A DNA stretch of 64,000 nt. Source: Escherichia phage a20. The position numbers and the translations under genes are program-made. The stretch lies in the sequence record OQ067374.1; one strand, written 5' to 3'. The notes below the pieces were generated by a model. The model searched no databases. It saw nothing but the letters and a program-made list of their open reading frames with translations, and was not told where the DNA came from. Shown in pieces: positions 1 through 64,000 of the stretch. Numbering within the stretch: position 1 is the first letter of the stretch; the number at the start of each line of letters is the position of its first letter.

Positions 1-946
1 TCAGTAGCTTTAGCACGCCATGATTTCTCTTCACGAATCATTTCACCTGTTTCTTCGTCAAGGAATTCGCGAGCATACCAACCGGCTTTAGGCTTAACTA
101 CAAAACCAATTTCAGTTGCCATTTCTAACAAGCCACTGAATGGGTCAATACCGCCATCAAAATTAACCGTGATCGGGAAAGTAGATTTCTCTTTAACTGT
201 GCGAGATTTTTCTGCTTTCAACGTGAAGTCATAACCGGTCAATTCTGTACCTTCTTTAACCTGACGTTTAGAGATAAAAAATACCGTGTTGGCAGAATAA
301 AGAATACCTGTACCACCGCCCATAATCTCTTTAGGATACAATCCGCCAATTTCCATTGCTGTATGGTTAATTGCAACACACGGAATATCTTTAATAGTCA
401 GATACGGGGTCACAATGCGGAACAGAGATTTAAGTGCCTTAGCACGAGACATATCACCTACAACTTTCTCGTTCAATGCATCTTCGGTTTCTTTCTTAGA
501 TGCAGTATTACCAATCGAGTCAATAAAGATAATAACTTTATCACCGCGTTCAATAGCGTCAAGCTGATTAGTCATATCGACTTTAAGTTGTTCGACAGAT
601 TGAATCGGAGTATGAACTACACGGTCTAAATCAACACCCATTGAACGAAAATAAGATTCTGAAGCACCGAATTCTGAGTCATAAAACAAACAGATTGCAT
701 CTTTATATTTCTTCATATACGCTGCAACCATAGTCAGCCCAAACAACGTTTTAAAGTGTTTAGAAGGAGCAGCAAAAATAGTTAAGCCTGATTGCAACCC
801 TGCATTCAGTGCACCACCTAATGCAATATTCAACATCGGAATACGAGTAGGGACTTCATCACGATTATTAAACAGCTTAGACTTAGTCAAGTCTGCAGTC
901 ATTTTAGAAGTAGAAGCTTTAATCAGACGAGATTTTAAATCAGACA
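1..946 (-). CDS. uvsX: UvsX RecA-like recombinase, 5' part only (3' end lies beyond window start)
   Basis: Minus-strand reading from ATG at plus 944-946 gives MSDLKSRLIKASTSK...; codons at the window edge read REFLDEETGEMIREEKSWRAK. Matches T4 UvsX as I recall it. Absent from the ORF track because it is truncated. Confidence 0.85.
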
Positions 947-1045
947 TTGTATTTTTCCATAGGCATCATTATATTTTACTCATGTTTAAAAGATAAGATG
1001 ATTATATACTAAGGGTTATACAGCATTTAAAACTTTAAATGGCTC

Positions 1046-1594
1046 TTAACGAGCCCATTTGATGATTTCTGTAATCAAAACATTACGTTCGCTTGCATTA
1101 AATCCTATAACTTTGTTAGCACCATCATGATTAAGTAATTGATACGTTTGGATTTTGTTATGAATTGCAAACTCTTCAAAATGTGAAATGACTGTATTAA
1201 AACCGAATGAAGACAAAGTAATAAGGTCGTCTTCAAAACTTTCAGTCATTTCGTTACGTGTTAAAATAATTGTGAACACATCATGGTTTTGGCAAAGACG
1301 AACATAATCCTGTTCATAAACGTCAAGAACCGAGTCCGCATCTTGTCGAATACGTCCATAAACCCAGTTACTAATATATCCACGGTCTAACAGATAAATC
1401 TTAGTAGGGTCTAAATAATTCAACATCGTTTCGAAACAGCCAACTTCATTTCGAGACTTAACATCGAAACGTCCATCAACTGTTCGTTTAGGGAAATCAA
1501 TCTTTACATATCTTTCACTAATTTCCATTATGTCATTAATGAAAGTTGTTTTACCAGCATTATCCGGGCCATCTACTAAAATAATTTTAGCCAT
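1046..1594 (-). CDS. P-loop kinase (NMP-kinase-like fold)
   Basis: 182 aa; Walker A GPDNAGKTT near N-terminus and LLDRGY resembling the thymidylate-kinase DRY motif. Lies where T4 has beta-gt. Confidence 0.5.
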   Translation of the reverse strand: MAKIILVDGPDNAGKTTFINDIMEISERYVKIDFPKRTVDGRFDVKSRNEVGCFETMLNYLDPTKIYLLDRGYISNWVYGRIRQDADSVLDVYEQDYVRLCQNHDVFTIILTRNEMTESFEDDLITLSSFGFNTVISHFEEFAIHNKIQTYQLLNHDGANKVIGFNASERNVLITEIIKWAR

Positions 1595-1595
1595 T

Positions 1596-2495
1596 TTATT
1601 CCTCGATTACGACATCTTCATATTTAGGTATATTATACGGTGAAGAAATTAAAGCATTAAAGTAGATGAACTCACCAAGACCTGGATGAAATACTTCTTC
1701 AGGATTTTCGAAATATTGAATCTTCGGACGTCCTTTAAGAATTTGATAGTATTCAGTTTTAGTTGGTTTAAAAATTCGAATCAACGCTTCTTCAGGATAC
1801 TTATTTCTGTCGAAGCTATTATTTGGATCGGTTATATAAAGCGGTTGGCCTAATTGAATTGCACATTCAACCACTTGTTCAAAACGATAGCATGGGTCAC
1901 TAATTCGAAATGGATGAAAAATACCATCTAGATGAATAGGAGCCAAATCACCTACAAGACGCTGCATGATGGAAGGACGTATAACTTTCTGCGTTACGAT
2001 AATCTTATTACCATCTGCACCTGCGTTAACCAGCACTTCTTTTTGACGTTCATTCAACACAGTAGTTTGAAGTGAACGATTAACCGACAACATATCGGTT
2101 TTTAAGAATTCGTCAATATAAAAACGTGGTTTATTAGGGTCTGCAGTGATATTGAAATTGAATTCTACATCAAAAGCGCCGTCATATCCGGTGATATCTG
2201 TGATTAGAAAATCACAATCATAATAAGCAATTAATGAATCAACCACAAATTCATTTTCAGTCCAGAAATATTTACGAGTGTTATACGCGTTATCTTTATA
2301 CCATAATGGAACAAACTTAAATTCTGGGAAAAGACGTTCACATTCTTTAATATCAGATGCATTACGTGGATATGTAATCACATCACCTGGATTAGCACGG
2401 TGCAAATGAAGTTGGAAGTTGCCATCCTTAAGGATAGCATACTGCCCAGTTTCATAAGACCGCATACTCAAAATAGGTACGCGGAAAATAGCCAT
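1596..2495 (-). CDS. hypothetical protein at the beta-glucosyltransferase locus
   Basis: 299 aa, tightly packed between the P-loop kinase and the hydroxymethylase; no resemblance to T4 beta-gt or alpha-gt as I recall them; contains a DCD (DxD-like) tripeptide. Confidence 0.55.
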   Translation of the reverse strand: MAIFRVPILSMRSYETGQYAILKDGNFQLHLHRANPGDVITYPRNASDIKECERLFPEFKFVPLWYKDNAYNTRKYFWTENEFVVDSLIAYYDCDFLITDITGYDGAFDVEFNFNITADPNKPRFYIDEFLKTDMLSVNRSLQTTVLNERQKEVLVNAGADGNKIIVTQKVIRPSIMQRLVGDLAPIHLDGIFHPFRISDPCYRFEQVVECAIQLGQPLYITDPNNSFDRNKYPEEALIRIFKPTKTEYYQILKGRPKIQYFENPEEVFHPGLGEFIYFNALISSPYNIPKYEDVVIEE

Positions 2496-3211
2496 TAGTC
2501 AAGGAATCCTTTAACATAATCAAAATCACGTTCAAACACATGGGCACTTACCATGGTATGAGTATAATCACCAACTTCTACACCACATTCGTTAGCGATA
2601 TAATGAAGTAATTTTCCTTGGAGATAAAAATCCAACTGCATAACAACAGCACAGTTCTGAGAACGCATATGACAGTGGGTATAAAGCTTACCATCACGAA
2701 TATAATAAGTCACTGAGTCAGTACATGGATATTCAAGAGTTTCGTCCGAATCAAGCAAAGCCTGATCAGAACTTTCTAGAATTTGGAACACAACTCTTCG
2801 AGAGTTAGGCTTCTCTTTAAGTTCTTTTAGAAGAGCTGGTAATTGGGCCGCAATGCGAGGACCATAGAAAGTGTTGAAGTTCGCCGGCAAAACATCTGAT
2901 TTTGGTTTAGAAATAAATTTAGCGACATTAGGATATGCCTTAAACGCTTCTTCTGCGTTGGTACCACCAGAAATCATAAACTTCCAGAAGTCTTCGGCAT
3001 ATTCATAAGAGATGCGGTTAATACGTGGGTCAGTCATTTTGAATGATGATGGAGTGTCAACAACTACTGTCATAGACCCAATTTCATTACAACGTCCAAT
3101 ACGAGAATCAGTTACGAATTCCGGGTTTTCTAAAATTTCACGATTGACTGCTTTAAATGCGGTTTGAAAATCTGCGGCTTTGATATATTTCATTGTGTTA
3201 TGTTTTCCCAT
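2495..3211 (-). CDS. 42: deoxypyrimidylate hydroxymethylase (thymidylate synthase superfamily, gp42-like, divergent)
   Basis: 238 aa; SRRVVFQ ... YPCTDSVTYYIRDGKLYTHCHMRSQN resembles the catalytic-Cys region of T4 dCMP hydroxymethylase; syntenic with gene 42; GAGGT precedes the ATG. Confidence 0.65.
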   Translation of the reverse strand: MGKHNTMKYIKAADFQTAFKAVNREILENPEFVTDSRIGRCNEIGSMTVVVDTPSSFKMTDPRINRISYEYAEDFWKFMISGGTNAEEAFKAYPNVAKFISKPKSDVLPANFNTFYGPRIAAQLPALLKELKEKPNSRRVVFQILESSDQALLDSDETLEYPCTDSVTYYIRDGKLYTHCHMRSQNCAVVMQLDFYLQGKLLHYIANECGVEVGDYTHTMVSAHVFERDFDYVKGFLD

Positions 3212-3253
3212 GTTTACCTCAATACAATTTATTATATACTCAATTCATAAAGC

Positions 3254-3493
3254 TTATTTGAATTTCTTAGCGATGTTGATATAACGTAAAGCTTCAGCAT
3301 CGATACTTCCAAGAACACTATGAAGAAATGCATCAGCGTAGTATTCCAATTGAACAGGTTCTTTAATCACTTTAGCCGCTTTGGTTCCAAACAGGCCCAT
3401 AAGGGCCTTTTTAAGAATTTGTTCATTAGTGTTCAGTTTCATAGTCAAAATCTCTTCATTAAGTTGGTGGTTAAAAGTTTTTCTAGAAATCAT
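3254..3493 (-). CDS. hypothetical small protein
   Basis: 79 aa ORF in operon context; no motif recognised. Confidence 0.4.
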   Translation of the reverse strand: MISRKTFNHQLNEEILTMKLNTNEQILKKALMGLFGTKAAKVIKEPVQLEYYADAFLHSVLGSIDAEALRYINIAKKFK

Positions 3494-4650
3494 TCTGGGT
3501 ACCTCAAAGCGTCATCAGAGTTAGTTATATCAATAATAGATATAGAATTTTCTGATAACCCATTTTTAGATAACTGACGTTTATAATATCTTTCACAATA
3601 TGTACACGTCGTCCCGCAGATTTCATTAGCACAATCGAAATCTGGATGTCTGAACCACCTTTTTTCTAAAAAGCCATCTAACAAAGAGGTTTCAATATTT
3701 ACTGTATGTGAAAACTCAGTTTCGTTTTCAAGAGTGAAAATAGTCTCTAAAGGCTTCCACAGTTCTAACAAATTACCTTCAAACTTTTCAGAAGCGTATG
3801 CTTCAAGAACTTTCAAAATGTAGTCTGTGCTACCTGTACGTCCTGAAACTTTGAATTGAGTGATACCAATATCATTATAAAGTTTCAAATCTTGAGGACG
3901 AACAAAACGAGTTCTCAACCAGTTAAATGGGTCTGTATCACGAGCTTTAATGCAGTGTTGCATTGGATATCCGTTTAAGGATTTAGCATCATCAGCTGTA
4001 ACATCAGTACTATGGAAAATATAGCAAGAGTCACGATAGCTACAATGTGTTGTATACCCTTTACCAGCATTAGAACAGAACTCATTTACAAGAACTTCAA
4101 ATATTATATTGTTCTTATTGCAAAACTCTGCTGCACGCTTCAGGAAAGAAACTGAACGGTTCTTATGAATTCCACAGCAGACCTTTTTGATATTATATTG
4201 GTCATGCAAGTATTTGATTTGAGTTACAGCATCGACATGTAGAATTGTTGAAACTTCAATCTCAATGTCTTTATTGACTTCACGAACAATTTCCATAACA
4301 ACAGGGTTAGCGATAGTAATACGCCATACGCCTATTGACCAAAGATACTGAACATAATCCTGAATAGCTTTCTTCTTCCACTCAACTAGTTCTCTTTTTG
4401 AACCAGGATTTATCGTGTTGAGTGTATAGTTAAAGCAAATACCTAATTCGTTACAACGTTTAACGTAATCTTCTAACATCTTTTTGTCAACGTCAGGAAG
4501 CCTAAAATCAGGTCTGGCTGCTACAAAAGCCATTTCTCTTGTAGAGCCGTATACTTCGTTTATCAAGCTATTAGGATAAGTTTTATTGAGCTCTACGATT
4601 TTATCAAGAAGAGCTAAATCAAAATTCGTTCCAATTTTAAAAGTATTCAT
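3490..4650 (-). CDS. hypothetical protein with C-terminal CX4CX3CX2C cysteine cluster
   Basis: 386 aa; C-terminal CANEICGTTCTYC plus further scattered Cys; no family confidently assigned. Confidence 0.6.
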   Translation of the reverse strand: MNTFKIGTNFDLALLDKIVELNKTYPNSLINEVYGSTREMAFVAARPDFRLPDVDKKMLEDYVKRCNELGICFNYTLNTINPGSKRELVEWKKKAIQDYVQYLWSIGVWRITIANPVVMEIVREVNKDIEIEVSTILHVDAVTQIKYLHDQYNIKKVCCGIHKNRSVSFLKRAAEFCNKNNIIFEVLVNEFCSNAGKGYTTHCSYRDSCYIFHSTDVTADDAKSLNGYPMQHCIKARDTDPFNWLRTRFVRPQDLKLYNDIGITQFKVSGRTGSTDYILKVLEAYASEKFEGNLLELWKPLETIFTLENETEFSHTVNIETSLLDGFLEKRWFRHPDFDCANEICGTTCTYCERYYKRQLSKNGLSENSISIIDITNSDDALRYPE

Positions 4651-4707
4651 TTTTTTTGCATCTCACGTTAATTGATGCGATGGTTTTTGCAGGTCTTACT
4701 TAAATTA

Positions 4708-5097
4708 TTATAGATTCGGTTTATATGATTTAAATGTTTCGAATTCGCCTTTATTCATAAGAGCTTTGAATTCGTCAGGACGCATAGCTTTGTCGTCGAT
4801 AATCCAATCATATACTGGTTTATGTGTTAGCAAATTATGGTACTTCAAACCAATGTTTTCCAAGTTCTGAATCAGACTTGGGAGAATGTCAATTGCTATA
4901 CGTCCAGGACCTACTGACTTCATACCGCGAGCAGTGTAAAGCGTTATGGTATGCCCTGCATCATACAGAGCATTAATAGCAGTCACCATTTCGACGTCTG
5001 GTTTGAAGTTCACGTAATCACGATTGTTATTCCACTCTGTTATACAATCATCGACGTCCACGCAAAGATGTAATGGTTTCATAGCAATATCCTTCAA
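4708..5097 (-). CDS. HAD-superfamily phosphatase-like protein
   Basis: 129 aa; LCVDVDDCIT resembles HAD motif I (DxDx); start may be the second Met at 5082. Its 5' end overlaps the 3' end of the homing endonuclease gene. Confidence 0.5.
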   Translation of the reverse strand: MKDIAMKPLHLCVDVDDCITEWNNNRDYVNFKPDVEMVTAINALYDAGHTITLYTARGMKSVGPGRIAIDILPSLIQNLENIGLKYHNLLTHKPVYDWIIDDKAMRPDEFKALMNKGEFETFKSYKPNL

Positions 5098-5809
5098 TAG
5101 AATTTTTAATATTATCAGCTATACGCTTTCTAGGAATACCCGTTTTCTTTTCAGCTATCCTAAGAGATTCATAGTAATTTTCGTTTATTTTAACAAATTT
5201 TTGAGACTTGTGAGCATTTTTGCTTTCGTCCTGATATCGATAATTAAGATATTTAGGCGATTTTACTCTCTTTTGAATCGTGGCAGAAGATATACCCAAA
5301 TCTTTAGCCGCTTCCCGACAGGATTCATAATATTTGCCATCTACATTAATCTTTAGACCATGTAATGCAGGTTTACCATACCTCCTGTGCTTTTCTTTAC
5401 CCCTAGCTATAGATTCAGCTGACAAAGTTTTACCCCATCTTGGGTTTTTATCACCAACTAAACGTCCTTTATTTGCCTTAGAAATTTTATCCTTGGACCT
5501 TTGGGATAACCCGTCAGAACCGCCTTCGCCACCAGTTTTAAGATTGTAATAATTTGGGTCTTTAACTATGTCTAATGTTATTAGAGCCTTTTCAGCTATT
5601 TTTAATTCTTCTCTCGAGCTATGGTAGGAAATGATTTCTTTAAGAAAATTTTCCTTCCCGTATTTCCTTTCAGCCTTTTTATATAATTTACCAGAACCTT
5701 TATATAAATCTAAAGGCTCGGCTTCTTCAGCCGAGTGCATTCCTAAATAAACTTTACCGTTTATAAGATTAGTAGTTTTGTAGAGATAATGTATCAAATT
5801 CGTTCCCAT
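5048..5809 (-). CDS. GIY-YIG homing endonuclease (seg-like)
   Basis: 253 aa; N-terminal IHYLYKTTNLINGKVYLGMHS is a GIY-YIG module; basic C-terminal DNA-binding region. Confidence 0.8.
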   Translation of the reverse strand: MGTNLIHYLYKTTNLINGKVYLGMHSAEEAEPLDLYKGSGKLYKKAERKYGKENFLKEIISYHSSREELKIAEKALITLDIVKDPNYYNLKTGGEGGSDGLSQRSKDKISKANKGRLVGDKNPRWGKTLSAESIARGKEKHRRYGKPALHGLKINVDGKYYESCREAAKDLGISSATIQKRVKSPKYLNYRYQDESKNAHKSQKFVKINENYYESLRIAEKKTGIPRKRIADNIKNSIEGYCYETITSLRGRR

Positions 5810-7479
5810 TGATGAGTGATATCGCCACCGATTGGACGATAGGAAACACCAGTTTCTTTATCAGTTAGTACCCATTTACCAGGATTTTTTGTAATCAGAG
5901 TAGCCGTTACAGGTTCTGCTACGTCATAACTAATAGAGCCGTCTTGAAGTACACGGCCCATATTACGTAATTGCTTAGTCAGAAGTTCCATACCTTTATA
6001 ATATGCGGCTACCGCTTTAAGTGGATTATTCTTGAAATAACCACCTAATGCAATCCAGATAATTGCCACTGCCAAATGATGATACTCGTTAAACGAACTC
6101 ATCTTTCCATATTTGTAAACTAATGGATTGATGTTAATAGTCACATTACAAGTTGTTTCATCAATAGTAAACTGTCCCCAGGTCGGATTAGCATTGAATT
6201 CATCATAACCTGAAACAGCATAAAGCACTTTAGCTTCATCATACAATTTTGGCCCGTAAATCTTGGTTTCGCCAAAATATCCACGAGGGTCGATAAACTT
6301 AACTTCGCCGTTATCAGTAATCATAGTATTACTGAAGTTCGGGTCACCATGAATAACAGAGTACTGTCCCTGAGAACGGTTATGATAACGAATAAGATGT
6401 TCTAAAGCTTGTTTCAGCATTGGCTTCAGACGTCCAATCTTAGTGTAGTTCACATGTGTGATTTTACCAAATGAATCAATCAATGGTTGAATGCTTTCAC
6501 AACGATCAATAACTTTCGTATAGAATTCTTTAGTGAAATCACGACGAACAGTTTCAGGACTTACAAAATAAGTGTCTGTGCTGAATTTCAGTGCATCTAA
6601 AATTGTATCAACAATTTGTGGACGAGCAAGACTTGATTTGGATTTAATATATTCAAATGCCGGCTTACCTTTAATGCGTTCCATTTCAAAGTTATTTTCA
6701 TTAACAGAAACTAACTGAGGGACTGAATCTGATTTCACTTTCAAATACCACGAAATCTCATCTTTCTGAAGAGCTCGGCCCTGTTCGGTTAATGCGAATT
6801 TAGTTACAGTTTCTTCACCGATTTCAACTGCATTAAAACTACGATTAAGTTCACGAACTTCATGAGCTTTTTCAAGTTTAGGCATATCACCTAAATCAAT
6901 TAGATTCATAAGCTCTGATTTATTGAATGCGCCGCTGTAAAGGAATTCTACGAAATCACGTCCTTTGCAGTATTCATGAATTTCTTCATCAGTAGAACCC
7001 ATATAGAATTCCCAGTCTTTGAACTGATAAATTCCTACAACATTACCACCTGTTGAACCTACGTTAGTGATATTTTCACCGTCGAAATTATATCGACATT
7101 CGTCGCCCTTAACATAGATTGCGTTAACATTCCAAGACCATGAACCAAAATCGGGAATAATATCACACCAGTTAACAATTACATTATGGCCGTCTAAATC
7201 TTTGTGTAATTTAGCAAGAGCATAAGCAGATCCATACGCTTCATCAACTGTACGAATAGTCACATTGAACCCTTCTTGCTCACAATAAGCTCGAACAGTT
7301 TCAGCAAATTTTGAATGAACTACTACAATAATTTCATCTGCGCCTAGGTCAGAATAAATTGTATACAAATTGCTCAGAATAGTGTCTTGTTTATAGTTAA
7401 CAAGCACCTTAGGAATATGGTGAGTAATTGGATATAAACGAGTTGCCAGTCCAGCACCAAGAATAACAGCTTTTTTCAT
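5794..7479 (-). CDS. bifunctional sugar-1-phosphate nucleotidyltransferase / APH-like sugar kinase
   Basis: 561 aa; N-terminus MKKAVILGAGLATRLYPITHHIPKVLV is the classic G-x-G-T-R-x-x-P nucleotidyltransferase signature; C-terminal VIHGDPNFSNTMI ... FIDPRG is the HGD-x4-N catalytic loop of APH/choline-kinase-type kinases. Confidence 0.75.
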   Translation of the reverse strand: MKKAVILGAGLATRLYPITHHIPKVLVNYKQDTILSNLYTIYSDLGADEIIVVVHSKFAETVRAYCEQEGFNVTIRTVDEAYGSAYALAKLHKDLDGHNVIVNWCDIIPDFGSWSWNVNAIYVKGDECRYNFDGENITNVGSTGGNVVGIYQFKDWEFYMGSTDEEIHEYCKGRDFVEFLYSGAFNKSELMNLIDLGDMPKLEKAHEVRELNRSFNAVEIGEETVTKFALTEQGRALQKDEISWYLKVKSDSVPQLVSVNENNFEMERIKGKPAFEYIKSKSSLARPQIVDTILDALKFSTDTYFVSPETVRRDFTKEFYTKVIDRCESIQPLIDSFGKITHVNYTKIGRLKPMLKQALEHLIRYHNRSQGQYSVIHGDPNFSNTMITDNGEVKFIDPRGYFGETKIYGPKLYDEAKVLYAVSGYDEFNANPTWGQFTIDETTCNVTININPLVYKYGKMSSFNEYHHLAVAIIWIALGGYFKNNPLKAVAAYYKGMELLTKQLRNMGRVLQDGSISYDVAEPVTATLITKNPGKWVLTDKETGVSYRPIGGDITHQWERI

Positions 7480-7663
7480 GTTGTGGTCCTCATTGGTAAG
7501 TAGGAGTATTGTACACTATTCTAGTTAAAGCATTCATACTTTGCTTGTAGTCCAATCATAATCCATCCAATTACAAGTGTTGGAATCATTACCGGAGCCG
7601 TTAAGCTCCAGTAGATAGTCATGACAAGCATCAATAGTAAAAGTCCTATTGCTATTGCTTTCA

Positions 7664-8296
7664 TTATTCGCCTCGTAACATGGCACCTAGTGCACCACCA
7701 GGGTGGAACTTAAGGAAATCATTAGAGGTAAATCCACGTTCAGACGAAAGGTTGATAGCAAACGTATCGATAAGCGCTAACAACAATGTAGTGGACATAG
7801 TCGGAGCCAGAGAATTCTCATCAACCTCTACTGCGATGCCTGTACAGAAAGAGTAATCAAAAAGGGCTTCATTTTCTTGTGGAATGTCTGGGTTACAATG
7901 CAACAGAATCTGTTTGACGTTCGGACGAATCATTTTAAGATGCTTAGCCACGCCTATCATTTCTTCAGTTTTACCAGAACGACTAATATGAATCAACACA
8001 TCATTAGGCGCAATGAATCCTGCATCACCGTGAGAATAATGCCCAGTGTTCAAGTACATACTCGGGATACCTAGTGAAGCAAAAGTCTCGGAAGCTTTAG
8101 TTGCGATATTAGCATTCTTACCAACACCTGTAATAATTACTCGGCTTTCATAATTACTAAGTCCCGGGCGTCGAAGAGTTTCTAGAATAGCATTATAACG
8201 AGCAGGGTTTTGACTAATTACTTTGGCCATAGCGGCCAAAGAAGAAGCTTGTTTTATGATTGCGTCAATAGCGATAGTAATAGGAGTAGTTTTCAT
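7664..8296 (-). CDS. SIS-domain sugar-phosphate isomerase (KdsD/KpsF-type, arabinose-5-phosphate isomerase-like, no CBS domains)
   Basis: 210 aa; VIITGVGKNANIATKASETFASLGIPS...HGDAGFIAPNDVLIHISRSGKTEE and LAPTMSTT...FHPGGALG align closely with the SIS domain of E. coli KdsD as I recall it. Confidence 0.75.
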   Translation of the reverse strand: MKTTPITIAIDAIIKQASSLAAMAKVISQNPARYNAILETLRRPGLSNYESRVIITGVGKNANIATKASETFASLGIPSMYLNTGHYSHGDAGFIAPNDVLIHISRSGKTEEMIGVAKHLKMIRPNVKQILLHCNPDIPQENEALFDYSFCTGIAVEVDENSLAPTMSTTLLLALIDTFAINLSSERGFTSNDFLKFHPGGALGAMLRGE

Positions 8297-8336
8297 ATTT
8301 CTCTCATTTAATTAGTTTACCGTCCATGGCATTATA

Positions 8337-11048
8337 TCAAAAATCGAACATATCGAACAGAGATGCTTTCTTCTCGTAATCGAGTTTCGCTGCTGATGTG
8401 AATCCTTCAAGTGGTTTAATAAATGTCTTCTCAAGGAGAACAGTGTAGTCCATCCAATGAAGTACGTCGTCTTTAATTAAATCTGTGATTTCAGTGCCAG
8501 AAGGCCATGCGATACATTTATCACCGAATGGGTTTCCTTCACGTAAAGGCAGAACATATACTTTTTCACCTTCTACAACTTGCGGTGCATCGATATTACC
8601 TTTGATAGCCCGGTTATATGTCAGAATTCCACGAATATGGAACGGACATTTGGGACCAGGGAATCCACCTACGTCATATTTAGCAATGTTATTCGCAGAA
8701 GATACCGACGCGATGCTAATATAATTCAATTGGCGGAATTCTTTTTCAAACTCTTTAAAATATTCTTGTAATGATTCTTCACCTTCTTGAAGCATACGAC
8801 GAATACATTCTTTAAGAGCTTTCTGTACTGCTTTAGGAGTCGAAGATTTCTGTGTTTCGAGACCCATGATTTTAAGCTTAGGTTCAGCGTATCTGGTTCC
8901 TTCCATATCCCACACGTTTAATGCATAACGTTTCTTACCAGTCCAGAATCCACCAATACCTTTAGAACCGAGCGGAGGACCAGCGATAGCTTCTCGGTCC
9001 ATGAACATCAAATGTTGCTTATTATTCATGTATTCGCACATTTCACGGAAACCTCTATCAATAGCAGGTTCCATACGTTCACGAGCGAACTTATCTAAGA
9101 AGTCTACCCAATGGTTGGTATCACGGAATTTAGATTCACCAACCTTATCGATAATTTTATCAGCAGATACGTAAATAGAGTCTGTATCACCATATAGAAC
9201 GAAAGCTTCACCTTCTGTACCACAAACTTCATTCAGATATTCATTAACTTTACGTTCAATCCACTGTAAAGCCATTTGACCAAATGTTGTGATTGCAGTA
9301 GCATTACGCAAATCATAATAACGGAACCAAACGTTGCCAAGTGCACCATAAAGTGAGTTGATAAGCAATTTACGGTTAATCTGTGCAGTCATACCTGCAA
9401 CTTCAGTACGTTGAGCTCTAAACAACATTTCATTAAGAGATTTAGCAGACAACTTTTTAATCTTTTCTTTAATCTCATCACTGAAGTCGAAACGATAATC
9501 AACATCTAATGGTTCGTCAACAGAAAGATTAGGATTATGCAATGCCTCTTTAATTATTTCACCATTACGTTGAGCTGCAAGCATGTAACCTTTATGTTCT
9601 TTACGTTGATTAAAGACCTTAGTGATTTCAGTTGGAACTACACCATCACGGTCTTTATAATACATCATGCCGTTAGGAGAGCAACTGTACACATCTGAAG
9701 GACGTTCAGCGATTGCGTTAATATAATCATGCAGTGGAGCTACTTTAAACGTTCCTGCTATTGTTTCCGGGCTAATATTCACTTGGCGAATAATACTTGG
9801 ATACAGAGATGTAAGGTCGAAACTCATTACATATTTGTATCGATTTGGAATAGGTTCCTTAACAAAAGCGCCAGGATAAGGTTGAACCGGGTGAGAACGA
9901 CCTTGTGGAATCACCTTGTTCTGCTCTTTAAGGCTATTAAAAATAATAGCATCCCATGTTTTAATTGGACTGAACACAGATTGAATCTGAATTTTAGCAT
10001 AATAACCCATGTCCAAGCTCAAGTTAATGAACTGGCGTTTAGCATCAATTTGCAATACACGATATACGTCGATGATGTTATAGCTTATATATCGTTGATG
10101 ATTACTTTCGCGAAGTTTAGAAATAGGACCGTCATATTTCAGTTTACCAACGTTCAATTCAAATTCTGAAATGTAATCCAGAGAATACGACGGTTGATTG
10201 GTAAAAGAGAATTTTTTGTAAAGGTCAATGTAATCAAGAACAGAGATACCGAACAATGTAATGATTTCACGAGAACCATACATGTTTTCGATAACTTTAA
10301 CACGAGTTTTACGATGCGGTGATAAACGTTTCGCAGTAGATTCGCCAAAAATATTCTTGATTCGGTTATACACATATGGAATATCAAATGACTCAACGTT
10401 CCATCCAGTCAAAATGACAGGAGTTTTCTGTTGCCAGAAGTTGAGATATTCCATCAACAATTCTTTTTCGTTATCGAACGGCATATAAATGATTTTATCG
10501 ATAATTTCAGATGGAACTTCATCACCGCCTTGTTCTTGAAGCTTAGCAGCGATTTCAATAGACCATTCTTCTACATTACCATACGGAGAATTCAATAGAT
10601 CAAATACGTAGAACCTGTCGTCAATTGAGTCATAATGGGTGATAGCATCAATCGGATGTTTTGCTTGTGACGGCTCAGGGAACCCATCCGGAGATGTTAC
10701 TTCGATGTCGAAGTTAGCCACACGAATTTTTGTATGGTCGTATTTGATTTCATAGTTATAAGTGTCAGACAAATACGCCAATTTGAAATCGTCCATGCCA
10801 AGTGCTTCAAGTCCGATATCTTCCATGCGTTTAATCCATTGGGAGGCATCACGCATATTAGCGAACAACTTACGAGTACACGGTTTACCGTAGATATCGA
10901 AATATTTCGTAGCCTGACTTTCTGGACAATGAGCAAACAGTGATGGTTTATATTCTACTTCACGAGTACGTTCACGGCCATTAGAATCGATGTAACGTTC
11001 AAAAATTGAATCACCAATCTGTTCAACCGTTAAGTAAAATTCTTTCAT
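8337..11048 (-). CDS. 43: DNA polymerase (family B)
   Basis: 903 aa; exonuclease FDIE and polymerase YGDTDS motifs; reads as RB69 gp43 from memory. Confidence 0.97.
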   Translation of the reverse strand: MKEFYLTVEQIGDSIFERYIDSNGRERTREVEYKPSLFAHCPESQATKYFDIYGKPCTRKLFANMRDASQWIKRMEDIGLEALGMDDFKLAYLSDTYNYEIKYDHTKIRVANFDIEVTSPDGFPEPSQAKHPIDAITHYDSIDDRFYVFDLLNSPYGNVEEWSIEIAAKLQEQGGDEVPSEIIDKIIYMPFDNEKELLMEYLNFWQQKTPVILTGWNVESFDIPYVYNRIKNIFGESTAKRLSPHRKTRVKVIENMYGSREIITLFGISVLDYIDLYKKFSFTNQPSYSLDYISEFELNVGKLKYDGPISKLRESNHQRYISYNIIDVYRVLQIDAKRQFINLSLDMGYYAKIQIQSVFSPIKTWDAIIFNSLKEQNKVIPQGRSHPVQPYPGAFVKEPIPNRYKYVMSFDLTSLYPSIIRQVNISPETIAGTFKVAPLHDYINAIAERPSDVYSCSPNGMMYYKDRDGVVPTEITKVFNQRKEHKGYMLAAQRNGEIIKEALHNPNLSVDEPLDVDYRFDFSDEIKEKIKKLSAKSLNEMLFRAQRTEVAGMTAQINRKLLINSLYGALGNVWFRYYDLRNATAITTFGQMALQWIERKVNEYLNEVCGTEGEAFVLYGDTDSIYVSADKIIDKVGESKFRDTNHWVDFLDKFARERMEPAIDRGFREMCEYMNNKQHLMFMDREAIAGPPLGSKGIGGFWTGKKRYALNVWDMEGTRYAEPKLKIMGLETQKSSTPKAVQKALKECIRRMLQEGEESLQEYFKEFEKEFRQLNYISIASVSSANNIAKYDVGGFPGPKCPFHIRGILTYNRAIKGNIDAPQVVEGEKVYVLPLREGNPFGDKCIAWPSGTEITDLIKDDVLHWMDYTVLLEKTFIKPLEGFTSAAKLDYEKKASLFDMFDF

Positions 11049-11129
11049 TTAATTTCCTTTAGACGAGTTATTGTCTTTTGTTTGTTGATGAACTTATTAT
11101 ACTCCAAATGGGACCGAAGTCCCATTGCT

Positions 11130-11498
11130 TTAATTACCAATTGTATATTTTGCTTTCAAAGTCCAGTCATCTTTCTGTTTAAAAGAGATAACACGAAAGT
11201 TATTAGTCAGGCCAAACAGATCTTCACGAGCAGAGTCTTCAATAACAATCAAGCCCCAGTCTTCAAGCAACTGGGCAATCGAATCACGTCGCTGATAGTC
11301 TTCACCGTCAATATCAACCTGACGTCCATCCATACGCAACATTTCTTTAAAGTGGACGATGTAATATTTACCTTGCTTTTGGAGTATATGACAGGACTGA
11401 TAAAGGACTTTATCCTTGTTATTAGCGATGCCCATACGGGTCAAAGTCTCTTTGACTTTCAGAAAATCTTCAGGGTTCTTCAATTTAATTTCGATCAT
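11130..11498 (-). CDS. regA: RegA translational repressor
   Basis: ORF track gives 11130..11507; T4 RegA begins MIEI..., so start set at the in-frame Met at 11498; strong match to T4 RegA. Confidence 0.9.
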   Translation of the reverse strand: MIEIKLKNPEDFLKVKETLTRMGIANNKDKVLYQSCHILQKQGKYYIVHFKEMLRMDGRQVDIDGEDYQRRDSIAQLLEDWGLIVIEDSAREDLFGLTNNFRVISFKQKDDWTLKAKYTIGN

Positions 11499-11500
11499 TT

Positions 11501-12064
11501 TTACCATTCCAATGCTAATTTTTTAAATTGTTTTTGTTCTTTCACATTTTTTGTAACTTCTTTGAGAAACTCATCAGTGACCATGGCCTTCAGTTCTTTA
11601 AGGACTATTGGCAACTTGTTATTTTTTTCAAGGAGCCGCTTATACTCGGTAGCATCATTCATGTTGATTGTGTAATGTTTCATCAACAGTTTGATAACTA
11701 GTAACTCTGAAGTGTCTTCAACTAGTTTAGCCCATTTAGAGAATCGACGACCACGCGGAATTGCCGCCATCATATAGTTGAAGTGTGCTTCATCACTTAA
11801 TTCAGAACCGACTAAGTTCATCATGTAAACAGCTGGCATACATTCCGGGAACTGGGATAATGAGTTCTCAACCATAAATTTTGAGTAGTCGACCTGAGCA
11901 ATTGACATAGATTTCTTTTCATTAATAGCATTAATGATTTTAAAGAATTCATTCTCAGGTTTTTCTTTAAACATATCAGCACATTTTTGAATCGCATCAG
12001 CGTCATTAGACTTCCATGCAATTTGGTGCTCGTTAAGCCGGACGTCATCATCGAATAAGTTCAT
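11501..12064 (-). CDS. 62: clamp loader small subunit
   Basis: 187 aa; synteny 45-44-62-regA-43 and similarity to T4 gp62. Confidence 0.9.
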
Positions 12065-12065
12065 A

Positions 12066-13028
12066 TTATTTCCAAGTCAGTTCACAAGTCAATTGAAGAA
12101 GCATATACATAACATGTAATTCAATATTACTAGCTAGTCCATGAAACTTATTATTTTCGCCTGCAATTTCGTAAAGCGAAATAATACTTTTACCAGGTGC
12201 AACTTGGTCATAACATTCTGAAACTAATTTATCGATGAACCATGAATAATCTGCAGCATATTTTGGAGCTAATGCACGAAGTTGTTTGATATCTTTGTTC
12301 TTCATTGCTTCGATAACATCAGAGACTGTGCCACGGTCATTAGTTACGATAGACAGAATACCTGCATCGAGAACACCTTTAGACGAGTACTGGTCTAATT
12401 GTCCAATTGTACGACGAAAGTCCGGGAAGTTCTTTTTAACCAGAGCTGCAACAACTTTCATATCAGCGATTTCGATATTTTCGTTCTTACAGATTTCAAC
12501 CATACGATGAATCATTTTCTTCATCATCGAGATTTTATCTTCTTCGGTTGGACGTCCGAATTCGATAACTCGACAACGACTACGTAATGGTTCAATAATT
12601 CCATCGATGTTGTTAGCAGTAATAATAATAGAACAGTTACTAGAGAATTCTTCCATGAATGTACGAAGGTGCCGTTGTGATTCAGCAAGGCCACTACGGT
12701 CAAATTCATCGATAACGATAACTTTCGGCTTGCCTTCCATTGAGACTGAACGAGCGAATGCAGTTAACGGACCACGCACAAAATCAATCTTACAATCAGA
12801 ACCGTTGACGAACATCATTTCAGCGTTGATATCGTTACATAATGCTTTTGCTACGGTTGTTTTACCTGTACCAGGAGAAGGAGAGTGCAAAATAATATGA
12901 GGAAGTTTTCCTTTAGATACTAAAGACTTGAATGTTTCATGGTCATACGCAGGCAGAATACATTCGTCAATGGAAGAAGGACGATATTTCTGTTCTAGAA
13001 TGTGTTCTTTGGAATTGATAGTAATCAT
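12066..13028 (-). CDS. 44: clamp loader large subunit (AAA+)
   Basis: 320 aa; Walker [11 protein letters not shown]; synteny. Confidence 0.92.
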
Positions 13029-13103
13029 GTAATTTTCCTCATTATCATTAAACTGGAGGATTTCTCCTCCATAATCGTACTACATTAAACGTAAAGCTTT
13101 GAC

Positions 13104-13790
13104 TTAGAAGTCGTGAGTAGAATCGGCTTCCATCGCAATAACATAACTTACTTGAGAGCTTTCAAACTTGGCTGCAACTTTATCACCAGCTCCCCACAAC
13201 ATTACTTTATAGTTACCTGGCTGGATTTTCATATTAGCCATATTGATTACGAAGTTAAAGTTGTTAGAACCATCATAATCGGTAAGAGTCAAAGAATACT
13301 TAGGACGAGTTAGTCCAGAATCTTCAACTTTATTATAGCCGTTGATAACAATTTTACCATCTTTATTTGTAATAGCAATTGTATCAATCTGAAGACCACG
13401 TGAAACTCGAAGCAATTGTTGAAGGTCTTCGGCTTTAATTTCAGTAATCACAGAAGCCACTGGGAATTGAATTGGCTTATTAGGAAAAACAATGGTGCTC
13501 TTGTCAGCGGCAGGCCAATAAACTGTGGAACGTGTGTCTGCAATTTTAATATTGCCATCAGTGTGCATTGAAATTTCAGCATCATCAGACACTAGACTCA
13601 AAATGCTTAAGAAGCTATTCAAATCATAAAGTGCTACGTCAAAATCAATTTCATCGGAGATATTTGCTTCCGCATAAGTGGTGCCATTAACTGCACGAGT
13701 CATAATAAATTTACCTTGACTCAGCAGAATGCCGGAGTTAATAGAGGCAAAGTTTTTCAGAATAGCGATAGTATCTTTAGACAGTTTCAT
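13104..13790 (-). CDS. 45: sliding clamp
   Basis: Start set at MKLSKD (T4 gp45 N-terminus); AAGGAAA SD upstream. Confidence 0.92.
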   Translation of the reverse strand: MKLSKDTIAILKNFASINSGILLSQGKFIMTRAVNGTTYAEANISDEIDFDVALYDLNSFLSILSLVSDDAEISMHTDGNIKIADTRSTVYWPAADKSTIVFPNKPIQFPVASVITEIKAEDLQQLLRVSRGLQIDTIAITNKDGKIVINGYNKVEDSGLTRPKYSLTLTDYDGSNNFNFVINMANMKIQPGNYKVMLWGAGDKVAAKFESSQVSYVIAMEADSTHDF

Positions 13791-13832
13791 TTTATTTCCT
13801 TTCAAGACAATTCAAAGTTTATAACAAATTTA

Positions 13833-14249
13833 TTATGCAGCAACCATCTGCTTTTTAATAGCTTCAGGCAGTGATTCAATATATTCTGGAATTTTAGAAG
13901 CAACAATTTCGCCAGCTGCAATTAGTTGTTCGTCGGCATCAACACAATAGAAATCTTCCAGACGCTCAGAACCGTCTTTATCAAGAACGATTTTTCCGCC
14001 AGCTTCAATAGAATCTTTATAGTGCTTACGCATCAGATGAATCCACATATCAGATACATCGTTATCAATAAAACCATAAATCATAAAACGAGTTTCTTGT
14101 GGCAAAGATTGGAGTTTTTTAGCACTTGCGTCATCACAATGCAGGACCCATGCTTTACGAACACGATTATGGTTATGTGGGTTAGCGTCAGTACGGATAG
14201 AAGTAACTTTCAGATCAGCAGCAGTGAAACCTTTAGCAGTAGTAAACAT
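13833..14249 (-). CDS. rpbA: RNA polymerase binding protein RpbA-like
   Basis: 138 aa directly upstream of gene 45, as in T4. Confidence 0.65.
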   Translation of the reverse strand: MFTTAKGFTAADLKVTSIRTDANPHNHNRVRKAWVLHCDDASAKKLQSLPQETRFMIYGFIDNDVSDMWIHLMRKHYKDSIEAGGKIVLDKDGSERLEDFYCVDADEQLIAAGEIVASKIPEYIESLPEAIKKQMVAA

Positions 14250-14261
14250 ATTATTTCTCTC

Positions 14262-14453
14262 TTATTCGTAGAAGTCGGTAACTGTCCATGCGGAATTGCG
14301 ATTAGACATTATTTTATTATACTCATCTTTAAAAGCAGATTTGAGCATTTGTTCAGTAACAATATGTTCTTCACCTGAAAACGTATTGGTCAAAACATAT
14401 CTTTTAATTTCAGGGACAACGAGAAGATGTTGTCCGGTTGAATACTCCGCCAT
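14262..14453 (-). CDS. hypothetical small protein
   Basis: 63 aa ORF between rpbA and the HNH gene. Confidence 0.45.
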   Translation of the reverse strand: MAEYSTGQHLLVVPEIKRYVLTNTFSGEEHIVTEQMLKSAFKDEYNKIMSNRNSAWTVTDFYE

Positions 14454-14530
14454 TATAAATCTCCGTGATTAAAGCAATATAAATAGGTTTATCAATTTAT
14501 CTGTTGCTGTATCAAATAAGGATTTAGTAA

Positions 14531-15247
14531 ATGAATTATAACTCAATATACGAAAAGCTTATCACCAATGCTAAATCAAGAAGTTTAGATGGTTATACAG
14601 AACGTCATCACATTATACCACAATGTTTAGGTGGAAGTGATGATGCTTTAAACTTAGTAGACTTAACACCGGAAGAACATTATTTGGCACATCAACTGTT
14701 GGTAAAAATCCATCCAGATAATGCCTCTTTAATATATGCCGCTCGTATGATGACCATATCATCTCCTAAAGCAGATAGAAGCAAAAACAAATTATTTGGA
14801 TGGCTTCGACGTAAGAATCAAGAAGTTCAAAAGAATAAAGAATTCACTGCTGAAACCCGTAAGAAAATGTCCGAGTCTGCAAAAAATAAACCAAAGATTA
14901 CCTGTCCACATTGTGGTTTAACTGGAACTGAAGGAAACATGCGACGTTGGCATTTTGATAATTGTAAACAAGGTCCAACGCCTAAAATAGTAAAACTTGA
15001 TCAAGAAACAAAAGATAAAATAATTAAAACCATGGCCACGAAAATTTGGAAAGAAGATTCTTGCCCGTTTTGTGGCTTAACTACTAAGTTATCGGCGTTA
15101 AAGCCACATATAAAATTCTGTAAATCAAATCCTAACAGAAAGAAAAAAGAGGACAAGAAAATTAAATGTCCTCATTGCGATAAAATAGGGATCCCTGCTA
15201 ATATGCATCGTTGGCATTTCGATAATTGTAAATATAAGCCTCATTAA
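14531..15247 (+). CDS. HNH homing endonuclease (mob-like) with C-terminal zinc-finger repeats
   Basis: 238 aa; ERHHIIPQCLGGSDD...EEHYLAH HNH core; three C-terminal CPHCG...HFDNC units; transcribed opposite to flanking genes. Confidence 0.8.
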   Translation: MNYNSIYEKLITNAKSRSLDGYTERHHIIPQCLGGSDDALNLVDLTPEEHYLAHQLLVKIHPDNASLIYAARMMTISSPKADRSKNKLFGWLRRKNQEVQKNKEFTAETRKKMSESAKNKPKITCPHCGLTGTEGNMRRWHFDNCKQGPTPKIVKLDQETKDKIIKTMATKIWKEDSCPFCGLTTKLSALKPHIKFCKSNPNRKKKEDKKIKCPHCDKIGIPANMHRWHFDNCKYKPH

Positions 15248-16932
15248 GAGGCTTTCATTACAGTAAATCGTCCAACTTTGCTCATTTGAAGATGTTGTCC
15301 ATAAGCTTGTGGGTCATGGTCTCTGTGACTAATTATAAACACGTTTGCATCGGTTAGAGAGTTAAGAATTGTTGAAATAGCTTTAATACCTTCAGAATCA
15401 GTCGCGGAATCCATGACTTCGTCCATAATTAATGTATTGATTCTAACGCCAGAGACCTTTTCAGCGATATCTCGCCATGTAAACAACAATGCGATATCGA
15501 TACGTGCCTTTTCACCTTGACTAAACGAAGCATAACTGAATTCTTCACGTCCACGTGATTTTATAGATTCATTGAATTCTTCGTCAATAGAAAACACATA
15601 ATCAGCTTCCATGATTTTAAGATAATGGTTAATCTGCTTGTTGAACAGAGGCACATATTTTTTAATGATAGCACCTTTAATACCAGAATCTTTTAACATA
15701 TCTGTGATAATACCGCGATGGTATTTTTCAAGAACGATATCCGATTTTGTTTTAATGATTTTATCAAGTTCTTTTTGAAGCAAAGCTATCTCATCGGCAT
15801 GGTCGATAAATTCCGCCGAGGCTTGTTCTATTGCAGCTTTAACTTTCTTAGCTTTATCAATAGTGGCAATCATTGCTTGTTTCTTGGTACGAATATCAGA
15901 TGCAAGGTCCTGTTTAGTCTTAACATTAGCTCTATATTCGTCCACTAGGACACTCAGATTATCTCTGTGACATGTAAGTTGCTCGAATGAGTGATTACAT
16001 TCGTGAAGCTTATCGGTAATCTTAGAGACAATAGGATCACCCTGGTGCAACTGTGATGCACAAGTAGGACATGTACCGCCATCATGATACATCTTAATAA
16101 CTTTGTTATATGAGTCAATTTTAGATTTAATCAAGAATGCTTCTTGTCCTATCTTGTTGAATGCCTCAGTAGGGTCTTCGTCAAGAACGATATTAAGTAG
16201 ACGCTCGTTAGCTTCTTCGATTTCTGCTTTTAATGAACGAGCTTCTTTGGCTAGGTCGTCATACATATTCTGTAGACGCGCTACATTATCACCAGATAAT
16301 TTCTTTTGGCGTTCGATATTCTCGTTATAAATCTTAATTTGTTGGATAACACCATCTTTCTTGGCATCGAGAACTTGTCCCTGGGAATTAAGTTCTCGAA
16401 CTTGAGACTTATTGATTTTATCCATTTCAGCGAGTGTGCCGACTTCTAAAAGGTCTTCGACAAGTTTTCTACGAGCAGGGGTGCTAAGAGCCATGAAAGG
16501 GGTATACCCTGCCGTCCCAAGCACAACGATTTGTTTAAAAGACGCGTATGACATTCCGATGCTACGTTCAAATTCTTCTTGGAAGTCACGACTGCTGGCA
16601 GATTCATCAAGACGAACACCGTCAACGGAGATTTCGAAAATATTGGGCTTTTGGCCACGTCTAATGAAGTATTTTTTATCATCGAATTCCATCCAAAGCT
16701 CAACTAAGAGCTCTTTCTTGTTCGTGCTATTAATGATTTGTCCTTTCTTAACATCACGAAATGGTTTACCGAAAAGTCCGAAAGTAATGGCTTCTAACAT
16801 CGTAGATTTACCACCGCCATTTTTACCAGTGATTAATGTCTTTTGGACTTTATCTAATTGGATATCAATAGGATTCCCACCTACCGACATGATGTTTTGA
16901 TAACGAACACGATTTAATTTAAATGATTTCAT
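15244..16932 (-). CDS. 46: recombination endonuclease subunit (Rad50/SbcC-like)
   Basis: 562 aa; Walker A GKNGGGKST; coiled-coil middle; synteny with 47. Confidence 0.92.
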   Translation of the reverse strand: MKSFKLNRVRYQNIMSVGGNPIDIQLDKVQKTLITGKNGGGKSTMLEAITFGLFGKPFRDVKKGQIINSTNKKELLVELWMEFDDKKYFIRRGQKPNIFEISVDGVRLDESASSRDFQEEFERSIGMSYASFKQIVVLGTAGYTPFMALSTPARRKLVEDLLEVGTLAEMDKINKSQVRELNSQGQVLDAKKDGVIQQIKIYNENIERQKKLSGDNVARLQNMYDDLAKEARSLKAEIEEANERLLNIVLDEDPTEAFNKIGQEAFLIKSKIDSYNKVIKMYHDGGTCPTCASQLHQGDPIVSKITDKLHECNHSFEQLTCHRDNLSVLVDEYRANVKTKQDLASDIRTKKQAMIATIDKAKKVKAAIEQASAEFIDHADEIALLQKELDKIIKTKSDIVLEKYHRGIITDMLKDSGIKGAIIKKYVPLFNKQINHYLKIMEADYVFSIDEEFNESIKSRGREEFSYASFSQGEKARIDIALLFTWRDIAEKVSGVRINTLIMDEVMDSATDSEGIKAISTILNSLTDANVFIISHRDHDPQAYGQHLQMSKVGRFTVMKAS

Positions 16933-17183
16933 ATGTATTCTCTTCGAATGAAGTCCTCTACATATTTTAACATGTCATCCCTATCAGCAAAATATTCATC
17001 TAGTTCTGCATACATAACAACACCTGGTGCGTACTCACAGGTAACATACATTGTTCCAAAGAAACGAGGAGTTGATTCCTCGTAATTCTCAGTCCATTCA
17101 ACGATACCAATATAACCGTCACCAATACTAAATTCATGACGATGGATTTCATAATCAGTCTTCGTCATTATACGCATCCTCAA
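16929..17183 (-). CDS. hypothetical protein
   Basis: 84 aa ORF between 47 and 46. Confidence 0.5.
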   Translation of the reverse strand: MRMRIMTKTDYEIHRHEFSIGDGYIGIVEWTENYEESTPRFFGTMYVTCEYAPGVVMYAELDEYFADRDDMLKYVEDFIRREYI

Positions 17184-17412
17184 TACACGCTTCAGCCATT
17201 TTAAGAATAGAGCCAGGAGTATCGTTGTCCATTATATTAAAGCTAAATTCAATAGCCCAGTCGGTGCAGACATGAACTGCTTTAACTTCATTGCCTTCAA
17301 CGCGTAATGGCTCAATCCAATACTTGATAGTGTTCTCGAATCCATCATCATCTTTAACGTCCATTTCAACTTCAAGCCTGAGTCCAGCATTGTTAAATTC
17401 ATCTAAAGTCAT
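17155..17412 (-). CDS. hypothetical protein
   Basis: 85 aa acidic ORF between 47 and 46. Confidence 0.5.
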   Translation of the reverse strand: MTLDEFNNAGLRLEVEMDVKDDDGFENTIKYWIEPLRVEGNEVKAVHVCTDWAIEFSFNIMDNDTPGSILKMAEACIEDAYNDED

Positions 17413-18428
17413 TGTGTTGCCTCAATATAAAGTTCGTTGGAATATTTGACCAGCGCTTCTCTGTCTTCGTCTGAGATATCTGGAATCGCGTCAATATATT
17501 CTTTAATGATATCTTGAAGTGATTTAATCTCGATTTCCTGGTCGTCATCAGATTCAACACTGTTATCAACTTTAGAAACCATACGAAGAGAGTGAACTAC
17601 TTTTTCAAGTTCAGATTCAAACTTAGTCAACTCTGAATCAATTTCTGATACTATAACACGTACAGCTAGATTAGTATAATCAGAATAATTGATTTTGCCT
17701 TTAAACGGATAAGTGATTCGTCGATGCCATGTTGTTTCATTAGGAATAAATTCCATACGTTCAACATCAGTGTCAAATACCCAGAATCCGCGCGGGTCGT
17801 TCTCATCACCTGCAGTAAGGGTCCATGGTGTCCCAATATATTTGACGTTAGCAGCTTCAGAGATTGTGTGGAAGTGGCCAGACCAGACTTGTTTATAAGT
17901 CTTTAAGAAATCAGGTTCAAGCCCATGAGACTTCATCCCTTTATAGAAATAAAAGCCATTCAGTTCCCAGTGCCCAACACAATACGCTGCAGAAGAAGTC
18001 TTGATGTGCTCTAAGATTTCACCTGTATTTTCTTCACACATCCATGGAACGATATCAATCAGACATCCGTCAAAATCTACAGTAGTTGGATGCTCGTAAA
18101 TAGTAAAGTTTTCAAATTGAGTTAACAATTCAGAAACAGTGTTAGGTGTTATTGTATTCTTAAACGCCATGTCATGGTTTCCTATCGTGACATGAACGTG
18201 AATGCCTGCTTTAGAAATCATATCAACGATTTCACGATTGAATTCCATTGTACGATGTGTTATTGCTTTACGGACGTCGAACCAATCACCGTACTGAATC
18301 CAAGTTTTAATCCCGTGTTTCTTAGAGTATTCAATTGCTTGACGAATACCATCACGTTGAATATCTTGAACCCATGGGTCGTCTTGTTTGACTCCGATAT
18401 GGAAGTCGCCTAAGTGCAAAATTTTCAT
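17409..18428 (-). CDS. 47: recombination endonuclease subunit (Mre11/SbcD-like)
   Basis: 339 aa; MKILHLGDFHIG metallophosphatase motif. Confidence 0.92.
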   Translation of the reverse strand: MKILHLGDFHIGVKQDDPWVQDIQRDGIRQAIEYSKKHGIKTWIQYGDWFDVRKAITHRTMEFNREIVDMISKAGIHVHVTIGNHDMAFKNTITPNTVSELLTQFENFTIYEHPTTVDFDGCLIDIVPWMCEENTGEILEHIKTSSAAYCVGHWELNGFYFYKGMKSHGLEPDFLKTYKQVWSGHFHTISEAANVKYIGTPWTLTAGDENDPRGFWVFDTDVERMEFIPNETTWHRRITYPFKGKINYSDYTNLAVRVIVSEIDSELTKFESELEKVVHSLRMVSKVDNSVESDDDQEIEIKSLQDIIKEYIDAIPDISDEDREALVKYSNELYIEATQ

Positions 18429-18472
18429 ATTATTTCCTCATTAGTTAATTCATTTTATCATCCGTTTATAAA

Positions 18473-18498
18473 GCAAAAAAGGAACTCCGAAGAGTTCC
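18473..18498 (-). terminator. rho-independent terminator-like hairpin
   Basis: GGAACTC-CGAA-GAGTTCC (plus 18481-18498) followed on the minus strand by a T-run (plus AAAAAA 18475-18480), just upstream of gene 47. Confidence 0.5.
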
Positions 18499-18671
18499 TA
18501 TCCACATAGTACACCGTACAGAGGCTCATTTGAACTTTTAAATCGAATGGGCTTGTACGTAATAGTTCCTTCGGCTTTAGCTTTATCATAAGACTCTTTA
18601 AAACGTCTCGTTCTTTCTGCTTTGCCTTTACGGATTTTATCGAAATTTTCAGAAGTCGGGATGTTCGTCAT
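18498..18671 (-). CDS. hypothetical small protein (not on ORF track)
   Basis: About 57 codons from ATG at 18671 with GAGG upstream; ends at the terminator hairpin. Hand translation, low confidence. Confidence 0.3.
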   Translation of the reverse strand: MTNIPTSENFDKIRKGKAERTRRFKESYDKAKAEGTITYKPIRFKSSNEPLYGVLCG

Positions 18672-18710
18672 GCATAAGCACCTCTCAGAAAATGCCTAAA
18701 TCAATTTCTC

Positions 18711-18932
18711 TCATCGTTTCCACCATTTCTTAACTTGAAATGAATCGACCCACACGAGTTGTTTTGGGTCTGCCTTTACAATAGGCGGACAAATTTCTGT
18801 AATAGAACCGTCGTGATATTCCTTTTCAGAAATTTTAACACAAAGAGGACCTCCCAATTTAAGGGTGAACCCTGCGTTCAGCTTCAGACGTTTAAACTTT
18901 GTTTGAACTAGCGCCATTAATGATGTCCTCAA
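18711..18932 (-). CDS. hypothetical protein
   Basis: 73 aa ORF in the 55-47 interval, where T4 carries alpha-gt. Confidence 0.4.
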   Translation of the reverse strand: MRTSLMALVQTKFKRLKLNAGFTLKLGGPLCVKISEKEYHDGSITEICPPIVKADPKQLVWVDSFQVKKWWKR

Positions 18933-19215
18933 TAGCCTGACGAGTAGTAACCCACTGGATTTTAATTAACTTGTCATTATATGGTTGTCGTAGAATATCC
19001 CGAGATTTCTTAATAGCATATTCGTAAGCTTCGAAGTTGTTTTGAATTGCTGCTTCTTGAGCATGAGCATAAAGACGGTTTAGTTCAAAACGATTCTTTT
19101 TAAGAATCTTTTCGGATTTTTTACGTGCTTCAGCTTCATTTTTCTTTTGGATTTCTTGTAGCATTTTAGCTACTGCATCTTCTGCTTCTTTATTTTCAAT
19201 AATCTCGGTAGTCAT
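18892..19215 (-). CDS. hypothetical coiled-coil protein
   Basis: 107 aa, charged and helical. Confidence 0.45.
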   Translation of the reverse strand: MTTEIIENKEAEDAVAKMLQEIQKKNEAEARKKSEKILKKNRFELNRLYAHAQEAAIQNNFEAYEYAIKKSRDILRQPYNDKLIKIQWVTTRQAIEDIINGASSNKV

Positions 19216-19216
19216 A

Positions 19217-19432
19217 TTATCTCATTAAATTAAAATAAAAACGTCCATCCTCTTCAATACAGAACTCATACTCAACCGGAGTCCCATTTATCGAAAATGA
19301 CACGTCATGTGGGTTCAAAGGGTCGATGTCAAAATTAATTTTAAATTCACGACCCAACAGTTTTACCAAATAAGGGATTGCTTCGTCAAAAGGTTCTTCT
19401 AAGTAGTTAGAGATGTCAATTGTCATCCTCAT
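19217..19432 (-). CDS. hypothetical protein
   Basis: Track ORF 19217..19510 overlaps gene 55; shortened to the internal Met at 19432. Confidence 0.35.
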
Positions 19433-19973
19433 ATAAAAAATCCAAACTAGGCGAATCGCTAACAACTTCCTTCTTTTCAGCCCCAGGAGCTTTATAAGCG
19501 GATTCTTCATAATGCGTCATTTTATCGTAGATGTCTTGAATAAACGTTTCATCTACCAACGCTACCATATCATCGTCATGACTGTCGTAGACATTATGAA
19601 CGAAGTAACTATATTTCTTTGCAACTTCCTTACGTTCTTTTTTGATACGTTGGACAAAAGCATTAAAACAAGCTCGAGTTATGTATGCATGTGGGTTATT
19701 GTACTTAGTTTCGTCGAAATTATGAAGTCCCTTAATAGAGGCTTCAATCCCATCTGCAATCATCTCCTGCTTCCAAGACTGGGTATATCCTGAAAAGTTG
19801 AAACGTTTGGACAGGCCTTCGGCGATAAGCATAATTGCTAAACCGATGGTATCATTCTGACGAATAATTTTGTTTGGGTCTTTATTATTTAAGAGCTCCT
19901 TTTTCCACTCGATTATAGCGGCGAGAAGCTCTTTATTATTCACATAGTTATTTTTAGGTTTTTGTTCAGTCAT
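19416..19973 (-). CDS. 55: late-transcription sigma factor
   Basis: 185 aa; near-identical over long stretches to T4 gp55 as I recall it. Confidence 0.93.
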
Positions 19974-20045
19974 AAGTACCTCTTAGCTCAATTCATAGGT
20001 CTATTATATCATAATATTTAGAGACCTATCTTAAAGCACGAGATA

Positions 20046-20315
20046 CTATCGGAGCAAACAATAAGCCTGAAACACTTTTTCCATTAAACGTTTGAACTCA
20101 TGGATATCGATATAAAGCTCAGTAAGACCGGCATTATAAAGAAAATCTAAAAAGTTCTCATGTGTTTCGTTATAGTCGCCTTCGTTTAATTGAGATACAT
20201 GAGTTTCCCAAAAACCAACACCTTTAACGAATGGAAAATACGTGACTTTCATGTATTCGTCAACATAAAATTCGCCCAGCTTTTCTTCAGTTATACTGAT
20301 TCGAGTTAATTTCAT
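20046..20315 (-). CDS. hypothetical protein
   Basis: 89 aa ORF. Confidence 0.5.
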   Translation of the reverse strand: MKLTRISITEEKLGEFYVDEYMKVTYFPFVKGVGFWETHVSQLNEGDYNETHENFLDFLYNAGLTELYIDIHEFKRLMEKVFQAYCLLR

Positions 20316-20539
20316 TCTAGTTCCTTTGCTGCTTCAAGAGCAGCATCCAGCGAATCAAATTGGTCAACGAAATCAATATTCAACGCATCGTCAACCGTAG
20401 CATATAACCACCATTGTTTGAATTCATATTCTAGGATAAATCCAGGCCCTTCAATCTGAGGAAGACCTAGGCTATTTGTACCAACTTCGTAACCAGCTAG
20501 ACGCAGGTCATTAATCAAAGTTTCTGTTAATACGCTCAT
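20312..20539 (-). CDS. hypothetical acidic protein
   Basis: 75 aa ORF, overlapping stop/start with neighbours. Confidence 0.5.
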   Translation of the reverse strand: MSVLTETLINDLRLAGYEVGTNSLGLPQIEGPGFILEYEFKQWWLYATVDDALNIDFVDQFDSLDAALEAAKELE

Positions 20540-20868
20540 TTTACCGCCTTAACAATTTTCAGGTCAACGAATTTTTTCTTACGTTGATTTTTCATACGAC
20601 GGATAGTCTTTTCAGAGATTTCATGTTTCTGATAAGCTTTAGATTCAACACCAAATGCAGTAACGTCAAATTCAGAAAGAATATATTGTACTAGAATTTC
20701 ACGAATAGAATTACGTCCAATTTTCTGGTCGTGTTTTTGCATGATTTCATAAAGACGGAATTCCCACGCGTCAAGAACTTGAGGAGTAACAATATTGCCG
20801 GATTCCAGAAGAGCAACAACTTTATCGAAAGCGAAAGAATTAACTACGTTTTTGATTTTAGTAGACAT
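20536..20868 (-). CDS. hypothetical protein
   Basis: Track ORF 20536..20916; start set at the internal ATG at 20868, which has GAGGAAAATAAT upstream. Confidence 0.5.
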   Translation of the reverse strand: MSTKIKNVVNSFAFDKVVALLESGNIVTPQVLDAWEFRLYEIMQKHDQKIGRNSIREILVQYILSEFDVTAFGVESKAYQKHEISEKTIRRMKNQRKKKFVDLKIVKAVK

Positions 20869-20934
20869 ATTATTTTCCTCGGTTATTTTATTATCCAACG
20901 AGAGAATTATACTCATCTCTCAAGAGTTTGTATA

Positions 20935-21174
20935 CTATTTTTTAAGCATGAAAAGTAAGTAATTTGTATCACGTGGAGTAATATCAACACCCATATCAAA
21001 GATGCCTTTATAGATTGGGTATTTGTTTTCGGTTGTATCGAAGCTGAAACTATTTCCATCACAACTAACAGTAATAGCATCTGTTAAAATGTCATACTCA
21101 ATCCTAACAATTGAATCCCCAATTTTAACGTCGAGGTGTTTTTTGAATTTGATAAAATCTAATTCTTGGGCCAT
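20935..21174 (-). CDS. hypothetical protein
   Basis: 79 aa ORF. Confidence 0.45.
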   Translation of the reverse strand: MAQELDFIKFKKHLDVKIGDSIVRIEYDILTDAITVSCDGNSFSFDTTENKYPIYKGIFDMGVDITPRDTNYLLFMLKK

Positions 21175-21237
21175 GATATTTTCCTCATTTTAAGACGATA
21201 GGAAGATAATAACATGACTTCCTATCGTTGTACATTA

Positions 21238-21438
21238 TTAACCGAACTTTTTAGCGCCTTTCCAGCCTTCGTACATAACTGCACAAGTCAGTAGTACAGC
21301 GTGCTGGCATTCTTTGTATTTGTAAATCCAGAACCAGCGTAAGAAGTCTTCATCCTCAACGCCGTTGAGTTTCATATTGGCAAAGAATTCGGCACGTTCT
21401 TCACGAAGTTTTTGAGATAACATAGATTCAGGATTCAT
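21238..21438 (-). CDS. hypothetical protein
   Basis: 66 aa ORF. Confidence 0.45.
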   Translation of the reverse strand: MNPESMLSQKLREERAEFFANMKLNGVEDEDFLRWFWIYKYKECQHAVLLTCAVMYEGWKGAKKFG

Positions 21439-21569
21439 TTTATATTCCAGACCCCATTTTCATCGATGAACTTAATCCAGTCATTTACAGACCATTTAGT
21501 TGTATCACCCTTTGGATTAACATTTAAAGTGTAGAACCCTTGCTTAAAAAGCCAGCGTTTGATATTCAT
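21435..21569 (-). CDS. hypothetical small protein
   Basis: Track ORF 21435..21662 shortened to the internal ATG at 21569 (GAGGAAATT upstream) to avoid overlap. Confidence 0.35.
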   Translation of the reverse strand: MNIKRWLFKQGFYTLNVNPKGDTTKWSVNDWIKFIDENGVWNIK

Positions 21570-21576
21570 AATTTCC

Positions 21577-21870
21577 TCAACTGTAACGATAACATTCGTT
21601 AGCTTTACGTTTGGCTTCAGTATGAGAAGTATTATAATCATAATCTTCTTTACTGTAAACATCTTTTTTCAACTTACGAACTTCTTTGCGGAGTTGTCGA
21701 TTCATTTCATTCTTGACTTCAGAATCAACGCCTTTCATACGTTTCCATTTATCTGAGCGGAAAATGTTTTCAACCATGTCTTTGTGGCTAACACCGTCAG
21801 GAGCTTTACGCTTACCAAAATAGTCGTAATCGCGAACTTTCAAATCTTTACGACGATATGTTTTACCCAT
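21577..21870 (-). CDS. hypothetical basic protein
   Basis: Track ORF 21577..21897; start set at the internal ATG at 21870 with GAGG upstream. Confidence 0.45.
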   Translation of the reverse strand: MGKTYRRKDLKVRDYDYFGKRKAPDGVSHKDMVENIFRSDKWKRMKGVDSEVKNEMNRQLRKEVRKLKKDVYSKEDYDYNTSHTEAKRKANECYRYS

Positions 21871-21877
21871 AAGTACC

Positions 21878-22126
21878 TCAGAGGTTGATTGATACAATGC
21901 GTTTGATAAAATTCACTTCACTTACTGAAAGGTCTTTAAGGCCAATTGCTTCTAAACGCTGAGTAAGCGTCAACATCGGGATATAATCCCATTGAGTTTT
22001 ATTTGCTTGATAAGTACGAACGCCATTAGCAATTTCAACATGCAAATCGGAAATGGTAACGAATACCGGTCGCTCGTCATTAACTTTAAGGGTTAGAACA
22101 ACTTTCTTTGAATCTAAACTAATCAT
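21878..22126 (-). CDS. hypothetical protein
   Basis: 82 aa ORF. Confidence 0.45.
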   Translation of the reverse strand: MISLDSKKVVLTLKVNDERPVFVTISDLHVEIANGVRTYQANKTQWDYIPMLTLTQRLEAIGLKDLSVSEVNFIKRIVSINL

Positions 22127-22425
22127 GGCTTAATTTCCTTCGCAATTGAACAGAAGATACCACGGTCACAAAGCATTTCGCCAATTTCTGGATATTTGAT
22201 TGAACGGTACCAAACATCCAGGCTTGAAACTCTGGTTATCTGTACTGCATTACCGTTGACGGAATAGTACTGGTCAACCTTAATTTCTTTATCTTCAATT
22301 GTCATTTTATTTTCCTCTATAGTAGATGGTTTAATCTTAACACGTCTATTGAGGATGTAAACTGTTTTATGAAAATATTTTCGATTTGAGAGGGGCACAA
22401 GGAGATAGTGAAGTGAAGATTCCAA
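22123..22425 (-). CDS. hypothetical protein
   Basis: 100 aa ORF. Confidence 0.45.
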   Translation of the reverse strand: MESSLHYLLVPLSNRKYFHKTVYILNRRVKIKPSTIEENKMTIEDKEIKVDQYYSVNGNAVQITRVSSLDVWYRSIKYPEIGEMLCDRGIFCSIAKEIKP

Positions 22426-22470
22426 TGGATTATATTAGAAATGAGATAAAGAAGACCAGGCGGCACCTGG

Positions 22471-22779
22471 TCAATCTTCTATGATATCAGAGTCATATCC
22501 TAATGAAATCAAGGACTTTTTAAACTCTGCAATATTCTTTTGTTTCTTATCATTTAAAAATATGACAGGATAACGAATATTAAGTGAAGTGAATCCTGCA
22601 CGTTTAGCAAGAGATACGATTAAAGGACGGTCATATTCAATCTTACCATTATTAGTGAGGACTTTATAAAATGTATAAGGAGCATTGAGCTCCTTTAAAA
22701 GTTTTGTAACAGTATAACATCCTGGACAACGTCCTACTTCTTCAGGGATGCCATAAATTTCAATCTTGTTGTGTTCCAC
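22471..22779 (-). CDS. nrdH: glutaredoxin-like protein
   Basis: 102 aa; CPGC active-site motif; adjacent to nrdG/nrdD. Confidence 0.75.
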   Translation of the reverse strand: MEHNKIEIYGIPEEVGRCPGCYTVTKLLKELNAPYTFYKVLTNNGKIEYDRPLIVSLAKRAGFTSLNIRYPVIFLNDKKQKNIAEFKKSLISLGYDSDIIED

Positions 22780-22781
22780 AA

Positions 22782-22994
22782 TTATTCCTTGCCAAGAACA
22801 GAATTCAGTTTATTAGTAATTTTGTCCAAACGTTCATTGAATTCGCTGGAGGATAAACCCTTTTCCGGAGAAATTAAACTAATCACGAAAAATACAACAG
22901 TAAAAGGAATAAGAAAAATAGCTCCAACTGCCATAAACAAAAAGAATGTTACAGTTGTAAGAAAATCAGCTAAACCTTTACGAAATTTATACAT
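22782..22994 (-). CDS. small membrane protein
   Basis: 70 aa with two hydrophobic helices. Confidence 0.45.
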   Translation of the reverse strand: MYKFRKGLADFLTTVTFFLFMAVGAIFLIPFTVVFFVISLISPEKGLSSSEFNERLDKITNKLNSVLGKE

Positions 22995-23104
22995 ATTTAC
23001 CCTTAATTAACTAAGCATTGATAAGCACTAAACTATATTGGGAATAAAATTCTGGACCAAAATGAAAAATCATATCATTTATAGTATCCATAATATAATT
23101 CAAT

Positions 23105-23575
23105 TTAATCATGTTTCCACACCCCATCGGTATTTGTCCAAAGTCGCTGATTATCTGATCCTCGCCACAGCTTTTTAGTCGGAAGATTTTTCTCATACTT
23201 CCCATCAATAATAACATCAACATATTTAAGCATTTCTAGCTGTTTAATATCTTCAAACTTATATCCTGTCCACAACCAAATGCTTTTATTTGGATAAAGA
23301 TTTTTTACTGTTTGAGCAATGCAATGAATAACATCTCGATTGTCAGGATAGAGAGGGTCTCCTCCAGTTATAGTCAATCCTTCTATATAATCATTATTCA
23401 AACATTCAATTAATTGTTCTAGTGTTTCACCGGTGAATGGAATACCATTTCTAGCATTCCATGTTGATTTATTATAACACCCTTCGCATTTATGCAAACA
23501 ACCTGTAACGAAAAGAACGACCCTGCAACCAGGGCCATTCACAAAATCGCAAGGATAAAATCTATCATAATTCAT
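23105..23575 (-). CDS. nrdG: anaerobic ribonucleotide reductase activating protein (radical SAM)
   Basis: 156 aa; CLHKCEGC CX3CX2C motif; overlaps the nrdD stop. Confidence 0.92.
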   Translation of the reverse strand: MNYDRFYPCDFVNGPGCRVVLFVTGCLHKCEGCYNKSTWNARNGIPFTGETLEQLIECLNNDYIEGLTITGGDPLYPDNRDVIHCIAQTVKNLYPNKSIWLWTGYKFEDIKQLEMLKYVDVIIDGKYEKNLPTKKLWRGSDNQRLWTNTDGVWKHD

Positions 23576-25389
23576 TGGTGTTTAACCCTATGCATGATTT
23601 CTTTATTTTTGCCTAGATTAAATCCGCGTTCGTTCGGATTTCCAAGATAACCGCATGTTCTTCTTATGGTGTTCATCTTTTTAGGATCAGTTTCTCCACA
23701 AACTGAACAAACAAATCCGTTTTCAGTAGGAGTCATTTCATGGGTACTTCCGCATGTAAAACATTTATCTACTGGCATATTAACACCAAAATAATCTAAA
23801 TGTTGTGCAGCATAATCCCATACAGCCTCAAGTCCTTTTAAGTTATTTTTCATATCAGGAAGTTCAACATAAGAAATATGACCGCCGGTCGCTATGAAAT
23901 GATATGGCGCTTCACGAGAAATCTTTTCAAACGGAGTAATATTTTCTTCTACTGAAACATGGAAACTATTAGTGTACCAGCCTTTATCAGTGACATCCTT
24001 TACACTTCCATATTTTTCTGTGTCGAGTTTACAGAAACGATAACACAAGTTTTCGGCAGGAGTAGAATATAAACTAAAAGCAAAACCGGTTCTTTCGGTC
24101 CACTGCTTAAGACGAGCATTCATTTTAGTTAAAATTTCCTGTCCAATATCACGACCGACAAGAATATTCAATTCGTGAATACCAATGTATCCTAGGGACA
24201 CTGAACTTCTACCGTTTTTAAATAACTCAATTATATCGTCATCAGGTTTAAGACGAACCCCGAATGCACCTTCTTGGTAAAGAATAGGAGCAACAGTCGC
24301 TTTAACTCCTTTTAAGGAACTAATTCTACACATCAAGGCTTCAAAACACAGGTCCATTCGTTCGTTAAATAGCTCAACAAATTTCTGTTCATTGAACTGT
24401 GTTCCAATATAAGAATCTAATGCTATACGAGGAAGATTCAGTGTTACAACGCCAAGATTATTACGACCGTCAAGAATTTCATTTCCAGTTGAATCTTTCC
24501 ATACACTCAAGAAACTACGGCAGCCCATTGGAGAAACAGGAACAGATGAACCGGTAATAGCTTTATTATTCTTAACCGAAATAACGTCAGGATACATTCT
24601 TTTGCTTGCACATTCTAACGCAAGTTGTTTAATATCATAGTTTGGATCGTCTTTATAAAGATTAACACCTTCTTCAATGAACATAACAAGCTTAGGGAAA
24701 ATAGGAGTTATCCCATCACGACCAAGACCTTTAATACGATTTTTCAGAATTGCTTTCTGAATCATTCGTTCAGTCCAGTCAGTTCCCGTACCAAATGTAA
24801 TTGTTACAAAAGGCGTTTGTCCGTTTGAACTAAAGAGAGTGTTTACTTCATATTCATAAGCTTGGAATGCGTCATAGACATCTTTTTCTGTTTTGGATTG
24901 AGCATAATTCAACGCATCAGCGATTTGCCATTTTTCTGCATCTTCAATATGTTTTGCATAGGTGCGTTTAACATAAGGAGAAAGTACTTTATCTACATTA
25001 GCAAAAGTCGTTCCGCCGTATTGGTGAGAAGCAACCTGTGCAGTAATTTGTGCCATAATTGCAGTAGCAACGCCAATTGATTTAGGAGTTTCAATCTGCG
25101 CATTACCTAGCTTAAATCCGTTTTCAAGCATTCCTTTTAAATCTACTAAACAACAATTAGTAAATGGAAGAGCAGGGGAATAATCAATATCATGGAAATG
25201 GATAATTCCGCTTTCATGTGCTTTCATAATAAAAGACGGGACCATATTTTTGGCAATGTGTTTAGACACAATACCAGCCATAAGGTCCCGTTGAGTTGGA
25301 AAAACACGAGAATCTTTATTAGCATTCTCGTTTAAAAGGTCTTTATTAGTTTTATGAATCAATCCTTCAATTTCTTTTTCAATTGTCAT
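23572..25389 (-). CDS. nrdD: anaerobic ribonucleoside-triphosphate reductase
   Basis: 605 aa; C-terminal glycyl-radical RRTCGYLG and Zn-ribbon cysteines; uninterrupted (no intron). Confidence 0.97.
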   Translation of the reverse strand: MTIEKEIEGLIHKTNKDLLNENANKDSRVFPTQRDLMAGIVSKHIAKNMVPSFIMKAHESGIIHFHDIDYSPALPFTNCCLVDLKGMLENGFKLGNAQIETPKSIGVATAIMAQITAQVASHQYGGTTFANVDKVLSPYVKRTYAKHIEDAEKWQIADALNYAQSKTEKDVYDAFQAYEYEVNTLFSSNGQTPFVTITFGTGTDWTERMIQKAILKNRIKGLGRDGITPIFPKLVMFIEEGVNLYKDDPNYDIKQLALECASKRMYPDVISVKNNKAITGSSVPVSPMGCRSFLSVWKDSTGNEILDGRNNLGVVTLNLPRIALDSYIGTQFNEQKFVELFNERMDLCFEALMCRISSLKGVKATVAPILYQEGAFGVRLKPDDDIIELFKNGRSSVSLGYIGIHELNILVGRDIGQEILTKMNARLKQWTERTGFAFSLYSTPAENLCYRFCKLDTEKYGSVKDVTDKGWYTNSFHVSVEENITPFEKISREAPYHFIATGGHISYVELPDMKNNLKGLEAVWDYAAQHLDYFGVNMPVDKCFTCGSTHEMTPTENGFVCSVCGETDPKKMNTIRRTCGYLGNPNERGFNLGKNKEIMHRVKHQ

Positions 25390-25859
25390 TTTAAACTCTT
25401 TCTAAGTTGCTTCTTAAATGAAGCTATTAACTGTGTTTTGGTGTCAGATTCATTATATTCAAATCCTCTTTGAAGCATCTCAGCCATCATTTCCTCTTTA
25501 CCTAGTCTTGAGAACTCTTTAGTTTTGTCTGGAACAAAATTAGGATGGATATTATTATAAGAATAATCTTGTTTCAAATAAGCAAGAAGAGCTTCAAGCC
25601 ATTCGAGGTAGTCAACATCACGTCCTTTAAGACCGGAACGGTTGAACTTATGCTTCATTTGACCTTCTGCTGCGTTGCACAGATTACAGAGTAATCCACG
25701 AACTCTACCGGCTTTTGGCCCGTTTAATTCGTGGTCGTGGTCAAGATGGTTACCTTGAACATCAGGGTCTAATTCACGGTGGCAAATAGGACACTTACCA
25801 TTCTGTGCATCATAAAATTTTTGTTTTTCTTCTTTATATTTTGCGCCTGATAATAACAT
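25386..25859 (-). CDS. 49: endonuclease VII (Holliday junction resolvase)
   Basis: 157 aa; strong match to T4 gp49 including the Zn-binding cysteines. Confidence 0.95.
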   Translation of the reverse strand: MLLSGAKYKEEKQKFYDAQNGKCPICHRELDPDVQGNHLDHDHELNGPKAGRVRGLLCNLCNAAEGQMKHKFNRSGLKGRDVDYLEWLEALLAYLKQDYSYNNIHPNFVPDKTKEFSRLGKEEMMAEMLQRGFEYNESDTKTQLIASFKKQLRKSLK

Positions 25860-26197
25860 GATAAACCCTTACCTTAAATAGATAAGGGTATTTATAATTT
25901 AGTAAACGTTATAAAAGTTACGATGAGAACGTTTAGCTTTGCGAAGCTGACGTTTAGTAGGACGAACTGTAAATGGTTGTCCGGAGAAAAAATTCGGATC
26001 GGTTTTAATAAGCAAATACCAATCATGCTTGCCATTTTTTAATAAACGGTACAATAATTTAACTTGCATAATAATCTCTTCCCATTTCCATATTAATTAA
26101 TTCATTTATTGAAGGTTCATCATAACACGTTTCTTCGTCGTTGTAAACTGTTTCGACGTCTGGCTCGACTGTCTCCCATCGAGCCGAATACCACGGT

Positions 26198-26533
26198 TTA
26201 ACCGCGGAGCTTATCGAGCTCTTCATAATCAATCCAGGATTCTAGTCCGGACGGCAAATCAGATTCAACATTCCACAGAAGCTCTTCGATGGCTTGTAGG
26301 CGATTATATTCTTCAACAGTAATAGTAACCATTGTTTCAGGCTTTTTAACCATCATGTCATTCATCAGAATGTACAGGTCTTCACAAACAGCTGGGTCGT
26401 CCCATGTCCATATTTCAGCATCTCGAACCAATGAAGCCGGAATCAAATTTAAAACTTCAAGCTTAGTAGGAGCGTCAGGGCCGAGAAGAGTTGCTACAAA
26501 TTTATATGCTTTGGCGAAATCAATATTGTTCAT
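26198..26533 (-). CDS. hypothetical acidic protein
   Basis: 111 aa ORF between nrdC and gene 49. Confidence 0.5.
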   Translation of the reverse strand: MNNIDFAKAYKFVATLLGPDAPTKLEVLNLIPASLVRDAEIWTWDDPAVCEDLYILMNDMMVKKPETMVTITVEEYNRLQAIEELLWNVESDLPSGLESWIDYEELDKLRG

Positions 26534-26793
26534 TTAAAATATTCTCGCAGTTGGTCAAATCCACCAATGTGACTTCCGTCAGGAGCAAACACTTGAGGCA
26601 TAGTCAATCCGACTTGTGATTCACGACCAAGCTTAACCAGAAGCTCAGCAATTTTCTCATCATCGAACACACCTTTTTCTGGCATAACATTAATGAATTC
26701 GAATGGCTGTTTCTTAACAGTCAGCAATCTTTTCGCATTATCACAGAAAACACAACGGTGAATAGTAGAGTCATACCCGTACACTTTAAACAT
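26530..26793 (-). CDS. nrdC: thioredoxin/glutaredoxin
   Basis: Track ORF 26530..26808; start set at MFKVYGYD (T4 NrdC N-terminus) with AAGGA upstream; CVFC active site. Confidence 0.9.
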   Translation of the reverse strand: MFKVYGYDSTIHRCVFCDNAKRLLTVKKQPFEFINVMPEKGVFDDEKIAELLVKLGRESQVGLTMPQVFAPDGSHIGGFDQLREYFK

Positions 26794-27199
26794 TATTTTT
26801 CCTTTCATCGATTAAATATGCAACACCAAATACAATACATGTAATAAAACCTGTGATACCGATAGAGAACATCAACACTGTACCAAAGAACCAAATCAGG
26901 TTATCTTTAGTAGTTTGTTTGATATCCATCTCACGAATTTCTATAGCTATCGTATCACCTTTATTCAGAAGCGTATAAAACGACGGTGATACACGCCTGT
27001 CAAAAACTCGTCCTTGCTCATCTTTATAGACGGCAATAAATTCTAATTTAGAATATTTTCCTGTAGATTGACCTGAAATTAATTCCACTACCTCCACAGG
27101 AATTACTTTAGTTTCCATGTAAGTATTCTGGCTGTTCCAAATGAATGGAATGATGGCAAAAACTAAAGCTGCAATAAAACAACGAAGGCTATATCTCAT
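26786..27199 (-). CDS. membrane protein
   Basis: 137 aa; N- and C-terminal hydrophobic helices. Confidence 0.5.
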   Translation of the reverse strand: MRYSLRCFIAALVFAIIPFIWNSQNTYMETKVIPVEVVELISGQSTGKYSKLEFIAVYKDEQGRVFDRRVSPSFYTLLNKGDTIAIEIREMDIKQTTKDNLIWFFGTVLMFSIGITGFITCIVFGVAYLIDERKNNV

Positions 27200-27504
27200 T
27201 ATAATGTTCTCTCAAATTTGTGGAAGCATTTACGGCATTTCAATTTCAAGTTATCAGTGGTCCAGTTAACCAGTTGGACTTGGATAGTTCCACATTCTGG
27301 GCATGGATGTTTTGCTGCCGATTTGGCAGCATTTTCACGTCGTTCAACCATTTTCATGATTTCGTTCCATGCCGGAGGAACGAACTCTTCTTCACCGTGG
27401 ATTTTATCTCGCTGAACAAATTCAATCTTTGAACTATCATCAATAAACTTAACCAAGTCATGATTAGTGCTCATATCAATATCCTCTAAAAGACGTAGTT
27501 TCAT
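27199..27504 (-). CDS. hypothetical Zn-ribbon protein
   Basis: 101 aa; CPECG...CRKC pair. Confidence 0.5.
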   Translation of the reverse strand: MKLRLLEDIDMSTNHDLVKFIDDSSKIEFVQRDKIHGEEEFVPPAWNEIMKMVERRENAAKSAAKHPCPECGTIQVQLVNWTTDNLKLKCRKCFHKFERTL

Positions 27505-28454
27505 TATAAAACCTCAATGGCATTTCGTAAACCATCCGCTTTCGCATTCAGAGCTTTTAACGATTTAGTTTGTTCTGCAATCTGGGCTTCGACTTCTTTC
27601 AGACGAGATTTGAGATATTCGCGTTCTTCTCTTAAGTTATCAACTTTTTCTGCTTTAGGCTCTTTAATAGGCTTAGGTTTATACGTATTAGGGTTCTTCA
27701 GTTTAATTTGAATTCGAGAACTGAATAACATTGAACCGTTATCTTCGGTTTCACTGTGTATTTCTACCACGTCCATGATTCTTAACATCATGCGAAGTTT
27801 ATAAGACAGCGAACGAACGGTTTTATTGTGCTTCTTAATTTCTTCAGCTTTCATGGTGCCGAGATTACGTGAGTAGTAATAAGGAACCTGAATATCAATT
27901 GATAATGATGCGGTACCATTACCGGTTGGTTTGAACACTGCAGTAACCCAATCTTTAGCATGAACTGTATTTGTACGATCATCGCCGCCTGTGAATAATT
28001 TACGAGAATGTTTAAAAAGCATATTCACTTGGTTATTGAATTCACAAGCAAATTTATCAGCAAATTTAGTTTCAGGAATGGTAGTTAACCAATCAGCCAA
28101 ATGAGTCTTTTTAACATCATTAACAATAGTGAATTCAACCAAATCGGTTTTAGATGTCACAGATTTAATAAAGCTCGGCTTCATAAAGTTTTTAATGTTA
28201 TCGCGAGCTACAGTAGAAGATAATAAACGAGAACGTTTGAACCATTGAAGCAACGTCCCTAACGAATGAGAATACGCATTTTGAGTATCTTTACAGATAT
28301 GATTTTCTTGGCCTATGTATGTACCAAAATCGCGAAGAATACCACTTACTACATCTCGGTGTGGAACATCAAATCCTAGTGCACCAGAAGCACGTTGGGC
28401 ATGAACGTTAGCGATAAGACCTGCAAAGTATTCAATGTAATGTGAACGTGTCAT
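27504..28454 (-). CDS. hypothetical protein with C-terminal coiled coil
   Basis: 316 aa; promoter cassette directly upstream. Confidence 0.55.
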   Translation of the reverse strand: MTRSHYIEYFAGLIANVHAQRASGALGFDVPHRDVVSGILRDFGTYIGQENHICKDTQNAYSHSLGTLLQWFKRSRLLSSTVARDNIKNFMKPSFIKSVTSKTDLVEFTIVNDVKKTHLADWLTTIPETKFADKFACEFNNQVNMLFKHSRKLFTGGDDRTNTVHAKDWVTAVFKPTGNGTASLSIDIQVPYYYSRNLGTMKAEEIKKHNKTVRSLSYKLRMMLRIMDVVEIHSETEDNGSMLFSSRIQIKLKNPNTYKPKPIKEPKAEKVDNLREEREYLKSRLKEVEAQIAEQTKSLKALNAKADGLRNAIEVL

Positions 28455-28482
28455 AATATTTTCCTCTCGTTAAGATAGATTC

Positions 28483-28512
28483 ATTATACTCCAACCATCC
28501 TTGGTTGTAAAC
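28483..28512 (-). promoter_or_regulatory. early-promoter-like cassette with spacer hairpin (PeSL-like)
   Basis: Minus strand: GTTTAC (plus 28507-28512), 18-bp spacer containing hairpin CAACCA-TCCT-TGGTTG, TATAAT (plus 28483-28488); SD and ATG of the 27504..28454 gene follow. Confidence 0.5.
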
Positions 28513-28516
28513 TATT

Positions 28517-29476
28517 TTATGATTTTAACGCATTCATTGCGTTAAAAAGTTTAGAATACTGCAACTGGAGATTCGTTACAACACTTTGAGCATCACGAAG
28601 CTTAGCTTGTGCTTTGTCAAGTTCAACAGACAGTTGGTCCATAGTGGCCTTGATTTGATTGTAACGGTAATCTTCGGCCGGAAGAAGGTCATTAGAAACA
28701 TTTAGTTTTACTGCAGACAGTTTGCACACATTTGGCAAACCTTTAAACATTGATTTACCCGAAGTAGAATAAGCACTTAGGACTTCGGCCTGTTCAATTG
28801 GGGTCCCAGTAAGCGATGCTTCAAACAATGCATTTTCCTTTTTAAGATTTTGATAATATTCGGAGTCTTTGTGCCACCATGGCGCAGGAACCTTTTTACC
28901 AATAGATACACGAGCCTGGATAGCGATATGGCCCTTATTCTTGATAGGGTCGATAATATTAAGCTCACGAGAATAAATTGCTTTAATCTGGTGGATATTA
29001 TCACCTAAAACTTCCAACGCTTGGTGGAATACACGAGCAACGTTATCATTCTTAGGTTTATACGTAAGAGTGAACTCGTTCTCACTGATAACCATGATTT
29101 CTAACTTATCGTAAGTATATTTCAAATGTTTCATGTTAATTGCTTGAGGACGAATACGAGAAGCAATGGCCATCAGATTGTTAAGGTTATTCCGGAACTG
29201 CTTAGCGAAATATTGTCCTTCACCACCAATACAAAAATTACGAAGTTTCTGTTTGGCTAATAAACGGCTGAACTCACCATTTTTAATGAACTCTTTAACG
29301 GGTGTGTTAGTAACGCATTCAAATTGAGTAAACTTACGAGAAGTAATCCCATAATATGAACAGATTTCCTCAATCTCTTCAGGAGTCTTTACAGGCATAC
29401 GGATAGGATTAGGTCCTGGAGTATATGCGTTCGAGGTAAATTCTTTGATAAGTTCTCTACGTGTAATAAAAGCCAT
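28517..29476 (-). CDS. hypothetical protein with C-terminal coiled coil
   Basis: 319 aa; same promoter cassette upstream. Confidence 0.55.
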   Translation of the reverse strand: MAFITRRELIKEFTSNAYTPGPNPIRMPVKTPEEIEEICSYYGITSRKFTQFECVTNTPVKEFIKNGEFSRLLAKQKLRNFCIGGEGQYFAKQFRNNLNNLMAIASRIRPQAINMKHLKYTYDKLEIMVISENEFTLTYKPKNDNVARVFHQALEVLGDNIHQIKAIYSRELNIIDPIKNKGHIAIQARVSIGKKVPAPWWHKDSEYYQNLKKENALFEASLTGTPIEQAEVLSAYSTSGKSMFKGLPNVCKLSAVKLNVSNDLLPAEDYRYNQIKATMDQLSVELDKAQAKLRDAQSVVTNLQLQYSKLFNAMNALKS

Positions 29477-29502
29477 TTTATATTCCTCATGTTGAAAAAT
29501 TT

Positions 29503-29532
29503 ATTATACTCCAACCATCCTTGGTTGTACAT
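29503..29532 (-). promoter_or_regulatory. early-promoter-like cassette with spacer hairpin (PeSL-like)
   Basis: Near-identical copy of the 28483-28512 element (TATAAT at plus 29503-29508, same CAACCA-TCCT-TGGTTG hairpin, -35 variant ATGTAC). Confidence 0.45.
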
Positions 29533-30527
29533 CATTCCTTAAGAAGTTTTACTACTTGAATAAGATTAGCTCGTTCTGTTTTATTTTTACCGTTTAAGCC
29601 TGCTAATCGTGAGATTTCATCGTCAGTCTGTTGAATAGTTACATTAAGTTCGTTAATCAAAGCTTCAAAGTATTTGATTTGCTCAGCATGTTTTGATTCA
29701 AATTTCTGAACCGGAATAACGTCTTGATTCAGTTCATCAATAAGGTCTTTAAGAGCATCTTCTTGGTTGATATCATATTCAACTTCTTTTATTTCTTCAA
29801 CGAGCTCGTCTTTATATCTAACGTCTTTTAGTCCTGGAGCTGGTCCTAAAATCTCTTCTTTAAGAGTACAAACATATCCAATACGATATCCAGTGCCGTC
29901 TCGCTTGATATCAACTTCGTCGATAAATCCACAATGTTTAAGACCAGAGCCGATTAGGTTAAAATATCCTTGACGTCGTCCTTCAAACGTTACACGAACT
30001 ACTAAGACGGTTTTGCCACTGACCTTTTGAAGCTCACATTTATAAAAGTCTGTTGAACCTGAATAACATGGATGAGTTTTAAAGTTCATCTGACGATCTA
30101 GACCCATTTGTAAGCGTGCTGATACGGCCATAAAACGTGTTTGGTTCTCGTTAAGATGAGCAACAATCCATTTCAAAGGCATTTTACACTGTTCACGACC
30201 GAACAAATCAGTACGTCCTAGATTACGCAGGATGTTGTTAGAGTTAATCATCGACAGAACGTTAAGTTTATTCAGCGCGCTGAAGATTCCATCAGCCATT
30301 GATTTTCCGTAACCTTTACACGCTTTAATAAGCGCTCGCGGCAGATTAGTATAGATTTCAGACGGCATATGAAAATCAAATTTACTAGTCAGTAATTGAT
30401 GAACTTGGATAGCAATTTGCTCATAATTAAGTGCTCTGCGATCATTATGGTCTTTAAACCACACTTTAATCTGTGAAGCACATAAACCGTTAATTTCATG
30501 TTTTACCGCATCAGATGTAATGCTCAT
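29532..30527 (-). CDS. hypothetical protein with C-terminal coiled coil
   Basis: 331 aa. Confidence 0.55.
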   Translation of the reverse strand: MSITSDAVKHEINGLCASQIKVWFKDHNDRRALNYEQIAIQVHQLLTSKFDFHMPSEIYTNLPRALIKACKGYGKSMADGIFSALNKLNVLSMINSNNILRNLGRTDLFGREQCKMPLKWIVAHLNENQTRFMAVSARLQMGLDRQMNFKTHPCYSGSTDFYKCELQKVSGKTVLVVRVTFEGRRQGYFNLIGSGLKHCGFIDEVDIKRDGTGYRIGYVCTLKEEILGPAPGLKDVRYKDELVEEIKEVEYDINQEDALKDLIDELNQDVIPVQKFESKHAEQIKYFEALINELNVTIQQTDDEISRLAGLNGKNKTERANLIQVVKLLKE

Positions 30528-30589
30528 AACTATTTCCTCAGATTGAATTGGAACTCAAAACCATTATAACCCGTCCTTGGGTAAAGCGT

Positions 30590-31117
30590 TTATGCGTGAA
30601 CCGTCTTTAAACGTTCTTCAAATTTCCGAAGAGTACTAATACGTTCTGCTTTCTGTTTTGTATAGTTTGCAATACGTTCTGAAGTGAGAGCGTATCGTTC
30701 GTTTACTGTTTCTTTCATGAAGTCAGGGATTTCACGAGAAGCTTTAATTTCATCAAACTTATCGAGTACTGCCTGGTCTTCAGCGATTAAATTTTCGTAC
30801 ATCTCGATATCTTTCTTGATAAACTCGATATCTTCCTGGGTTACTTTGGATAAACGAGACGCTTTATCCTTTTTGTACTGCTCGTTAGTTTCACGAGACC
30901 AGAATAATGTACGTTTTTTGTTAGTGTTTTTGTAGACTTCCACAATTCCAACTGAATCGATGATAGCAATCCAATTCCAGCGAGATTTGAAAATCTGACC
31001 TCCATCCACGGTAATCTCGTTACCATAAGCAACGTCATTAAAGAACTTGCTTTGTGCTTCAGATTTAAATTTACCGTCGTTATAATTTACCAGGTTGAAA
31101 ATATCTTTAGCGTTCAT
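30590..31117 (-). CDS. hypothetical protein
   Basis: 175 aa; GGAGGTAAAAC precedes the ATG. Confidence 0.55.
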   Translation of the reverse strand: MNAKDIFNLVNYNDGKFKSEAQSKFFNDVAYGNEITVDGGQIFKSRWNWIAIIDSVGIVEVYKNTNKKRTLFWSRETNEQYKKDKASRLSKVTQEDIEFIKKDIEMYENLIAEDQAVLDKFDEIKASREIPDFMKETVNERYALTSERIANYTKQKAERISTLRKFEERLKTVHA

Positions 31118-31144
31118 GTTTTACCTCCAGTAGTTGATAGGTCT

Positions 31145-31173
31145 ATAATAACATAACCATAGACCTTGTAAAC
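31145..31173 (-). promoter_or_regulatory. early-promoter-like element with hairpin
   Basis: Minus strand GTTTAC (plus 31168-31173), 17 bp, TATTAT (plus 31145-31150); inverted repeat AGGTCTAT/ATAGACCT spans the -10. Confidence 0.45.
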
Positions 31174-31175
31174 AA

Positions 31176-31463
31176 CTAAAAGAAACTTTTTTCGGTATTT
31201 TTTCCACTGAACCAAACAGACTTCGGTATTTTTTGTAATTTTTCAGATTTAAGTTTCTCTTCCTGTTCTTTCTTATATGCATCCTTGTCGTACTGGAACA
31301 ACTCTAGGGCATTCTTTTGTAGACGGTCTAAGGTAATTAAGGCTTTAGTTTTTCCTTTCAAGGAAGAGTCCTGGCGAACCTCCTCGCTATATTGCATCGT
31401 AGAACTAACCATACGATGAGCATACAGTTCGACTGCGGCTTTAATTTTTTGCATAAAATCCAT
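31176..31463 (-). CDS. hypothetical protein
   Basis: 95 aa ORF. Confidence 0.45.
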   Translation of the reverse strand: MDFMQKIKAAVELYAHRMVSSTMQYSEEVRQDSSLKGKTKALITLDRLQKNALELFQYDKDAYKKEQEEKLKSEKLQKIPKSVWFSGKNTEKSFF

Positions 31464-31601
31464 AACATATCCTCTTTGATTTGTACACCATTATTTTTAA
31501 ATATTTCTATGCCCTCAGTAAGTTCCTGGTGTCCTTCTTTGAGGTAAGCCATATGATTATTCATCTTTATGGCTTTTGTTACCTCAGAACTTCCTATAAG
31601 C

Positions 31602-32603
31602 TTATTTCAGTAAAGTTACTTCAGAGATTTCCTCCCAACCATCTTTATCAGTTGAAATAAAATCCGCTACATAAAGAGCCGTACGTAATGATACATTGCG
31701 AAGACGAGATACGTTAGCCTTCATCCAGGACAATGCTTTATACGTTTCTGCATCCGTCAGGCCACGTTTCTGCATCATGTCAGTAGATAATATTACATCT
31801 TCAACTCGAACCATAATCTCTTCATTAGAGTGTACTCCAAGGTCCAAATACACTGAACGAGATACTAAAGCTTGAAGGTGCGGAGCAAGTTTCGAACCGC
31901 GTTCTAACTCTTTATCGATATCAACGTTTGTAATGAAAACGATAGTACCTTCAAACTCAAATTCTTTATCAATACCCTTATCATCGAGATAAGATGACGC
32001 AGTGCTCCAACAAACTTTGCGTTTATCTCCGGTATCTAATGCTGCTTTAAGAAGGTTCAAGATGTCCATATCTGAGAATACATCAACGTCGTCGATTAAG
32101 AGAACGCTGTATGCATCACGGTTGAGCCAAAGTTGTTCGTAAAGGCCAATACCAGAGATTTTACCATTAATGCTTTTGTATTTGATGAAACCATTATCAT
32201 TAGCATTATTAAGTGCTTTATCCAGAGAATACGTCTTACCAATACCAGCTGCACCTGAAATAATGAGTGAACGAATTTTGCCATCGATAATGCCGTTCGT
32301 CATCATGTTCATTACTTTAAAGCGTTTGTTGATACGAGTTTTCATATCTTCAGTGCTTTCAACAACTGCAACTGGTGATGTCTCAACTCCTTCCATTACG
32401 ATGTCTGATTTGAAGACCCATACTCCACGTTCAGAACCATCAATCATAACGAAAATTTTACCATCACCTAAGTGGGAACATTCAGGATTAAGCTTTGCCG
32501 GGAACCAGGTCTTTGTGGCAACATAAGAACCAGAGATTTCGTTATTACGATAGATACCTTTTTTGATTTGAACGTTGAACATTTTATTCTCCAATTTACT
32601 CAT
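31602..32603 (-). CDS. AAA-type P-loop ATPase
   Basis: 333 aa; Walker A GAAGIGKT and Walker B LLIDDVD. Confidence 0.6.
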   Translation of the reverse strand: MSKLENKMFNVQIKKGIYRNNEISGSYVATKTWFPAKLNPECSHLGDGKIFVMIDGSERGVWVFKSDIVMEGVETSPVAVVESTEDMKTRINKRFKVMNMMTNGIIDGKIRSLIISGAAGIGKTYSLDKALNNANDNGFIKYKSINGKISGIGLYEQLWLNRDAYSVLLIDDVDVFSDMDILNLLKAALDTGDKRKVCWSTASSYLDDKGIDKEFEFEGTIVFITNVDIDKELERGSKLAPHLQALVSRSVYLDLGVHSNEEIMVRVEDVILSTDMMQKRGLTDAETYKALSWMKANVSRLRNVSLRTALYVADFISTDKDGWEEISEVTLLK

Positions 32604-32620
32604 TTCGTTTCGATAGGTCT

Positions 32621-32649
32621 ATAATAACATATCCTAAAAGCATGTACAC
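32621..32649 (-). promoter_or_regulatory. promoter-like element (possible MotA-type)
   Basis: Minus strand GTGTAC...ATGCTTTTA (MotA-box-like) and TATTAT (plus 32621-32626) upstream of the ATPase gene. Confidence 0.35.
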
Positions 32650-32670
32650 TACTTTTTTAAATATTTTAAC

Positions 32671-32694
32671 CCCCTAAAGGGACCCGAAGGTCCC
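32671..32694 (-). terminator. terminator-like hairpin
   Basis: GGGACC-CGAA-GGTCCC (plus 32679-32694), tetraloop hairpin just downstream of the 32700..32966 gene; weak U-tract. Confidence 0.35.
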
Positions 32695-32699
32695 CACAT

Positions 32700-32966
32700 T
32701 TACTTATCGCACTTAGCAACATAATTAGGCATATCACAGAATACAGAGCGAGTAACTACTCGGCCCTTTGACCATGCTTCAGTTGCTTGTCCGGCCGTGC
32801 TATTAATATAGCTTGATTTAATGTTCTCAATACCCTGAGAATGTGATGCATTTACCGAACCGTTGGAAGGCCCAGAAGACTGGTTACCACCAGCTCCTGC
32901 ACCTGTGGTAGCACCAACAGAGAATGCCATCATTACTGCGAATAAACCAATTACTAATTTTTTCAT
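32700..32966 (-). CDS. small secreted protein (signal peptide)
   Basis: 88 aa; hydrophobic N-terminus MKKLVIGLFAVMMAFSVGA, Gly/Ser-rich middle, C-terminal Cys pair. Confidence 0.55.
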   Translation of the reverse strand: MKKLVIGLFAVMMAFSVGATTGAGAGGNQSSGPSNGSVNASHSQGIENIKSSYINSTAGQATEAWSKGRVVTRSVFCDMPNYVAKCDK

Positions 32967-32997
32967 ATTTACCTCAAGTTAAGGGTTATTTATCTAT

Positions 32998-33984
32998 TTA
33001 TTTATAGTAAGAATTATGATTTTCGAGATAGACTTGCTCAAGGAAATCATCCCAGAAACTCATATCTACTTTTTGTTGCATACCGTTCTTAGCGGCTTGT
33101 TCCGATGCTTGTTCAACTTGGTCAACGATATCTTCTAGGAATTCTTGTACAGTTTTAAACGTATGTTTACCAAGCTTAACATCGAGAATAAATGGAGCAT
33201 CCTGAAGTGGGTAAACTAAGTCGCCGGTTTTGTAAATTTCCAATAGTTGAAGTCCACCACGACATGCATGACTCAATGCTTTCCAGTCAATACCTTCGTT
33301 GGCTTCCGCCTTACGAGCACGTTCACCGTAGTTCTCTTCCAGTTTAACCAGGATGGCATTGAACTCTTTATTGGTTAACGTATCTTGGAATTTACGGTCT
33401 AACAGATTATAGAATGTTTGCTTACCTGTTTTCTCGTTTTCGGTTTCAACCCACGAAGCAAATTCACCTATAGGCAGAACATTCTTCATATGTGATAAAC
33501 GAATTACTGCACCATTATCAAAGTATTGTCCCCATTCATTAGAACGTTTAAGGGCTTGACGAAGAACAGCCAGTCGAGAACCCTTGACACCGTATTTAGA
33601 AGCTTGCTTACGGACATACCCTAAATAAGATTTCATGTTAGTGGTATAGAAACGAGACCTGTTATCTTGAATATACTTCCATACATCAGGCAAATCAGAT
33701 TTAACTACTAGACTTTGTGGAGTGTGAAGCATATCTAATGCGACGGTTTCACCATCTGCAGCTAGTTTAAAGAAATATTTGAGACTATATAACTCATGGT
33801 CTACGTCGTCTTTTGTGTTCTTAGAAGATGTGTTATTCGTGTTCTTGCTCATGTGTTCTTTAACGTTACCGGTCAAGATATCACGAGCATGAGGGACATA
33901 AATTTCTTTAAAATCAACGTCAGATTCAGGGGTAGACGTTCCATAAAGGTGGCTACCAAAGTAAGCCTTAACAATCGTTTTCAT
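32998..33984 (-). CDS. Pol-beta-superfamily nucleotidyltransferase-like protein
   Basis: 328 aa; N-terminal GSHLYGTSTPESDVDF fits the GS-x(9-13)-DxD nucleotidyltransferase signature. Confidence 0.5.
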   Translation of the reverse strand: MKTIVKAYFGSHLYGTSTPESDVDFKEIYVPHARDILTGNVKEHMSKNTNNTSSKNTKDDVDHELYSLKYFFKLAADGETVALDMLHTPQSLVVKSDLPDVWKYIQDNRSRFYTTNMKSYLGYVRKQASKYGVKGSRLAVLRQALKRSNEWGQYFDNGAVIRLSHMKNVLPIGEFASWVETENEKTGKQTFYNLLDRKFQDTLTNKEFNAILVKLEENYGERARKAEANEGIDWKALSHACRGGLQLLEIYKTGDLVYPLQDAPFILDVKLGKHTFKTVQEFLEDIVDQVEQASEQAAKNGMQQKVDMSFWDDFLEQVYLENHNSYYK

Positions 33985-34750
33985 TATTCACTTTCCTTTC
34001 ATAATCTTCAATGAACTGTAATATTAAGCGTTGGTAATTTGATTTAGGATAACCCATTTTACTAATATGGGTTCCGAAAGCCCCACGCTTAGGTCGATTC
34101 AATTTAATCCAAAGTTCGTAAAGCATATCATAATCTTCCCAGTGTTTACCAGTTCGTTGTCTAGCTTTAGACGCTTCAGACTGTCTCTTTTTAGTTTCTG
34201 GATTATCTAGGGCCTTTTTAACAGCTCTTGAATGCCGTTCTTTAACATCATCTCTCTTAAAGGCCTCTTTGATAGCAGTAGATATTTTTGCTTTAACTTC
34301 AGGTCTATTCTGTGCCTCTATTTGAGAATCTGACATTTTAGCCTTTATCTCAGGGAGGCTCATGGTCGCTGAACGCTTATCACGATATTCTTGTGATTCC
34401 CATATATCTTTCATTCTATTAGAGTGAATTTCTGAAAACTTTTCCCTTACGTCTTTATAGCCTCTTGAGGTTAATTTAAGATTTCGTCCTAAAGCATCTT
34501 CGCCTAAATTATAGAACGCCCAGTAAGCGTAAATCAATCCTTCAGAGTTTGGGTGAATTTTTGATAATAACCAATGAGCGATAAAATGTTCCCTGGCAGT
34601 CAATAAAACTTTATTACTCGGGTCATCACTCCCTCCAATACATGAAGGGATTATGTGATGGGATTCAGTATAATAATTCAACTCAGACTTATCACTGCCT
34701 CTAAGTTTTCCTCGTTGAATTATTGCATCATAACATTTGATATAATTCAT
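33968..34750 (-). CDS. HNH homing endonuclease (mob-like), paralog of 14531..15247
   Basis: 260 aa; N-terminal ...YTESHHIIPSCIGGSDD...REHFIAH parallels the plus-strand HNH gene. Confidence 0.75.
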   Translation of the reverse strand: MNYIKCYDAIIQRGKLRGSDKSELNYYTESHHIIPSCIGGSDDPSNKVLLTAREHFIAHWLLSKIHPNSEGLIYAYWAFYNLGEDALGRNLKLTSRGYKDVREKFSEIHSNRMKDIWESQEYRDKRSATMSLPEIKAKMSDSQIEAQNRPEVKAKISTAIKEAFKRDDVKERHSRAVKKALDNPETKKRQSEASKARQRTGKHWEDYDMLYELWIKLNRPKRGAFGTHISKMGYPKSNYQRLILQFIEDYERKVNNENDC

Positions 34751-35223
34751 TTGCCTGGCTTGTATTCAAGAGTAGGACACACTTTAGCTTTACGAGCTTT
34801 TAAAAATTCAACGATAATCGATTTCTTACGTTCAATAGGCTCAAGTCCATTTTTAATTCGTTCTTGGTTTTGTGCAATGAGCTCAATTTCTTTATAATAT
34901 TTTCTGTCGTTATATTTGTCTAACAACCAAGACGGACCAATTACCAACCCGGTAGCAATAAAAGCCATGACTGCTACCATTAAAATGCCTACACCAATTG
35001 AAGCCAGAACTAATGTCCATAGACTGCTAAAAACAAAGAATTTAGTTAAAATTTCCTGGCCAATGATTGTGACTGCTGCTAAAATCGCAAATCCAATAAT
35101 TGAAGCAGCCAATACCGGGAGAAACGTTTTCCAAAAATAAGCACACAACGTTTTCGGACGATTCCATGTACTATTGAACGCGGCATAAATTTTAAAATGC
35201 CAAGAGTTTTCATTGATAATCAT
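34747..35223 (-). CDS. membrane protein
   Basis: 158 aa with multiple hydrophobic helices. Confidence 0.5.
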   Translation of the reverse strand: MIINENSWHFKIYAAFNSTWNRPKTLCAYFWKTFLPVLAASIIGFAILAAVTIIGQEILTKFFVFSSLWTLVLASIGVGILMVAVMAFIATGLVIGPSWLLDKYNDRKYYKEIELIAQNQERIKNGLEPIERKKSIIVEFLKARKAKVCPTLEYKPGK

Positions 35224-35232
35224 AATAATTCC

Positions 35233-35775
35233 TTATTTCAAAGTTGGGATAATAGAATCGAGATAAGCTTTAAGAGCAACTGCTTCATCTTTGTCTAATG
35301 TAATGATATGTTGACGAAGGTCATCAATTTGGCGAATAACTACGACATCACCGTCTTCATAAGAAGGATTAACTCCCAGGACTGTTGTATAGTCAGGGCG
35401 ATCCTGATTTGTAATAAAAGCATTACGGCATTTAGCCCATTGAAGTTTGGCCTTTTTGGCTGTTTCAGATTCCATGAATTCTTTCACCTTAGTGACAAAT
35501 GTTTTCCAATTATTAATAGAAAAACATTCATCTTCGGTTTCGATATTAACCCCACTATAAAGTCCGTGATAAAAACGAACTTGAAGGTCTTCGTCAATGT
35601 TAATTACAGATGCATGACCTGGTGGATTGAGTTTCAAAATCTTGTCTAGTTCCATAGGAAGAATAGTAACAACATCATCTTCTTGCGTCAGAACGTACGC
35701 ATAACCACGTTTTTCGATACATAAATCACCAAACAACTCAGTCGTTTCAATTACAGTTTTCATATTATTCACCAA
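35233..35775 (-). CDS. hypothetical protein
   Basis: 180 aa ORF. Confidence 0.55.
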   Translation of the reverse strand: MVNNMKTVIETTELFGDLCIEKRGYAYVLTQEDDVVTILPMELDKILKLNPPGHASVINIDEDLQVRFYHGLYSGVNIETEDECFSINNWKTFVTKVKEFMESETAKKAKLQWAKCRNAFITNQDRPDYTTVLGVNPSYEDGDVVVIRQIDDLRQHIITLDKDEAVALKAYLDSIIPTLK

Positions 35776-35999
35776 TTAAAGTTTCAACAAAATTCACCAA
35801 ATCATTCTGACGAGCATCAACCTGATTTCTATAAAAATTAAATAAGATCCATTTCACAGGTCATTTTACCATACTCGCTTCAATAAGATTCATTACACCA
35901 TTTACCATGTTATACGTAAACATCGGATAATTGTATTGTACTACAACATAAGCGATAAGCAAAAGTTTCATTTTGTTCTCCATTTGTTTTGGTAGGACT

Positions 36000-36029
36000 A
36001 CTATAACATAGTCCTACCAAGTTGTAAAC
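36000..36029 (-). promoter_or_regulatory. early-promoter-like cassette with hairpin
   Basis: Minus strand GTTTAC (plus 36024-36029), 18 bp, TATAGT (plus 36000-36005); inverted repeat TAGGACTA/TAGTCCTA flanks the -10. Confidence 0.45.
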
Positions 36030-36235
36030 TACCGATTGTGTTTTAAATGTTGATAAAGTTCTTCAACTTGTTTAGGGTCCAAAACAATTAAGTCATTTTC
36101 TTGACGAAGATAAATCCATCCCTTATCCCCAGGGCCATTTTTACAAAACATCGCCACCATATCATCATCTTCAGCGCTTTCAGGTAAAAGTTCAAGTACA
36201 CCGTCTTCAGATTTTCCAGTATAATCGTAAAGCAT
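36029..36235 (-). CDS. hypothetical acidic protein
   Basis: Track ORF 36029..36286 shortened to the internal ATG at 36235, which has GAGGA upstream. Confidence 0.45.
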   Translation of the reverse strand: MLYDYTGKSEDGVLELLPESAEDDDMVAMFCKNGPGDKGWIYLRQENDLIVLDPKQVEELYQHLKHNR

Positions 36236-36242
36236 AATATCC

Positions 36243-36422
36243 TCACATAATCTCGTTAACATACATTTGCAATTCGGTGTGGGCATCAGCCATCTTTTTC
36301 ATAGCTCTGTTAATGTCGATGTCTCCATCTTCGCAACCATGAGCATTTTCCCAATCAGATACCGCATTAGCGTACTCTTCAATCAAAAACATTAACTTAG
36401 AAATTTTTTCTTTACGTGTCAT
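36243..36422 (-). CDS. hypothetical small protein
   Basis: Track ORF 36243..36509 starts at TTG inside the duplicated segment; the likely start is ATG at 36422 (MTRKEKISK...) with GAGGAG upstream. Confidence 0.5.
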   Translation of the reverse strand: MTRKEKISKLMFLIEEYANAVSDWENAHGCEDGDIDINRAMKKMADAHTELQMYVNEIM

Positions 36423-36449
36423 AACGTTCTCCTCTAGTAAGTAAGGTTT

Positions 36450-36478
36450 ACTATAACACAACCTGAGGAGAAGTAAAC
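36450..36478 (-). promoter_or_regulatory. early-promoter-like cassette (copy 1)
   Basis: Minus strand GTTTAC (plus 36473-36478), 17 bp, TATAGT (plus 36450-36455); inverted repeat TTCTCCTC/GAGGAGAA pairs the SD with a spacer segment. Confidence 0.5.
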
Positions 36479-36576
36479 TGATAGATGCCAAAAAGCCCCT
36501 ACTCTTCAATCAAAAACATTAACTTAGAAATTTTTTCTTTACGTGTCATAACGTTCTCCTCTAGTAAGTAAGGTTT

Positions 36577-36605
36577 ACTATAACACAACCTGAGGAGAAG
36601 TAAAC
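36577..36605 (-). promoter_or_regulatory. early-promoter-like cassette (copy 2, within the tandem duplication)
   Basis: Identical to copy 1, shifted by 127 bp; would drive a truncated 16-codon ORF and read into copy 1. Confidence 0.45.
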
Positions 36606-36613
36606 TGATAGAT

Positions 36614-36644
36614 GCCAAAAAGCCCCAACCTTTCGGAAGGGGCT
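36614..36644 (-). terminator. rho-independent terminator
   Basis: Hairpin AGCCCC-AACCTTTCGGAA-GGGGCT (plus 36621-36644) followed on the minus strand by TTTTTGGCAT; downstream of the 36651..36953 gene. Confidence 0.55.
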
Positions 36645-36650
36645 AGTAAA

Positions 36651-36953
36651 TTAGATAGATGTAGGCTCTAATTTTATTTTCATGAACTCGGCAAATTGTC
36701 TGGCAGTTTTTATGCCTTGTTCGTGACATTCAAATGCATCATCACAGGGGCTATTTTTGTAATGCTTTGCCATATACTTATAGAATTTTTCAGAATTCTC
36801 GACATTTTGAATTTCAAACAAAGTATATACGTTTTTAATCCCTGATTCCATAAAGTTATCAAAATATGGGTCGATATATGCAGTACCAACGATAGGAGTT
36901 GTTGCTGCAAAAAACCCCAGCATCGCCATGACAGCTATCGCTCTTAAGGCCAT
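36651..36953 (-). CDS. small secreted protein (signal peptide)
   Basis: 100 aa; N-terminus MALRAIAVMAMLGFFAATTPIVGTA. Confidence 0.55.
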   Translation of the reverse strand: MALRAIAVMAMLGFFAATTPIVGTAYIDPYFDNFMESGIKNVYTLFEIQNVENSEKFYKYMAKHYKNSPCDDAFECHEQGIKTARQFAEFMKIKLEPTSI

Positions 36954-36965
36954 ATAGGCCTCCTG

Positions 36966-37178
36966 TTAATTTTGGCCAGTATTTATTTTTCGCCTTTGGA
37001 CGGCCTTAACATCTGTGAGGTATTTTTCCAGCTTGCGCTTGCGTGTATAATCAGCTTTAGAACCAGTTTGACGGATATCCTCGTTTAAATGAGAAATAGA
37101 ATGTCCTAATTCTCTTCGGATTTCATCCAATTGGGTTACAGTAAGATTACGAAGTTGTCTTTCGTTTAATTGCTGCAT
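36966..37178 (-). CDS. hypothetical basic protein
   Basis: 70 aa ORF. Confidence 0.45.
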
Positions 37179-37205
37179 ATATACCTCTTGGTTAGATATT
37201 AGTAT

Positions 37206-37787
37206 TTATAACAATCCTGTCAAATCATTCCAATGCTTCCGGCATAATGACACATATCTATCAGTATCACCAATTTCAATTTGACTGCCATCTGTAATTG
37301 GAAGTCCGTCTTCCGTGACTCTAGCTACCATTGTGGCCTTTTTACCACAATGACAGACACCTTTAAGTTCAACAAGCTTATCGGCAATAGCCATTAATGC
37401 TTGAGAACCTTCAAATAGATTACCTTTAAAATCTGTTCGTAGTCCATATGCCATTACCGGCACATTGTATACGTCAACAATACGACTAAGTTGATACACC
37501 TTTTCAGTAGTTAAGAACTGAGCTTCGTCAACAAATACGCAGTGAATATCCTTTTGTGCTGCAGCCCATTTATAGAATTCAAAGATATCCATGTCTTTTG
37601 TAATTATATTGGCATCTTGACGAATACCAATACGGGAGACTATTTCACCCTTTGAATCACGAGTATCAATAGCCGGTTTAAGAACTAATACACCCATGCC
37701 ACGTTCTTTATAGTTATGTGCGGCAGTAAGTAATGAAGCAGACTTACCAGCGTTCATAGCGGCATAGGTAAAAATTAAACTAGCCAT
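37206..37787 (-). CDS. tk: thymidine kinase
   Basis: 193 aa; P-loop AAMNAGKS and C-terminal Zn-binding cysteines. Confidence 0.9.
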   Translation of the reverse strand: MASLIFTYAAMNAGKSASLLTAAHNYKERGMGVLVLKPAIDTRDSKGEIVSRIGIRQDANIITKDMDIFEFYKWAAAQKDIHCVFVDEAQFLTTEKVYQLSRIVDVYNVPVMAYGLRTDFKGNLFEGSQALMAIADKLVELKGVCHCGKKATMVARVTEDGLPITDGSQIEIGDTDRYVSLCRKHWNDLTGLL

Positions 37788-37796
37788 AAGAGTCCT

Positions 37797-37979
37797 TTAT
37801 AGTGAATTCACGTAGTCAATGAGTTCTTGTTCTTTCCTGTCAAATGATTCCATCAATGCGTGATATTCTTCATCTGTTAAAGGAGCATATTCATCGTACG
37901 CATTGGTGGCTGCTTGCTCATCCAATAGGTCATGGATAAGTTCGAACAGTTTAGCTTTCTCTTCTTTAGTTAATTTCAT
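37797..37979 (-). CDS. hypothetical acidic protein
   Basis: 60 aa ORF. Confidence 0.4.
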   Translation of the reverse strand: MKLTKEEKAKLFELIHDLLDEQAATNAYDEYAPLTDEEYHALMESFDRKEQELIDYVNSL

Positions 37980-38203
37980 TTAGGTTCACCTTCTTTAACG
38001 AAATCTGGGTAAGGGTAAAATCCTGAGTAAAACCCTTCACCTTTATGATTGCTACAACCTTTGTTTGAACAGTAACACCAATAATCAAAATCACAGGCCA
38101 TTTCGTCATTGCATAGAGCAAATACTACAGGCCATTCACACTTTTCGCATTTAGCGCCTTTAATAATTTTTGTTTGACTCATAACCATTTGACCTGCATG
38201 CAA
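37976..38203 (-). CDS. hypothetical Cys-rich protein
   Basis: 75 aa with about 10 Cys; start may be an internal Met (about 38182). Confidence 0.45.
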   Translation of the reverse strand: MHAGQMVMSQTKIIKGAKCEKCEWPVVFALCNDEMACDFDYWCYCSNKGCSNHKGEGFYSGFYPYPDFVKEGEPK

Positions 38204-38406
38204 TATTCTTCGACATGCTTTTTACGACCTTTCTTATCAATAAAGGTATATTCCATAAAGCGTCCATGATAACGACGTTCAACATCGTGAGGGGTGTTAA
38301 TAGGACACTTAGTCTGACGAATTTCTTCCCATTCACGAATAATAACTGCTTTATTCTTTGGGTCATACGGGTGAGGATAATGCACATTCATAACAATGGT
38401 TCCCAA
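38179..38406 (-). CDS. hypothetical protein
   Basis: 75 aa; preferred over the overlapping alternative frame 38160..38387 because it abuts neighbours without large overlap; likely starts at the internal Met. Confidence 0.4.
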   Translation of the reverse strand: MGTIVMNVHYPHPYDPKNKAVIIREWEEIRQTKCPINTPHDVERRYHGRFMEYTFIDKKGRKKHVEEYCMQVKWL

Positions 38407-38885
38407 TCAACAATCACAATTTCTAGTTTAGTGGAATATGTATCAAGAATTTCTTCAATGATATCCCAGTTTCCACCACCTATACCTGCTCCAATTCTTG
38501 GCATGTAAATCACAGGCTTTGCTATCTTATTCTTTCCGAATTTATTTAATTCTATTATACAATTCATTAAAGCAGAGTACTCAAAATTAGGTCCGGGCTC
38601 AAACTGTGTATAAAGATTAAAGCAATAAGCTTTATGGGTCTTAAAATATTTTTCATAAACCGAATAGGAACCGAGTTTAGACTCGTCTCCGAATTCGGTT
38701 TGAAGTTTATCGGCTTCTAAAATTTTTGGATAAGCCTTTGCTAATTGGCCTGCTACACCGGCGCCCATTGTATGAAAACAATTACACCCATGAGCAATAT
38801 TATTACCTTTAGAAAACAGGGCGACAATATCGCCCTTGATATAGTTTTTAATCACTTGCTGCAAGTCCTCTATTATAAGAGTCAA
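38388..38885 (-). CDS. macro-domain protein (ADP-ribose binding/processing)
   Basis: 165 aa; NNIAHGCNC...MGAGVAGQLAK and PRIGAGIGGG resemble macro-domain glycine-rich motifs; track start is a non-ATG codon. Confidence 0.55.
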   Translation of the reverse strand: MTLIIEDLQQVIKNYIKGDIVALFSKGNNIAHGCNCFHTMGAGVAGQLAKAYPKILEADKLQTEFGDESKLGSYSVYEKYFKTHKAYCFNLYTQFEPGPNFEYSALMNCIIELNKFGKNKIAKPVIYMPRIGAGIGGGNWDIIEEILDTYSTKLEIVIVDWEPLL

Positions 38886-39195
38886 CTAGACGGTCCACCA
38901 TAGAATTGCATGCTGCCTTATCTTTAGGTTCCGCCACCGAGCATTCTAATATTTGCCATTTTTTATAGTATCTTTTAATTAAGGTAGACGCCTTGAACCT
39001 ACTAGACGCCCCATCTTTTTCTCCGTCTTTATACGCATATAACAATTTTTGTGAAAAATCTACTTTACACTCTTGACTTTTACCACAATAATCAGACGCC
39101 GTTCTGTTTGTATACTCCGTTACATCAGTATATGTAGTATTAGCAAGAGCGTTAAATGAAACCAAGCCAACTATTAAAGCCAACATTTTGGTCAT
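38848..39195 (-). CDS. secreted protein (signal peptide); syntenic with T4 vs
   Basis: 115 aa; N-terminus MTKMLALIVGLVSFNALA; position between regB and tk matches T4 vs, but I cannot confirm sequence similarity. Confidence 0.45.
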   Translation of the reverse strand: MTKMLALIVGLVSFNALANTTYTDVTEYTNRTASDYCGKSQECKVDFSQKLLYAYKDGEKDGASSRFKASTLIKRYYKKWQILECSVAEPKDKAACNSMVDRLVDSYNRGLAASD

Positions 39196-39734
39196 TCTTT
39201 TATTTCCAGTAGTTTATTTGATTTAAGGTAATTAGCCTTTTCTAGGACTTCAGAAGCATATTTACTTCCAGCACTTGTCTTCCATCCCGCATTATATGAG
39301 GATATAGCTTTTCTTATATCCCCGTTATGTATATTTAACCAGTAAGAAAATTCGATATAAGCCCATCTGGTTGAATTAGACCGCTTAGATAGCATTTTCT
39401 TAATTTGGGCATCAGTCATATTATAACCAAGCTGGTTAATTCTTGCCCTCATTGTTGGTAGATAATTTTGGAACATTCCATACGCATGGTGACCTTTCTT
39501 ATCTTTAAGATTAATGCCGGCAGATGATTCTTGCCATAGTATTGCGGCCATTATGTATCCAAGTCCTTTCTTATGCATATTTTCATGCGTTTTAAATTTT
39601 CCGTCCTTAGAAAACTGTTCCCCAAACTGATAAGCATAATTCAAGTTATCGAGTTGGACATTACTAAAAGTATGCTCGGAGCTATGTGCTGATAATGAAA
39701 GAGCAAATAGACCAGCGAGTAGTGCTTTTCTCAT
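39192..39734 (-). CDS. periplasmic lytic-transglycosylase-like protein
   Basis: 180 aa; signal peptide; WQESSAG...YGMFQ resembles the SLT catalytic E-S and GLMQ motifs. Confidence 0.5.
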   Translation of the reverse strand: MRKALLAGLFALSLSAHSSEHTFSNVQLDNLNYAYQFGEQFSKDGKFKTHENMHKKGLGYIMAAILWQESSAGINLKDKKGHHAYGMFQNYLPTMRARINQLGYNMTDAQIKKMLSKRSNSTRWAYIEFSYWLNIHNGDIRKAISSYNAGWKTSAGSKYASEVLEKANYLKSNKLLEIKE

Positions 39735-39742
39735 GTTTACCT

Positions 39743-40201
39743 CTAGATTTTAATCACTGCTTTAGAAGCTTTTCCTGGTAGTCGTTTACTGTTAATAATA
39801 GCCATTCTGCATTGAAGAGTCTTCATTTTGAATGCCGGATTTTCGCGACAAACTGTAAGTCCCAACCAAAGATTTCCATCAGTTATTTCTAAACGGCCTG
39901 GACGGTATTCGACACCTTCGACAAAATCTTCATCAACATCTGGACGTGCCGGCATTGATAAAAATTCTGCAACTTCTTTAACATGATTTTTTACTTTACG
40001 AAATAATTCAAAAACGTAATTCTCATCTATTTCTCTCTGGATGGCACGATCTAAGAGATGTTGAGAATACTTGATATGAAAGCCTGGTAGTCCAAGAGAC
40101 TTTGCAGCATCTTTTATACTGGCATTTATTTTGCGGAACTCCGTTTCAAAGATTCGACGGAGTTTATTACGGCGGATAAAAACGTCTGAATTGATAGTCA
40201 T
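39743..40201 (-). CDS. regB: RegB site-specific endoribonuclease
   Basis: 152 aa; strong match to T4 RegB as I recall it. Confidence 0.9.
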   Translation of the reverse strand: MTINSDVFIRRNKLRRIFETEFRKINASIKDAAKSLGLPGFHIKYSQHLLDRAIQREIDENYVFELFRKVKNHVKEVAEFLSMPARPDVDEDFVEGVEYRPGRLEITDGNLWLGLTVCRENPAFKMKTLQCRMAIINSKRLPGKASKAVIKI

Positions 40202-40207
40202 TTTGAT

Positions 40208-40258
40208 TTCTCCTCTAGTTGACAGGTCTATAGTAACACAACTAGAGGAGAAGTAAAC
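40208..40258 (-). promoter_or_regulatory. promoter cassette with SD-sequestering inverted repeat upstream of regB
   Basis: Minus strand GTTTAC (plus 40253-40258), 17 bp, TACTAT (plus 40230-40235); 14-bp inverted repeat TTCTCCTCTAGTTG (40208-40221) / CAACTAGAGGAGAA (40239-40252) pairs the regB SD with the spacer. Confidence 0.5.
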
Positions 40259-40262
40259 TACT

Positions 40263-40478
40263 TTATTGATAAAATGGAGTTAAAGCCCAAGATTCTTTAG
40301 ATACCATATTGGCGAAATGCCTCATCTCTTCGATTTGGCGACGACGCTGGTCAGCATAGTCTTCTTCGCCTTCTTCCTTACAATCTTCAAGGTCTTCTTC
40401 AAGATACTTTAAGTATTCACTACAAATTTTGTTGACTTTTTCTTGGAAGTCCAATAACCCAGTAATAGTAGAAGCCAT
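40263..40478 (-). CDS. hypothetical acidic protein
   Basis: 71 aa ORF. Confidence 0.45.
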   Translation of the reverse strand: MASTITGLLDFQEKVNKICSEYLKYLEEDLEDCKEEGEEDYADQRRRQIEEMRHFANMVSKESWALTPFYQ

Positions 40479-40723
40479 TAGTATTTTTCCTCAGGCTGAA
40501 ATACTGCGCGGCAAGCCCACATACTAGCTTCCTTTAGACGCTCTTTAGCACAGTTAAGTTGGGACAAAGCCGTCAGAGCTTCAGGAGTATTTGCTGATAA
40601 TGCTTCTTCTGCCAGGGCGTCCAGAATAAGTCCTAAACGAACTTCAGCATCTTTGATAGCATTCACTTTACCGATTTTATCATCGGTATGCGGCTTGTAG
40701 CCTTTGATGTCTTCAATCGACAT
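40478..40723 (-). CDS. hypothetical protein
   Basis: Track ORF 40478..40891 shortened to the internal ATG at 40723 (GAGGAAA upstream); the longer N-terminus overlaps the better-looking 40713..40937 frame. Confidence 0.4.
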   Translation of the reverse strand: MSIEDIKGYKPHTDDKIGKVNAIKDAEVRLGLILDALAEEALSANTPEALTALSQLNCAKERLKEASMWACRAVFQPEEKY

Positions 40724-40937
40724 AAGGAATTTCCTCATCGGTGGCAAGGTCATATTCGACCAATTGGATAGGCTCATTAATACCATATCCACGTACAGTG
40801 ATATCAGTTGTCGGATAGTTTCCAGTAATATCACCCGTTCTAAATGCTTCAATGAATGATTGCTCGCCTGAGCAACTAAACCAGGCGGCAAAACATTTTA
40901 AAACATCTTCAGACCCTTCTATAATCAATTTAGCCAT
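40713..40937 (-). CDS. hypothetical acidic protein
   Basis: 74 aa; start overlaps the stop of the upstream glycyl-radical gene. Confidence 0.45.
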   Translation of the reverse strand: MAKLIIEGSEDVLKCFAAWFSCSGEQSFIEAFRTGDITGNYPTTDITVRGYGINEPIQLVEYDLATDEEIPYVD

Positions 40938-41299
40938 TATAGACTCTCAGTAAAGGTACGAGCGATAACGTCGCGCTGCTGTTCCGGAGTCAGAGAGTTA
41001 AAGCGAACTGCATATCCGGATACACGGATGGTCAGCTGCGGATATTTTTCCGGATGCTTAACTGCATCTTCCAGAGTTTCACGACGCAGAACGTTAACGT
41101 TCAGGTGTTGACCACCTTCAATTTTAACTTTAGGTTGATGTTCAATTTCAATTTCACGAGCATGCAAACCGTAGAAAATTTCCGGGTCTACAATAGCGTC
41201 TTCTTTAAAAGTCTTAGAGACAATAATCCGGGCTTGAGTACTGTCTTCAAAATAAATAGTGCCTTTATGTGCACCTTCAAGAATTTGATATGCTTTCAT
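40937..41299 (-). CDS. autonomous glycyl radical cofactor (GrcA/YfiD-like; T4 Y06I-like)
   Basis: 120 aa; C-terminal [25 protein letters not shown] carries the pyruvate formate-lyase glycyl-radical motif RVSGY. Confidence 0.7.
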
Positions 41300-41305
41300 A
41301 TAACC

Positions 41306-41614
41306 TCAATTAGAAAATAAATTTATCCAAGATTTTTCTTTAATCAAAAATGGGTCGGAATTAAACGCCATTAAACTTTGAGTGATTAATCCCTTAAATG
41401 GCCCATCAATAAATTCCATTTTGAAATGCGGAATACTAGTCATCAACCGTGCATTAGGAGCAGTACAAAGAACCTGCTGCCCTGCGAACGGACCTTTAGT
41501 CAAACGATATCGTTTAGGTTTAAAATGGTAAATCTCATAATTTTCTACAAGAGCCCTTTTATTGCATACTGGGCTGTTATAACAATACTCAAAAACTTCA
41601 ATAGTGGTCATCAT
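41306..41614 (-). CDS. hypothetical protein
   Basis: 102 aa ORF. Confidence 0.45.
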   Translation of the reverse strand: MMTTIEVFEYCYNSPVCNKRALVENYEIYHFKPKRYRLTKGPFAGQQVLCTAPNARLMTSIPHFKMEFIDGPFKGLITQSLMAFNSDPFLIKEKSWINLFSN

Positions 41615-42150
41615 TGCATTCCAATCACAAAAAATTGAGGACGAGCATTACCGCCGATGCAATATTTGCTTTTGCAGCAGTGCTGTACTGTTTTAATGTG
41701 GACATTGTAAATCTTATCCATATCAGGAGCTTTAATAGGCTCGTCAATTATATACAGAATACGAGAAAGCGTTAATCCACGAAATTTAGAACCTTCATTG
41801 CCAATAAAACTACGAACAGAATCAGTAAATAAACGGAATCGAATATCATCGCTAGAATAACGAGAAAATTCTTTTTCAATGTTGCCAGCAGAAATTTTAG
41901 CGTAAGCTGAAGTATTAGAAAGAACAATAACTGTTCCACCATCATACAGCCAATTAACAGCAAAATTAGTTACTGCGGTCGATTTACCTGATTGTCTGCC
42001 GCCGTCTAAACGAAGTGTACAGTACTGCTTGAGTACGTCTTCAAATGGTGGGGCATAACCGTTCTTACAAATTTCTTCTACTCTAGCATCAGAATGGTGT
42101 GTAAAAGCATTCATCAGGGATAGATAAGGACCAGTTAAAAATGTTCTCAT
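41611..42150 (-). CDS. P-loop NTPase
   Basis: 179 aa; Walker A GGRQSGKST and Walker B-like ILYIIDEP. Confidence 0.5.
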   Translation of the reverse strand: MRTFLTGPYLSLMNAFTHHSDARVEEICKNGYAPPFEDVLKQYCTLRLDGGRQSGKSTAVTNFAVNWLYDGGTVIVLSNTSAYAKISAGNIEKEFSRYSSDDIRFRLFTDSVRSFIGNEGSKFRGLTLSRILYIIDEPIKAPDMDKIYNVHIKTVQHCCKSKYCIGGNARPQFFVIGMQ

Positions 42151-42322
42151 TTAGTTTCTCTTTTAGGTTGGGCCATTCCGTGGCACATGTTAGGTCCTTC
42201 GACTCGCTATGTAAACCCATTACCGCATTGCGCTCGACCTTATTACAGGTTGGAAAAGGTACATCACTCAGAGGACTCGACGTTCATGAGGAGAGGTTGC
42301 GTTTCCCTTTATTAGGCAAGAA

Positions 42323-42652
42323 TTATACTCTAGGCTTTTGAGCTTGTTTGGTATTGGATTCCCATGCGGCTTTGGTAATTTTGTTAGCGGCATAACCAAA
42401 GGCATTAGATAGAACACCTTTAGAGTTGAATACATCCAATCCAATAAGTACACCGGCTGTGTTAAATTTAGGAGCAAAGTACGCATTAGTTTTAGAAAGA
42501 GCTTTTTTCAATTCAGGGTCTTGAACCAAGCCATCAAAAACGCCTTTACTATTTACTTTGTATGTTACTTTGGGATTTTTACCTTCTTCGATAGCAGCTT
42601 TCTGTTCCGCAGATAATGTAACTTCAGTGATAAACTCCTGATATGTTTTCAT
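42323..42652 (-). CDS. internal-protein-like head protein with capsid-targeting N-terminus
   Basis: 109 aa; N-terminus MKTYQEFITE matches the T4 internal protein capsid targeting sequence. Confidence 0.6.
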   Translation of the reverse strand: MKTYQEFITEVTLSAEQKAAIEEGKNPKVTYKVNSKGVFDGLVQDPELKKALSKTNAYFAPKFNTAGVLIGLDVFNSKGVLSNAFGYAANKITKAAWESNTKQAQKPRV

Positions 42653-42677
42653 TTTGTTCCTATTGTTTTAATTTATG

Positions 42678-42992
42678 TTATTCTTTAGGGAAGTTTTTAG
42701 AGTATGCATCATAAAGTTTATTACCAATACGACGGAAGACTTTAGCTGCAAAACGGTTTTCAGGGTTTTTAATCATGATTTGCATCATGTAAGTTCCTGC
42801 ATCCGAAAGAGCTTCTTCATAGTACCCATTAATTTCTTTAAGAGTCCTACGTTTACCACCAGGACCGTCAACAGTAATTTTCCATTTACCTGTAGAAGTG
42901 CGGCTCGGTGGCTCAACTTGTTCAATCCAAATATAACCACCTTCAACGCGTTGGTTGGCGGATTCTGCAATAAATTCTTTATACGTTTTCAT
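42678..42992 (-). CDS. internal-protein-like head protein with capsid-targeting N-terminus
   Basis: 104 aa; N-terminus MKTYKEFIAE. Confidence 0.6.
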   Translation of the reverse strand: MKTYKEFIAESANQRVEGGYIWIEQVEPPSRTSTGKWKITVDGPGGKRRTLKEINGYYEEALSDAGTYMMQIMIKNPENRFAAKVFRRIGNKLYDAYSKNFPKE

Positions 42993-43055
42993 TTTTGTTT
43001 CCTTGTTTGTTTTGATAGAGTAATTATACCATATTAATACTTAAGCGTAAACAAT

Positions 43056-43316
43056 TTAAGCTTTACCGCCAGAAATAATTCCGAAGTTGTTAAAATCATA
43101 TCCAATATCGTCAACATCTACTTTAGGACTTGCTACAACATAAGCAATTTCACTACGTTTTGCATAGGTGTTGATTTCTTTACCATCGCCACCTAAGAAA
43201 GAATACCCATTACGTTTTAATGAGCCAAAGTCTTCCGCATCACCAATGAAAGCTTTAACTTTAAATTTAGGACCTTTGGCATCTGCTTCAATGATAAATT
43301 CTTGATACATTTTCAT
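43056..43316 (-). CDS. internal-protein-like head protein with capsid-targeting N-terminus
   Basis: 86 aa; N-terminus MKMYQEFIIE. Confidence 0.55.
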   Translation of the reverse strand: MKMYQEFIIEADAKGPKFKVKAFIGDAEDFGSLKRNGYSFLGGDGKEINTYAKRSEIAYVVASPKVDVDDIGYDFNNFGIISGGKA

Positions 43317-43322
43317 TTTTCC

Positions 43323-43736
43323 TTAGTAAATTGATTTACCATAGTATTTGTACCAAGTCGGACGTTGAGCAATTTTTTCATCTAAGCGTGCTTGACTTAT
43401 CGCAATGGACGCTTCGGACGGGACATAATTATTACGAAATTCGGCAGGGATGTCGGAAATATCCTGGACTGTCGTGTCCTTGATTTTGAAACCACGTTTC
43501 AAACATTCAGCGATTAGCTCGATTTGACGTAAACGTAAAAATTCGAGTTTGTCGTAAAAGAATGTTACGTGACCTGTGCCTAAGATAAATGTTGGAGAGA
43601 TTTTAAAATCCTTTACACGTTTACCGTTTTGAACATGTTTACGGACTGCACCAAATACGCGTGGTAATTCACGATACTCAGCCATAAGATGTTGGTCGGA
43701 CAGTTCAGAAACAAGTGTTAAATTGATACGAGTCAT
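43323..43736 (-). CDS. denV: endonuclease V (pyrimidine dimer DNA glycosylase)
   Basis: Track ORF 43323..43748; start set at MTRINLTL (T4 DenV N-terminus); GGAGGAAATT precedes the ATG. Confidence 0.93.
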
Positions 43737-43738
43737 AA

Positions 43739-43793
43739 TTTCCTCCAAGTAGTTGATGAATGTATAGTATCAAAGTCCTTGGAGGAAGTAAAC
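43739..43793 (-). promoter_or_regulatory. promoter cassette with SD-sequestering inverted repeat upstream of denV
   Basis: Minus strand GTTTAC (plus 43788-43793), 18 bp, TACTAT (plus 43764-43769); 10-bp inverted repeat TTCCTCCAAG / CTTGGAGGAA includes the denV SD. Confidence 0.5.
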
Positions 43794-43794
43794 A

Positions 43795-44076
43795 CTATTT
43801 TTCTGAAGCGCCTGAAATATATTTTTCAAGACGTTGTTTCATTAGCGAGCCGTTCTTAGCGATTTCTTCCGGTTTATCGCACATACGCAACAATGCTTCA
43901 AGCTTAACGATATCGCTGGTGCGCTCAAATTTGCGAGTGTCTATCTTACTAGCAAGTTCAGAAATACGTGCTAATAGACTTTCAGCTTCAACCAAAGCTG
44001 CACCTAGCTTAGTTGCAAATGTGTCAGTAGCTTCATTAAGAATAGATTCTGATAAAAATTCACTATATGTTTTCAT
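43795..44076 (-). CDS. internal-protein-like head protein with capsid-targeting N-terminus
   Basis: Track ORF 43795..44091; start set at [10 protein letters not shown] (44076). Confidence 0.55.
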
Positions 44077-44561
44077 ATATACGCTTTCCAAGTTCCTGTT
44101 TTAAATGTTGAGATTACGCGTTTCGCGCGATTAGGTGTCTGACGATACCATTTAGATTGGGCGAGATTTACTGCCGCCTCGTCCCAACGTTTCTGTTGAA
44201 GCATACGAAGAGAATTAGTAAAACCAGCGACGCCTGCTACACCCATTTGGAAGACCATATTGACCAATGCACATCGACGAACCGCATCTAAAGAATCATA
44301 TACCGGTTTAAGTTTAGCATTACCCAAGATTCCGCGAACGGCTTTATCAACGTCTTCATTAAATAGCTTTTCAGCCTCATCAAGGGTAATTGTACCGTTG
44401 CATTTACGACCGATCATTCTGTCAAGTTCAGCTTTAGCTACGGCTAAAGACGGATTCTTTGTTACTAAATGGCCTATGCCAATCGTCCAAAAGCCTTCAG
44501 TGTCTTTGTATAAAGTCAGTCTAAGACCTTCGTCATTACGAAGCATTTCAAATATATTCAT
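44073..44561 (-). CDS. e: lysozyme (endolysin)
   Basis: Start set at [15 protein letters not shown] (T4 lysozyme N-terminus); catalytic Glu and Asp context conserved. Confidence 0.95.
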
Positions 44562-44562
44562 A

Positions 44563-44588
44563 ATACCTCCCACGTTTATAGGAGGTAT
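44563..44588 (-). promoter_or_regulatory. hairpin sequestering the lysozyme SD, with late-promoter-like loop
   Basis: Inverted repeat ATACCTCC (plus 44563-44570) / GGAGGTAT (44581-44588); the minus-strand loop reads TATAAACGTG, close to the T4 late promoter TATAAATA; same architecture as described for T4 gene e. Confidence 0.5.
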
Positions 44589-44595
44589 TTATTAC

Positions 44596-45054
44596 TTATA
44601 GGAGGGTAGTGAGCACCTTATATAATGATTTGCCCATTACATATTCCCATTGAGAAGGTTTAATTAAAGCGAATGCATCAAATTCAGGAATCTGACGTCC
44701 GTCTGGGAATGTATGATAGGAATTACAAACACTATTTCTGAATTGCTCGTGCTCTACAGGGATGGTATATAAGAACAGATGAATATTCTTATTGTCTGAG
44801 TAATGATGTTCACCTAGGTCTTTCAGGAAGGCAGGGTCATATTGTGTAAACCCAGTTTCTTCTTCGCATTCACGAATAGCGGCTTCAATAGGAGATTCGC
44901 CAGGTTCGACACGGCCTTTAGGAATATCCCACCGATGAGCTAAAGAACCTTTAGGACGAGAACCAGTTACACGCCCCATGAATAATTCTTTATCTTCGGT
45001 AAGGAAAATAATACCGGCTGATAGTTCTTTCACTTTATTTTTCTTACTCATCAT
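44596..45054 (-). CDS. nudE: Nudix hydrolase
   Basis: 152 aa; Nudix box GRVEPGESPIEAAIRECEEETG. Confidence 0.85.
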   Translation of the reverse strand: MMSKKNKVKELSAGIIFLTEDKELFMGRVTGSRPKGSLAHRWDIPKGRVEPGESPIEAAIRECEEETGFTQYDPAFLKDLGEHHYSDNKNIHLFLYTIPVEHEQFRNSVCNSYHTFPDGRQIPEFDAFALIKPSQWEYVMGKSLYKVLTTLL

Positions 45055-45295
45055 CTCGGTCCCATGATTTGGCCATTAATTCGGACATAAATTCTTCAAT
45101 GCGCGTTTCTTTAGATGGACTTTCACTATTAGAGACCGCAAGTTTGTAATCTGCAATAGGACAGAACATATCAAGGTCCATATTAAGATCGTCTTTGATT
45201 TTTTCTTCTGACACATCTTTATCGTATGTGTACAGATAACTATCACATGATTCTGATTTAATGTAAATTGCTATACTCATCTCAAATTCCTGCAT
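45044..45295 (-). CDS. hypothetical acidic protein
   Basis: 83 aa ORF. Confidence 0.45.
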   Translation of the reverse strand: MQEFEMSIAIYIKSESCDSYLYTYDKDVSEEKIKDDLNMDLDMFCPIADYKLAVSNSESPSKETRIEEFMSELMAKSWDRDDE

Positions 45296-45756
45296 TCGGT
45301 AATAAAACGTTCAACTTCATTATTCTTGGCCTTTATCTTGTCTTTACGTTCTTGTAAACTACTTTTAACAAGATTAATAATGATGCCTACAGTACCTCCA
45401 CCAATAATACCACCAATAATACTTACAATAGTAGATGCTAATAAGATAGCGATAATATCTAGTACAGCAAAGGCACTTACTTTAGTACTAAAAAACCATA
45501 CCGACGGTACAAATATAATCCATCCTGTTATCCATTGGCACTTATTGAAAAACTTTTCAAGCTCAGCTTGGGTTGTTCGTATTACTTCATCGATAGGTTG
45601 ATATCCATTAATGTATCTGTTCACGATAATACCTGCTGGCTGGTTGATTTTAAATTCTTGGCAAATATGTTTCACTAAGTAGGATGGACATCCTGTCCAA
45701 TCTACTGAATAGTATGAAATACCTTCGTCGCCATCGTCTATATTATTGTTAATCAT
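45277..45756 (-). CDS. membrane protein
   Basis: 159 aa; hydrophobic helices with a GGIIGGG segment. Confidence 0.5.
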   Translation of the reverse strand: MINNNIDDGDEGISYYSVDWTGCPSYLVKHICQEFKINQPAGIIVNRYINGYQPIDEVIRTTQAELEKFFNKCQWITGWIIFVPSVWFFSTKVSAFAVLDIIAILLASTIVSIIGGIIGGGTVGIIINLVKSSLQERKDKIKAKNNEVERFITECRNLR

Positions 45757-46259
45757 TACCAGCCTTCCATAGGGAATTCCAGATAAACTTGGGCATTGAC
45801 ACGAATTTCATTGGTAATCTTTTTAACTCGGTCTGTATTACGAGATACACGTCCGAACCAACGCCATCCGTTACTAATTGCACGAGAACCAGTGTGCCAT
45901 GTTTGCCAATCAAACTGAAGAAGAGTACGATCTGGAGCTTCCCATTCAGTGTTTAAACAACAAACAGACCATGTAGGAGCAACGAAATCGGTGAATCTAA
46001 TATCATGGTCTGCAACTAGTTTAGCAATAGCTCCGATATCATGAATCATAATACCTGGGGCTAATAAAGATTTTCTGCTATGGCTAGCCGTTTTCTCGGT
46101 GGTCTCATAAGAAGACGACCAGTACCATTTACGTCCAGTTGCAACATATCGTAATGAATCAACTAAAGACGTAGGTGGATTTACCTTATCTCGGAACTCT
46201 TCGAACATTGAGTCAATATCATTATTTTGGTTTCGCATGTTAACTCCTTTATTATCCAA
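45756..46259 (-). CDS. hypothetical protein
   Basis: 167 aa, Trp-rich; no motif recognised. Confidence 0.5.
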   Translation of the reverse strand: MDNKGVNMRNQNNDIDSMFEEFRDKVNPPTSLVDSLRYVATGRKWYWSSSYETTEKTASHSRKSLLAPGIMIHDIGAIAKLVADHDIRFTDFVAPTWSVCCLNTEWEAPDRTLLQFDWQTWHTGSRAISNGWRWFGRVSRNTDRVKKITNEIRVNAQVYLEFPMEGW

Positions 46260-46287
46260 AAGGAGGACCGGAGTCCTCCGTATTATT

Positions 46288-46881
46288 TTATTTCAAAGAG
46301 TTAATATATTCTTGTACATCAGCAGAAGTGGTTTCGACGCCGGCTGGAGTGCCATTGAACGTTTCAACACGAGTCAGAGTGTCTTCGATATCAACCTTAG
46401 TCAGTGCAGCTATTTCAATTACATCATCGGCCGTAGAGATACCAAGGGCATTGGCTGCTCGAGTTTCACGAATGTATTCGAGTTTGATTGCCAGGTTCTG
46501 ACGAGCATCGTCAAGTTCAACCACCTTACGAGCAATTTCAATTCGCATAGCGGCATACCCGTCAGCCTTTGTATTAAGTTGTTCGGCAGTTCGACGATAC
46601 AGAAGACCAAGCTTAGCATGCATGGTAACATCTTGTCCTTCAGCCAGGAGCTTACGAATTTCACGTTCCTTAGAAGCGGCTTGCTTGTTCTTTTCATTAA
46701 CAAGTTCGCGAATACGTTTTTCTTCATTAATAGATTTAACAGAAGCCGTTTTTAGTTCTTTGATTTGGGTAATCAACTTATCTGCAGCTGCGTTATACTG
46801 TTCTTCGACAGTCAGATTTTTAGCCATAGCAGTACCCAGTTTAGTGCGGATGAATTCGACAAGTTTCTTCAGTGTGTTCAT
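46288..46881 (-). CDS. coiled-coil protein (possibly PspA/IM30-like)
   Basis: Track ORF 46288..46896 starts at a non-ATG codon; set to ATG at 46881 (MNTLKKLV) with AAGG upstream; long amphipathic helices. Confidence 0.5.
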
Positions 46882-46922
46882 ATTATTACCTTTCAATTGG
46901 TGGTTTATTATCCAACGAGAGC

Positions 46923-46952
46923 ATTATACTCTGCTCTCAAGAGTTTGTAAAT
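46923..46952 (-). promoter_or_regulatory. promoter-like cassette with -10 in a hairpin loop
   Basis: Minus strand ATTTAC, 18 bp, TATAAT (plus 46923-46928) inside hairpin GAGAGC/GCTCTC; a variant copy at 20906-20935 has stem GAGAGA/TCTCTC (compensatory change). Confidence 0.4.
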
Positions 46953-47179
46953 TATTTTTTAATCAAATTGACATAAAACTTGGCGTCTTCGGGGTGCATG
47001 CCTTCGCAGTATTCTTCAACCATGAACTTCTTAACAGCTTCATAAGGACCACTCAGATTAAGCTCAGTTGTCCAGAACTTGGAATCTTGGACTGAATCGA
47101 TACGAACTTCAGGGTGTCGGTTGCGAATAACTTCTTCGGTGTATTCATAATCAACGACATCAATACTAACTTTAGCCAT
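46952..47179 (-). CDS. hypothetical acidic protein
   Basis: 75 aa; AGAGGAAAACAAA precedes the ATG. Confidence 0.5.
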   Translation of the reverse strand: MAKVSIDVVDYEYTEEVIRNRHPEVRIDSVQDSKFWTTELNLSGPYEAVKKFMVEEYCEGMHPEDAKFYVNLIKK

Positions 47180-47207
47180 TTTGTTTTCCTCTTGATTTGA
47201 TAGGACT

Positions 47208-47237
47208 ACTATAACATAAACTTACTTAGATGTAAAT
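47208..47237 (-). promoter_or_regulatory. early-promoter-like element
   Basis: Minus strand ATTTAC (plus 47232-47237), 18 bp, TATAGT (plus 47208-47213). Confidence 0.4.
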
Positions 47238-47390
47238 TATTTCAACGTCACCTTTAGCTGCTTTATAACCTTCAGCCCAAGATACAACAGAGTTTTTATC
47301 TGAGGATTCAAATTCAGGCATTGGACTTTCACCAATATTCACACAGTATGTTTCTTCATTTTCATCGAACCAAATAATTAAAGTAGTCAT
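47226..47390 (-). CDS. hypothetical small protein (not on ORF track)
   Basis: 54 codons from ATG at 47390 with GGAGTAAACAAA upstream; hand translation MTTLIIWFDENEE... Confidence 0.3.
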   Translation of the reverse strand: MTTLIIWFDENEETYCVNIGESPMPEFESSDKNSVVSWAEGYKAAKGDVEIIYI

Positions 47391-47420
47391 TTTGTTTACT
47401 CCTCTGTAGTTGATAAGTCT

Positions 47421-47450
47421 ATAGTATCACCATCCTTGGTGCTTGTACAT
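47421..47450 (-). promoter_or_regulatory. early-promoter-like cassette with spacer hairpin (PeSL-like)
   Basis: TACTAT (plus 47421-47426) and ATGTAC flank hairpin CACCA-TCCT-TGGTG, a variant of the 28483 and 29503 hairpins. Confidence 0.4.
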
Positions 47451-47458
47451 CATTATTT

Positions 47459-47764
47459 TTAATTTTTCCAACTTAACAACTTGTAGTGTCCTTCATTCAT
47501 ACGTGGTTTATCCCAAGAAATACTAATATATGATTCACTGTCAATAGAAATCGCCGGGTTTTTCTCTACCGTAAGACCTTCACTTTCCAGCCATTCAATA
47601 GTATTTGCGCATAAATCGGAAGAACACCTCATCGGGAACCGGCAAGATTTTTCACCTTTAGCTGCAGTGTTATACATCTTTTCTAAAATACGCTTTTGCA
47701 CGTTTTTAAAAATAGTTTCAGCAGATTCTTCAGATTTTTTATTCAGTTCAGTGTAAAGACTCAT
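47459..47764 (-). CDS. hypothetical protein
   Basis: 101 aa; GAGGAGAATATT precedes the ATG. Confidence 0.5.
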   Translation of the reverse strand: MSLYTELNKKSEESAETIFKNVQKRILEKMYNTAAKGEKSCRFPMRCSSDLCANTIEWLESEGLTVEKNPAISIDSESYISISWDKPRMNEGHYKLLSWKN

Positions 47765-47792
47765 AATATTCTCCTCTGTGGTTGATAAGTCT

Positions 47793-47821
47793 ATAGTATC
47801 ATGTCCTTAGAAGAAGTAAAC
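47793..47821 (-). promoter_or_regulatory. early-promoter-like element
   Basis: Minus strand GTTTAC (plus 47816-47821), 17 bp, TACTAT (plus 47793-47798). Confidence 0.45.
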
Positions 47822-47852
47822 ATCTTTATGAAATATTTTTATGCCCTAGATG

Positions 47853-47881
47853 CCAAAAAGCCCCAACCATAAGGAAGGGGC
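47853..47881 (-). terminator. rho-independent terminator (same hairpin family as 36621-36644)
   Basis: GCCCCAACCATAAGGAAGGGGC preceded on plus by GCCAAAAA, giving a U-run after the hairpin on the minus strand; immediately downstream of the 47888..48352 gene. Confidence 0.55.
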
Positions 47882-47887
47882 ATTCTA

Positions 47888-48352
47888 TTATTTAATTTGT
47901 TTAGCAGACCAGATACGGTCTTTAATAAGTTTTTGGATATCTTCAACATACTCAAGGCTATGAGCGTGAGGATTATCTTTGAAGCTATGTGCTCGTGCCA
48001 GTTTCTGTCCTTCTGTTTTGATTACTAAAAGCTCTTTAAGAATTGCTTCATACTTAGAAATAATTCCTTTGGCGATATTTTTTTCTTGAGCTGCTTTAGG
48101 GTCCGCTTTTGGCGCAGGTGCTTTACCTGTAGCTTTCTGGAACAATTCACCTGATGCAGCTAGGCTTTTAAAAACTCGGCTAACAGTATTAGCATTAGTA
48201 AAACCTTCGGCTTTAAAATCTCTAATAAAACGGAAACGTTCTTCATCAGAGGCGTCTTTGTAAGAATATTTACCTGCTTGAATTGCTGCAATCGCAGCGG
48301 CTTTTACATCTGAACTAGATTGTTCAGTCAAAAATTCAGCGTATGATTTCAT
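47888..48352 (-). CDS. internal-protein-like head protein with capsid-targeting N-terminus
   Basis: 154 aa; N-terminus MKSYAEFLTE. Confidence 0.55.
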   Translation of the reverse strand: MKSYAEFLTEQSSSDVKAAAIAAIQAGKYSYKDASDEERFRFIRDFKAEGFTNANTVSRVFKSLAASGELFQKATGKAPAPKADPKAAQEKNIAKGIISKYEAILKELLVIKTEGQKLARAHSFKDNPHAHSLEYVEDIQKLIKDRIWSAKQIK

Positions 48353-48394
48353 GTTGCTTTTCCTAAGTTAATTAACTTATCTATTTATTATTAT

Positions 48395-48425
48395 GCCAAA
48401 AAGCCCCAACCTTTCGGAAGGGGCT
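48395..48425 (-). terminator. rho-independent terminator (third copy of the hairpin family)
   Basis: AGCCCC-AACCTTTCGGAA-GGGGCT (plus 48402-48425) with GCCAAAAA on its plus-strand 5' side; separates the RNA-gene region from the internal-protein gene. Confidence 0.55.
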
Positions 48426-48477
48426 AAGCCTTGCGGCAACCTTGTCGGGGTTTCCACCTGCTAAGGCAAGTGTTTGT

Positions 48478-48569
48478 ACGAAACGCCGGGATTCGAACCC
48501 GGTTATTAAGCAGTTGACGCTACTCAATATTTTTAAAAGGCCATATCTCGACCATATCCGAACGTTCCG
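48478..48569 (-). ncRNA. tRNA-like element / possible stable RNA or tRNA remnant
   Basis: Minus strand has a canonical T-arm CCGGG-TTCGAAT-CCCGG and a 3' acceptor strand CGTTTCG that can pair with CGGAACG about 85 nt upstream, but the D and anticodon arms do not fold canonically. Confidence 0.3.
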
Positions 48570-48737
48570 TCAAAAACGCTACTCGGCTTACGGCAAAGAT
48601 ATTTCCTCGAATCGATAATTCTGTGCGCCGTTTCTGCTGTGATGTAAGGGGATATTAACAAATCGTAAAGATTTATTAAGACCAGTCCTTACTCAGGGAA
48701 CATCAGTCCGACGACTTACCGGTAGCGACCCGGCTTC

Positions 48738-49082
48738 TTATTTTGGCATATCATCAATTTGCTCTCGACGCCGACGCCATAGATTAATCGCTTCATTAAC
48801 ACATTCGGCGTTTGGTATATGACGGCAATAATATAATGATTCGCGTTTCTGGAATCGATGTTGCAATGGGATTTCGTTTAAAAGGTCTTTACGGTCAAAG
48901 TATTCAAAACTAGTTAACCCGTAACGATTTTTAATGAACTTCCAATGTCCAAATTCATTTTGAACATAAATGTAATCGGCATGCTGATACAGCGAATTAA
49001 TCAATCGATGAGAAATAACTGTATCATATTCGTTAAAATAAAACGTTAAATCATGAACTACCAGATAAATATTGCCTTTCAT
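48738..49082 (-). CDS. hypothetical protein
   Basis: Track ORF 48738..49130 would overlap the tRNA; start set at the internal ATG at 49082 (MKGNIYLVVHD) with GAGGAAAAT upstream. Confidence 0.5.
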   Translation of the reverse strand: MKGNIYLVVHDLTFYFNEYDTVISHRLINSLYQHADYIYVQNEFGHWKFIKNRYGLTSFEYFDRKDLLNEIPLQHRFQKRESLYYCRHIPNAECVNEAINLWRRRREQIDDMPK

Positions 49083-49100
49083 ATTTTCCTCACTTAAAGT

Positions 49101-49177
49101 TGGTCGAGACAGAAGGATTCTAACCTTCAACCTACGGATTAGAAGTCCGTTGCTCCATACAATTGAGCTATGCCTCG
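49101..49177 (-). tRNA. tRNA-Arg (anticodon TCT)
   Basis: Hand fold of 77 nt: acceptor CGAGGCA/TGTCTCG, D-stem GCTC/GAGC, anticodon stem ACGGA/TCCGT with loop CTTCTAA, T-stem GAAGG/CCTTC, discriminator A, encoded CCA; T-loop is TTAGAAT (non-canonical). Confidence 0.65.
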
Positions 49178-49183
49178 AATATA

Positions 49184-49257
49184 TGACCCAGACCAGATTC
49201 GAACTGGTAACCTTTCCCTTATGAGGGGACTGCTGCTAACCATTGAGCTACAGGGCC
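49184..49257 (-). tRNA. tRNA with CAT anticodon (Met, or Ile if lysidine-modified)
   Basis: Hand fold of 74 nt: acceptor GGCCCTG/CTGGGTC (one mismatch), anticodon loop CTCATAA, T-arm ACCAG-TTCGAAT-CTGGT, no encoded CCA; D-arm imperfect. Confidence 0.5.
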
Positions 49258-49336
49258 TAAATAACTTTCTATTATGAAAGGCACTTTAGAGCACCTTTGG
49301 TAATAGAGGGTACGAATTAATAATAACACATAATTC

Positions 49337-49852
49337 TTAAAGCAAATCAATCATTTTAACAGTCGGCAAAACAATTTCTTCTTCAATATAAGCGAATTCA
49401 ACACGTTCAACTACACGCAAGAAATCATAGTCGTAGTATTCAGAAGCATAGCCAAGAATATCAATAAGTCCTTGAGATATCTCATCGCCTTTCACAAAGA
49501 ACAGGTCGAATACACGCGATTCGTCTTCTTCAGATTTATTACCAAGGTCGACTTCAATATCAAAGACCTTTTTAATGAATTCTGGATAAAGCTGGTCTGA
49601 GAACAGCCCTTCAACCAAGTATTCATAGATTAAAAGCGAGCAATCACTGAATGGTGTATTACCACAGTAACGTTCAGCTTTAGTGCTGGAATGACGACTC
49701 TTAAATTTCTTCAAGAGATATTTAAACTGTTGGAGCTCATGCTCTTCCACACCAAATAATGTTTTGGTTTTATAGTTGTCGCCGTCATTTTCCCAAGTAG
49801 TGACATCAATTACGTAACCCTTAGGAATTGTACTGCCTAAACAAATATTCAT
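49337..49852 (-). CDS. hypothetical acidic protein
   Basis: 171 aa ORF. Confidence 0.55.
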   Translation of the reverse strand: MNICLGSTIPKGYVIDVTTWENDGDNYKTKTLFGVEEHELQQFKYLLKKFKSRHSSTKAERYCGNTPFSDCSLLIYEYLVEGLFSDQLYPEFIKKVFDIEVDLGNKSEEDESRVFDLFFVKGDEISQGLIDILGYASEYYDYDFLRVVERVEFAYIEEEIVLPTVKMIDLL

Positions 49853-49856
49853 TTAC

Positions 49857-50147
49857 TCACCGTACCATATTAATGTAATTATATTCAATGCAACGTAATT
49901 TCAAAGGATTCTTGAAAATATCATATTCAAGAGGGCCTTTTTCTGTTTCAATAAAGAAATCAAAGTTAACTGTGTTAAATTTATCATCTTCACAGAGTAA
50001 TTTAACCTGTGAAGATGAACGGTCGATATAAACCTTTTCAACCTCAAAGTTAGTCAGAATACCGTAGTCATCGACTAGTGCTTTAGCTGCACGTTGATCG
50101 CTTTCATATCCATTCTCAATGGACGATACTTTAGCATAAAGAATCAT
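49857..50147 (-). CDS. hypothetical protein
   Basis: 96 aa ORF. Confidence 0.5.
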   Translation of the reverse strand: MILYAKVSSIENGYESDQRAAKALVDDYGILTNFEVEKVYIDRSSSQVKLLCEDDKFNTVNFDFFIETEKGPLEYDIFKNPLKLRCIEYNYINMVR

Positions 50148-50524
50148 GAATGTTCCACCACTTCAAAAGTATGTGCACTGACAATCTGGTACCAGTCAAA
50201 ATTTTCTTCAGCATTTTTGTAGATTTCACGAAGAGCTTCAACAGTTTTTCCTGTAGCAACAAGATCGTCAATACCGCCAAGAGGATAACAGTCGTAACCA
50301 GCAAACAGAAGGAAATTAATAGTTTCTGTAGGTTCTGGATGCAGAATACCGTTATCATCTACCACTTCAAAGAAAGTGTAAGAAGGAGTACAAGTTTTAA
50401 TCCAAGCCCATGCTTGAGCCGCTGAATCAAATGGTCTGCGTATCAAACGACAATCATGGTCTTTAGAAGGATTTGCTTCAAAATCCGCATATACATGATA
50501 TTTCATTTTACCCACCTTTTGCAA
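50144..50524 (-). CDS. hypothetical protein
   Basis: 126 aa ORF. Confidence 0.5.
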   Translation of the reverse strand: MQKVGKMKYHVYADFEANPSKDHDCRLIRRPFDSAAQAWAWIKTCTPSYTFFEVVDDNGILHPEPTETINFLLFAGYDCYPLGGIDDLVATGKTVEALREIYKNAEENFDWYQIVSAHTFEVVEHS

Positions 50525-50714
50525 TTTTATCCATAACGATAGCGATTAAGCCGATTAGAAATGCTACTACCAATGAGATAGAATTTTCTGTTGTTGTCAG
50601 TAGTCCACAAATGAATCCTACAAACATCGAAAAACTAAAAGCCATTGAAGCAATTACTACAGCAACATTACGAATCAGTTCAGCGCGTTTCATTTTATTT
50701 CTCCATTTACTCAT
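50508..50714 (-). CDS. small membrane protein
   Basis: 68 aa; two hydrophobic helices. Confidence 0.5.
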   Translation of the reverse strand: MSKWRNKMKRAELIRNVAVVIASMAFSFSMFVGFICGLLTTTENSISLVVAFLIGLIAIVMDKIAKGG

Positions 50715-50723
50715 TTGTTTTGA

Positions 50724-50760
50724 TAGGACTACTATAACATAGTCCTATCAGCATGTAAAC
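50724..50760 (-). promoter_or_regulatory. early-promoter-like cassette with hairpin
   Basis: Minus strand GTTTAC (plus 50755-50760), 18 bp, TATAGT (plus 50731-50736); inverted repeat TAGGACTA/TAGTCCTA identical to the 36000 element. Confidence 0.45.
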
Positions 50761-50763
50761 TAC

Positions 50764-51051
50764 TTACAGAAGAGTTTTTGCAATAATTTTAAGCTGAGCT
50801 ACAGAAATATGCTTAGCTTTAAACAGTGCAGTCTCTTCAGCCGGAGAGATAACAATAGTAGCGCCATCTTTCTTAGCAGACCATCCATCCCCTAAGTAAA
50901 CAGTACCTTTTACTTCTTCGCCGTCAACCAGGCCGATCATTGGTTTACCCTCACGTCCTTTATTTGCTTTAATAACTTCGGAAGTAAGGGTTGCTTCGGT
51001 TAGAGTAGAAACGTTAGCATCAGGTGATATAAATTCTTTATAGGTTTTCAT
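50764..51051 (-). CDS. internal-protein-like head protein with capsid-targeting N-terminus
   Basis: 95 aa; N-terminus MKTYKEFISPD; AAGGAAATAAA precedes the ATG. Confidence 0.55.
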   Translation of the reverse strand: MKTYKEFISPDANVSTLTEATLTSEVIKANKGREGKPMIGLVDGEEVKGTVYLGDGWSAKKDGATIVISPAEETALFKAKHISVAQLKIIAKTLL

Positions 51052-51085
51052 TTTATTTCCTTGAGGTCGTTTATTTGATAGGATG

Positions 51086-51115
51086 ATAGTAACACGCCAT
51101 CATCCTTATGTAAAC
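51086..51115 (-). promoter_or_regulatory. early-promoter-like cassette with hairpin
   Basis: Minus strand GTTTAC (plus 51110-51115), 18 bp, TACTAT (plus 51086-51091); inverted repeat AGGATGAT/ATCATCCT flanks the -10. Confidence 0.45.
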
Positions 51116-51127
51116 TGTTTTGTGAAA

Positions 51128-51813
<686 letters not shown>

Positions 51814-51817
51814 TTTA

Positions 51818-52552
51818 TTACCTTAAGATTGTTTCAATTTTAGAATAAAGCTCTTCTAAAGAGCCGTCGTTTGTAATAACTAAATCGCCTTCTTCAATAG
51901 GCAACCCAGCTTCTGTAATATGTTTATCTGTGGATTCCGTACCAGAGCGAACCACATGAATAACTGTAGCACCCATCGCTCTAGCGGTTTCCATTTCATG
52001 GACTTGGCGTGTATCGGTTACAACATAGTAATCGAAATCACTTCCAATATAATCCATATAGTTTAATGCAAAAAGTTTAACCCAATACATACGGTCAAAT
52101 AAATTAACGACAACATCCGTACCGAGGGCTTGCATAAGACGGCGGATTGACCATGTGTCGTTGATATTATTTATAGCTTCACGCAGGGCTTCATATGGTT
52201 TAATATCTAGATATGAATACCCACCTTCTAATGATGATAATACTTTAACATTATTAATTGGTAAATATTGACTTTGTAAATAAATTAGCGCTTCTTCCAT
52301 TAATTCAATAACATCCAACTTATTGAGATTTAATGGTGTTTCACGGTCGTATCCAATGCCTTCAAAGTATTCGTATTTCAACTCTGTGAATACATCAGGA
52401 TCTTCAGCATGTTTACGTCCCCAGGCTATTGCTAGAGCGTCTTTAATCGGATATGCCAATTGGTATTTTACGGATTTAAAGTTTGAATTGATGTAATCAG
52501 CAGTAGTGTCTTTACCACTACGTTTGATGCCACTTAAAAAGATTAGCTCCAT
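51818..52552 (-). CDS. 1: deoxynucleoside monophosphate kinase
   Basis: 244 aa; LSGIKRSGKDTTAD P-loop and strong match to T4 gp1. Confidence 0.93.
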   Translation of the reverse strand: MELIFLSGIKRSGKDTTADYINSNFKSVKYQLAYPIKDALAIAWGRKHAEDPDVFTELKYEYFEGIGYDRETPLNLNKLDVIELMEEALIYLQSQYLPINNVKVLSSLEGGYSYLDIKPYEALREAINNINDTWSIRRLMQALGTDVVVNLFDRMYWVKLFALNYMDYIGSDFDYYVVTDTRQVHEMETARAMGATVIHVVRSGTESTDKHITEAGLPIEEGDLVITNDGSLEELYSKIETILR

Positions 52553-52605
52553 AGGTTTTCCTCATATAATTTATGAGTGATTATAACATACGGAGCTAGA
52601 AGCGA

Positions 52606-53196
52606 TTAACGCAAAGAAGGGTGTCTAGAAATGGATTTAGATTCGACCGCTTGTCGTGGTTGTTGAGATACAATGACTTCGCCATCTTTTTCTATCGTCA
52701 TATACGCATAGTGAATAGTTGCTACGCACGTAACGGCAGGGTCAGAGTCTTCAGTGTAACTAAATTCAATTTCACTCAAATCAGAAATCCATGGTTTATA
52801 GAAATTTGCCGTCAAAACGACTTCAGTCTTATTGTTGTTTAAAATGTGCAAAGTAACAAACTCAGGACCATCGGAGTGGGCCGTATTATGTCCGGTTATA
52901 TAGTTATTAGTGCTGAGCATCCATTTATACATGTTCATCCAGGACGTCATGTCTTCATCAACTATAAATCGTACAATAAAAGGGTCATATTCAAATGTGG
53001 TGCCTGCACGCATTGCACGTCCTAACCCCATTGTGCCTGTCACAGTTTCAACAACAGGAATTCTCACACCTGGCAGTGGAGCCGTTTGGGCATTGAGCAC
53101 AAAACCTGAAGTTCGTGTACTATCCGGGATATCCACAACAAAGTTTGTTATATTTGTTTGGTTAAAAATCTGTCTCGTTGGACGAGTCATAAGCAC
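52606..53196 (-). CDS. 3: tail completion / sheath stabilizer protein
   Basis: 196 aa; assigned by synteny between gene 1 and gene 2. Confidence 0.6.
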   Translation of the reverse strand: MLMTRPTRQIFNQTNITNFVVDIPDSTRTSGFVLNAQTAPLPGVRIPVVETVTGTMGLGRAMRAGTTFEYDPFIVRFIVDEDMTSWMNMYKWMLSTNNYITGHNTAHSDGPEFVTLHILNNNKTEVVLTANFYKPWISDLSEIEFSYTEDSDPAVTCVATIHYAYMTIEKDGEVIVSQQPRQAVESKSISRHPSLR

Positions 53197-53292
53197 CTCA
53201 AAAACGCTTTAATAAAAATGCAGTATAATGGTTTTAGGTCTCTTCCATTAATCTGGTTCAACAGAATATCAGAAGAACGGAAGAGAATAGAA

Positions 53293-54114
53293 TTAAGATT
53301 TCCAAACAGTATTCGCAGAGAAACGTTTTCCTTTTGACATAAACTGCTGAGTAGGTAACATGATTATGTTGGCCCAGTCTTTAGGAGCTATTTCTGTTAT
53401 TGTTCCTCTAATGTGGCCTGGCAGGTATGCTTTAATCATTTTGTCCGCACCTTGAAATCCTTTCACCTTGCTCCAGTCTATCTTCAACTTTGTGTTATTA
53501 GTAATAGTAGTTGTGCTAGCATATTGCTTCAGCAATTCTTCAAGAAACTGTTGTCGTGCTTTAGGTGGGATATAGTGCAAGTTTAACCCATACATCAAAT
53601 TATGTTTACCTAATCCTAAATAAATAATCAAAGGATATCTGTCCCAATACGGCAGAGTATCTTTATGTTTAGCATCATACACGTAAGTATAAATTTTGCC
53701 TGGCGTAGGCTTGACTACTTTATGACCTTTTACACTTTTCTTAATTGTTTCAACAAACCACTTAGATGATTTGTTGTTTACTGCTGCGCCTTCATTTCTA
53801 ATCTTTTCTCGTATTGAACTGCGAAACGAGTTTATCATCAGAAGTTGACGTTCTTGCTTATTGAGTTTATTTTTAGGTTTAGATTCAAGCGTTTCAATTT
53901 TCTGTGCAGTCTTAATAGATGATGCATATCTAGACATTGCAGATGTAAACGACGAGTATTTTATTCCTTTTGATTCTGCAAATGCTTTTGCAGTGATTCC
54001 TTTCTCTTTAGCTTTCTTGTATTCTAATCCTATCTCAATCCATTTTCTTTCATTCATAGACTGAGCAATCTTAGGGGCTTGTACGCCTTCAGATATAATT
54101 TGGAATATGCTCAT
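53293..54114 (-). CDS. 2: DNA end protector protein
   Basis: 273 aa; synteny and size match T4 gp2. Confidence 0.75.
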
Positions 54115-54116
54115 AA

Positions 54117-54566
54117 TTACCCCTTGTATCCGAGTTTTCTAAGTCCGTCTTCGGTTAGAACTCGAAATTTTATATTTCTCTTTTCAGCAACAGCTGAGGC
54201 AGCTTTCCATTTATCACAGTTCACAGACCACACGTAGATCTCGTTCATATAACGTTTCTTTGCTGCAGTCGTAAGATTTGCAGGCTTAATAGGTGGTTGA
54301 GTTTCTTTCTTTGGTTTTATTTCTACAAAGAACTCTTGACCTGATGCATCTTTCATCCATATGTCCATATAGTATCGACGTTTCTTACCTTCAGCATTAC
54401 AAAAATATGGAATTACTGCTGTTTCACTACCCCATGCAATAATTTCTGGATTTTTATCCAACCATTCGAAAAAGAATTTTTCCCAGTTTGAACGATACGT
54501 TATTTTGGTATGGTCTCCACGGTATTTTTTTAAATTTTTTGGGACCCATTTACCAGAGTAGGCCAT
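54117..54566 (-). CDS. 4: head completion protein
   Basis: Track ORF 54117..54710; start set at [11 protein letters not shown] (T4 gp4 N-terminus); AAGGAGG precedes the ATG. Confidence 0.9.
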
Positions 54567-54577
54567 GTTGTCCTCCT

Positions 54578-54600
54578 TATAAATAGTATTATTATTTATA
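54578..54600. promoter_or_regulatory. divergent pair of T4-type late promoters (TATAAATA)
   Basis: Plus strand TATAAATA at 54578-54585 (toward gene 53) and minus strand TATAAATA at plus 54593-54600 (toward gene 4), both in the 61-bp divergent intergenic region. Confidence 0.6.
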
Positions 54601-54627
54601 CCAATTTCATATTGGAAGGAGACTATC

Positions 54628-55203
54628 TTGTTATTTACATTCTTCGACCCAATAGGATATAGTGCTAAAACAGTTAATAAGAATGCACCTACTATTCCTA
54701 TGACAGACATATTTCGTAACTATAAAGAGTACTTTAAGCGTGTTGCTGCCAATTATAGATTACGTTCTTATTATATTAAAGGCTCTCCGCGTCCTGAAGA
54801 ACTAGCAAACATAATTTATGGCAACCCTCAATTATACTGGGTCCTTTTGATGTGTAATGATAACTATGATCCGTATTATGGTTGGATTACATCTCAGGAA
54901 GCAGCGTATCAAGCTTCTATTCAGAAATATGCTAATGCAGGCGGAGACCAAATTCTTTATCATATTAACGAGAACCGTGAGAAATTTTACAATTTGGTTT
55001 CATATCCAGACGAGCCTTTAGTGTGGTACGATAAAGGTGATGAAGCTCGTAAGTATCCGCAATATAAAGGACCTTTAGCTGCAGTAGATACTTATGAAGC
55101 GGCAGTATTAGATAATGAAAAACTTCGTAAAATAAAAATTGTTGCAAAAGAAGATATAAACTCGTTTATTACTGATTTGATTCGTGAGATGGAGATTGCA
55201 TAA
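54628..55203 (+). CDS. 53: baseplate wedge protein
   Basis: 191 aa; TTG start with GGAAGGAG SD; strong match to T4 gp53. Confidence 0.9.
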   Translation: MLFTFFDPIGYSAKTVNKNAPTIPMTDIFRNYKEYFKRVAANYRLRSYYIKGSPRPEELANIIYGNPQLYWVLLMCNDNYDPYYGWITSQEAAYQASIQKYANAGGDQILYHINENREKFYNLVSYPDEPLVWYDKGDEARKYPQYKGPLAAVDTYEAAVLDNEKLRKIKIVAKEDINSFITDLIREMEIA

Positions 55204-56936
55204 TGGAAATGATTAGCAGTAGCCTTAATTGGTTCGTGGGTGTTGTCGAGGACAGAATGGACCCATTAAAACAAGGGCGAGTTCGAGTGCGAGTAGTTGG
55301 GCTTCATACCGCACAGAGAGTACAAGGCGATGTGCAGGGTATTCCTACAGAAAAACTTCCATGGATGACTGTTATTCAACCTATTACGTCTGCATCAATG
55401 TCAGGTATTGGTGGTTCTGTTACAGGTCCTGTTGAAGGAACTCGAGTATATGGTCATTTCTTAGACAAATGGAAAACAAACGGTATTGTACTTGGTACAT
55501 ATGGCGGAATCGTACGTGAAAAGCCTAATAGACTTGAAGGTTTTTCAGACCCGACGGGCCAGTATCCACGACGTTTAGGTAATGATACGAACGTATTAAA
55601 CCAAGGTGGTGAAGCTGGTTATTATTCGAACTCTAACGTAATTCAAGATAACAACTTAGATTATGGTATAAACCCAGACGATACAGATTTAGCAAATATT
55701 CCAGAAGATGACGACCCTAATTTTACAATAACAGAAATGTTACGTCGTGACGAAGGTCTTCGTGATAAAGTGTATTGGGACCATCTCGGGTATCCTACAG
55801 TAGGTATTGGACACCTTATCGTAATGGAAAAGACCCGAGATATGTCTCGAATTAATAAATTGTTATCTGATCAAGTAGGGCGTGAAGTAACAGGAAATCC
55901 GGGAACTATTACATTAGAAGAAGCAACAGCGTTATTTGAGAAGGACCTTGCTAAGATGCAGAAAGACATTCGTTCTAATTCTAAAGTAGGTCCTGTTTAT
56001 GCTAAAATGAACAGATCTCGCCAAATGGCATTAGAAAACATGTGCTTCCAAATGGGCGTTGGTGGTGTAGCAAAATTCAATACTATGCTTAAAGCAATGG
56101 CCGAAGGTGATTGGAAAACTGCATACAAATCCGGGCGCGATTCATTATGGTTCCAACAGACTAAAGGACGCGCTTCACGTGTAACAACAATTATTTTAAC
56201 CGGTAACATGGAATCATACGGTGTTCCTGTTAAAACACCGCCTTCACCAGGAGTTGGTGCCGATTTAGTTACTAGAAATACCGATTCAGAAGACCCGGCT
56301 GGTCCTCCTGTTCCATTAGATTCACGCATCCTTTTTAAAGAACCGGAATCAAGTTATCGTGGTGAGTATCCATATGTTCATGCTATGGAAACAGAAAGCG
56401 GTCATATCCAAGAATTTGACGATACTCCAGGTAATGAACGTTATCGTTTAGTTCATCCAACAGGGTCATATGAGGAAGTTTCTCCGTCTGGGCGTCGTAC
56501 TCGTAAAACTGTAGAAGACCTTTTTGACATCACTAATGGTGATGGGAACTTCTTGATTTCTGGCGATAAGCTTGTTAACGTTGGTGCTAATGAAATATAT
56601 TATAACATGGCAGACCGCCTCCATCAAATAGACGGCAATGACACAATCTTTATTCGTGGTAACCAATCTAAAACTGTTGAAGGCGATGGAACTCTTTACG
56701 TTAAGGGTAATATCAAAATAGTTGTTGACGGAAATGCAGATATTCTTGTTAAAGGTGATGCTAAAACTCAGGTCGAAGGGAATCATGATTACACCGTCAA
56801 CGGAAACGTTAAATGGACTGTTAATGGTAATGTTGATATGACTGTTGCCGGGGATTGGGCAGAAACAATGTCTACAATGAGCTCAGTAGCTTCAGGACAA
56901 TACACTGTTGACGGATCTCGTATTGATATTGGGTAA
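55203..56936 (+). CDS. 5: baseplate hub / tail lysozyme / cell-puncturing spike
   Basis: 577 aa; internal lysozyme domain (EGLRDKVYWDHLGYPTVGIGHL) and C-terminal beta-helix repeats. Confidence 0.95.
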   Translation: MEMISSSLNWFVGVVEDRMDPLKQGRVRVRVVGLHTAQRVQGDVQGIPTEKLPWMTVIQPITSASMSGIGGSVTGPVEGTRVYGHFLDKWKTNGIVLGTYGGIVREKPNRLEGFSDPTGQYPRRLGNDTNVLNQGGEAGYYSNSNVIQDNNLDYGINPDDTDLANIPEDDDPNFTITEMLRRDEGLRDKVYWDHLGYPTVGIGHLIVMEKTRDMSRINKLLSDQVGREVTGNPGTITLEEATALFEKDLAKMQKDIRSNSKVGPVYAKMNRSRQMALENMCFQMGVGGVAKFNTMLKAMAEGDWKTAYKSGRDSLWFQQTKGRASRVTTIILTGNMESYGVPVKTPPSPGVGADLVTRNTDSEDPAGPPVPLDSRILFKEPESSYRGEYPYVHAMETESGHIQEFDDTPGNERYRLVHPTGSYEEVSPSGRRTRKTVEDLFDITNGDGNFLISGDKLVNVGANEIYYNMADRLHQIDGNDTIFIRGNQSKTVEGDGTLYVKGNIKIVVDGNADILVKGDAKTQVEGNHDYTVNGNVKWTVNGNVDMTVAGDWAETMSTMSSVASGQYTVDGSRIDIG

Positions 56937-56939
56937 TAT

Positions 56940-57455
56940 ATGGCACAAATACTTCCTTTAAATACCGACTTAGGAGAAGACATGGAAGGGGCGTCTATTG
57001 ACGTCCTTTTTACTCCACAGTTAGAAACAACCGAAACTTTAGTGTCAATAAATATAACAGATTATGAACCGACACAAGGCATTACGGTAGATGGTAATCG
57101 TTTATATGGAACATATGAAAGTGTGTTTAGCTTTTCTTCGGACGCATTGAAATACCGATTAAATGACGATTTTGAAACCGCATCTTCATGGGATGATTTA
57201 CCAAAAGATGAGTCCACACAGTTATATTTGTGGAGAGCTCCTCAGAATCTTCGTAAAGTGTTTAGTTATACGGTTGAAATGATTTATAACTACCAAGAAG
57301 AAAGTTCATCAGGCGGTTCTAGAAGTGACTCTGGTACAGAACCTCCACCGGCTCCAGTACAAAAAACTCTTACTAAGGTTTATACAAAAACTATAGTAGG
57401 AAATTGGAGCAAATGGGCTCATCAATTACGAAACTATGTTTATGTGAGGCCGTGA
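56940..57455 (+). CDS. 5.1: baseplate-associated protein
   Basis: 171 aa between gene 5 and the PAAR protein; synteny. Confidence 0.6.
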
Positions 57456-57457
57456 AA

Positions 57458-57751
57458 ATGTCTGGCTTAAGTTACGACAAGTGCGTTACAACAGGTCATG
57501 AAGCATGGCCTCCTACTGTAATAAATGCTTCCCAATCTAAAGTGTTCACCGGCGGTATTCCTGTTCTTGTAGCAGGAGACCAAATAACACCTCATACAGA
57601 AATTAAAAAACCATACGAGACTCATGGAGGTGTTACTGAACCTCGTACATCTAAAGTATACGTCACCGGTAAAAAGGCCGTTCAAATGGCTGACCCAATT
57701 TCATGCGGGGATACTGTTTCTCAGGCCTCGTCAAAAGTCTTTATCAAATAG
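57458..57751 (+). CDS. 5.4: PAAR-repeat spike tip protein
   Basis: Track ORF 57404..57751; start set at [10 protein letters not shown] (T4 gp5.4 N-terminus). Confidence 0.85.
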
Positions 57752-57759
57752 GAATTAAA

Positions 57760-59733
57760 ATGGCAAACACTCCTGTAAATTATCAATTAACCCGAACAGC
57801 GAATGCTATTCCCGAGATTTTTATCGGGGGCACATTTGCCGAAATCAAACAGAACATTATCGAATGGCTTAATGGGCAGAATGAATTTCTTGATTATGAT
57901 TTTGAAGGTTCACGCTTAAACGTATTGTGCGACCTTTTAGCATATAACACTCTTTACATCCAACAGTTCAGTAATAGTGCAGTGTATGAAAGTTTTATGC
58001 GTACTGCAAACTTGCGTAGTTCTGTTGTACAAGCGGCTCAAGATAACGGATATCTGCCTTCATCTAAATCAGCAGCACAAACAGAAATTATGCTCACATG
58101 TACGGATGCATTAAATAGAAACTATATCACCATTCCACGTGGCACTCGTTTCTTAGCATACGCTAAAGATACTTCTGTTAACCCGTATAACTTTGTTTCT
58201 ACTGAAGATGTCATTGTAGTTAAAGACAAAAATAACCAATATTTTCCACGTCTTCGATTAGCTCAAGGACGTATTGTTCGCACTGAATTAACATTTGATA
58301 AATTAAAACCTATCATTATTCGTGATAAGAATATTGACCGTAATTTGGTTAAGTTGTATGTTGACGGAGCAGAATGGATTAACTGGACTCGTAAGTCGAT
58401 GGTTCACGCTGGTTCTACGTCAACAATCTATTATATGCGTGAAACAGTTGACGGGAACACCGAATTTTATTTTGGTGAAGGCGAAATCTCTATTAACACG
58501 TCAGAAGGTGCGTTAACGTCTAACTATATTGGTGGCCTTAAACCTGTTCAGGGTTCTAAAATCGTAATTGAGTATATTTCTACTAATGGCGCAGATGCTA
58601 ACGGTGCTGTAGGATTTTCTTATGCTGATACATTAGCTAATATCACTGTAATCGGTATTAACGAGAACCCTAGCAATAACCCAGACTTTGTTGGGGCCGA
58701 TGGTGGTGGTGACCCTGAAGATATTGAACGTATCCGCGAATTAGGCACAATTAAACGCGAAACTCAACAACGTTGTGTAACCGCTTCCGACTATGACACA
58801 TTCGTCTCTGAGCGGTTTGGTTCTATTATTCAAGCGGTTCAAACATTCACAGATTCATCTAAACCAGGGTACGCATATATTGCTGCTAAGCCTAAATCTG
58901 GATTGTATTTGACTTCTGTCCAACGCGATGATATCAAAAACTATTTGAATGATTATAACTTAGGGACTATTACACCTGTTGTTATTTCGCCTGATTATTT
59001 GTTTATCAAAATGAATATCAAAGTTACATACGCGTTGAATAAACTCCAAGAATCAGAACAATATCTTGAAGGGCAGATTATTAATAAAATAGACCGATAT
59101 TATATTGAAGATGTAGAAATTTTTAACTCATCGTTTGCAAAATCTAAAATGCTAACTTATGTCGATGATGCAGATATTTCTATTATTGGTTCTTCAGCTA
59201 CCATTCAAATGGTTCGCGAAGTACAAAACTTCTATAAAACGCCTGAGGCCGGTATTAAATACAATAATCAGATTAAAGATAGATCGATGGAATCTAATAT
59301 ATTCTCGTTTGATTCGCACAGACCTAATCCAGAAAATGCAAACGAAACTATTAAATACGGTGTTCGCATAGTATCTTCCGACCGTAATGACCGTGGCATA
59401 GGTCAAGTTATTATTGGTCCATTTGCAGACGGTGATGTTGTTGAAAACGAAAATATACAACCTTATACAGGTAATGATTTTAATAAACTTACTGTTACTG
59501 ACGGACGAAACAAATACTATTCAATTGGTGAAGTGAATTATCCTGCCGATTCGATTTATTGGAACATTGCTAAAATTGACCTCACTTCAGACCGTTTTGA
59601 AGTTCAAACAATTGAACTTTATTCCGACCCTGCAGATGATATTATTTTTACAAAGGATGGTTCTTTAATCGTATTCGAAAATGACTTACGTCCTCAGTAC
59701 TTAACTATAGATTTGGAGCCTATTTCACAATGA
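57760..59733 (+). CDS. 6: baseplate wedge protein
   Basis: Track ORF 57703..59733; start set at MANTPVNYQL (T4 gp6 N-terminus). Confidence 0.93.
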   Translation: MANTPVNYQLTRTANAIPEIFIGGTFAEIKQNIIEWLNGQNEFLDYDFEGSRLNVLCDLLAYNTLYIQQFSNSAVYESFMRTANLRSSVVQAAQDNGYLPSSKSAAQTEIMLTCTDALNRNYITIPRGTRFLAYAKDTSVNPYNFVSTEDVIVVKDKNNQYFPRLRLAQGRIVRTELTFDKLKPIIIRDKNIDRNLVKLYVDGAEWINWTRKSMVHAGSTSTIYYMRETVDGNTEFYFGEGEISINTSEGALTSNYIGGLKPVQGSKIVIEYISTNGADANGAVGFSYADTLANITVIGINENPSNNPDFVGADGGGDPEDIERIRELGTIKRETQQRCVTASDYDTFVSERFGSIIQAVQTFTDSSKPGYAYIAAKPKSGLYLTSVQRDDIKNYLNDYNLGTITPVVISPDYLFIKMNIKVTYALNKLQESEQYLEGQIINKIDRYYIEDVEIFNSSFAKSKMLTYVDDADISIIGSSATIQMVREVQNFYKTPEAGIKYNNQIKDRSMESNIFSFDSHRPNPENANETIKYGVRIVSSDRNDRGIGQVIIGPFADGDVVENENIQPYTGNDFNKLTVTDGRNKYYSIGEVNYPADSIYWNIAKIDLTSDRFEVQTIELYSDPADDIIFTKDGSLIVFENDLRPQYLTIDLEPISQ

Positions 59734-62700
59734 CAGTAAAAGCGCCAGCAGTCACAAGTCTCAGAATATCCAAGTTGTCCGCTAACCAAGTTCAAATACG
59801 CTGGGATGACGTTGGTGCTAATTTCTACTATTTCGTAGAAATCGCTGAGACTAAAACGGCAGACGGGGAGATAATTCCACCTGCCAGCTACAGATGGATA
59901 AATTTAGGATATACTCCTAATAGCAACTGGTTCGAAAGTAGCTTAGACCCATTAACTTCTTATATTATTCGTGTATCAACTGCCGCCGAAGGCTTCGAGA
60001 GATCTGATTGGGTATATACCGAAATATTTGAATCATTTCAGACTAACGCGTATACATTTCAACATATGATTGAAATGCAATTGGCTAACACTTTTATTAG
60101 AGAAAAATTTACAAATAACAACATGGCTTATGTCGATTTTAATAACGACACTATAATGGCAGCTCTAATGAATGAATCGTTCCAATTTAGCCCTGCTTAT
60201 GCAGATATTTCATCTATTAAAAATTTCATTATTGGCGAAAATGAGTATCATGAAATTCAAGGTTCGATTCAACAGGTGTGTCATGATATAAACCGTGTTT
60301 ATTTGATGGAATCCGAAGGAATTCTTTATTTGTTTGAACGGTATCAGCCTGTGGTTAAAGTCTCTAATGATAAGGGACAAACCTGGAAATCGGTTAAATT
60401 GTTTAATGACCGTGTAGGGTACCCTGTATCAAGAACAGTGTATTACCAGACAGATTACACCACGTATGTTCTTGGGTATGATAAATTATTTTACGGCCGT
60501 AAATCAACTGACGTTCGTTGGTCTGCTGATGATGTGAGATTTAGTTCTCAAGATATAACATTTGCTAAAGTTGGTGACCAGTTAAATTTAGGATTTGATG
60601 TAGAAATATTTGGTAACTATGCATCATTACCTGCTAACGTATCACGTATTGCAGAAGCTATCGTTTGCAATGACGATTATGTATACGTTGCTGCTCGAGA
60701 TAAAGTTCGTTTTATTAAAACTAGTAATGCCCCTATTGATTCAGACCCGTTATCTCCGACATATTCCGAACGTTTGTTTGAACAAGAAACATTTAACATC
60801 ACAGGTAACCCTAAGGCAGTTTGCTATAAAATGGATTCTGTCGGTGGTAAAATATTTGCACTGATTATCGGTGAAGTTGTTAATCTTAATGACGACCCGA
60901 GGACTACTCCTATTGTTGATTCTGCTGATAAGGGTGTTTACGTTCTAGACCATGATGCTGGCACATTTAAACGTGTGTTTGGTAATACTGAAGAAGAACG
61001 CCGTCGTATTGAACCTGGGTACACCAGTATGTCTACTGATGGTGTTGAGTTATCTATTTCATCTAGTAATTTTAAATTTTTAGAATCAGATATTGTTAAT
61101 GACCCAAAAACACAAATCAAGTACGGTTTAATCGGTGCTGTTAAATATGAGTATCCTCGCGAATGGTTGGCTGATAAACATTATCATATGATGGCATTTA
61201 TTTCAACTGAAGACTCTCAATGGGAATCGTTCACTCCTCAACCGATGGAATACTATGCCGAGCCATTCTTTAGTTATTCTAGAAAGTCTGGTACTCGATG
61301 TTGGATTAATAACTCAGACAAGGCCGTTGTAATTTATTCTGATTTACTTTACACTAAGGTTATTGAGAATCATCCACTTAGTTCTTCAGACCGTGAAGTT
61401 CATGAATATTGGAAGGACGGTGACTGTACAATAGTGATGCCTAACGTAGATTTCACCGGATTTAAAAAATATGCATCCGGCATGATTTTCTATAAATCAT
61501 CAGGTGAGATTATTTCTTATTATGATTTTAGTTATCGTGTTAGAGATAATGTTTCTATAATTTGGAAGCCTACTAATATATTCTTAACAGCATCGTTACA
61601 AAACCAAGAAAAAGATACCACATGGACTCCTGTAGAAGAGAATGGTATTGCAGACCCAGATTTACGACCATTGCTCACTACAATGATGCCAGAGTCTTAT
61701 CTTTTAGATAATACAAACTTCGAAGCATTCTGCGAGGCTTATATTCAGTATCTTTCTGACGGTTATGGGACCCATTATAACAACCTTTTGAATCTTATTA
61801 AAAATCAATATCCGCGCGAAGAACATGCGTGGGAATATTTATGGTCTGAGATTTATAAACGAAACATTTACTTAAACGCCGAAAAACGCGACTTAGTGTC
61901 TCGTTTCTTTGAATCAAGAAGTTATGACTTCTATTCAACTAAAGGAACTGAAGCATCATATAAATTCTTGTTTAAAGTGCTTTATAACGAAGATGTTGAA
62001 ATTGAAATTGAATCTAGTTCCGGGACCGAATATGATATCATCATTGAATCTGATTCGTTGACAGAAGATTTGGTCGGACAAACCATATACACCGCGACAG
62101 GACGTTGTAATGTGACGTATATCGAGAGAAGTTACTCTAAAGGTAAATTACAATGGACTGTAACAATTCACAACCTCTTAGGACGTTTAATCCAAGGACA
62201 GGAAGTTAAAGCTGAAAGACTCCCTGGTTTTGAAGGTGAAATTGTTCGTGGTATTAAAGGTAAAGAGCTTTCTCAGAACAACATCGATTACATAAATCGT
62301 GGTAGAGCATACTACGTAATGAAGATTAAATCTAAACTTCCATCATCTCGTTGGAAATCAGACGTATTACGTTTTGTTCATCCGGTTGGATTTGGATTTA
62401 TCGCAATTACCCTTCTCACAATGTTTATTAACACCGGATTAACACTTAAACATGTTGAAACCATTATTAATAAATACAAAAACTATAAGTGGGATTCTGG
62501 ATTACCGACTAAATATGCAGACCGAGTGGCTAAATTAGACCCACAAGGAAATGTTGAGTTTGACCCTATTACAGGTAAAGCGATATATGAAATAGGCCCT
62601 ATGGCTGGTCAAGATTATCCATTACCTGAAGATTATAACGCTGAAAACAATAACTCCATATTTCAAGGTCAACTTCCATCGGAACGACGTAAACTGATGA

Positions 62701-62828
62701 GCCCATTATTTGATGCGTCCGGAACAACATTCTCTAGATTTAGAGATTTGGTTGAACAACGGTTAATCGATAATGTAGGAAATCCAAGAGACCCCGTGAA
62801 TCCACCACAGGTTAAATTAGATGAATGA
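59730..62828 (+). CDS. 7: baseplate wedge protein
   Basis: 1032 aa; size and synteny match T4 gp7. Confidence 0.93.
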   Translation: MTVKAPAVTSLRISKLSANQVQIRWDDVGANFYYFVEIAETKTADGEIIPPASYRWINLGYTPNSNWFESSLDPLTSYIIRVSTAAEGFERSDWVYTEIFESFQTNAYTFQHMIEMQLANTFIREKFTNNNMAYVDFNNDTIMAALMNESFQFSPAYADISSIKNFIIGENEYHEIQGSIQQVCHDINRVYLMESEGILYLFERYQPVVKVSNDKGQTWKSVKLFNDRVGYPVSRTVYYQTDYTTYVLGYDKLFYGRKSTDVRWSADDVRFSSQDITFAKVGDQLNLGFDVEIFGNYASLPANVSRIAEAIVCNDDYVYVAARDKVRFIKTSNAPIDSDPLSPTYSERLFEQETFNITGNPKAVCYKMDSVGGKIFALIIGEVVNLNDDPRTTPIVDSADKGVYVLDHDAGTFKRVFGNTEEERRRIEPGYTSMSTDGVELSISSSNFKFLESDIVNDPKTQIKYGLIGAVKYEYPREWLADKHYHMMAFISTEDSQWESFTPQPMEYYAEPFFSYSRKSGTRCWINNSDKAVVIYSDLLYTKVIENHPLSSSDREVHEYWKDGDCTIVMPNVDFTGFKKYASGMIFYKSSGEIISYYDFSYRVRDNVSIIWKPTNIFLTASLQNQEKDTTWTPVEENGIADPDLRPLLTTMMPESYLLDNTNFEAFCEAYIQYLSDGYGTHYNNLLNLIKNQYPREEHAWEYLWSEIYKRNIYLNAEKRDLVSRFFESRSYDFYSTKGTEASYKFLFKVLYNEDVEIEIESSSGTEYDIIIESDSLTEDLVGQTIYTATGRCNVTYIERSYSKGKLQWTVTIHNLLGRLIQGQEVKAERLPGFEGEIVRGIKGKELSQNNIDYINRGRAYYVMKIKSKLPSSRWKSDVLRFVHPVGFGFIAITLLTMFINTGLTLKHVETIINKYKNYKWDSGLPTKYADRVAKLDPQGNVEFDPITGKAIYEIGPMAGQDYPLPEDYNAENNNSIFQGQLPSERRKLMSPLFDASGTTFSRFRDLVEQRLIDNVGNPRDPVNPPQVKLDE

Positions 62829-63825
62829 TTCAAGTGTTATCTATCGTGCAATAGTTACATCAAAATTTAGAACAGAGAAAATGCTGAATTTTTATAATTC
62901 AGTTGGGGATGGAGATGATAAGAACTCCATTTATATTACGTTTGGACGTTCAGAGCCTTGGGCGTCAAATGAAAATGAGGTGGGCTTCGCCCCACCTTAT
63001 CCTACAGATTCTGTTCTTGGTGTTACTGATATGTGGACCCATATGATGGGTACCGTTAAAGTTTTACCTTCAATGTTAGATTCTGTTATTCCTAGACGTG
63101 ATTGGGGAGATGTGCGATATCCAGACCCTTACACGTTTAGAATTAACGATATAGTCGCATGTAATACTGCTCCGTACAACGCGACAGAAGTTGGAGCCGG
63201 TTGGTTAATTTACCGTTGTTTAGATGTCCCTGACGTAGGGCTCTGTTCAATAGAATCTTTAGATAATAAAGATGAATGTCTTAAATTAGGTGGTAAATGG
63301 ACTCCGTCTGTTCGTTCTATGTCTCCTCCTGAAGGCAGAGGCGATGCTAATGGGGTTATCGAAACCGGTGATGGATATATTTGGGAATATCTTTATGAGA
63401 TTCCTGCCGATGTGTCAATTAACCGTTGCACTAACGAATATCTTGTAGTTCCATGGCCCGAAGAAATTAAAGAAGACCCCACCCGTTGGGGATATGAAAA
63501 TAACTTAACTTGGCAACAAGATGACTACGGTTTGATTTACCGTGTTAAAGCTAATACGATGCGGTTTAAAGCATATTTTGATTCTGTTTATTTCCCTGAG
63601 GCAGCTTTGCCTGGTAACAAGGGTTTTAGACAGATATCAATTATCGCAAACCCGTTAGAAGCTAAGAAAAATCCAAATGACCCTAATGTTAAAGCAGAAA
63701 AGGATTATTACGACCCTAGAGACCTGCAACGTCATTCCGGTGAAATGATTTATATGGAAAACCGACCACCTGTTATTATGGCAATGGACCAAACAGAAGA
63801 AATTAACATTTTGTTTATGTTTTAA
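62821..63825 (+). CDS. 8: baseplate wedge protein
   Basis: 334 aa; size and synteny match T4 gp8. Confidence 0.93.
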   Translation: MNDSSVIYRAIVTSKFRTEKMLNFYNSVGDGDDKNSIYITFGRSEPWASNENEVGFAPPYPTDSVLGVTDMWTHMMGTVKVLPSMLDSVIPRRDWGDVRYPDPYTFRINDIVACNTAPYNATEVGAGWLIYRCLDVPDVGLCSIESLDNKDECLKLGGKWTPSVRSMSPPEGRGDANGVIETGDGYIWEYLYEIPADVSINRCTNEYLVVPWPEEIKEDPTRWGYENNLTWQQDDYGLIYRVKANTMRFKAYFDSVYFPEAALPGNKGFRQISIIANPLEAKKNPNDPNVKAEKDYYDPRDLQRHSGEMIYMENRPPVIMAMDQTEEINILFMF

Positions 63826-63827
63826 TT

Positions 63828-63852
63828 AGGGAGCCTTCGGGCTCCCATTTTT
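63828..63852 (+). terminator. rho-independent terminator after gene 8
   Basis: GGGAGCC-TTCG-GGCTCCC followed by ATTTTTG, starting 3 bp after the gene 8 stop. Confidence 0.6.
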
Positions 63853-63857
63853 GTATC

Positions 63858-63865
63858 TATAAATA
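63858..63865 (+). promoter_or_regulatory. T4-type late promoter (TATAAATA) for gene 9
   Basis: Exact TATAAATA about 33 bp upstream of the gene 9 ATG at 63898. Confidence 0.55.
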
Positions 63866-63897
63866 GAATATAATATCGGACAACAAAAGGCAGAATT

Positions 63898-64000
63898 ATG
63901 GCATTTTTTAAGCAAACTCCTAAACAATTAATTGATACCGGCGAAATTGGTAATGCCTCAACAGGTGATATCTTATTCGACGGTGGTAATAAAATAAATG
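63898..64000 (+). CDS. 9: baseplate wedge / tail fiber socket protein, 5' part only
   Basis: MAFFKQTPKQLIDTGEIGNASTGDILFDGGNKIN matches the T4 gp9 N-terminus; runs off the window end. Confidence 0.85.
   Translation, partial: MAFFKQTPKQLIDTGEIGNASTGDILFDGGNKIN

Follow-up and report, generated by a model that had tools for sequence, protein, structure and literature searches.

The window, a stretch of 64,000 nucleotides from Escherichia phage a20 (OQ067374.1), is 98–99% identical to phages BEU50 and NRG-P0074 and belongs to Mosigvirus, the RB69-like T-even phages. Positions 5794..7479, on the minus strand like all other features located below, hold a real gene for a two-domain sugar kinase and nucleotidyltransferase of 561 amino acids. 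It is called as an open reading frame, PHROG 4098 aligns over the full length of its product (E 8e-295 in a profile search), and the product shares 99% identity with the representative of the Mosigvirus cluster. The primers with which Thomas 2018 cloned the RB69 gene can be placed at gene positions 7-34 and 1654-1686 with two mismatches per primer, and RB69 ORF53_52c has exactly the same length (1686 nucleotides, 561 amino acids); judged by sequence, the two genes are orthologs, ORF53_52c being also named gp52:53. A sequencing error splits the gene in the GenBank entry of RB69, but the a20 copy is unbroken; Thomas 2018 recognised the RB69 product as one 561-residue multidomain protein. Lee et al. 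2026 annotated gp52:53 as nucleotidyltransferase and kinase, with the amino- and carboxy-terminal domains assigned as in the present analysis, and equated it with AfhE of phage HY126. Versions from Acinetobacter phages and Thanatos are 54–57% identical over the full length, and DLP3 gp82 and TH1_060 of Shewanella phage Thanatos are listed beside RB69 gp52:53 as the closest known proteins.

The amino-terminal domain (residues 1-205, 6865..7479) is a sugar-1-phosphate nucleotidyltransferase domain, predicted to be the UDP-arabinose pyrophosphorylase half of the enzyme. Pfam PF00483 matches residues 3-99 with 38.9 bits (cut-off 21.2, E 9.4e-10) and is also matched by 37 of 44 homologs. The nucleotide-binding signature loop G-x-G-T-R...K is present as GAGLATRLYPITHHIPK (residues 8-24, 7408..7458), with the second glycine replaced by alanine, and G10, R14 and K24 are invariant among the 44 homologs, as are D106, D195 and D198, which we infer, by analogy, to be the acidic metal ligands. 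When the predicted model was compared with known structures using Foldseek, the domain showed a Rossmann-like alpha/beta fold, with RmlA (6b5e), LicC (1jyl), MurU (4y7v) and GMPPB as neighbours (probability 1.0, TM-score on the target up to 0.72). Its best sequence match in the PDB is LicC (1jyk, E 2e-5); a PDB search with the full-length sequence gave only distant matches to this domain, and no AfhE chain.

The carboxy-terminal half contains an APH/choline-kinase-like, that is eukaryotic-like, small-molecule kinase domain (residues 210-507, 5959..6852), the putative anomeric (C1) kinase half. Pfam kinase families all score below their gathering thresholds for this protein (APH 14.3 bits against 23.2, Fructosamin_kin 17.1 against 22.4). 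Among the 44 homologs, 20 match Pfam APH at E <= 0.01, the best at 6e-10, and P0056 (25.6 bits) and P0082 (28.6 bits) lie above its cut-off. Foldseek results for the full-length model were dominated by the amino-terminal domain, and the kinase fold was read from a second model, of residues 205-561. This model has the bilobal eukaryotic-like kinase fold, and its neighbours are APH and choline kinases, LicA and the anomeric kinases maltokinase, MTR kinase and NahK. The H-x-D-x4-N catalytic loop is HGDPNFSN (H377-G-D379-P-N-F-S-N384, residues 377-384, 6328..6351), and is followed by D397 within the Mg-binding IDPRG motif, the DFG equivalent (residues 396-400, 6280..6294). D397 lies 13 residues past N384, and this spacing, like that of five from D379 to N384, is presumably the one found in APH(3')-IIIa. 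All 44 homologs have D379, N384 and D397, and at least 90% of them have H377; K227 (strand 224-229) and E241 (helix 232-247), likewise invariant, form the lysine/helix glutamate pair of the N-lobe. The catalytic residues of both halves are kept in all 44 homologs, down to 29% identity. Pfam, Foldseek and the conserved motifs thus bear out the earlier note, which had placed an amino-terminal sugar-1-phosphate nucleotidyltransferase and a carboxy-terminal APH/choline-kinase-type kinase in one polypeptide, and profile searches did not assign the carboxy-terminal domain to a non-kinase family. The kinase half also contains the invariant basic residues R213, R326, R399, K417 and K488, which could bind a 5-phosphate; we do not count them as evidence on the order of the reaction steps.

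Beyond the kinase domain, the protein ends in a beta-rich carboxy-terminal tail (residues 508-561, 5797..5958), delimited from the predicted model and from homolog coverage and modelled with pLDDT values of 81-89. The tail is conserved in homologs from T4-like phages and absent from cellular and giant-virus-type homologs; homologs with about 89–90% coverage end near residue 500. This phage-only extension might tether the enzyme to the phosphatase or to a transferase, so that the bisphosphate is handed over, not released.

The gene is clustered with genes for an isomerase, a HAD phosphatase, a 5-hydroxy-dCMP synthase and a glycosyltransferase, a neighbourhood devoted entirely to arabinose and nucleotide metabolism, and the cluster order is identical to that of RB69 in Table 1 of Lee et al. 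2026. Two genes upstream, with one 47-residue open reading frame in between, lies a gene (7664..8296) for a SIS-domain protein, the RB69 gp55 equivalent and predicted D-arabinose-5-phosphate isomerase acting from ribulose-5-phosphate (NCBIfam KpsF/GutQ E 2e-32, KdsD 7e-31; Pfam SIS; Lee et al. 2026). On the other side, 4708..5082 encodes a small HAD-type phosphatase with a DVDD motif (NCBIfam TIGR01689 capsule-biosynthesis phosphatase, E 1e-13), equivalent to RB69 gp51 and AfhF (Lee et al. 2026). A rare homing endonuclease gene sits between the phosphatase gene and 5794..7479; in this the window differs from the HY126 cluster. NRG-P0074, BEU50 and JM17 carry the insert as well. In phages without the insert, the stop codon of the AfhE-type gene overlaps the phosphatase start codon (TAATG), which implies co-expression of the two genes. 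A promoter and terminator scan of positions 4600-8400 gave counts not above those of shuffled sequence.

On the acceptor side of the pathway, 2495..3211 encodes a thymidylate-synthase homolog (Pfam Thymidylat_synt), the RB69 gp48 equivalent and putative 5-hydroxy-dCMP synthase (Lee et al. 2026). It is about 98% identical to PDB entries 9iqc, 9ir2 and 9iqu; 9iqc, 238 residues long and named 'Thymidylate synthase' in its deposition, probably represents the HY126 enzyme, which would make HY126 a very close relative. The product of 1596..2495 is a putative first DNA arabinosyltransferase, the RB69 gp46:47 equivalent, named after the glycosyltransferase annotation in NRG-P0074 and Table 1 of Lee et al. 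2026; it matched nothing in Pfam or NCBIfam. The adjacent 1046..1594 encodes a thymidylate-kinase-like nucleotide kinase (RB69 gp45 equivalent). The cluster also includes a gene of the peptidase U32 family (3490..4650, RB69 gp50 equivalent; Pfam U32 E 7e-11), which is of the Fe-S type and highly conserved, with ten invariant cysteines, and might conceivably act in an O2-independent, prephenate-dependent hydroxylation of dCMP.

Taken with the published work on RB69, these observations make it very probable that the bifunctional AfhE has its Mosigvirus ortholog in the product of 5794..7479, the connection running through RB69 gp52:53 and not through a HY126 sequence. The two domains, their catalytic residues and folds, the neighbourhood and the RB69 orthology come from the present analysis; the substrates and the step order are taken, at second hand, from the literature. 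As Lee et al. 2026 relay from He et al. (Nat Chem Biol 2026), D-arabinofuranose-5-phosphate is the substrate that AfhE turns into the 1,5-bisphosphate, AfhF then strips the C5 phosphate, and HY126 AfhE is a UDP-D-arabinose pyrophosphorylase using UTP and D-arabinose-1-phosphate. Transposed to phage a20, the route would start with the SIS isomerase, which by homology and synteny would turn host ribulose-5-phosphate into D-arabinose-5-phosphate. The carboxy-terminal kinase would then transfer a phosphate from ATP to the anomeric hydroxyl, so that D-arabinofuranose-1,5-bisphosphate is formed; in this reaction, K227 and E241 are predicted to hold the ATP, D379 to act as catalytic base and N384 and D397 to bind Mg. 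Between the two AfhE steps, the separate HAD phosphatase would take off the 5-phosphate. The amino-terminal domain, with G10, R14, K24, D106 and D195/D198, would convert arabinofuranose-1-phosphate and UTP into UDP-D-arabinofuranose and pyrophosphate, and phage glycosyltransferases would finally move the arabinose onto 5-hydroxycytosine of the phage DNA. HAD, SIS, nucleotidyltransferase and AfhE-type kinase domains are also found joined in one chain of 890–955 residues, as Rosetta-stone fusions.

The order of kinase and phosphatase rests on one cited study, known through Lee et al. 2026, whose own Table 1 gives the reverse: gp51 'dephosphorylates Araf5p to Ara' and the carboxy-terminal domain 'Phosphorylates Ara to Araf1p'. 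Were the phosphatase to free D-arabinose first, the kinase would act on the free sugar and the nucleotidyltransferase directly afterwards, and the fusion alone would suffice, as in AmgK/MurU or FKP. Direct hand-over is attractive given the domain fusion, and the structural neighbours NahK, maltokinase and MTR kinase use non-phosphorylated anomeric hydroxyls. However, the text of Lee et al. 2026, updated after He et al. 2026, has AfhE converting Araf5P to Araf1,5P before AfhF removes the C5 phosphate, and heptose-1,7-bisphosphate 7-phosphatase is among the structural neighbours of the phosphatase, so we regard the free-sugar order as improbable. The earlier note had proposed that one enzyme suffices to turn a free sugar into the NDP-sugar; this does not agree with the account in the text of Lee et al. 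2026, in which the substrate is arabinose-5-phosphate and the separate phosphatase (4708..5082) is needed between the steps. Its suggestion that the protein forms the donor for DNA glycosylation does coincide with the assignment of gp52:53 by Lee et al. 2026, in which the sugar is D-arabinose.

The identity of sugar and nucleotide is not readable from the sequence, and the same two chemistries might serve another pentose or a CDP, GDP or dTDP carrier: LicC, the best PDB sequence match of the amino-terminal domain, uses CTP, and the Thanatos paper, which names a (deoxy)pentose, left TH1_060 unassigned. Against this, the DNA of the Mosigviruses RB69 and NP bears mono- and di-arabinosyl-5-hydroxycytosine, the arabinose-5-phosphate isomerase gene lies two genes upstream, phage DNA arabinosyltransferases accept UDP-Araf as a donor in vitro, and at second hand AfhE is said to be a UDP-D-arabinose pyrophosphorylase. 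A different sugar or carrier in phage a20 is therefore very unlikely. Thanatos needs TH1_060 (54% identity) for growth, which favours the AfhE assignment; a negative result on the other side is that the purified protein formed no NDP-sugar from xylose-1-phosphate, albeit a non-cognate sugar, with any NTP.

Least probable of all, with hardly any chance of being correct, is a function outside donor formation. The CDD match to the GT-A superfamily reported by Thomas 2018, and the retention of TH1_060 as a glycosyltransferase candidate by the Thanatos authors, would favour a DNA glycosyltransferase; LicC and LicA, a choline pathway pair, are top structural neighbours and would suggest phosphocholine activation; and GenBank records carry the names 'dCMP deaminase' and 'GlmU'. 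Yet the nucleotidyltransferase signature loop and its lysine are invariant in the 44 homologs, scores against phage glucosyltransferase models were poor (Thomas 2018), TH1_060 moved no sugar onto DNA, and the gene's neighbours all belong to arabinose and nucleotide metabolism. The Pfam search found no deaminase or acetyltransferase domain, and we rejected both of these labels; the glycosyltransferase label, likewise without a supporting domain, was rejected too.

The product of 5794..7479 has the architecture of the AfhE class, an amino-terminal nucleotidyltransferase and a carboxy-terminal kinase in one chain of about 560 residues. The ADP-heptose route also employs an isomerase and a bifunctional kinase/nucleotidyltransferase, HldE, with the HAD phosphatase GmhB acting in between. 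The pathway logic is shared (SIS isomerase, bifunctional enzyme, intervening removal of the distal phosphate), an analogy and not a membership. HldE combines a ribokinase-like kinase with a cytidylyltransferase-type (HIGH) transferase, folds unrelated to the APH-like kinase and RmlA/GlmU-like transferase found here. Neither PfkB nor CTP_transf_like was matched by our protein in Pfam, which, together with its folds, rules out an HldE-type enzyme. In AmgK/MurU, LicA/LicC (which also exist as the fusion LicCA) and NahK systems, an APH-like kinase and an RmlA-like nucleotidyltransferase activate small molecules. These are the same two folds, and the domains described here have MurU, LicC, LicA and NahK as direct neighbours in structure; the kinases AmgK, LicA and NahK, however, act on non-phosphorylated substrates (MurNAc, choline and GlcNAc), with no phosphatase in between and mostly as separate proteins. 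FKP, the Bacteroides L-fucokinase/GDP-fucose pyrophosphorylase, and the Leishmania arabino/fucokinase-pyrophosphorylases, which make GDP-D-arabinopyranose, likewise have an amino-terminal pyrophosphorylase and a carboxy-terminal anomeric kinase in one chain, but differ in the GHMP fold of the kinase, free-sugar salvage, the GDP carrier and the pyranose form. The two-domain architecture is that of HY126 AfhE itself, which, as summarised by Lee et al. 2026, is partnered by an isomerase, AfhF, a flavin-dependent 5hodCMP synthase and arabinosyltransferases in a phage of E. coli.

That the arrangement is unusual for a phage, as the earlier note supposed, does not hold: 373 phage records, spread over many T4-like genera, contain the same nucleotidyltransferase-kinase fusion, and PHROG has a separate family for it over the full length. 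Its description dates from 2018 and its functional assignment from 2025–2026; for RB69-like phages the enzyme is ordinary, and the gene, its domains and its role in forming the arabinose donor are already published. Four-domain fusions, including phosphatase and isomerase, were seen in bacteria and in probable giant viruses, on contigs with MutS-HNH, Rpb2 and Rpb10; a literature search on giant-virus arabinose fusions found nothing relevant. We tentatively propose, as a possibility that we consider rather less than even, that a portable cassette leading from ribulose-5-phosphate to NDP-D-arabinose has the nucleotidyltransferase-kinase fusion as its core and is present well beyond the T4-like phages, and that in these phages the enzyme is tethered through the tail. 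If so, glycosylation from NDP-arabinose, whether on DNA or on virion glycans, would be far commoner than the published cases.

The practical value of the analysis lies in correcting GenBank annotation, where near-identical genes are named 'hypothetical protein', 'GlmU' or 'dCMP deaminase' and the phosphatase partner gene 'phosphoheptose isomerase'. Arabinosylated 5-hydroxycytosine protects phage DNA against restriction enzymes and alters sensitivity to defence systems; once the donor-forming genes are recognised, the DNA chemistry of therapeutic T4-like phages therefore becomes easier to predict.

The interval 5794..7479 on the minus strand is exactly one open reading frame of 561 codons, with an ATG start, a TGA stop and a ribosome-binding site (AGGA) 7 nt upstream. 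The protein, AfhE-like after its counterpart AfhE of Escherichia phage HY126, has the N-terminus MKKAVILGAGLATRLYPITHHIPK. The HGDxxxxN catalytic loop that the earlier note had claimed for the C-terminus is present as an exact match, HGDPNFSN, at residues 377-384, with IDPRG 13 residues further on. Of the GxGTRxxP signature claimed for the N-terminus, the equivalent loop is there, GLATRLYP, but not the literal pattern: alanine replaces the second glycine, which in the homolog alignment is the family-wide consensus. In six frames of the 64-kb window, each motif occurs once, within this gene.

Profiles, models and invariant residues agree that both proposed domains, a nucleotidyltransferase fused to an APH-like kinase, are real. 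Pfam NTP_transferase matches residues 3-99 (E 9.4e-10; 38.9 bits, cut-off 21.2), many NCBIfam sugar-1-phosphate nucleotidyltransferase models match below threshold, and the top PDB sequence match is the CTP:phosphocholine cytidylyltransferase LicC (E 2e-5). The kinase half scores under the Pfam gathering score of every kinase family (APH 14.3 bits, fructosamine kinase 17.1); Pfam APH is matched by 20 of the 44 aligned homologs (best 6e-10), and of six homologs scanned one by one, two exceed its cut-off. The full-length AlphaFold2 model, calculated from an alignment of 44 sequences, is very confident (pLDDT 94.2, pTM 0.91), and its N-terminal domain resembles RmlA, LicC, MurU and GDP-mannose pyrophosphorylases. 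Residues 205-561, modelled separately (pLDDT 93.4), gave the aminoglycoside kinase-type fold of APH(2'')-IIa in Foldseek (3ham, E 1.3e-7). In homologs down to 29% identity, Gly10, Arg14, Lys24, Asp106, Asp195 and Asp198 of the transferase half and Lys227, Glu241, Asp379, Asn384 and Asp397 of the kinase half are invariant; judged by sequence, these are the residues expected to be catalytic. The APH matches in homologs, the APH(2'')-IIa fold and the invariant kinase residues thus speak against placing the C-terminal domain in a non-kinase family. A beta-rich tail (5797..5958, minus strand; residues 508-561; consensus T..P.KW.L.D.E....Y...W) is kept in T4-like phage versions; homologs from bacteria and those of giant-virus type stop at about residue 500 and lack it. 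The tail might serve in oligomerisation or docking to pathway partners.

The a20 gene encodes the counterpart of an already published protein, RB69 ORF53_52c or gp52:53. ORF053c and ORF052c of RB69 form one expressed 561-residue protein of complex domain structure, for which, with ORF055c, a role in UDP-arabinose synthesis was proposed (Thomas et al. 2018, PMC6024577). The a20 and RB69 genes are equally long, and the RB69 primers of that study differ from the two ends of the a20 gene by two bases each. RB69 DNA contains mono- and di-arabinosylated 5-hydroxycytosine and no hydroxymethylcytosine, and gp52:53 was modelled as an N-terminal nucleotidyltransferase (MurU 4y7t, LicC 1jyk) and a C-terminal kinase (3ham, choline kinase, 6hwl) (Lee et al. 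2026, PMC13326640), the same structural neighbours that we obtained independently for the a20 protein. UDP-arabinofuranose is a working donor in vitro for phage DNA arabinosyltransferases, and TH1_060, the homolog from Shewanella phage Thanatos (54% identity), is essential for growth. The suggestion that the enzyme forms a donor for DNA glycosylation was right as to purpose.

The region shares 98-99% identity with genomes of Mosigvirus, the RB69-like T-even phages infecting E. coli. In NRG-P0074, an annotated relative, the gene lies in a minus-strand block with DNA polymerase on one side and UvsX on the other. The block, all on the minus strand, starts with a SIS-type arabinose-5-phosphate isomerase (7664..8296), followed by a 47-residue hydrophobic open reading frame (7521..7664), the AfhE-like gene, a GIY-YIG/NUMOD homing endonuclease (5048..5809), a small HAD phosphatase (4708..5082) and a U32-family protein (3490..4650), and ends with a thymidylate-synthase homolog (2495..3211), a glycosyltransferase and a thymidylate-kinase-like protein. 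The 47-residue product, MKAIAIGLLLLMLVMTIYWSLTAPVMIPTLVIGWIMIGLQAKYECFN, is very hydrophobic and probably forms two membrane helices; the start codon of its reading frame and the stop codon of the isomerase gene overlap as ATGA, a family search gave no match and relatives' annotation calls it "hypothetical". The thymidylate-synthase homolog is about 98% identical to PDB entries 9iqc, 9ir2 and 9iqu; the simplest explanation is that these structures show the HY126 enzyme, which He et al. crystallised, and that a20 and HY126 are very closely related.

The best-supported route from ribulose-5-phosphate to arabinosylated 5-hydroxycytosine has five steps. The isomerase would produce D-arabinose-5-phosphate, which the kinase half of the fusion would convert with ATP to arabinofuranose-1,5-bisphosphate; the HAD phosphatase would leave arabinofuranose-1-phosphate, the transferase half would form UDP-arabinofuranose with UTP, and the arabinose would then be moved onto 5-hydroxycytosine. 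The fusion would thus catalyse two non-consecutive steps, the second and fourth, because the phosphatase acts between them. The logic is that of the ADP-heptose route (GmhA, HldE, GmhB), with different folds. The earlier idea of one enzyme taking a free sugar to its NDP derivative does not hold here, as the substrate would be arabinose-5-phosphate and a separate phosphatase is needed between the steps of the two halves. According to He et al. (2026), as related by Lee et al. (2026, PMC13326640), who equate gp52:53 with AfhE, AfhE converts D-arabinofuranose-5-phosphate into its 1,5-bisphosphate and acts as UDP-D-arabinose pyrophosphorylase; between these two steps, the 5-phosphate of the bisphosphate is taken off by the HAD phosphatase AfhF. 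An order in which the phosphatase acts first and the kinase then uses free arabinose, still shown in Table 1 of Lee et al., we regard as very improbable; no analysis made on the a20 sequence or models tells the two orders apart. The five-step route fits three independent observations: the overlap of the AfhE-like stop with the phosphatase start (TAATG) in endonuclease-free relatives, the match of the phosphatase to an NCBIfam "capsule biosynthesis phosphatase" model, and the existence of four-domain fusions.

These fusions, of 890-955 residues, join HAD phosphatase, SIS isomerase, nucleotidyltransferase and AfhE-type kinase in one chain, are 29-35% identical to the a20 protein and retain every catalytic motif; from their sequences, a single chain would comprise the whole route from ribulose-5-phosphate to NDP-arabinose. 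They include P0092 (locus L006), P0084 (L003-L005), flanked by Rpb10, MutS-HNH, Rpb2 and an autophagy-related gene, and P0120 (L007-L008), whose neighbours are dUTPase, a DEAD/DSHCT helicase, a GT2 glycosyltransferase, epimerases and a second paralog, of NT+HAD+APH composition. The contexts of P0084 and P0120 look like giant viruses (Nucleocytoviricota), and one fusion comes from a eukaryotic transcriptome. Nothing on four-domain arabinose fusions was found in the literature searched.

The two-domain arrangement, thought unusual for a phage, is not so. It has its own full-length PHROG family (phrog_4098, E 8e-295); by tblastn, the full-length protein is present in 373 of 50,697 phage records, with hosts including Escherichia, Acinetobacter, Klebsiella, Shigella, Serratia, Enterobacter, Proteus, Yersinia and Vibrio, and a large protein database holds 310 homologs. 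GenBank names near-identical genes "dCMP deaminase" (NRG-P0074) or "bifunctional protein GlmU" (mogra, phi25-307), those of Acinetobacter phages "mannose-1-phosphate guanyltransferase" or "capsular polysaccharide", and the phosphatase is misnamed "phosphoheptose isomerase"; wrong annotations of both genes (matches to 4708..7479) are propagating.

The Seg-like endonuclease gene lies exactly between the AfhE-like and phosphatase genes, overlapping both: its ATG is 16 nt inside the AfhE-like 3' end, and at its own 3' end it runs into the start of the phosphatase gene. The insert (approximately 5056..5797) takes the place of 42 nt of endonuclease-free relatives, including the first 13 or so phosphatase codons, and the phosphatase N-terminus is MKPLHLCVDVDD with it and MHRVENMLNLCFDVDD without. 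It is present in only three of the 50,697 phage records (NRG-P0074, BEU50 and JM17).

The peptidase-U32-family gene inside the arabinosylation cluster is equivalent to RB69 gp50, for which Lee et al. (2026, PMC13326640) give no more than "sugar or heterocycle reductase". In all 221 phage records that carry the gene, identity is 80% or higher, a much stronger conservation than that of AfhE in these phages, and its product has ten invariant cysteines, including a C-terminal Cx4Cx3Cx2C. The 57 phage records of Acinetobacter, a strict aerobe, that contain AfhE essentially lack the U32 gene. Relatives of about 55% identity (L010, L011, L012) are on very large phage-like contigs, beside genes for dCMP deaminase, DNA polymerase (PolIII-alpha), UDG, NT5C and deoxynucleoside kinase. 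The U32 proteins RlhA and TrhP produce 5-hydroxy-pyrimidines (ho5C, ho5U) in RNA, and the U32 relatives UbiU/V are O2-independent hydroxylases. Because of this conservation, absence, cysteine content, neighbourhood and chemistry, we hypothesize that the U32 protein may provide an anaerobic, Fe-S-dependent route to 5-hydroxycytosine, complementing the O2- and flavin-dependent ThyA-like synthase.

What the first reader, a model, noticed from the sequence alone, without database searches (positions are those of the whole stretch)
7664..8296. CBS-less KdsD/KpsF-type SIS isomerase encoded by a phage
Two long blocks align with the SIS domain of E. coli arabinose-5-phosphate isomerase as I recall it, but the protein stops after the SIS domain (210 aa, no CBS pair). 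This points to arabinose-5-phosphate as the entry metabolite rather than a hexose.
Basis: partly seen in the sequence, partly recalled or inferred. Interest (0 to 1): 0.7.

Follow-up and report, generated by a model that had tools for sequence, protein, structure and literature searches.

The report
Known phage arabinose-5-phosphate isomerase gene
The ORF is real and is very probably a short, single-domain arabinose-5-phosphate isomerase that feeds sugar into the arabinose decoration of this T4-like phage's DNA, but it is identical to phage RB69 gp55, which is already annotated and published with that proposed role.

Summary
Window 7664..8296 (minus strand) is a 210-aa ORF with one SIS domain and no CBS pair. 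It is 36% identical to E. coli KdsD over 192 residues (E 1e-33). It does not resemble GmhA by sequence, by profile or by fold. The five positions that align with the KdsD active-site residues I recall (K59, H88, E111, E152, H193) are invariant in 21 phage homologues. The best solved relatives are the known CBS-less isomerases 3etn and 5uqi, and the KdsD SIS domain 2xhz.

The window is an RB69-like Mosigvirus, and the protein is 210/210 identical to RB69 gp55. RefSeq and PHROG 5670 already call it arabinose 5-phosphate isomerase. Thomas 2018 and Lee 2026 already propose it as the Ru5P-to-Ara5P step that feeds UDP-arabinofuranose for arabinosyl-5-hydroxycytosine DNA. No enzyme assay of the phage protein was found in the papers I could read.

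Two additions. About 100 phage records carry the downstream kinase/uridylyltransferase but not this isomerase, so it is probably a dispensable flux booster. A separate lead concerns the neighbouring U32 Fe-S protein. In related phages it is paired with a chorismate mutase, so it may be an O2-independent cytosine hydroxylase.

The parts
7664..8296 (-). Single-domain (SIS-only) D-arabinose-5-phosphate isomerase, 210 aa. It is the RB69 gp55/ORF055c orthologue and the object of the finding.
   Evidence: ORF. SIS domain. KpsF/KdsD/GutQ are the best NCBIfam hits. 210/210 identical to RB69 NP_861745.1. PHROG 5670, E 9e-116. K60, H89, E112, E157 and H198 are invariant in the family. AF2 pLDDT 93.7, with top Foldseek hits 2xhz, 5uqi and 3etn.
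5794..7479 (-). 561-aa bifunctional enzyme with an N-terminal sugar-1-phosphate nucleotidylyltransferase and a C-terminal APH/choline-kinase-like kinase (RB69 gp52:53, the AfhE analogue). It is the next two activating steps: Ara5P to Ara-1,5-P2, and Ara1P to UDP-Araf.
   Evidence: NTP_transferase at residues 3-99 plus weak kinase-family hits at 308-409. NCBIfam nucleotidylyltransferase hits. Role as described for HY126 AfhE in PMC13326640. The ORF is intact here but split in the RB69 record.
4708..5097 (-). Small HAD-family phosphatase (RB69 gp51, the AfhF analogue), proposed to convert Ara-1,5-P2 to Ara1P. The true start is probably the ATG at 5082, not the TTG at 5097.
   Evidence: TIGR01689 'capsule biosynthesis phosphatase', 1e-13. 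Role per PMC13326640. N-terminus differs from RB69 because of the adjacent insertion.
2495..3211 (-). Thymidylate-synthase homologue, the 5-hydroxy-dCMP synthase (RB69 gp48). It makes the base that receives the arabinose.
   Evidence: Thymidylat_synt, 2e-15. 236/238 identical to RB69 gp48, whose activity was shown experimentally in PMC13326640.
1596..2495 (-). 299-aa putative DNA arabinosyltransferase 1 (RB69 gp46:47).
   Evidence: No Pfam hit. phrog_3891, 7e-156. Assigned as a glycosyltransferase by structure in PMC13326640. Intact here, split in the RB69 record.
1046..1594 (-). 182-aa thymidylate-kinase-like nucleotide kinase (RB69 gp45), probably phosphorylating 5hodCMP.
   Evidence: phrog_761 thymidylate kinase, 4e-45. 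RefSeq label. Table 1 of PMC13326640.
3490..4650 (-). 386-aa peptidase-U32-family protein (RB69 gp50), a member of the cluster with an unsettled role. See Noticed in passing.
   Evidence: Peptidase_U32, 7e-11. Ten invariant cysteines. Labelled 'sugar or heterocycle reductase' in PMC13326640.
8337..11048 (-). gp43 DNA polymerase, immediately upstream. It is separated from the isomerase start by 40 nt, with no terminator-like hairpin between them.
   Evidence: ORF. RefSeq annotation of the RB69 orthologue. Terminator scan.

Best explanation
The gene encodes a single-domain D-arabinose-5-phosphate isomerase (EC 5.3.1.13) of the KdsD/GutQ/KpsF lineage that lacks the C-terminal CBS pair. [quoted passage not shown] The presumed chemistry is the usual SIS-domain aldose-ketose isomerisation through an enediol intermediate, using the conserved Lys/His/Glu/Glu/His set. 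Ara5P would then be phosphorylated at C1 by the kinase half of the adjacent 561-aa enzyme. The small HAD phosphatase would remove the C5 phosphate. The nucleotidyltransferase half of the 561-aa enzyme would make UDP-arabinofuranose. Phage glycosyltransferases then put the arabinose on 5-hydroxycytosine in phage DNA, which protects the DNA from host nucleases. Shown here: the ORF, its domain content, its family placement, the invariance of the aligned catalytic positions, a confident isomerase-like fold, and the conserved gene neighbourhood. Shown by others: arabinosyl-5hoC in RB69 DNA, the 5hodCMP synthase activity of gp48, and (for phage HY126, as reported second-hand) the kinase, phosphatase and uridylyltransferase steps. 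Inferred: that this protein catalyses Ru5P to Ara5P in vivo, and that its benefit is extra flux on top of host KdsD/GutQ.
For: Family placement: NCBIfam KpsF/GutQ 2e-32, KdsD 7e-31 and GutQ 9e-23, with all other families at 1e-6 or weaker, and the same for all 21 family members. hhalign against KdsD gives 99.8% probability, E 6.6e-28. BLASTP against KdsD gives 36% identity over 192 aa, E 1e-33. PDB sequence hits are 3etn 2.7e-25, 5uqi 4e-23 and 2xhz 3.5e-19. The AF2 model has pLDDT 93.7, and the top Foldseek hits are 2xhz, 5uqi (c3406 with A5P) and 3etn. K60, H89, E112, E157 and H198 align with KdsD K59, H88, E111, E152 and H193 and are invariant across homologues down to 42% identity. Identity with RB69 gp55. 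PHROG 5670. Published pathway proposals. The gene order polymerase-isomerase-AfhE-like-HAD...TS-like-glycosyltransferase is conserved in Serratia LC53 and Klebsiella KLB31. As a Rosetta-stone argument, distant homologues of the 561-aa enzyme occur as single ~920-950-aa polypeptides with the order HAD-SIS-nucleotidyltransferase-kinase. The SIS part of one of them is 33% identical to this protein (E 7e-29).
Against: No enzymatic or genetic test of this protein or any phage orthologue was found in the papers I could read, and two key papers were not held. The score against the curated KpsF/GutQ model (112.9 bits) is below its trusted cutoff (203.7). That is expected, because only the SIS half of the model is matched (positions 2-153 of 268). 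The host already has two such isomerases (KdsD and GutQ). About 100 phage records carry the AfhE-like gene without this one: 368 against 269 records, and the Dhakavirus QL01 and Klebsiella Marfa clusters lack it. The step is therefore not indispensable to the pathway.
Confidence: 0.88

Rival explanations
1. It is an arabinose-5-phosphate isomerase, but it serves host-envelope chemistry (Kdo, LPS or capsule, as KpsF does) rather than DNA modification.
For: The closest characterised relatives work in Kdo or capsule pathways. The neighbouring HAD protein matches a 'capsule biosynthesis phosphatase' model.
Against: No kdsA, kdsB or kdsC-like genes lie in the cluster. The gene sits between the DNA polymerase gene and the 5hodCMP synthase and arabinosyltransferase genes. 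Its close homologues (60% identity or more) occur in T4-like phages that also carry the AfhE-like and TS-like genes. RB69 DNA contains arabinose.
Confidence: 0.05
2. It is a SIS isomerase with a different substrate, such as GmhA-type sedoheptulose-7-P isomerase, 6-phospho-3-hexuloisomerase or another pentulose phosphate isomerase.
For: All SIS domains share a fold. There are weak hits to HxlB (E 6e-3) and AgaS (2.5e-4). Substrate specificity cannot be read with certainty from sequence. RefSeq and PHROGs label the neighbouring HAD gene 'phosphoheptose isomerase'.
Against: No GmhA signal at any level. There is a gap of about 25 orders of magnitude in E-value between the API models and every other SIS family. 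The aligned API catalytic positions are invariant. The 'phosphoheptose isomerase' label is a mis-annotation of a HAD phosphatase. The sugar on the DNA is arabinose.
Confidence: 0.04
3. It is a non-catalytic sugar-phosphate-binding SIS protein, acting as a sensor or regulator like the SIS modules of RpiR, MurR or HexR.
For: Weak hits to RpiR/HexR/AlsR-family SIS modules (1e-6 to 3e-3). Several regulator SIS domains appear in the fold search below the isomerases.
Against: There is no HTH or other output domain. The aligned catalytic positions are strictly invariant. API models score far better. The SIS domain is fused to enzymes, not to DNA-binding domains, in distant relatives.
Confidence: 0.02

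Closest known systems
RB69 gp55 / ORF055c (NP_861745.1); PHROG 5670 'arabinose 5-phosphate isomerase'
   Same: The protein is 210/210 identical. It has the same position directly after gene 43. It matches the PHROG profile over its full length, E 9e-116. The proposed function is the same in Thomas 2018 and Lee et al. 2026.
   Different: The RB69 protein has one extra C-terminal Gln (TAA here against CAA-TGA there). This phage has a GIY-YIG homing-endonuclease insertion two genes downstream that RB69 lacks.
Single-domain (CBS-less) arabinose-5-phosphate isomerases: E. coli CFT073 c3406 (PDB 5uqi/5vhu) and the Bacteroides fragilis enzyme (PDB 3etn)
   Same: About 200 aa with a SIS domain only. 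They are the best PDB sequence matches (2.7e-25 and 4e-23) and are among the top fold matches (TM 0.79-0.84). The HPGG(A/S)LG C-terminal segment is retained.
   Different: Only about 30% identity. Those enzymes work in cellular Kdo, capsule or genomic-island contexts, not DNA modification. Feedback inhibition of the Bacteroides enzyme by CMP-Kdo is my recollection of the literature, and it is untested for the phage protein.
E. coli KdsD / GutQ / KpsF (TIGR00393, SIS plus tandem CBS)
   Same: 36% identity over the whole SIS domain. The positions aligning with KdsD K59, H88, E111, E152 and H193 are identical. The reaction is expected to be the same.
   Different: The ~120-aa CBS pair is absent. 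The score is therefore below the full-length curated cutoff. The phage clade is a distinct branch: only 14 50%-identity representatives reach E 1e-30, followed by a drop from 133 to 118 bits into a continuum of roughly 32-45% identical proteins that mixes short (~190-240 aa) and long (~310-345 aa) forms.
GmhA (sedoheptulose-7-phosphate isomerase)
   Same: The SIS superfamily fold and a similar size (192 aa).
   Different: No significant sequence or profile similarity. The structural match is poor: TM 0.53, rmsd ~6 A, rank 46 or lower.

Membership tests
KpsF/GutQ/KdsD arabinose-5-phosphate isomerases (TIGR00393; EC 5.3.1.13) | SIS domain that scores best against the API models among all SIS subfamilies | tested here: met
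   kpsF 2e-32, KdsD 7e-31 and GutQ 9e-23, against 1e-6 or weaker for all others. The same holds for 21/21 family members. hhalign against KdsD gives 99.8%.
KpsF/GutQ/KdsD arabinose-5-phosphate isomerases (TIGR00393; EC 5.3.1.13) | Score at or above the curated whole-protein cutoff of the model | tested here: not met
   112.9 bits against a cutoff of 203.7. Only model positions 2-153 of 268 are matched, because the CBS half is missing.
KpsF/GutQ/KdsD arabinose-5-phosphate isomerases (TIGR00393; EC 5.3.1.13) | C-terminal tandem CBS pair (the canonical two-domain architecture) | tested here: not met
   The protein ends at the residue aligned with KdsD 202-207. No CBS-like sequence occurs anywhere in the window. 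This feature defines the canonical architecture, not the activity.
KpsF/GutQ/KdsD arabinose-5-phosphate isomerases (TIGR00393; EC 5.3.1.13) | Active-site residues equivalent to KdsD K59, H88, E111, E152 and H193 (the residue list is my recollection of the literature; the 2xhz chain does carry Ala where the genomic KdsD has K59) | tested here: met
   K60, H89, E112, E157 and H198 align with them and are invariant in 21 homologues of 42-98% identity.
KpsF/GutQ/KdsD arabinose-5-phosphate isomerases (TIGR00393; EC 5.3.1.13) | Catalysis of Ru5P <-> Ara5P; tetramer with inter-subunit active sites | not testable with these tools
   This needs an enzyme assay, complementation and an oligomer structure. 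No such data for the phage protein were found.
Single-domain (CBS-less) APIs (c3406, B. fragilis API) | About 200-aa protein made of the API-type SIS domain alone, closest in sequence and fold to 5uqi and 3etn | tested here: met
   210 aa with a single Pfam domain. 3etn and 5uqi are the top two PDB sequence hits. The fold-search top five are 2xhz, 5uqi and 3etn.
GmhA sedoheptulose-7-phosphate isomerase | Significant match to GmhA sequences, profiles or structures | tested here: not met
   No NCBIfam GmhA hit at E <= 0.1. BLASTP E 6.3. hhalign probability 1.4%. No GmhA chain in the PDB phmmer search up to E 10. Foldseek TM 0.53 at rank 46 or lower.
Phage arabinosyl-5-hydroxycytosine DNA-modification cluster (RB69/DLP3/HY126 type) | Co-located TS-like 5hodCMP synthase, AfhE-like kinase/uridylyltransferase, AfhF-like HAD phosphatase, nucleotide kinase and glycosyltransferase | tested here: met
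   All are present at 1046-7479 on the same strand. The TS homologue is 99% identical to the experimentally characterised RB69 gp48. Gene roles follow PMC13326640.

The most novel reading that the evidence does not exclude
The phage isomerase is not a simple duplicate of host KdsD/GutQ. On this reading it is a deregulated flux valve: CBS-less, about 60% diverged from KdsD, and possibly insensitive to CMP-Kdo feedback. It would be needed only when arabinose demand is very high, as with di- or tri-arabosylated genomes such as RB69 and DLP3. That would explain why about 100 related phage genomes keep the rest of the pathway but lack this gene. A rough estimate from my own figures, not a tool result: ~62,000 cytosines per genome, times 2 sugars, times a burst of 100-200, gives more than 10^7 Ara5P per cell. 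That is several times the host's normal Kdo demand.
Probability: 0.25. Interest if true: 0.35.

Novelty: already known. Interest (0 to 1): 0.1.

Why it matters
On its own this matters little. The gene, its family assignment and its proposed role in making UDP-arabinose for DNA hypermodification are already in RefSeq, PHROGs and two papers (2018 and 2026). The remaining open point is modest: direct biochemical proof, and whether the phage copy is needed at all given the host KdsD/GutQ. The neighbouring U32 gene, paired with a chorismate mutase in related phages, is the more promising thread from this locus.

Tried and rejected
1. GmhA or another SIS subfamily was rejected at the sequence, profile and fold levels.

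2. I looked for a CBS pair encoded elsewhere, either split off or frameshifted. Nothing turned up in the window, and the downstream sequence is a 47-aa hydrophobic ORF followed by the nucleotidyltransferase gene.

3. The promoter and terminator scan was uninformative. It found 35 promoter-like sites against 38.4 expected and 6 terminator-like sites against 5.4 expected. It was used only to note that no hairpin lies between gene 43 and this gene.

4. I tried to read the primary papers on the HY126 Afh pathway (He 2026), the Mahler 2025 paper, and the structural papers on KdsD, c3406 and the B. fragilis enzyme. None is held. A full-text search for the KdsD catalytic-residue names returned only unrelated papers. 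The catalytic-residue list and the CMP-Kdo feedback therefore rest on my own recollection.

5. I asked whether the closest cellular relatives are single-domain or two-domain. The six best non-phage-clade representatives are short (193-243 aa), but their scores (110-118 bits) barely exceed those of the two-domain proteins (~109 bits). The origin of the phage clade is left open. One of these short relatives sits in a catabolic-looking cluster (RpiR regulator, GH172, PfkB kinase).

6. I tested whether the 79-aa ORF beside the U32 gene in this window is a chorismate mutase. It is not detectably one, although the gene in the same position in other genera is.

Full report
**Observation.** The coordinates 7664..8296 delimit a real ORF, but on the minus strand. 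It has an ATG start and encodes 210 aa; the plus-strand frame is full of stops. Pfam finds a single SIS domain (residues 51-181, E 1e-10) and nothing else. I took the E. coli K-12 proteins from the genome record rather than from memory. BLASTP against KdsD gives 36% identity over 192 residues (E 1e-33) and stops at KdsD residue 202, just before the CBS pair. In the multiple alignment KdsD and GutQ continue for about 120 residues beyond the phage protein's end. No CBS-like sequence exists anywhere in the 64-kb window (best tblastn E 0.27). The DNA directly downstream encodes a 47-aa hydrophobic peptide whose ATG overlaps the stop codon, and then the next enzyme gene.

**Which SIS subfamily.**
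- NCBIfam ranks KpsF/GutQ (2e-32), KdsD (7e-31) and GutQ (9e-23) first. Everything else is at 1e-6 or weaker, and no GmhA model appears at E <= 0.1.
- The 112.9-bit score is below the curated cutoff of 203.7 only because the CBS half of the model is unmatched (model positions 2-153 of 268).
- A PDB sequence search returns 3etn (B. fragilis single-domain enzyme, 2.7e-25), 5uqi (4e-23), 2xhz (KdsD SIS domain, 3.5e-19) and 3fxa. No GmhA chain appears even at E 10.
- An alignment of 21 homologues (42-98% identity) compared by hhalign gives 99.8% probability against KdsD and 1.4% against GmhA.
- All 21 members individually hit the API models and none hits GmhA.
- An AlphaFold2 model built on that alignment is confident (pLDDT 93.7, pTM 0.90). 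Its best Foldseek matches in the PDB are 2xhz, 5uqi ('E. coli CFT073 c3406 in complex with A5P') and 3etn, with TM 0.74-0.84. GmhA structures first appear at rank 46 with TM 0.53.

**Active site.** From my recollection of the KdsD literature, the active-site residues are K59, H88, E111, E152 and H193. The papers themselves were not held. One indirect check is available: the 2xhz 'probing the active site' chain carries Ala where the genomic KdsD has K59. These five positions align with K60, H89, E112, E157 and H198 of the phage protein. All five are invariant across the 21-member family. The serine/threonine-rich loops (SRSGKTEE, LAPTxSTT) and the HPGGxLG tail are also conserved.

**What the window is, and what is already known.** The region is 98.7% identical to Escherichia phage NRG-P0074 and 97.9% to RB69, a Mosigvirus. 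The protein is 210/210 identical to RB69 gp55 (NP_861745.1), which has one extra C-terminal residue. RefSeq names it 'arabinose 5-phosphate isomerase'. PHROG 5670 carries the same name and matches at 9e-116 over its full length. Dozens of GenBank phage records use that label.

**Mechanism and context in this window.** All the pathway genes lie on the minus strand downstream of gene 43:
- the isomerase (7664..8296);
- the 47-aa peptide;
- the intact 561-aa nucleotidyltransferase/kinase (5794..7479);
- a GIY-YIG homing endonuclease (5048..5809);
- the HAD phosphatase (4708..5097);
- the U32 protein (3490..4650);
- a 79-aa ORF;
- the TS-like 5hodCMP synthase (2495..3211, 99% identical to RB69 gp48);
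- a 299-aa glycosyltransferase (1596..2495);
- a thymidylate-kinase-like protein (1046..1594).

Only 40 nt separate the gene 43 stop from the isomerase start, and no terminator-like hairpin lies between them. This fits co-transcription with the replication genes, which is an inference. The most likely mechanism is therefore Ru5P to Ara5P (this protein), then Ara-1,5-P2, then Ara1P, then UDP-Araf, then transfer to 5hoC in DNA.

**Independent support from gene fusions.** Distant homologues of the 561-aa enzyme occur as single polypeptides of ~890-955 aa. Several of these contain, in order, HAD, SIS, nucleotidyltransferase and kinase. The SIS part of one (P0204) is 33% identical to the phage isomerase (E 7e-29) and keeps the GxGK, HGD, SGxTEE and HPGG motifs. 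This is a Rosetta-stone argument that these activities work together. Thomas 2018 had noted a related Butyrivibrio fusion.

**Distribution, and a point not made in the papers I read.** A tblastn search of 50,697 phage records finds the isomerase in 269 of them. All Escherichia, Shigella and 'Enterobacteria' hits are the >=80%-identity Mosigvirus type; the rest are Acinetobacter (57), Serratia, Enterobacter, Yersinia, Erwinia, Kosakonia and others. The AfhE-like enzyme is in 368 records and the TS-like synthase in 373.

The roughly 100 extra records include Klebsiella phages (25 for the AfhE-like enzyme, 26 for the TS-like synthase) and about 40 Escherichia phages of the Dhakavirus type, judging from QL01, VR5 and AnYang. 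I checked two clusters directly. Dhakavirus QL01 and Klebsiella phage Marfa have the AfhE-like gene, HAD, kinase, TS-like gene and glycosyltransferase next to gene 43, but no SIS gene. These phages presumably draw Ara5P from host KdsD/GutQ. The phage isomerase therefore looks like a dispensable flux booster rather than an obligatory step.

**Relation to cellular enzymes.** An exhaustive search of 1.84 billion representatives gives 14 proteins at E <= 1e-30 (the phage clade). Scores then drop from 133 to 118 bits into a continuum of roughly 32-45% identical proteins. The first six of these are short (193-243 aa) and are followed by a mix of short and ~310-345-aa forms. The data do not decide whether the phage clade descends from single-domain enzymes or lost the CBS pair.

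**Verdict.** Interest is low. The residual uncertainty is biochemical only.

**A separate lead: the U32 gene.** The 386-aa U32-family protein (3490..4650, RB69 gp50) has no settled role. Lee 2026 lists it as 'sugar or heterocycle reductase'.
- It is unusually conserved: 76-87% identity across genera, where the isomerase is 63-75%.
- It has ten invariant cysteines: C158, C177, C192-x10-C203-x5-C209-x23-C233, and a C-terminal C340-x4-C345-x3-C349-x2-C352.
- Homologues of 50-55% identity sit among deoxynucleotide-metabolism genes in unrelated contigs. Neighbours include dCMP deaminase, thymidylate kinase and UDG in one, and NT5C, dNK and nucleoside deoxyribosyltransferase in another.
- U32-family proteins RlhA, TrhP and UbiU/V are Fe-S, prephenate-dependent, O2-independent hydroxylases. 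RlhA makes 5-hydroxycytidine in 23S rRNA (PMC5727448; 10.1101/587956; PMC6599085 and PMC10990095 by abstract only).
- Of the four E. coli paralogues, RlhA is the best profile match, though weakly: 65% probability, E 5.9e-5, with phage C203 and C209 on RlhA's CX6C pair. The other three score 7% or less.
- In 47 phage records, all T4-like phages of Enterobacterales, a bona fide AroQ chorismate mutase (Pfam CM_2, 1e-9 to 2e-11) is present. Chorismate mutase is the enzyme that makes prephenate. In the two clusters inspected it lies exactly between the U32 gene and the 5hodCMP synthase gene, and the listed records' annotations place it beside the thymidylate-synthase homologue and often the peptidase.
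- The U32 gene is found in 221 phage records. None is visibly from Acinetobacter, although 57 Acinetobacter phage records carry the rest of the pathway.

Together these points suggest an O2-independent, prephenate-dependent route to 5-hydroxycytosine for phages of facultative anaerobes, running alongside the O2- and flavin-dependent gp48. Three caveats apply. In this window and in RB69 the syntenic 79-aa ORF is not a detectable chorismate mutase. The Dhakavirus QL01 cluster I inspected lacks the U32 gene. The two papers I could not read may already address this.

Noticed in passing
window 3490-4650 (-), with 3254-3493 (-); L014 4492-6002; L015 2483-3894; L011; L012: The U32-family protein (RB69 gp50, role unsettled) has 10 invariant Cys. 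Its homologues lie among deoxynucleotide genes in unrelated contigs. Its best E. coli paralogue match is RlhA, the 23S rRNA 5-hydroxycytidine synthase. A true AroQ chorismate mutase (the prephenate maker) occurs in 47 related phage records; in the two clusters inspected it sits between the U32 gene and the 5hodCMP synthase gene. The U32 gene is not seen in any of the 57 Acinetobacter phage records that carry the rest of the pathway. Hypothesis: an O2-independent, prephenate-dependent cytosine C5 hydroxylase that backs up the O2/flavin enzyme. In this window the syntenic 79-aa ORF is not a recognisable chorismate mutase.
   Followed up: partly
L008 (Escherichia phage QL01) and L009 (Klebsiella phage Marfa); phage-wide counts: About 100 phage records have the AfhE-like kinase/uridylyltransferase and the TS-like 5hodCMP synthase but no SIS isomerase (368 and 373 records against 269). 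The QL01 and Marfa clusters were checked directly and lack it. This implies reliance on host KdsD/GutQ.
   Followed up: partly
L005 6001-8781 (P0204); also P0208, P0209, P0211, P0212, P0216, P0230: Fusion proteins of ~910-955 aa have the domain order HAD-SIS-nucleotidyltransferase-kinase. P0204 lies on a 103-kb contig of a eukaryote assembly, near MutS+HNH, RNA polymerase Rpb2 and a Ser/Thr kinase, which looks like giant-virus DNA. P0211 comes from a eukaryote transcriptome. This suggests a one-polypeptide pentose-nucleotide pathway outside phages.
   Followed up: partly
window 7521-7664 (-): A 47-aa strongly hydrophobic ORF (MKAIAIGLLLLMLVMTIYW...) has its ATG overlapping the isomerase stop codon (TAATG). 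It matches phrog_3610 over its full length (8e-27). It is conserved in RB69, where only a 36-aa version is annotated, and an ORF of the same size and position is annotated in LC53 and KLB31 as a transmembrane protein. Its function is unknown.
   Followed up: partly
window 5048-5809 (-); inserted segment 5074-5797: A GIY-YIG / I-TevI-like homing endonuclease gene is inserted between the 561-aa enzyme gene and the HAD phosphatase gene. The insertion replaces 25 bp of RB69 sequence and rewrites the first ~12 residues of the HAD protein. It is also present in phages NRG-P0074, BEU50 and JM17.
   Followed up: partly
window 4708-5097 (-): The HAD phosphatase is labelled 'phosphoheptose isomerase' in RefSeq (RB69p051) and in PHROG 1238. 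It has no isomerase signature and matches a capsule-biosynthesis phosphatase model (TIGR01689). This is a propagated mis-annotation that could mislead a GmhA-based reading of the locus.
   Followed up: yes
window 5794-7479 (-) and 1596-2495 (-): The 561-aa and 299-aa ORFs are intact here, whereas the RB69 record splits each into two (ORF052c/053c and ORF046c/047c). This supports the published statement that the RB69 splits are sequencing errors.
   Followed up: yes
window 14531-15247 (+): A 238-aa ORF lies on the opposite strand, between rpbA (13833..14249) and the gp46-like gene. It has an N-terminal HNH-like 'HHIIPQCLGG' motif and repeated CxxC zinc-ribbon units. Pfam gives only weak zinc-ribbon hits. 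It is probably another free-standing homing endonuclease.
   Followed up: partly

Follow-up and report, generated by a model that had tools for sequence, protein, structure and literature searches.

In T4 the alpha-glucosyltransferase gene (a-gt) lies between genes 47 and 55 and the beta-glucosyltransferase gene (b-gt) between gene 42 and uvsX. The DNA of RB69 contains arabinose, not glucose (PMC6024577), and subsequent work specified the modification as mono- and di-arabinosyl-5-hydroxycytosine (PMC13326640, with the works it cites). The base was identified as 5-hydroxycytosine by LC-MS/MS, NMR and 18O2 labelling and through expression of RB69 gp48 in vivo; the precursor ions of the two arabinosylated nucleosides are at m/z 376.13 and 508.18, the base fragment left after loss of the sugar, m/z 128.05, is hydroxycytosine, and arabinosylated 5-hydroxycytosine was shown for RB69 DNA (PMC13326640). 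RB69-like phages are without the T4 DNA glucosyltransferase genes because their cytosines carry arabinose instead of glucose. That RB69-type phages have neither a-gt nor b-gt has been in print since 2018, and the pathway that takes the place of glucosylation was elucidated in 2025–2026. The DNA sugar of a T-even phage determines which restriction, CRISPR and glycosylase defences the phage escapes or triggers, so that recognising an arabinose-type phage is of value for phage therapy and for predicting host range.

The DNA analysed here is a stretch of 64 kb (the window) out of a genome of about 169 kb. By its sequence the window is that of a Mosigvirus, an RB69-type T-even phage. Over positions 15000–21000 the nt identity is 98.5% to both RB69 and HY126 and 98.4% to NHEP10, a close relative that was searched as a complete genome. 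The analysis covers gene content, synteny, the absence of glucosyltransferase homologues, a GT-B fold and the near-identity of a ThyA homologue to a solved structure; base chemistry and enzyme activities are taken from the literature on phages that are 98–99% identical. The absence of a-gt and b-gt is correct but ordinary for an RB69-like phage and is already known, and the window adds nothing new on this point.

The 47–55 interval is bounded at its lower end by gene 47 (17409–18428), which encodes an SbcD/Mre11-like nuclease subunit with 76% identity to T4 gp47 over 339 aa, a Pfam Metallophos match and a matching RB69 annotation. The upper boundary is gene 55 (19416–19973), the late sigma factor gene, with matching open reading frames annotated in RB69, NHEP10 and T4. 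Between them, and like them on the minus strand, are four small genes. The a-gt.2 orthologue (18498–18671, 57 aa, DUF5486) has 74% identity to T4 a-gt.2 (PF17588, E-value = 1e-26). The a-gt.3 orthologue (18711–18917) encodes 68 aa from its ATG, has 71% identity to T4 a-gt.3 and agrees with the 207 nt gene annotated in RB69; the mechanically called open reading frame, with a TTG start, extends to position 18932. The a-gt.4 orthologue (18892–19215, 107 aa, DUF2654) has 58% identity to T4 a-gt.4 (PF10849, E-value = 1e-27). The a-gt.5 orthologue (19217–19432, about 71 aa, DUF5491, PF17595) has 47% identity to T4 a-gt.5 from an internal Met, and its beginning overlaps the 3' end of gene 55.

The T4 gene order in this region is 47 - 47.1 - a-gt - mobB - a-gt.2 through a-gt.5 - 55, and of these genes precisely 47.1, a-gt and mobB have no counterpart in the interval here. 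The initial annotation had described an interval without a-gt in which no open reading frame exceeds 107 aa. Both statements hold: orthologues of a-gt.2 to a-gt.5 are the only genes found, and in a listing of open reading frames on both strands the largest in the stretch from 18428 (gene 47 start) to 19416 (gene 55 end) is the 107 aa a-gt.4 orthologue. The plus strand of the interval has no open reading frame longer than 50 aa. The gap between a-gt.2 and gene 47 is 69 bp and is taken up by a hairpin together with a promoter-like site and a ribosome-binding region; a search for remnants of a-gt in this spacer and on the interval's plus strand gave none. The interval very probably represents the T4 a-gt site in its "empty" form, which keeps a-gt.2 to a-gt.5 and one hairpin/middle-promoter-like unit.

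The hairpin (18499–18480, minus strand) begins within the a-gt.2 stop codon and reads AGGAACTC-TTCG-GAGTTCCT, followed by a T-run with a TTTTTT tail. Folded as RNA it has an 8-bp stem and a UUCG loop with a free energy of −13.9 kcal/mol (z = −3.9), and none of 200 shuffled sequences folds as well. A GC-rich hairpin, a U-run and a location after a stop codon are features of an intrinsic (rho-independent) terminator, and the terminator reported for this interval in the initial annotation stands as a predicted one. The published T4 middle-promoter consensus is a MotA box (TGCTTtA) that precedes a TAnnnT −10 element by about 11–13 bp. Upstream of gene 47, positions 18475–18452 of the minus strand display TGCTTTA (18475–18469), 11 nt and TAAAAT (18457–18452), a promoter-like site that fits the T4 consensus and is a putative middle (MotA-dependent) promoter.

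The promoter-like unit of this phage is conserved at two T4 sites, one after a-gt.2 and one after a-gt. The T4 a-gt/mobB segment is flanked by two copies of a unit of ~45 bp, which has a UUCG hairpin followed by a GCTTTATA motif and, 11–12 nt downstream of the motif, a −10 element; one copy is present here at the corresponding place. A tentative reading, which we consider rather less probable than its converse, is that the repeated terminator/promoter unit serves as a recombination substrate for gain and loss of the glucosyltransferase cassette and its homing endonuclease among T-even phages, with the interval here a preserved empty site.

T4 a-gt (400 aa), T4 b-gt (351 aa) and T2 ba-gt (280 aa) have no significant match in the window by tblastn and phmmer, and no homologues of the three were found in the complete NHEP10 genome, where a-gt gave nothing at E ≤ 0.01. 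The best a-gt matches in the window have E-values of 0.012–0.014, span 69–85 residues and are inside unrelated genes. Two of these weak tblastn matches, at 32217–32456 and 45972–46151 (E about 0.01, 29 bits; small database, word size 2), were dismissed as chance; they span fewer than 85 residues and sit in open reading frames with T4 orthologues or of other PHROG families. For b-gt and ba-gt the best tblastn E-values in the window are 5–6. Long open reading frames without Pfam matches were considered as hidden transferases, and those at 27504–28454, 29532–30527 and 53293–54114 proved to be orthologues of nrdC.3, nrdC.6 and gp2 (DNA end protector), which are common to T4.

The open reading frame at 1596–2495 (minus strand) encodes a 299 aa homologue of RB69 gp46:47 that was identified as a GT-B fold glycosyltransferase through fold comparison only. 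It displays no Pfam family at E ≤ 0.01, no BLASTP similarity to T4 b-gt and no match in PDB by sequence searches with the single sequence or a 40-sequence profile; its homologues in Acinetobacter phages have 44–56% identity. The gene is directly downstream of a thymidylate-synthase homologue, as b-gt is downstream of gene 42 in T4, and in fold and position its product agrees with the first transferase of the Mosigvirus pathway, a GT-B protein whose gene adjoins that of the ThyA homologue. The initial annotation also held that b-gt is absent and proposed a search for GT-B transferases. By sequence there is indeed no b-gt homologue, nor any other T-even glucosyltransferase homologue in the window, but a GT-B gene occupies the position that corresponds to b-gt. 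A glucosyltransferase elsewhere, which had been named as a refutation, must therefore mean a homologue of the T-even glucosyltransferases and not any GT-B enzyme. The gp46:47-type enzyme is proposed to be the first DNA arabinosyltransferase; individual DLP3 GTs showed no activity on 5hoC-DNA in the work of Lee et al. (PMC13326640).

The neighbouring thymidylate-synthase homologue (2495–3211, minus strand; Pfam Thymidylat_synt) corresponds to RB69 gp48. Its product is identical at 233 of 238 residues (97.9%) to the solved 238 aa homologue in PDB 9iqc/9ir2, and has 25% identity to T4 gp42, the dCMP hydroxymethylase. The 9iqc structure is taken here to be the HY126 5hodCMP synthase. A predicted 5-hydroxy-dCMP synthase gene of the ThyA family is thus present in the window, with activity as published for RB69 gp48, a flavin-dependent enzyme (PMC13326640).

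The other pathway genes found are likewise on the minus strand. After uvsX, the modification cluster begins with a gene (1046–1594) for a thymidylate-kinase-like nucleotide kinase (PHROG 761, E-value = 4e-45; annotated in RB69 and NRG-P0074), homologous to RB69 gp45, for which a role is proposed in PMC13326640. A Peptidase-U32-like protein (3490–4650; PF01136, E-value = 7e-11) is the homologue of RB69 gp50, listed as a "sugar or heterocycle reductase" in Table 1 of PMC13326640. The HAD-type phosphatase (4708–5082; PHROG 1238) has 97% identity to RB69 gp51 and corresponds to HY126 AfhF, with its function given in PMC13326640. A 561 aa bifunctional sugar-1-phosphate nucleotidyltransferase/kinase (5794–7479), the homologue of RB69 gp52:53 and HY126 AfhE, has an N-terminal NTP_transferase domain (Pfam) and weak kinase-family matches at residues 308–409, and is a single open reading frame, in agreement with the RB69 sequence after its correction (PMC6024577). 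An arabinose-5-phosphate isomerase (7664–8296; Pfam SIS domain; annotated in RB69, NRG-P0074 and NHEP10) corresponds to RB69 gp55. All three UDP-arabinofuranose genes, i.e. isomerase, bifunctional enzyme and HAD phosphatase, are therefore in the window. The gene 1 homologue (51818–52552; PHROG 139, E-value = 1e-59) encodes a dNMP kinase related to RB69 gp159, which acts on 5-hydroxy-dCMP (PMC13326640). All cluster open reading frames are full length; this holds also for the two that sequencing errors have split in the RB69 reference. The sugar-activation cluster contains an inserted GIY-YIG homing endonuclease gene (5048–5809), which runs into the ends of the genes on either side and might influence how they are expressed. 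No homologue of the second transferase, RB69 ORF003c/gp3, is within the window, and its locus (rIIA.1 - gene 39) falls outside; NHEP10 has one with 98.9% identity, and 155 records have one at ≥ 95%.

With the initial suggestion of a non-glucose DNA modification supported by Mosigvirus membership, intact pathway genes and the published arabinose chemistry of the group, there is little doubt that this Mosigvirus, with its "empty" a-gt site, uses a different cytosine hypermodification, the arabinosyl-5-hydroxycytosine pathway, and no hmC glucosyltransferase is needed for this reason. That suggestion needs correction in two respects: glycosyltransferases are present, without homology to the glucosyltransferases, and the modified base is 5-hydroxycytosine according to the 2025–2026 literature. 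We infer that the DNA of this phage itself carries arabinosyl-5-hydroxycytosine. In the proposed pathway 5-hydroxy-dCMP would be made by the thymidylate-synthase homologue, phosphorylated by phage kinases (51818–52552, and probably also 1046–1594) and then incorporated by the polymerase. Ribulose-5-phosphate would be converted to UDP-arabinofuranose via the isomerase, the bifunctional kinase/uridylyltransferase and the HAD phosphatase. The first arabinose would be placed on the 5-hydroxyl by the GT-B glycosyltransferase at 1596–2495, either on DNA or on the nucleotide, and the second may be added by a second GT-B enzyme, the ORF003c homologue, whose gene in relatives lies between rIIA.1 and gene 39.

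That the arabinose is carried by 5-hydroxymethylcytosine (ara-hmC), as first proposed in 2018, is very unlikely. The name was given in PMC6024577, and the public annotation of the gene reads "similar to dCMP hydroxymethylase", yet the chemical and in vivo evidence cited above identifies 5-hydroxycytosine (PMC13326640) and the enzyme in the window is nearly identical to the solved thymidylate-synthase homologue. It is highly improbable that hmC is still glucosylated through a gene relocated outside the 47–55 interval or the window. The window covers 64 kb of the genome, and T-even modification genes do occupy several separate loci, such as those of b-gt (near gene 42) and ORF003c (near rIIA). 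Against this, a-gt, b-gt and ba-gt homologues are absent from the window and from complete NHEP10, the gene 42 counterpart resembles the solved structure and not T4 dCMP hydroxymethylase, and RB69 DNA has arabinose.

A deletion or assembly artefact, or a cytosine derivative left unglycosylated, is scarcely credible, with the GIY-YIG insertion as the only hint of a possible disturbance. The 47–55 layout recurs with identical gene order in ~150 independent phage records at 95–99% identity and hence is not an assembly artefact; comparison with these records largely refutes that variant. Moreover the cluster open reading frames are intact, and the terminator/promoter unit that makes up the spacer is well formed.

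Compared with T4 hmC glucosylation, a sugar is likewise transferred to a 5-substituted cytosine, the gene of the base-making ThyA homologue again adjoins a GT-B gene between gene 43 and uvsX, and a-gt.2 to a-gt.5 are conserved. Unlike T4, this phage has no alpha-GT or beta-GT sequence homologue and is without 47.1, a-gt and mobB in the 47–55 interval; its base would be 5-hydroxycytosine and its sugar arabinofuranose, and whereas T4 draws on host UDP-glucose, a nucleotide-sugar pathway is encoded by the phage here. The beta-alpha-glucosyltransferase of T2/T6, which adds a second glucose to glucosyl-hmC, is similar in concept, in that a second transferase extends the first sugar, as proposed for RB69 gp3; homologues of T2 ba-gt are absent from the window and NHEP10. 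The tri-arabinosyl-5-hydroxycytosine system of Acinetobacter phage DLP3 has a homologous cluster of kinase, GT, ThyA homologue, HAD, bifunctional enzyme and isomerase (PMC13326640), but two additional GTs adjoin it and a third arabinose is added, whereas the second Mosigvirus GT is at a distant locus. Closest is the arabinosyl-5-hydroxycytosine system of Mosigvirus (RB69, HY126, Bas46-47), with 98–99% nt identity, a shared gene order between uvsX and gene 43 as well as across the 47–55 interval, and the same ThyA homologue, 299 aa GT-B protein, 561 aa enzyme, HAD phosphatase and isomerase; relative to RB69, this phage has three extra homing-endonuclease-like genes, at 5048–5809, 14531–15247 and 33968–34750.

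Gene 47 of Escherichia phage a20 is located at positions 17409–18428 (minus strand; 76% identity to T4 gp47) and gene 55 is at 19416–19973, also on the minus strand. The list of open reading frames on both strands shows the longest one between these genes to be 107 aa, which bears out the initial annotation that only small ORFs, of no greater length, are present. Four minus-strand ORFs in the interval are orthologues of T4 a-gt.2 (74% identity), a-gt.3 (71%), a-gt.4 (58%; the 107 aa ORF) and a-gt.5 (47%), and the interval ORFs display the Pfam families DUF5486, DUF2654 and DUF5491. The T4 order is 47, 47.1, a-gt, mobB, a-gt.2, a-gt.3, a-gt.4, a-gt.5, 55. Compared with T4, the a20 interval lacks exactly 47.1, the alpha-glucosyltransferase gene a-gt and the homing endonuclease gene mobB, and the a-gt.2 stop codon is 69 bp from the gene 47 start codon. 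Judged by gene content, the interval is an a-gt-less form of the T4 locus.

A megablast search of window positions 15000–21000 against 50,697 phage records shows 150 records with 95%–99% identity, all of them RB69-like T-even phages of the genus Mosigvirus. RB69 and HY126 have 98.5% identity; NHEP10, which is covered in full, has 98.4%. An assembly artefact as the source of the missing a-gt is excluded by the same layout in about 150 independent records. The first 54 kb of the window carries minus-strand genes in the T4 order, i.e. uvsX ... 43, regA, 62, 44, 45, rpbA, 45.2, 46, 46.1, 46.2, 47, a-gt.2–a-gt.5, 55, 55.x, nrdH, nrdG, nrdD, 49 and onward.

Identity to NHEP10 is uneven along the window. 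Positions 50715–63998, the late-gene end from the dNMP kinase through baseplate genes 5–8, show only 89.9%; elsewhere it is mostly 95%–98%, with one block of ~1.1 kb (34759–35836) at 87%. This pattern indicates mosaicism among Mosigvirus genomes.

T4 a-gt and b-gt (beta-glucosyltransferase), used as queries against the window by tblastn and by phmmer on six-frame ORFs, give only chance-level matches (best E-values 0.012–0.014, at 29 bits), and T2 ba-gt gives no match in the window. The same search of the complete NHEP10 genome (168,710 bp, assembled from four pieces) finds gp47, the positive control, with E = 0, and a-gt, b-gt, ba-gt and 47.1 are all without a match at E ≤ 0.01. As both searches are negative, the initial statement that a-gt and b-gt are absent stands for the window and, within the same species group, for one complete genome. 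RB69 has also been reported to lack a-gt, b-gt and ba-gt homologues by BlastP (Thomas et al. 2018, PMC6024577). A glucosyltransferase relocated elsewhere in the genome is very unlikely, given the NHEP10 whole-genome result and the chemistry of RB69 DNA, in which the sugar is arabinose and not glucose (Thomas et al. 2018, PMC6024577).

Between 43 and uvsX, T4 has imm.1, imm, 42, b-gt and segA. At the corresponding place a20 displays a gene block that is not found in T4, and the region 900–8400 has 98%–99% identity to the same Mosigvirus group. On the minus strand are a SIS-domain arabinose-5-phosphate isomerase (7664–8296; Pfam SIS), a 561 aa protein with an N-terminal sugar-phosphate nucleotidyltransferase domain and a kinase-like C-terminal half (5794–7479; Pfam), a HAD-type phosphatase (4708–5082; 97% identity to RB69 gp51), a 386 aa peptidase-U32-like protein (3490–4650; Pfam), a thymidylate-synthase homologue (2495–3211; Pfam), a 299 aa protein with no Pfam match (1596–2495) and a thymidylate-kinase-like protein (1046–1594; PHROG); a small ORF is at 3254–3493. 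The peptidase-U32-like gene is a conserved member of the modification cluster, and a role as "sugar or heterocycle reductase" is only suggested for its product by Lee et al. (PMC13326640, Table 1).

The thymidylate-synthase homologue has only 25% identity to T4 dCMP hydroxymethylase, and 233 of its residues are identical to a solved structure of 238 aa, PDB 9iqc/9ir2. The latter is probably the HY126 enzyme of He et al., since the neighboring code 9iqz is labelled "phage HY126 glycosyltransferase". Two genes that are split in the RB69 reference (ORF046c/047c and ORF052c/053c) each form one uninterrupted ORF in the window, 299 and 561 aa long, in agreement with the published view that the splits are sequencing errors (PMC6024577, PMC13326640); Thomas et al. 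corrected the one dividing the 561 aa gene into ORF053c and ORF052c (PMC6024577). The arabinosylation gene set is intact as far as it lies within the window.

A database search gives 138 homologues of the 299 aa protein, none of them named; they come from T4-like phages of Escherichia, Edwardsiella, Yersinia, Acinetobacter, Serratia and Providencia. No PDB chain resembles the protein in sequence, whether a single sequence or a profile is used, and BLASTP detects no similarity to a-gt or b-gt. The AlphaFold2 model (40-sequence alignment) is confident, with pLDDT 94.1 and pTM 0.88, and the predicted fold is GT-B. The gene is directly downstream of the thymidylate-synthase homologue, which is the neighborhood of b-gt in T4. 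Its product probably performs the first arabinose transfer, which may take place either on DNA or on the nucleotide (PMC13326640).

In RB69, cytosine is completely replaced by mono- and di-arabinosyl-5-hydroxycytosine, according to the structures of Lee et al. 2026 (PMC13326640). The same study shows that the thymidylate-synthase homologue of RB69, gp48, forms 5-hydroxy-dCMP, taking the oxygen from O2 and using a flavin cofactor, and that the dNMP kinase gp159, whose a20 counterpart is at 51818–52552 (minus strand), phosphorylates this product. UDP-arabinofuranose (UDP-Araf) synthesis is assigned to RB69 gp55, gp52:53 and gp51; the first arabinosyltransferase is proposed to be gp46:47, one ORF split in the reference by a sequencing error, and the second to be gp3 (PMC13326640). 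Thomas et al. 2018 (PMC6024577) proposed ORF003c (gp3) as a GT-B arabinosyltransferase. Its homologue is not found in the window, as the locus (rIIA.1 to gene 39) is outside it; NHEP10 has it at 98.9% identity, and it is present at ≥95% in 155 phage records. HY126 AfhE and AfhF are treated by He et al. 2026 (Nat Chem Biol), and Bas46, Bas47 and others by Mahler et al. 2025 (Cell Host Microbe), both as cited in PMC13326640.

Experiments on near-identical phages point to the following route. Hydroxylation of dCMP gives 5-hydroxy-dCMP, which is phosphorylated and then incorporated; UDP-Araf is built from ribulose-5-phosphate, and arabinose is attached to the 5-oxygen via an ether link, a second arabinose also being added. 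The a20 DNA probably carries the same modification. The older assignment as ara-hmC is superseded, having been replaced by the 2026 structural work, and the carrier base should be named 5-hydroxycytosine rather than hmC. The non-glucose modification proposed initially is supported by the lack of a T-even glucosyltransferase homologue, the arabinosylation genes in the window and the RB69 chemistry. For RB69, HY126 and related phages this biology is in the literature already; useful additions to the observation are the replacement pathway carried by the window itself, the GT-B glycosyltransferase gene in the neighborhood of T4 b-gt and the corrected name of the carrier base.

Homing endonuclease genes are also present. 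Inside the arabinose cluster, a 253 aa GIY-YIG/NUMOD (seg-like) gene (5048–5809, minus strand) sits between the HAD phosphatase and 561 aa bifunctional enzyme genes, sharing 16 nt with the end of one neighbor and about 35 nt with the start of the other. The gene is missing from RB69 and NHEP10, and only three records (NRG-P0074, BEU50, JM17) show full coverage of this stretch. A 238 aa HNH gene (14531–15247, plus strand) lies between 45.2 and 46, on the opposite strand to them; the N-terminal half of its product has 44% identity to T4 MobB, and NHEP10 and ST0 have a counterpart while RB69 has none. The 260 aa ORF at 33968–34750 (minus strand), between an nrdC.11 homologue and a membrane-protein gene, has 61% identity to MobB at residues 1–66 and a weak Pfam HNH match. 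The stretch 33988–34759 has no counterpart in NHEP10 or in the RB69 annotation, and the ORF is a third mobile-endonuclease insertion in the window.

The terminator noted initially in the 47–55 interval is real as a sequence feature. The hairpin at 18499–18480 (minus strand) has an 8-bp stem, a UUCG loop and a U-run, and folds at −13.9 kcal/mol (z = −3.9), an equally good fold occurring in none of 200 shuffles. Directly 3′ of it are TGCTTTA, 11 nt and TAAAAT (18475–18452), a putative promoter that fits the T4 MotA-dependent middle-promoter consensus. Hairpin, GCTTTATA motif and a −10 element 11–12 nt further on form a unit of ~45 bp after a-gt.2 (18452–18499). This unit aligns with two T4 sites, after a-gt.2 (before mobB) and after a-gt (before 47.1), at 16690–16740 and 14590–14630 of the T4 record; the T4 mobB/a-gt segment is thus bracketed by two copies. 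The arrangement suggests that mobB and a-gt are a cassette bounded by short repeats, and it would fit a cassette that is gained or lost when the repeats recombine. T4 has two copies of the unit, flanking mobB and a-gt, whereas a20 has one.
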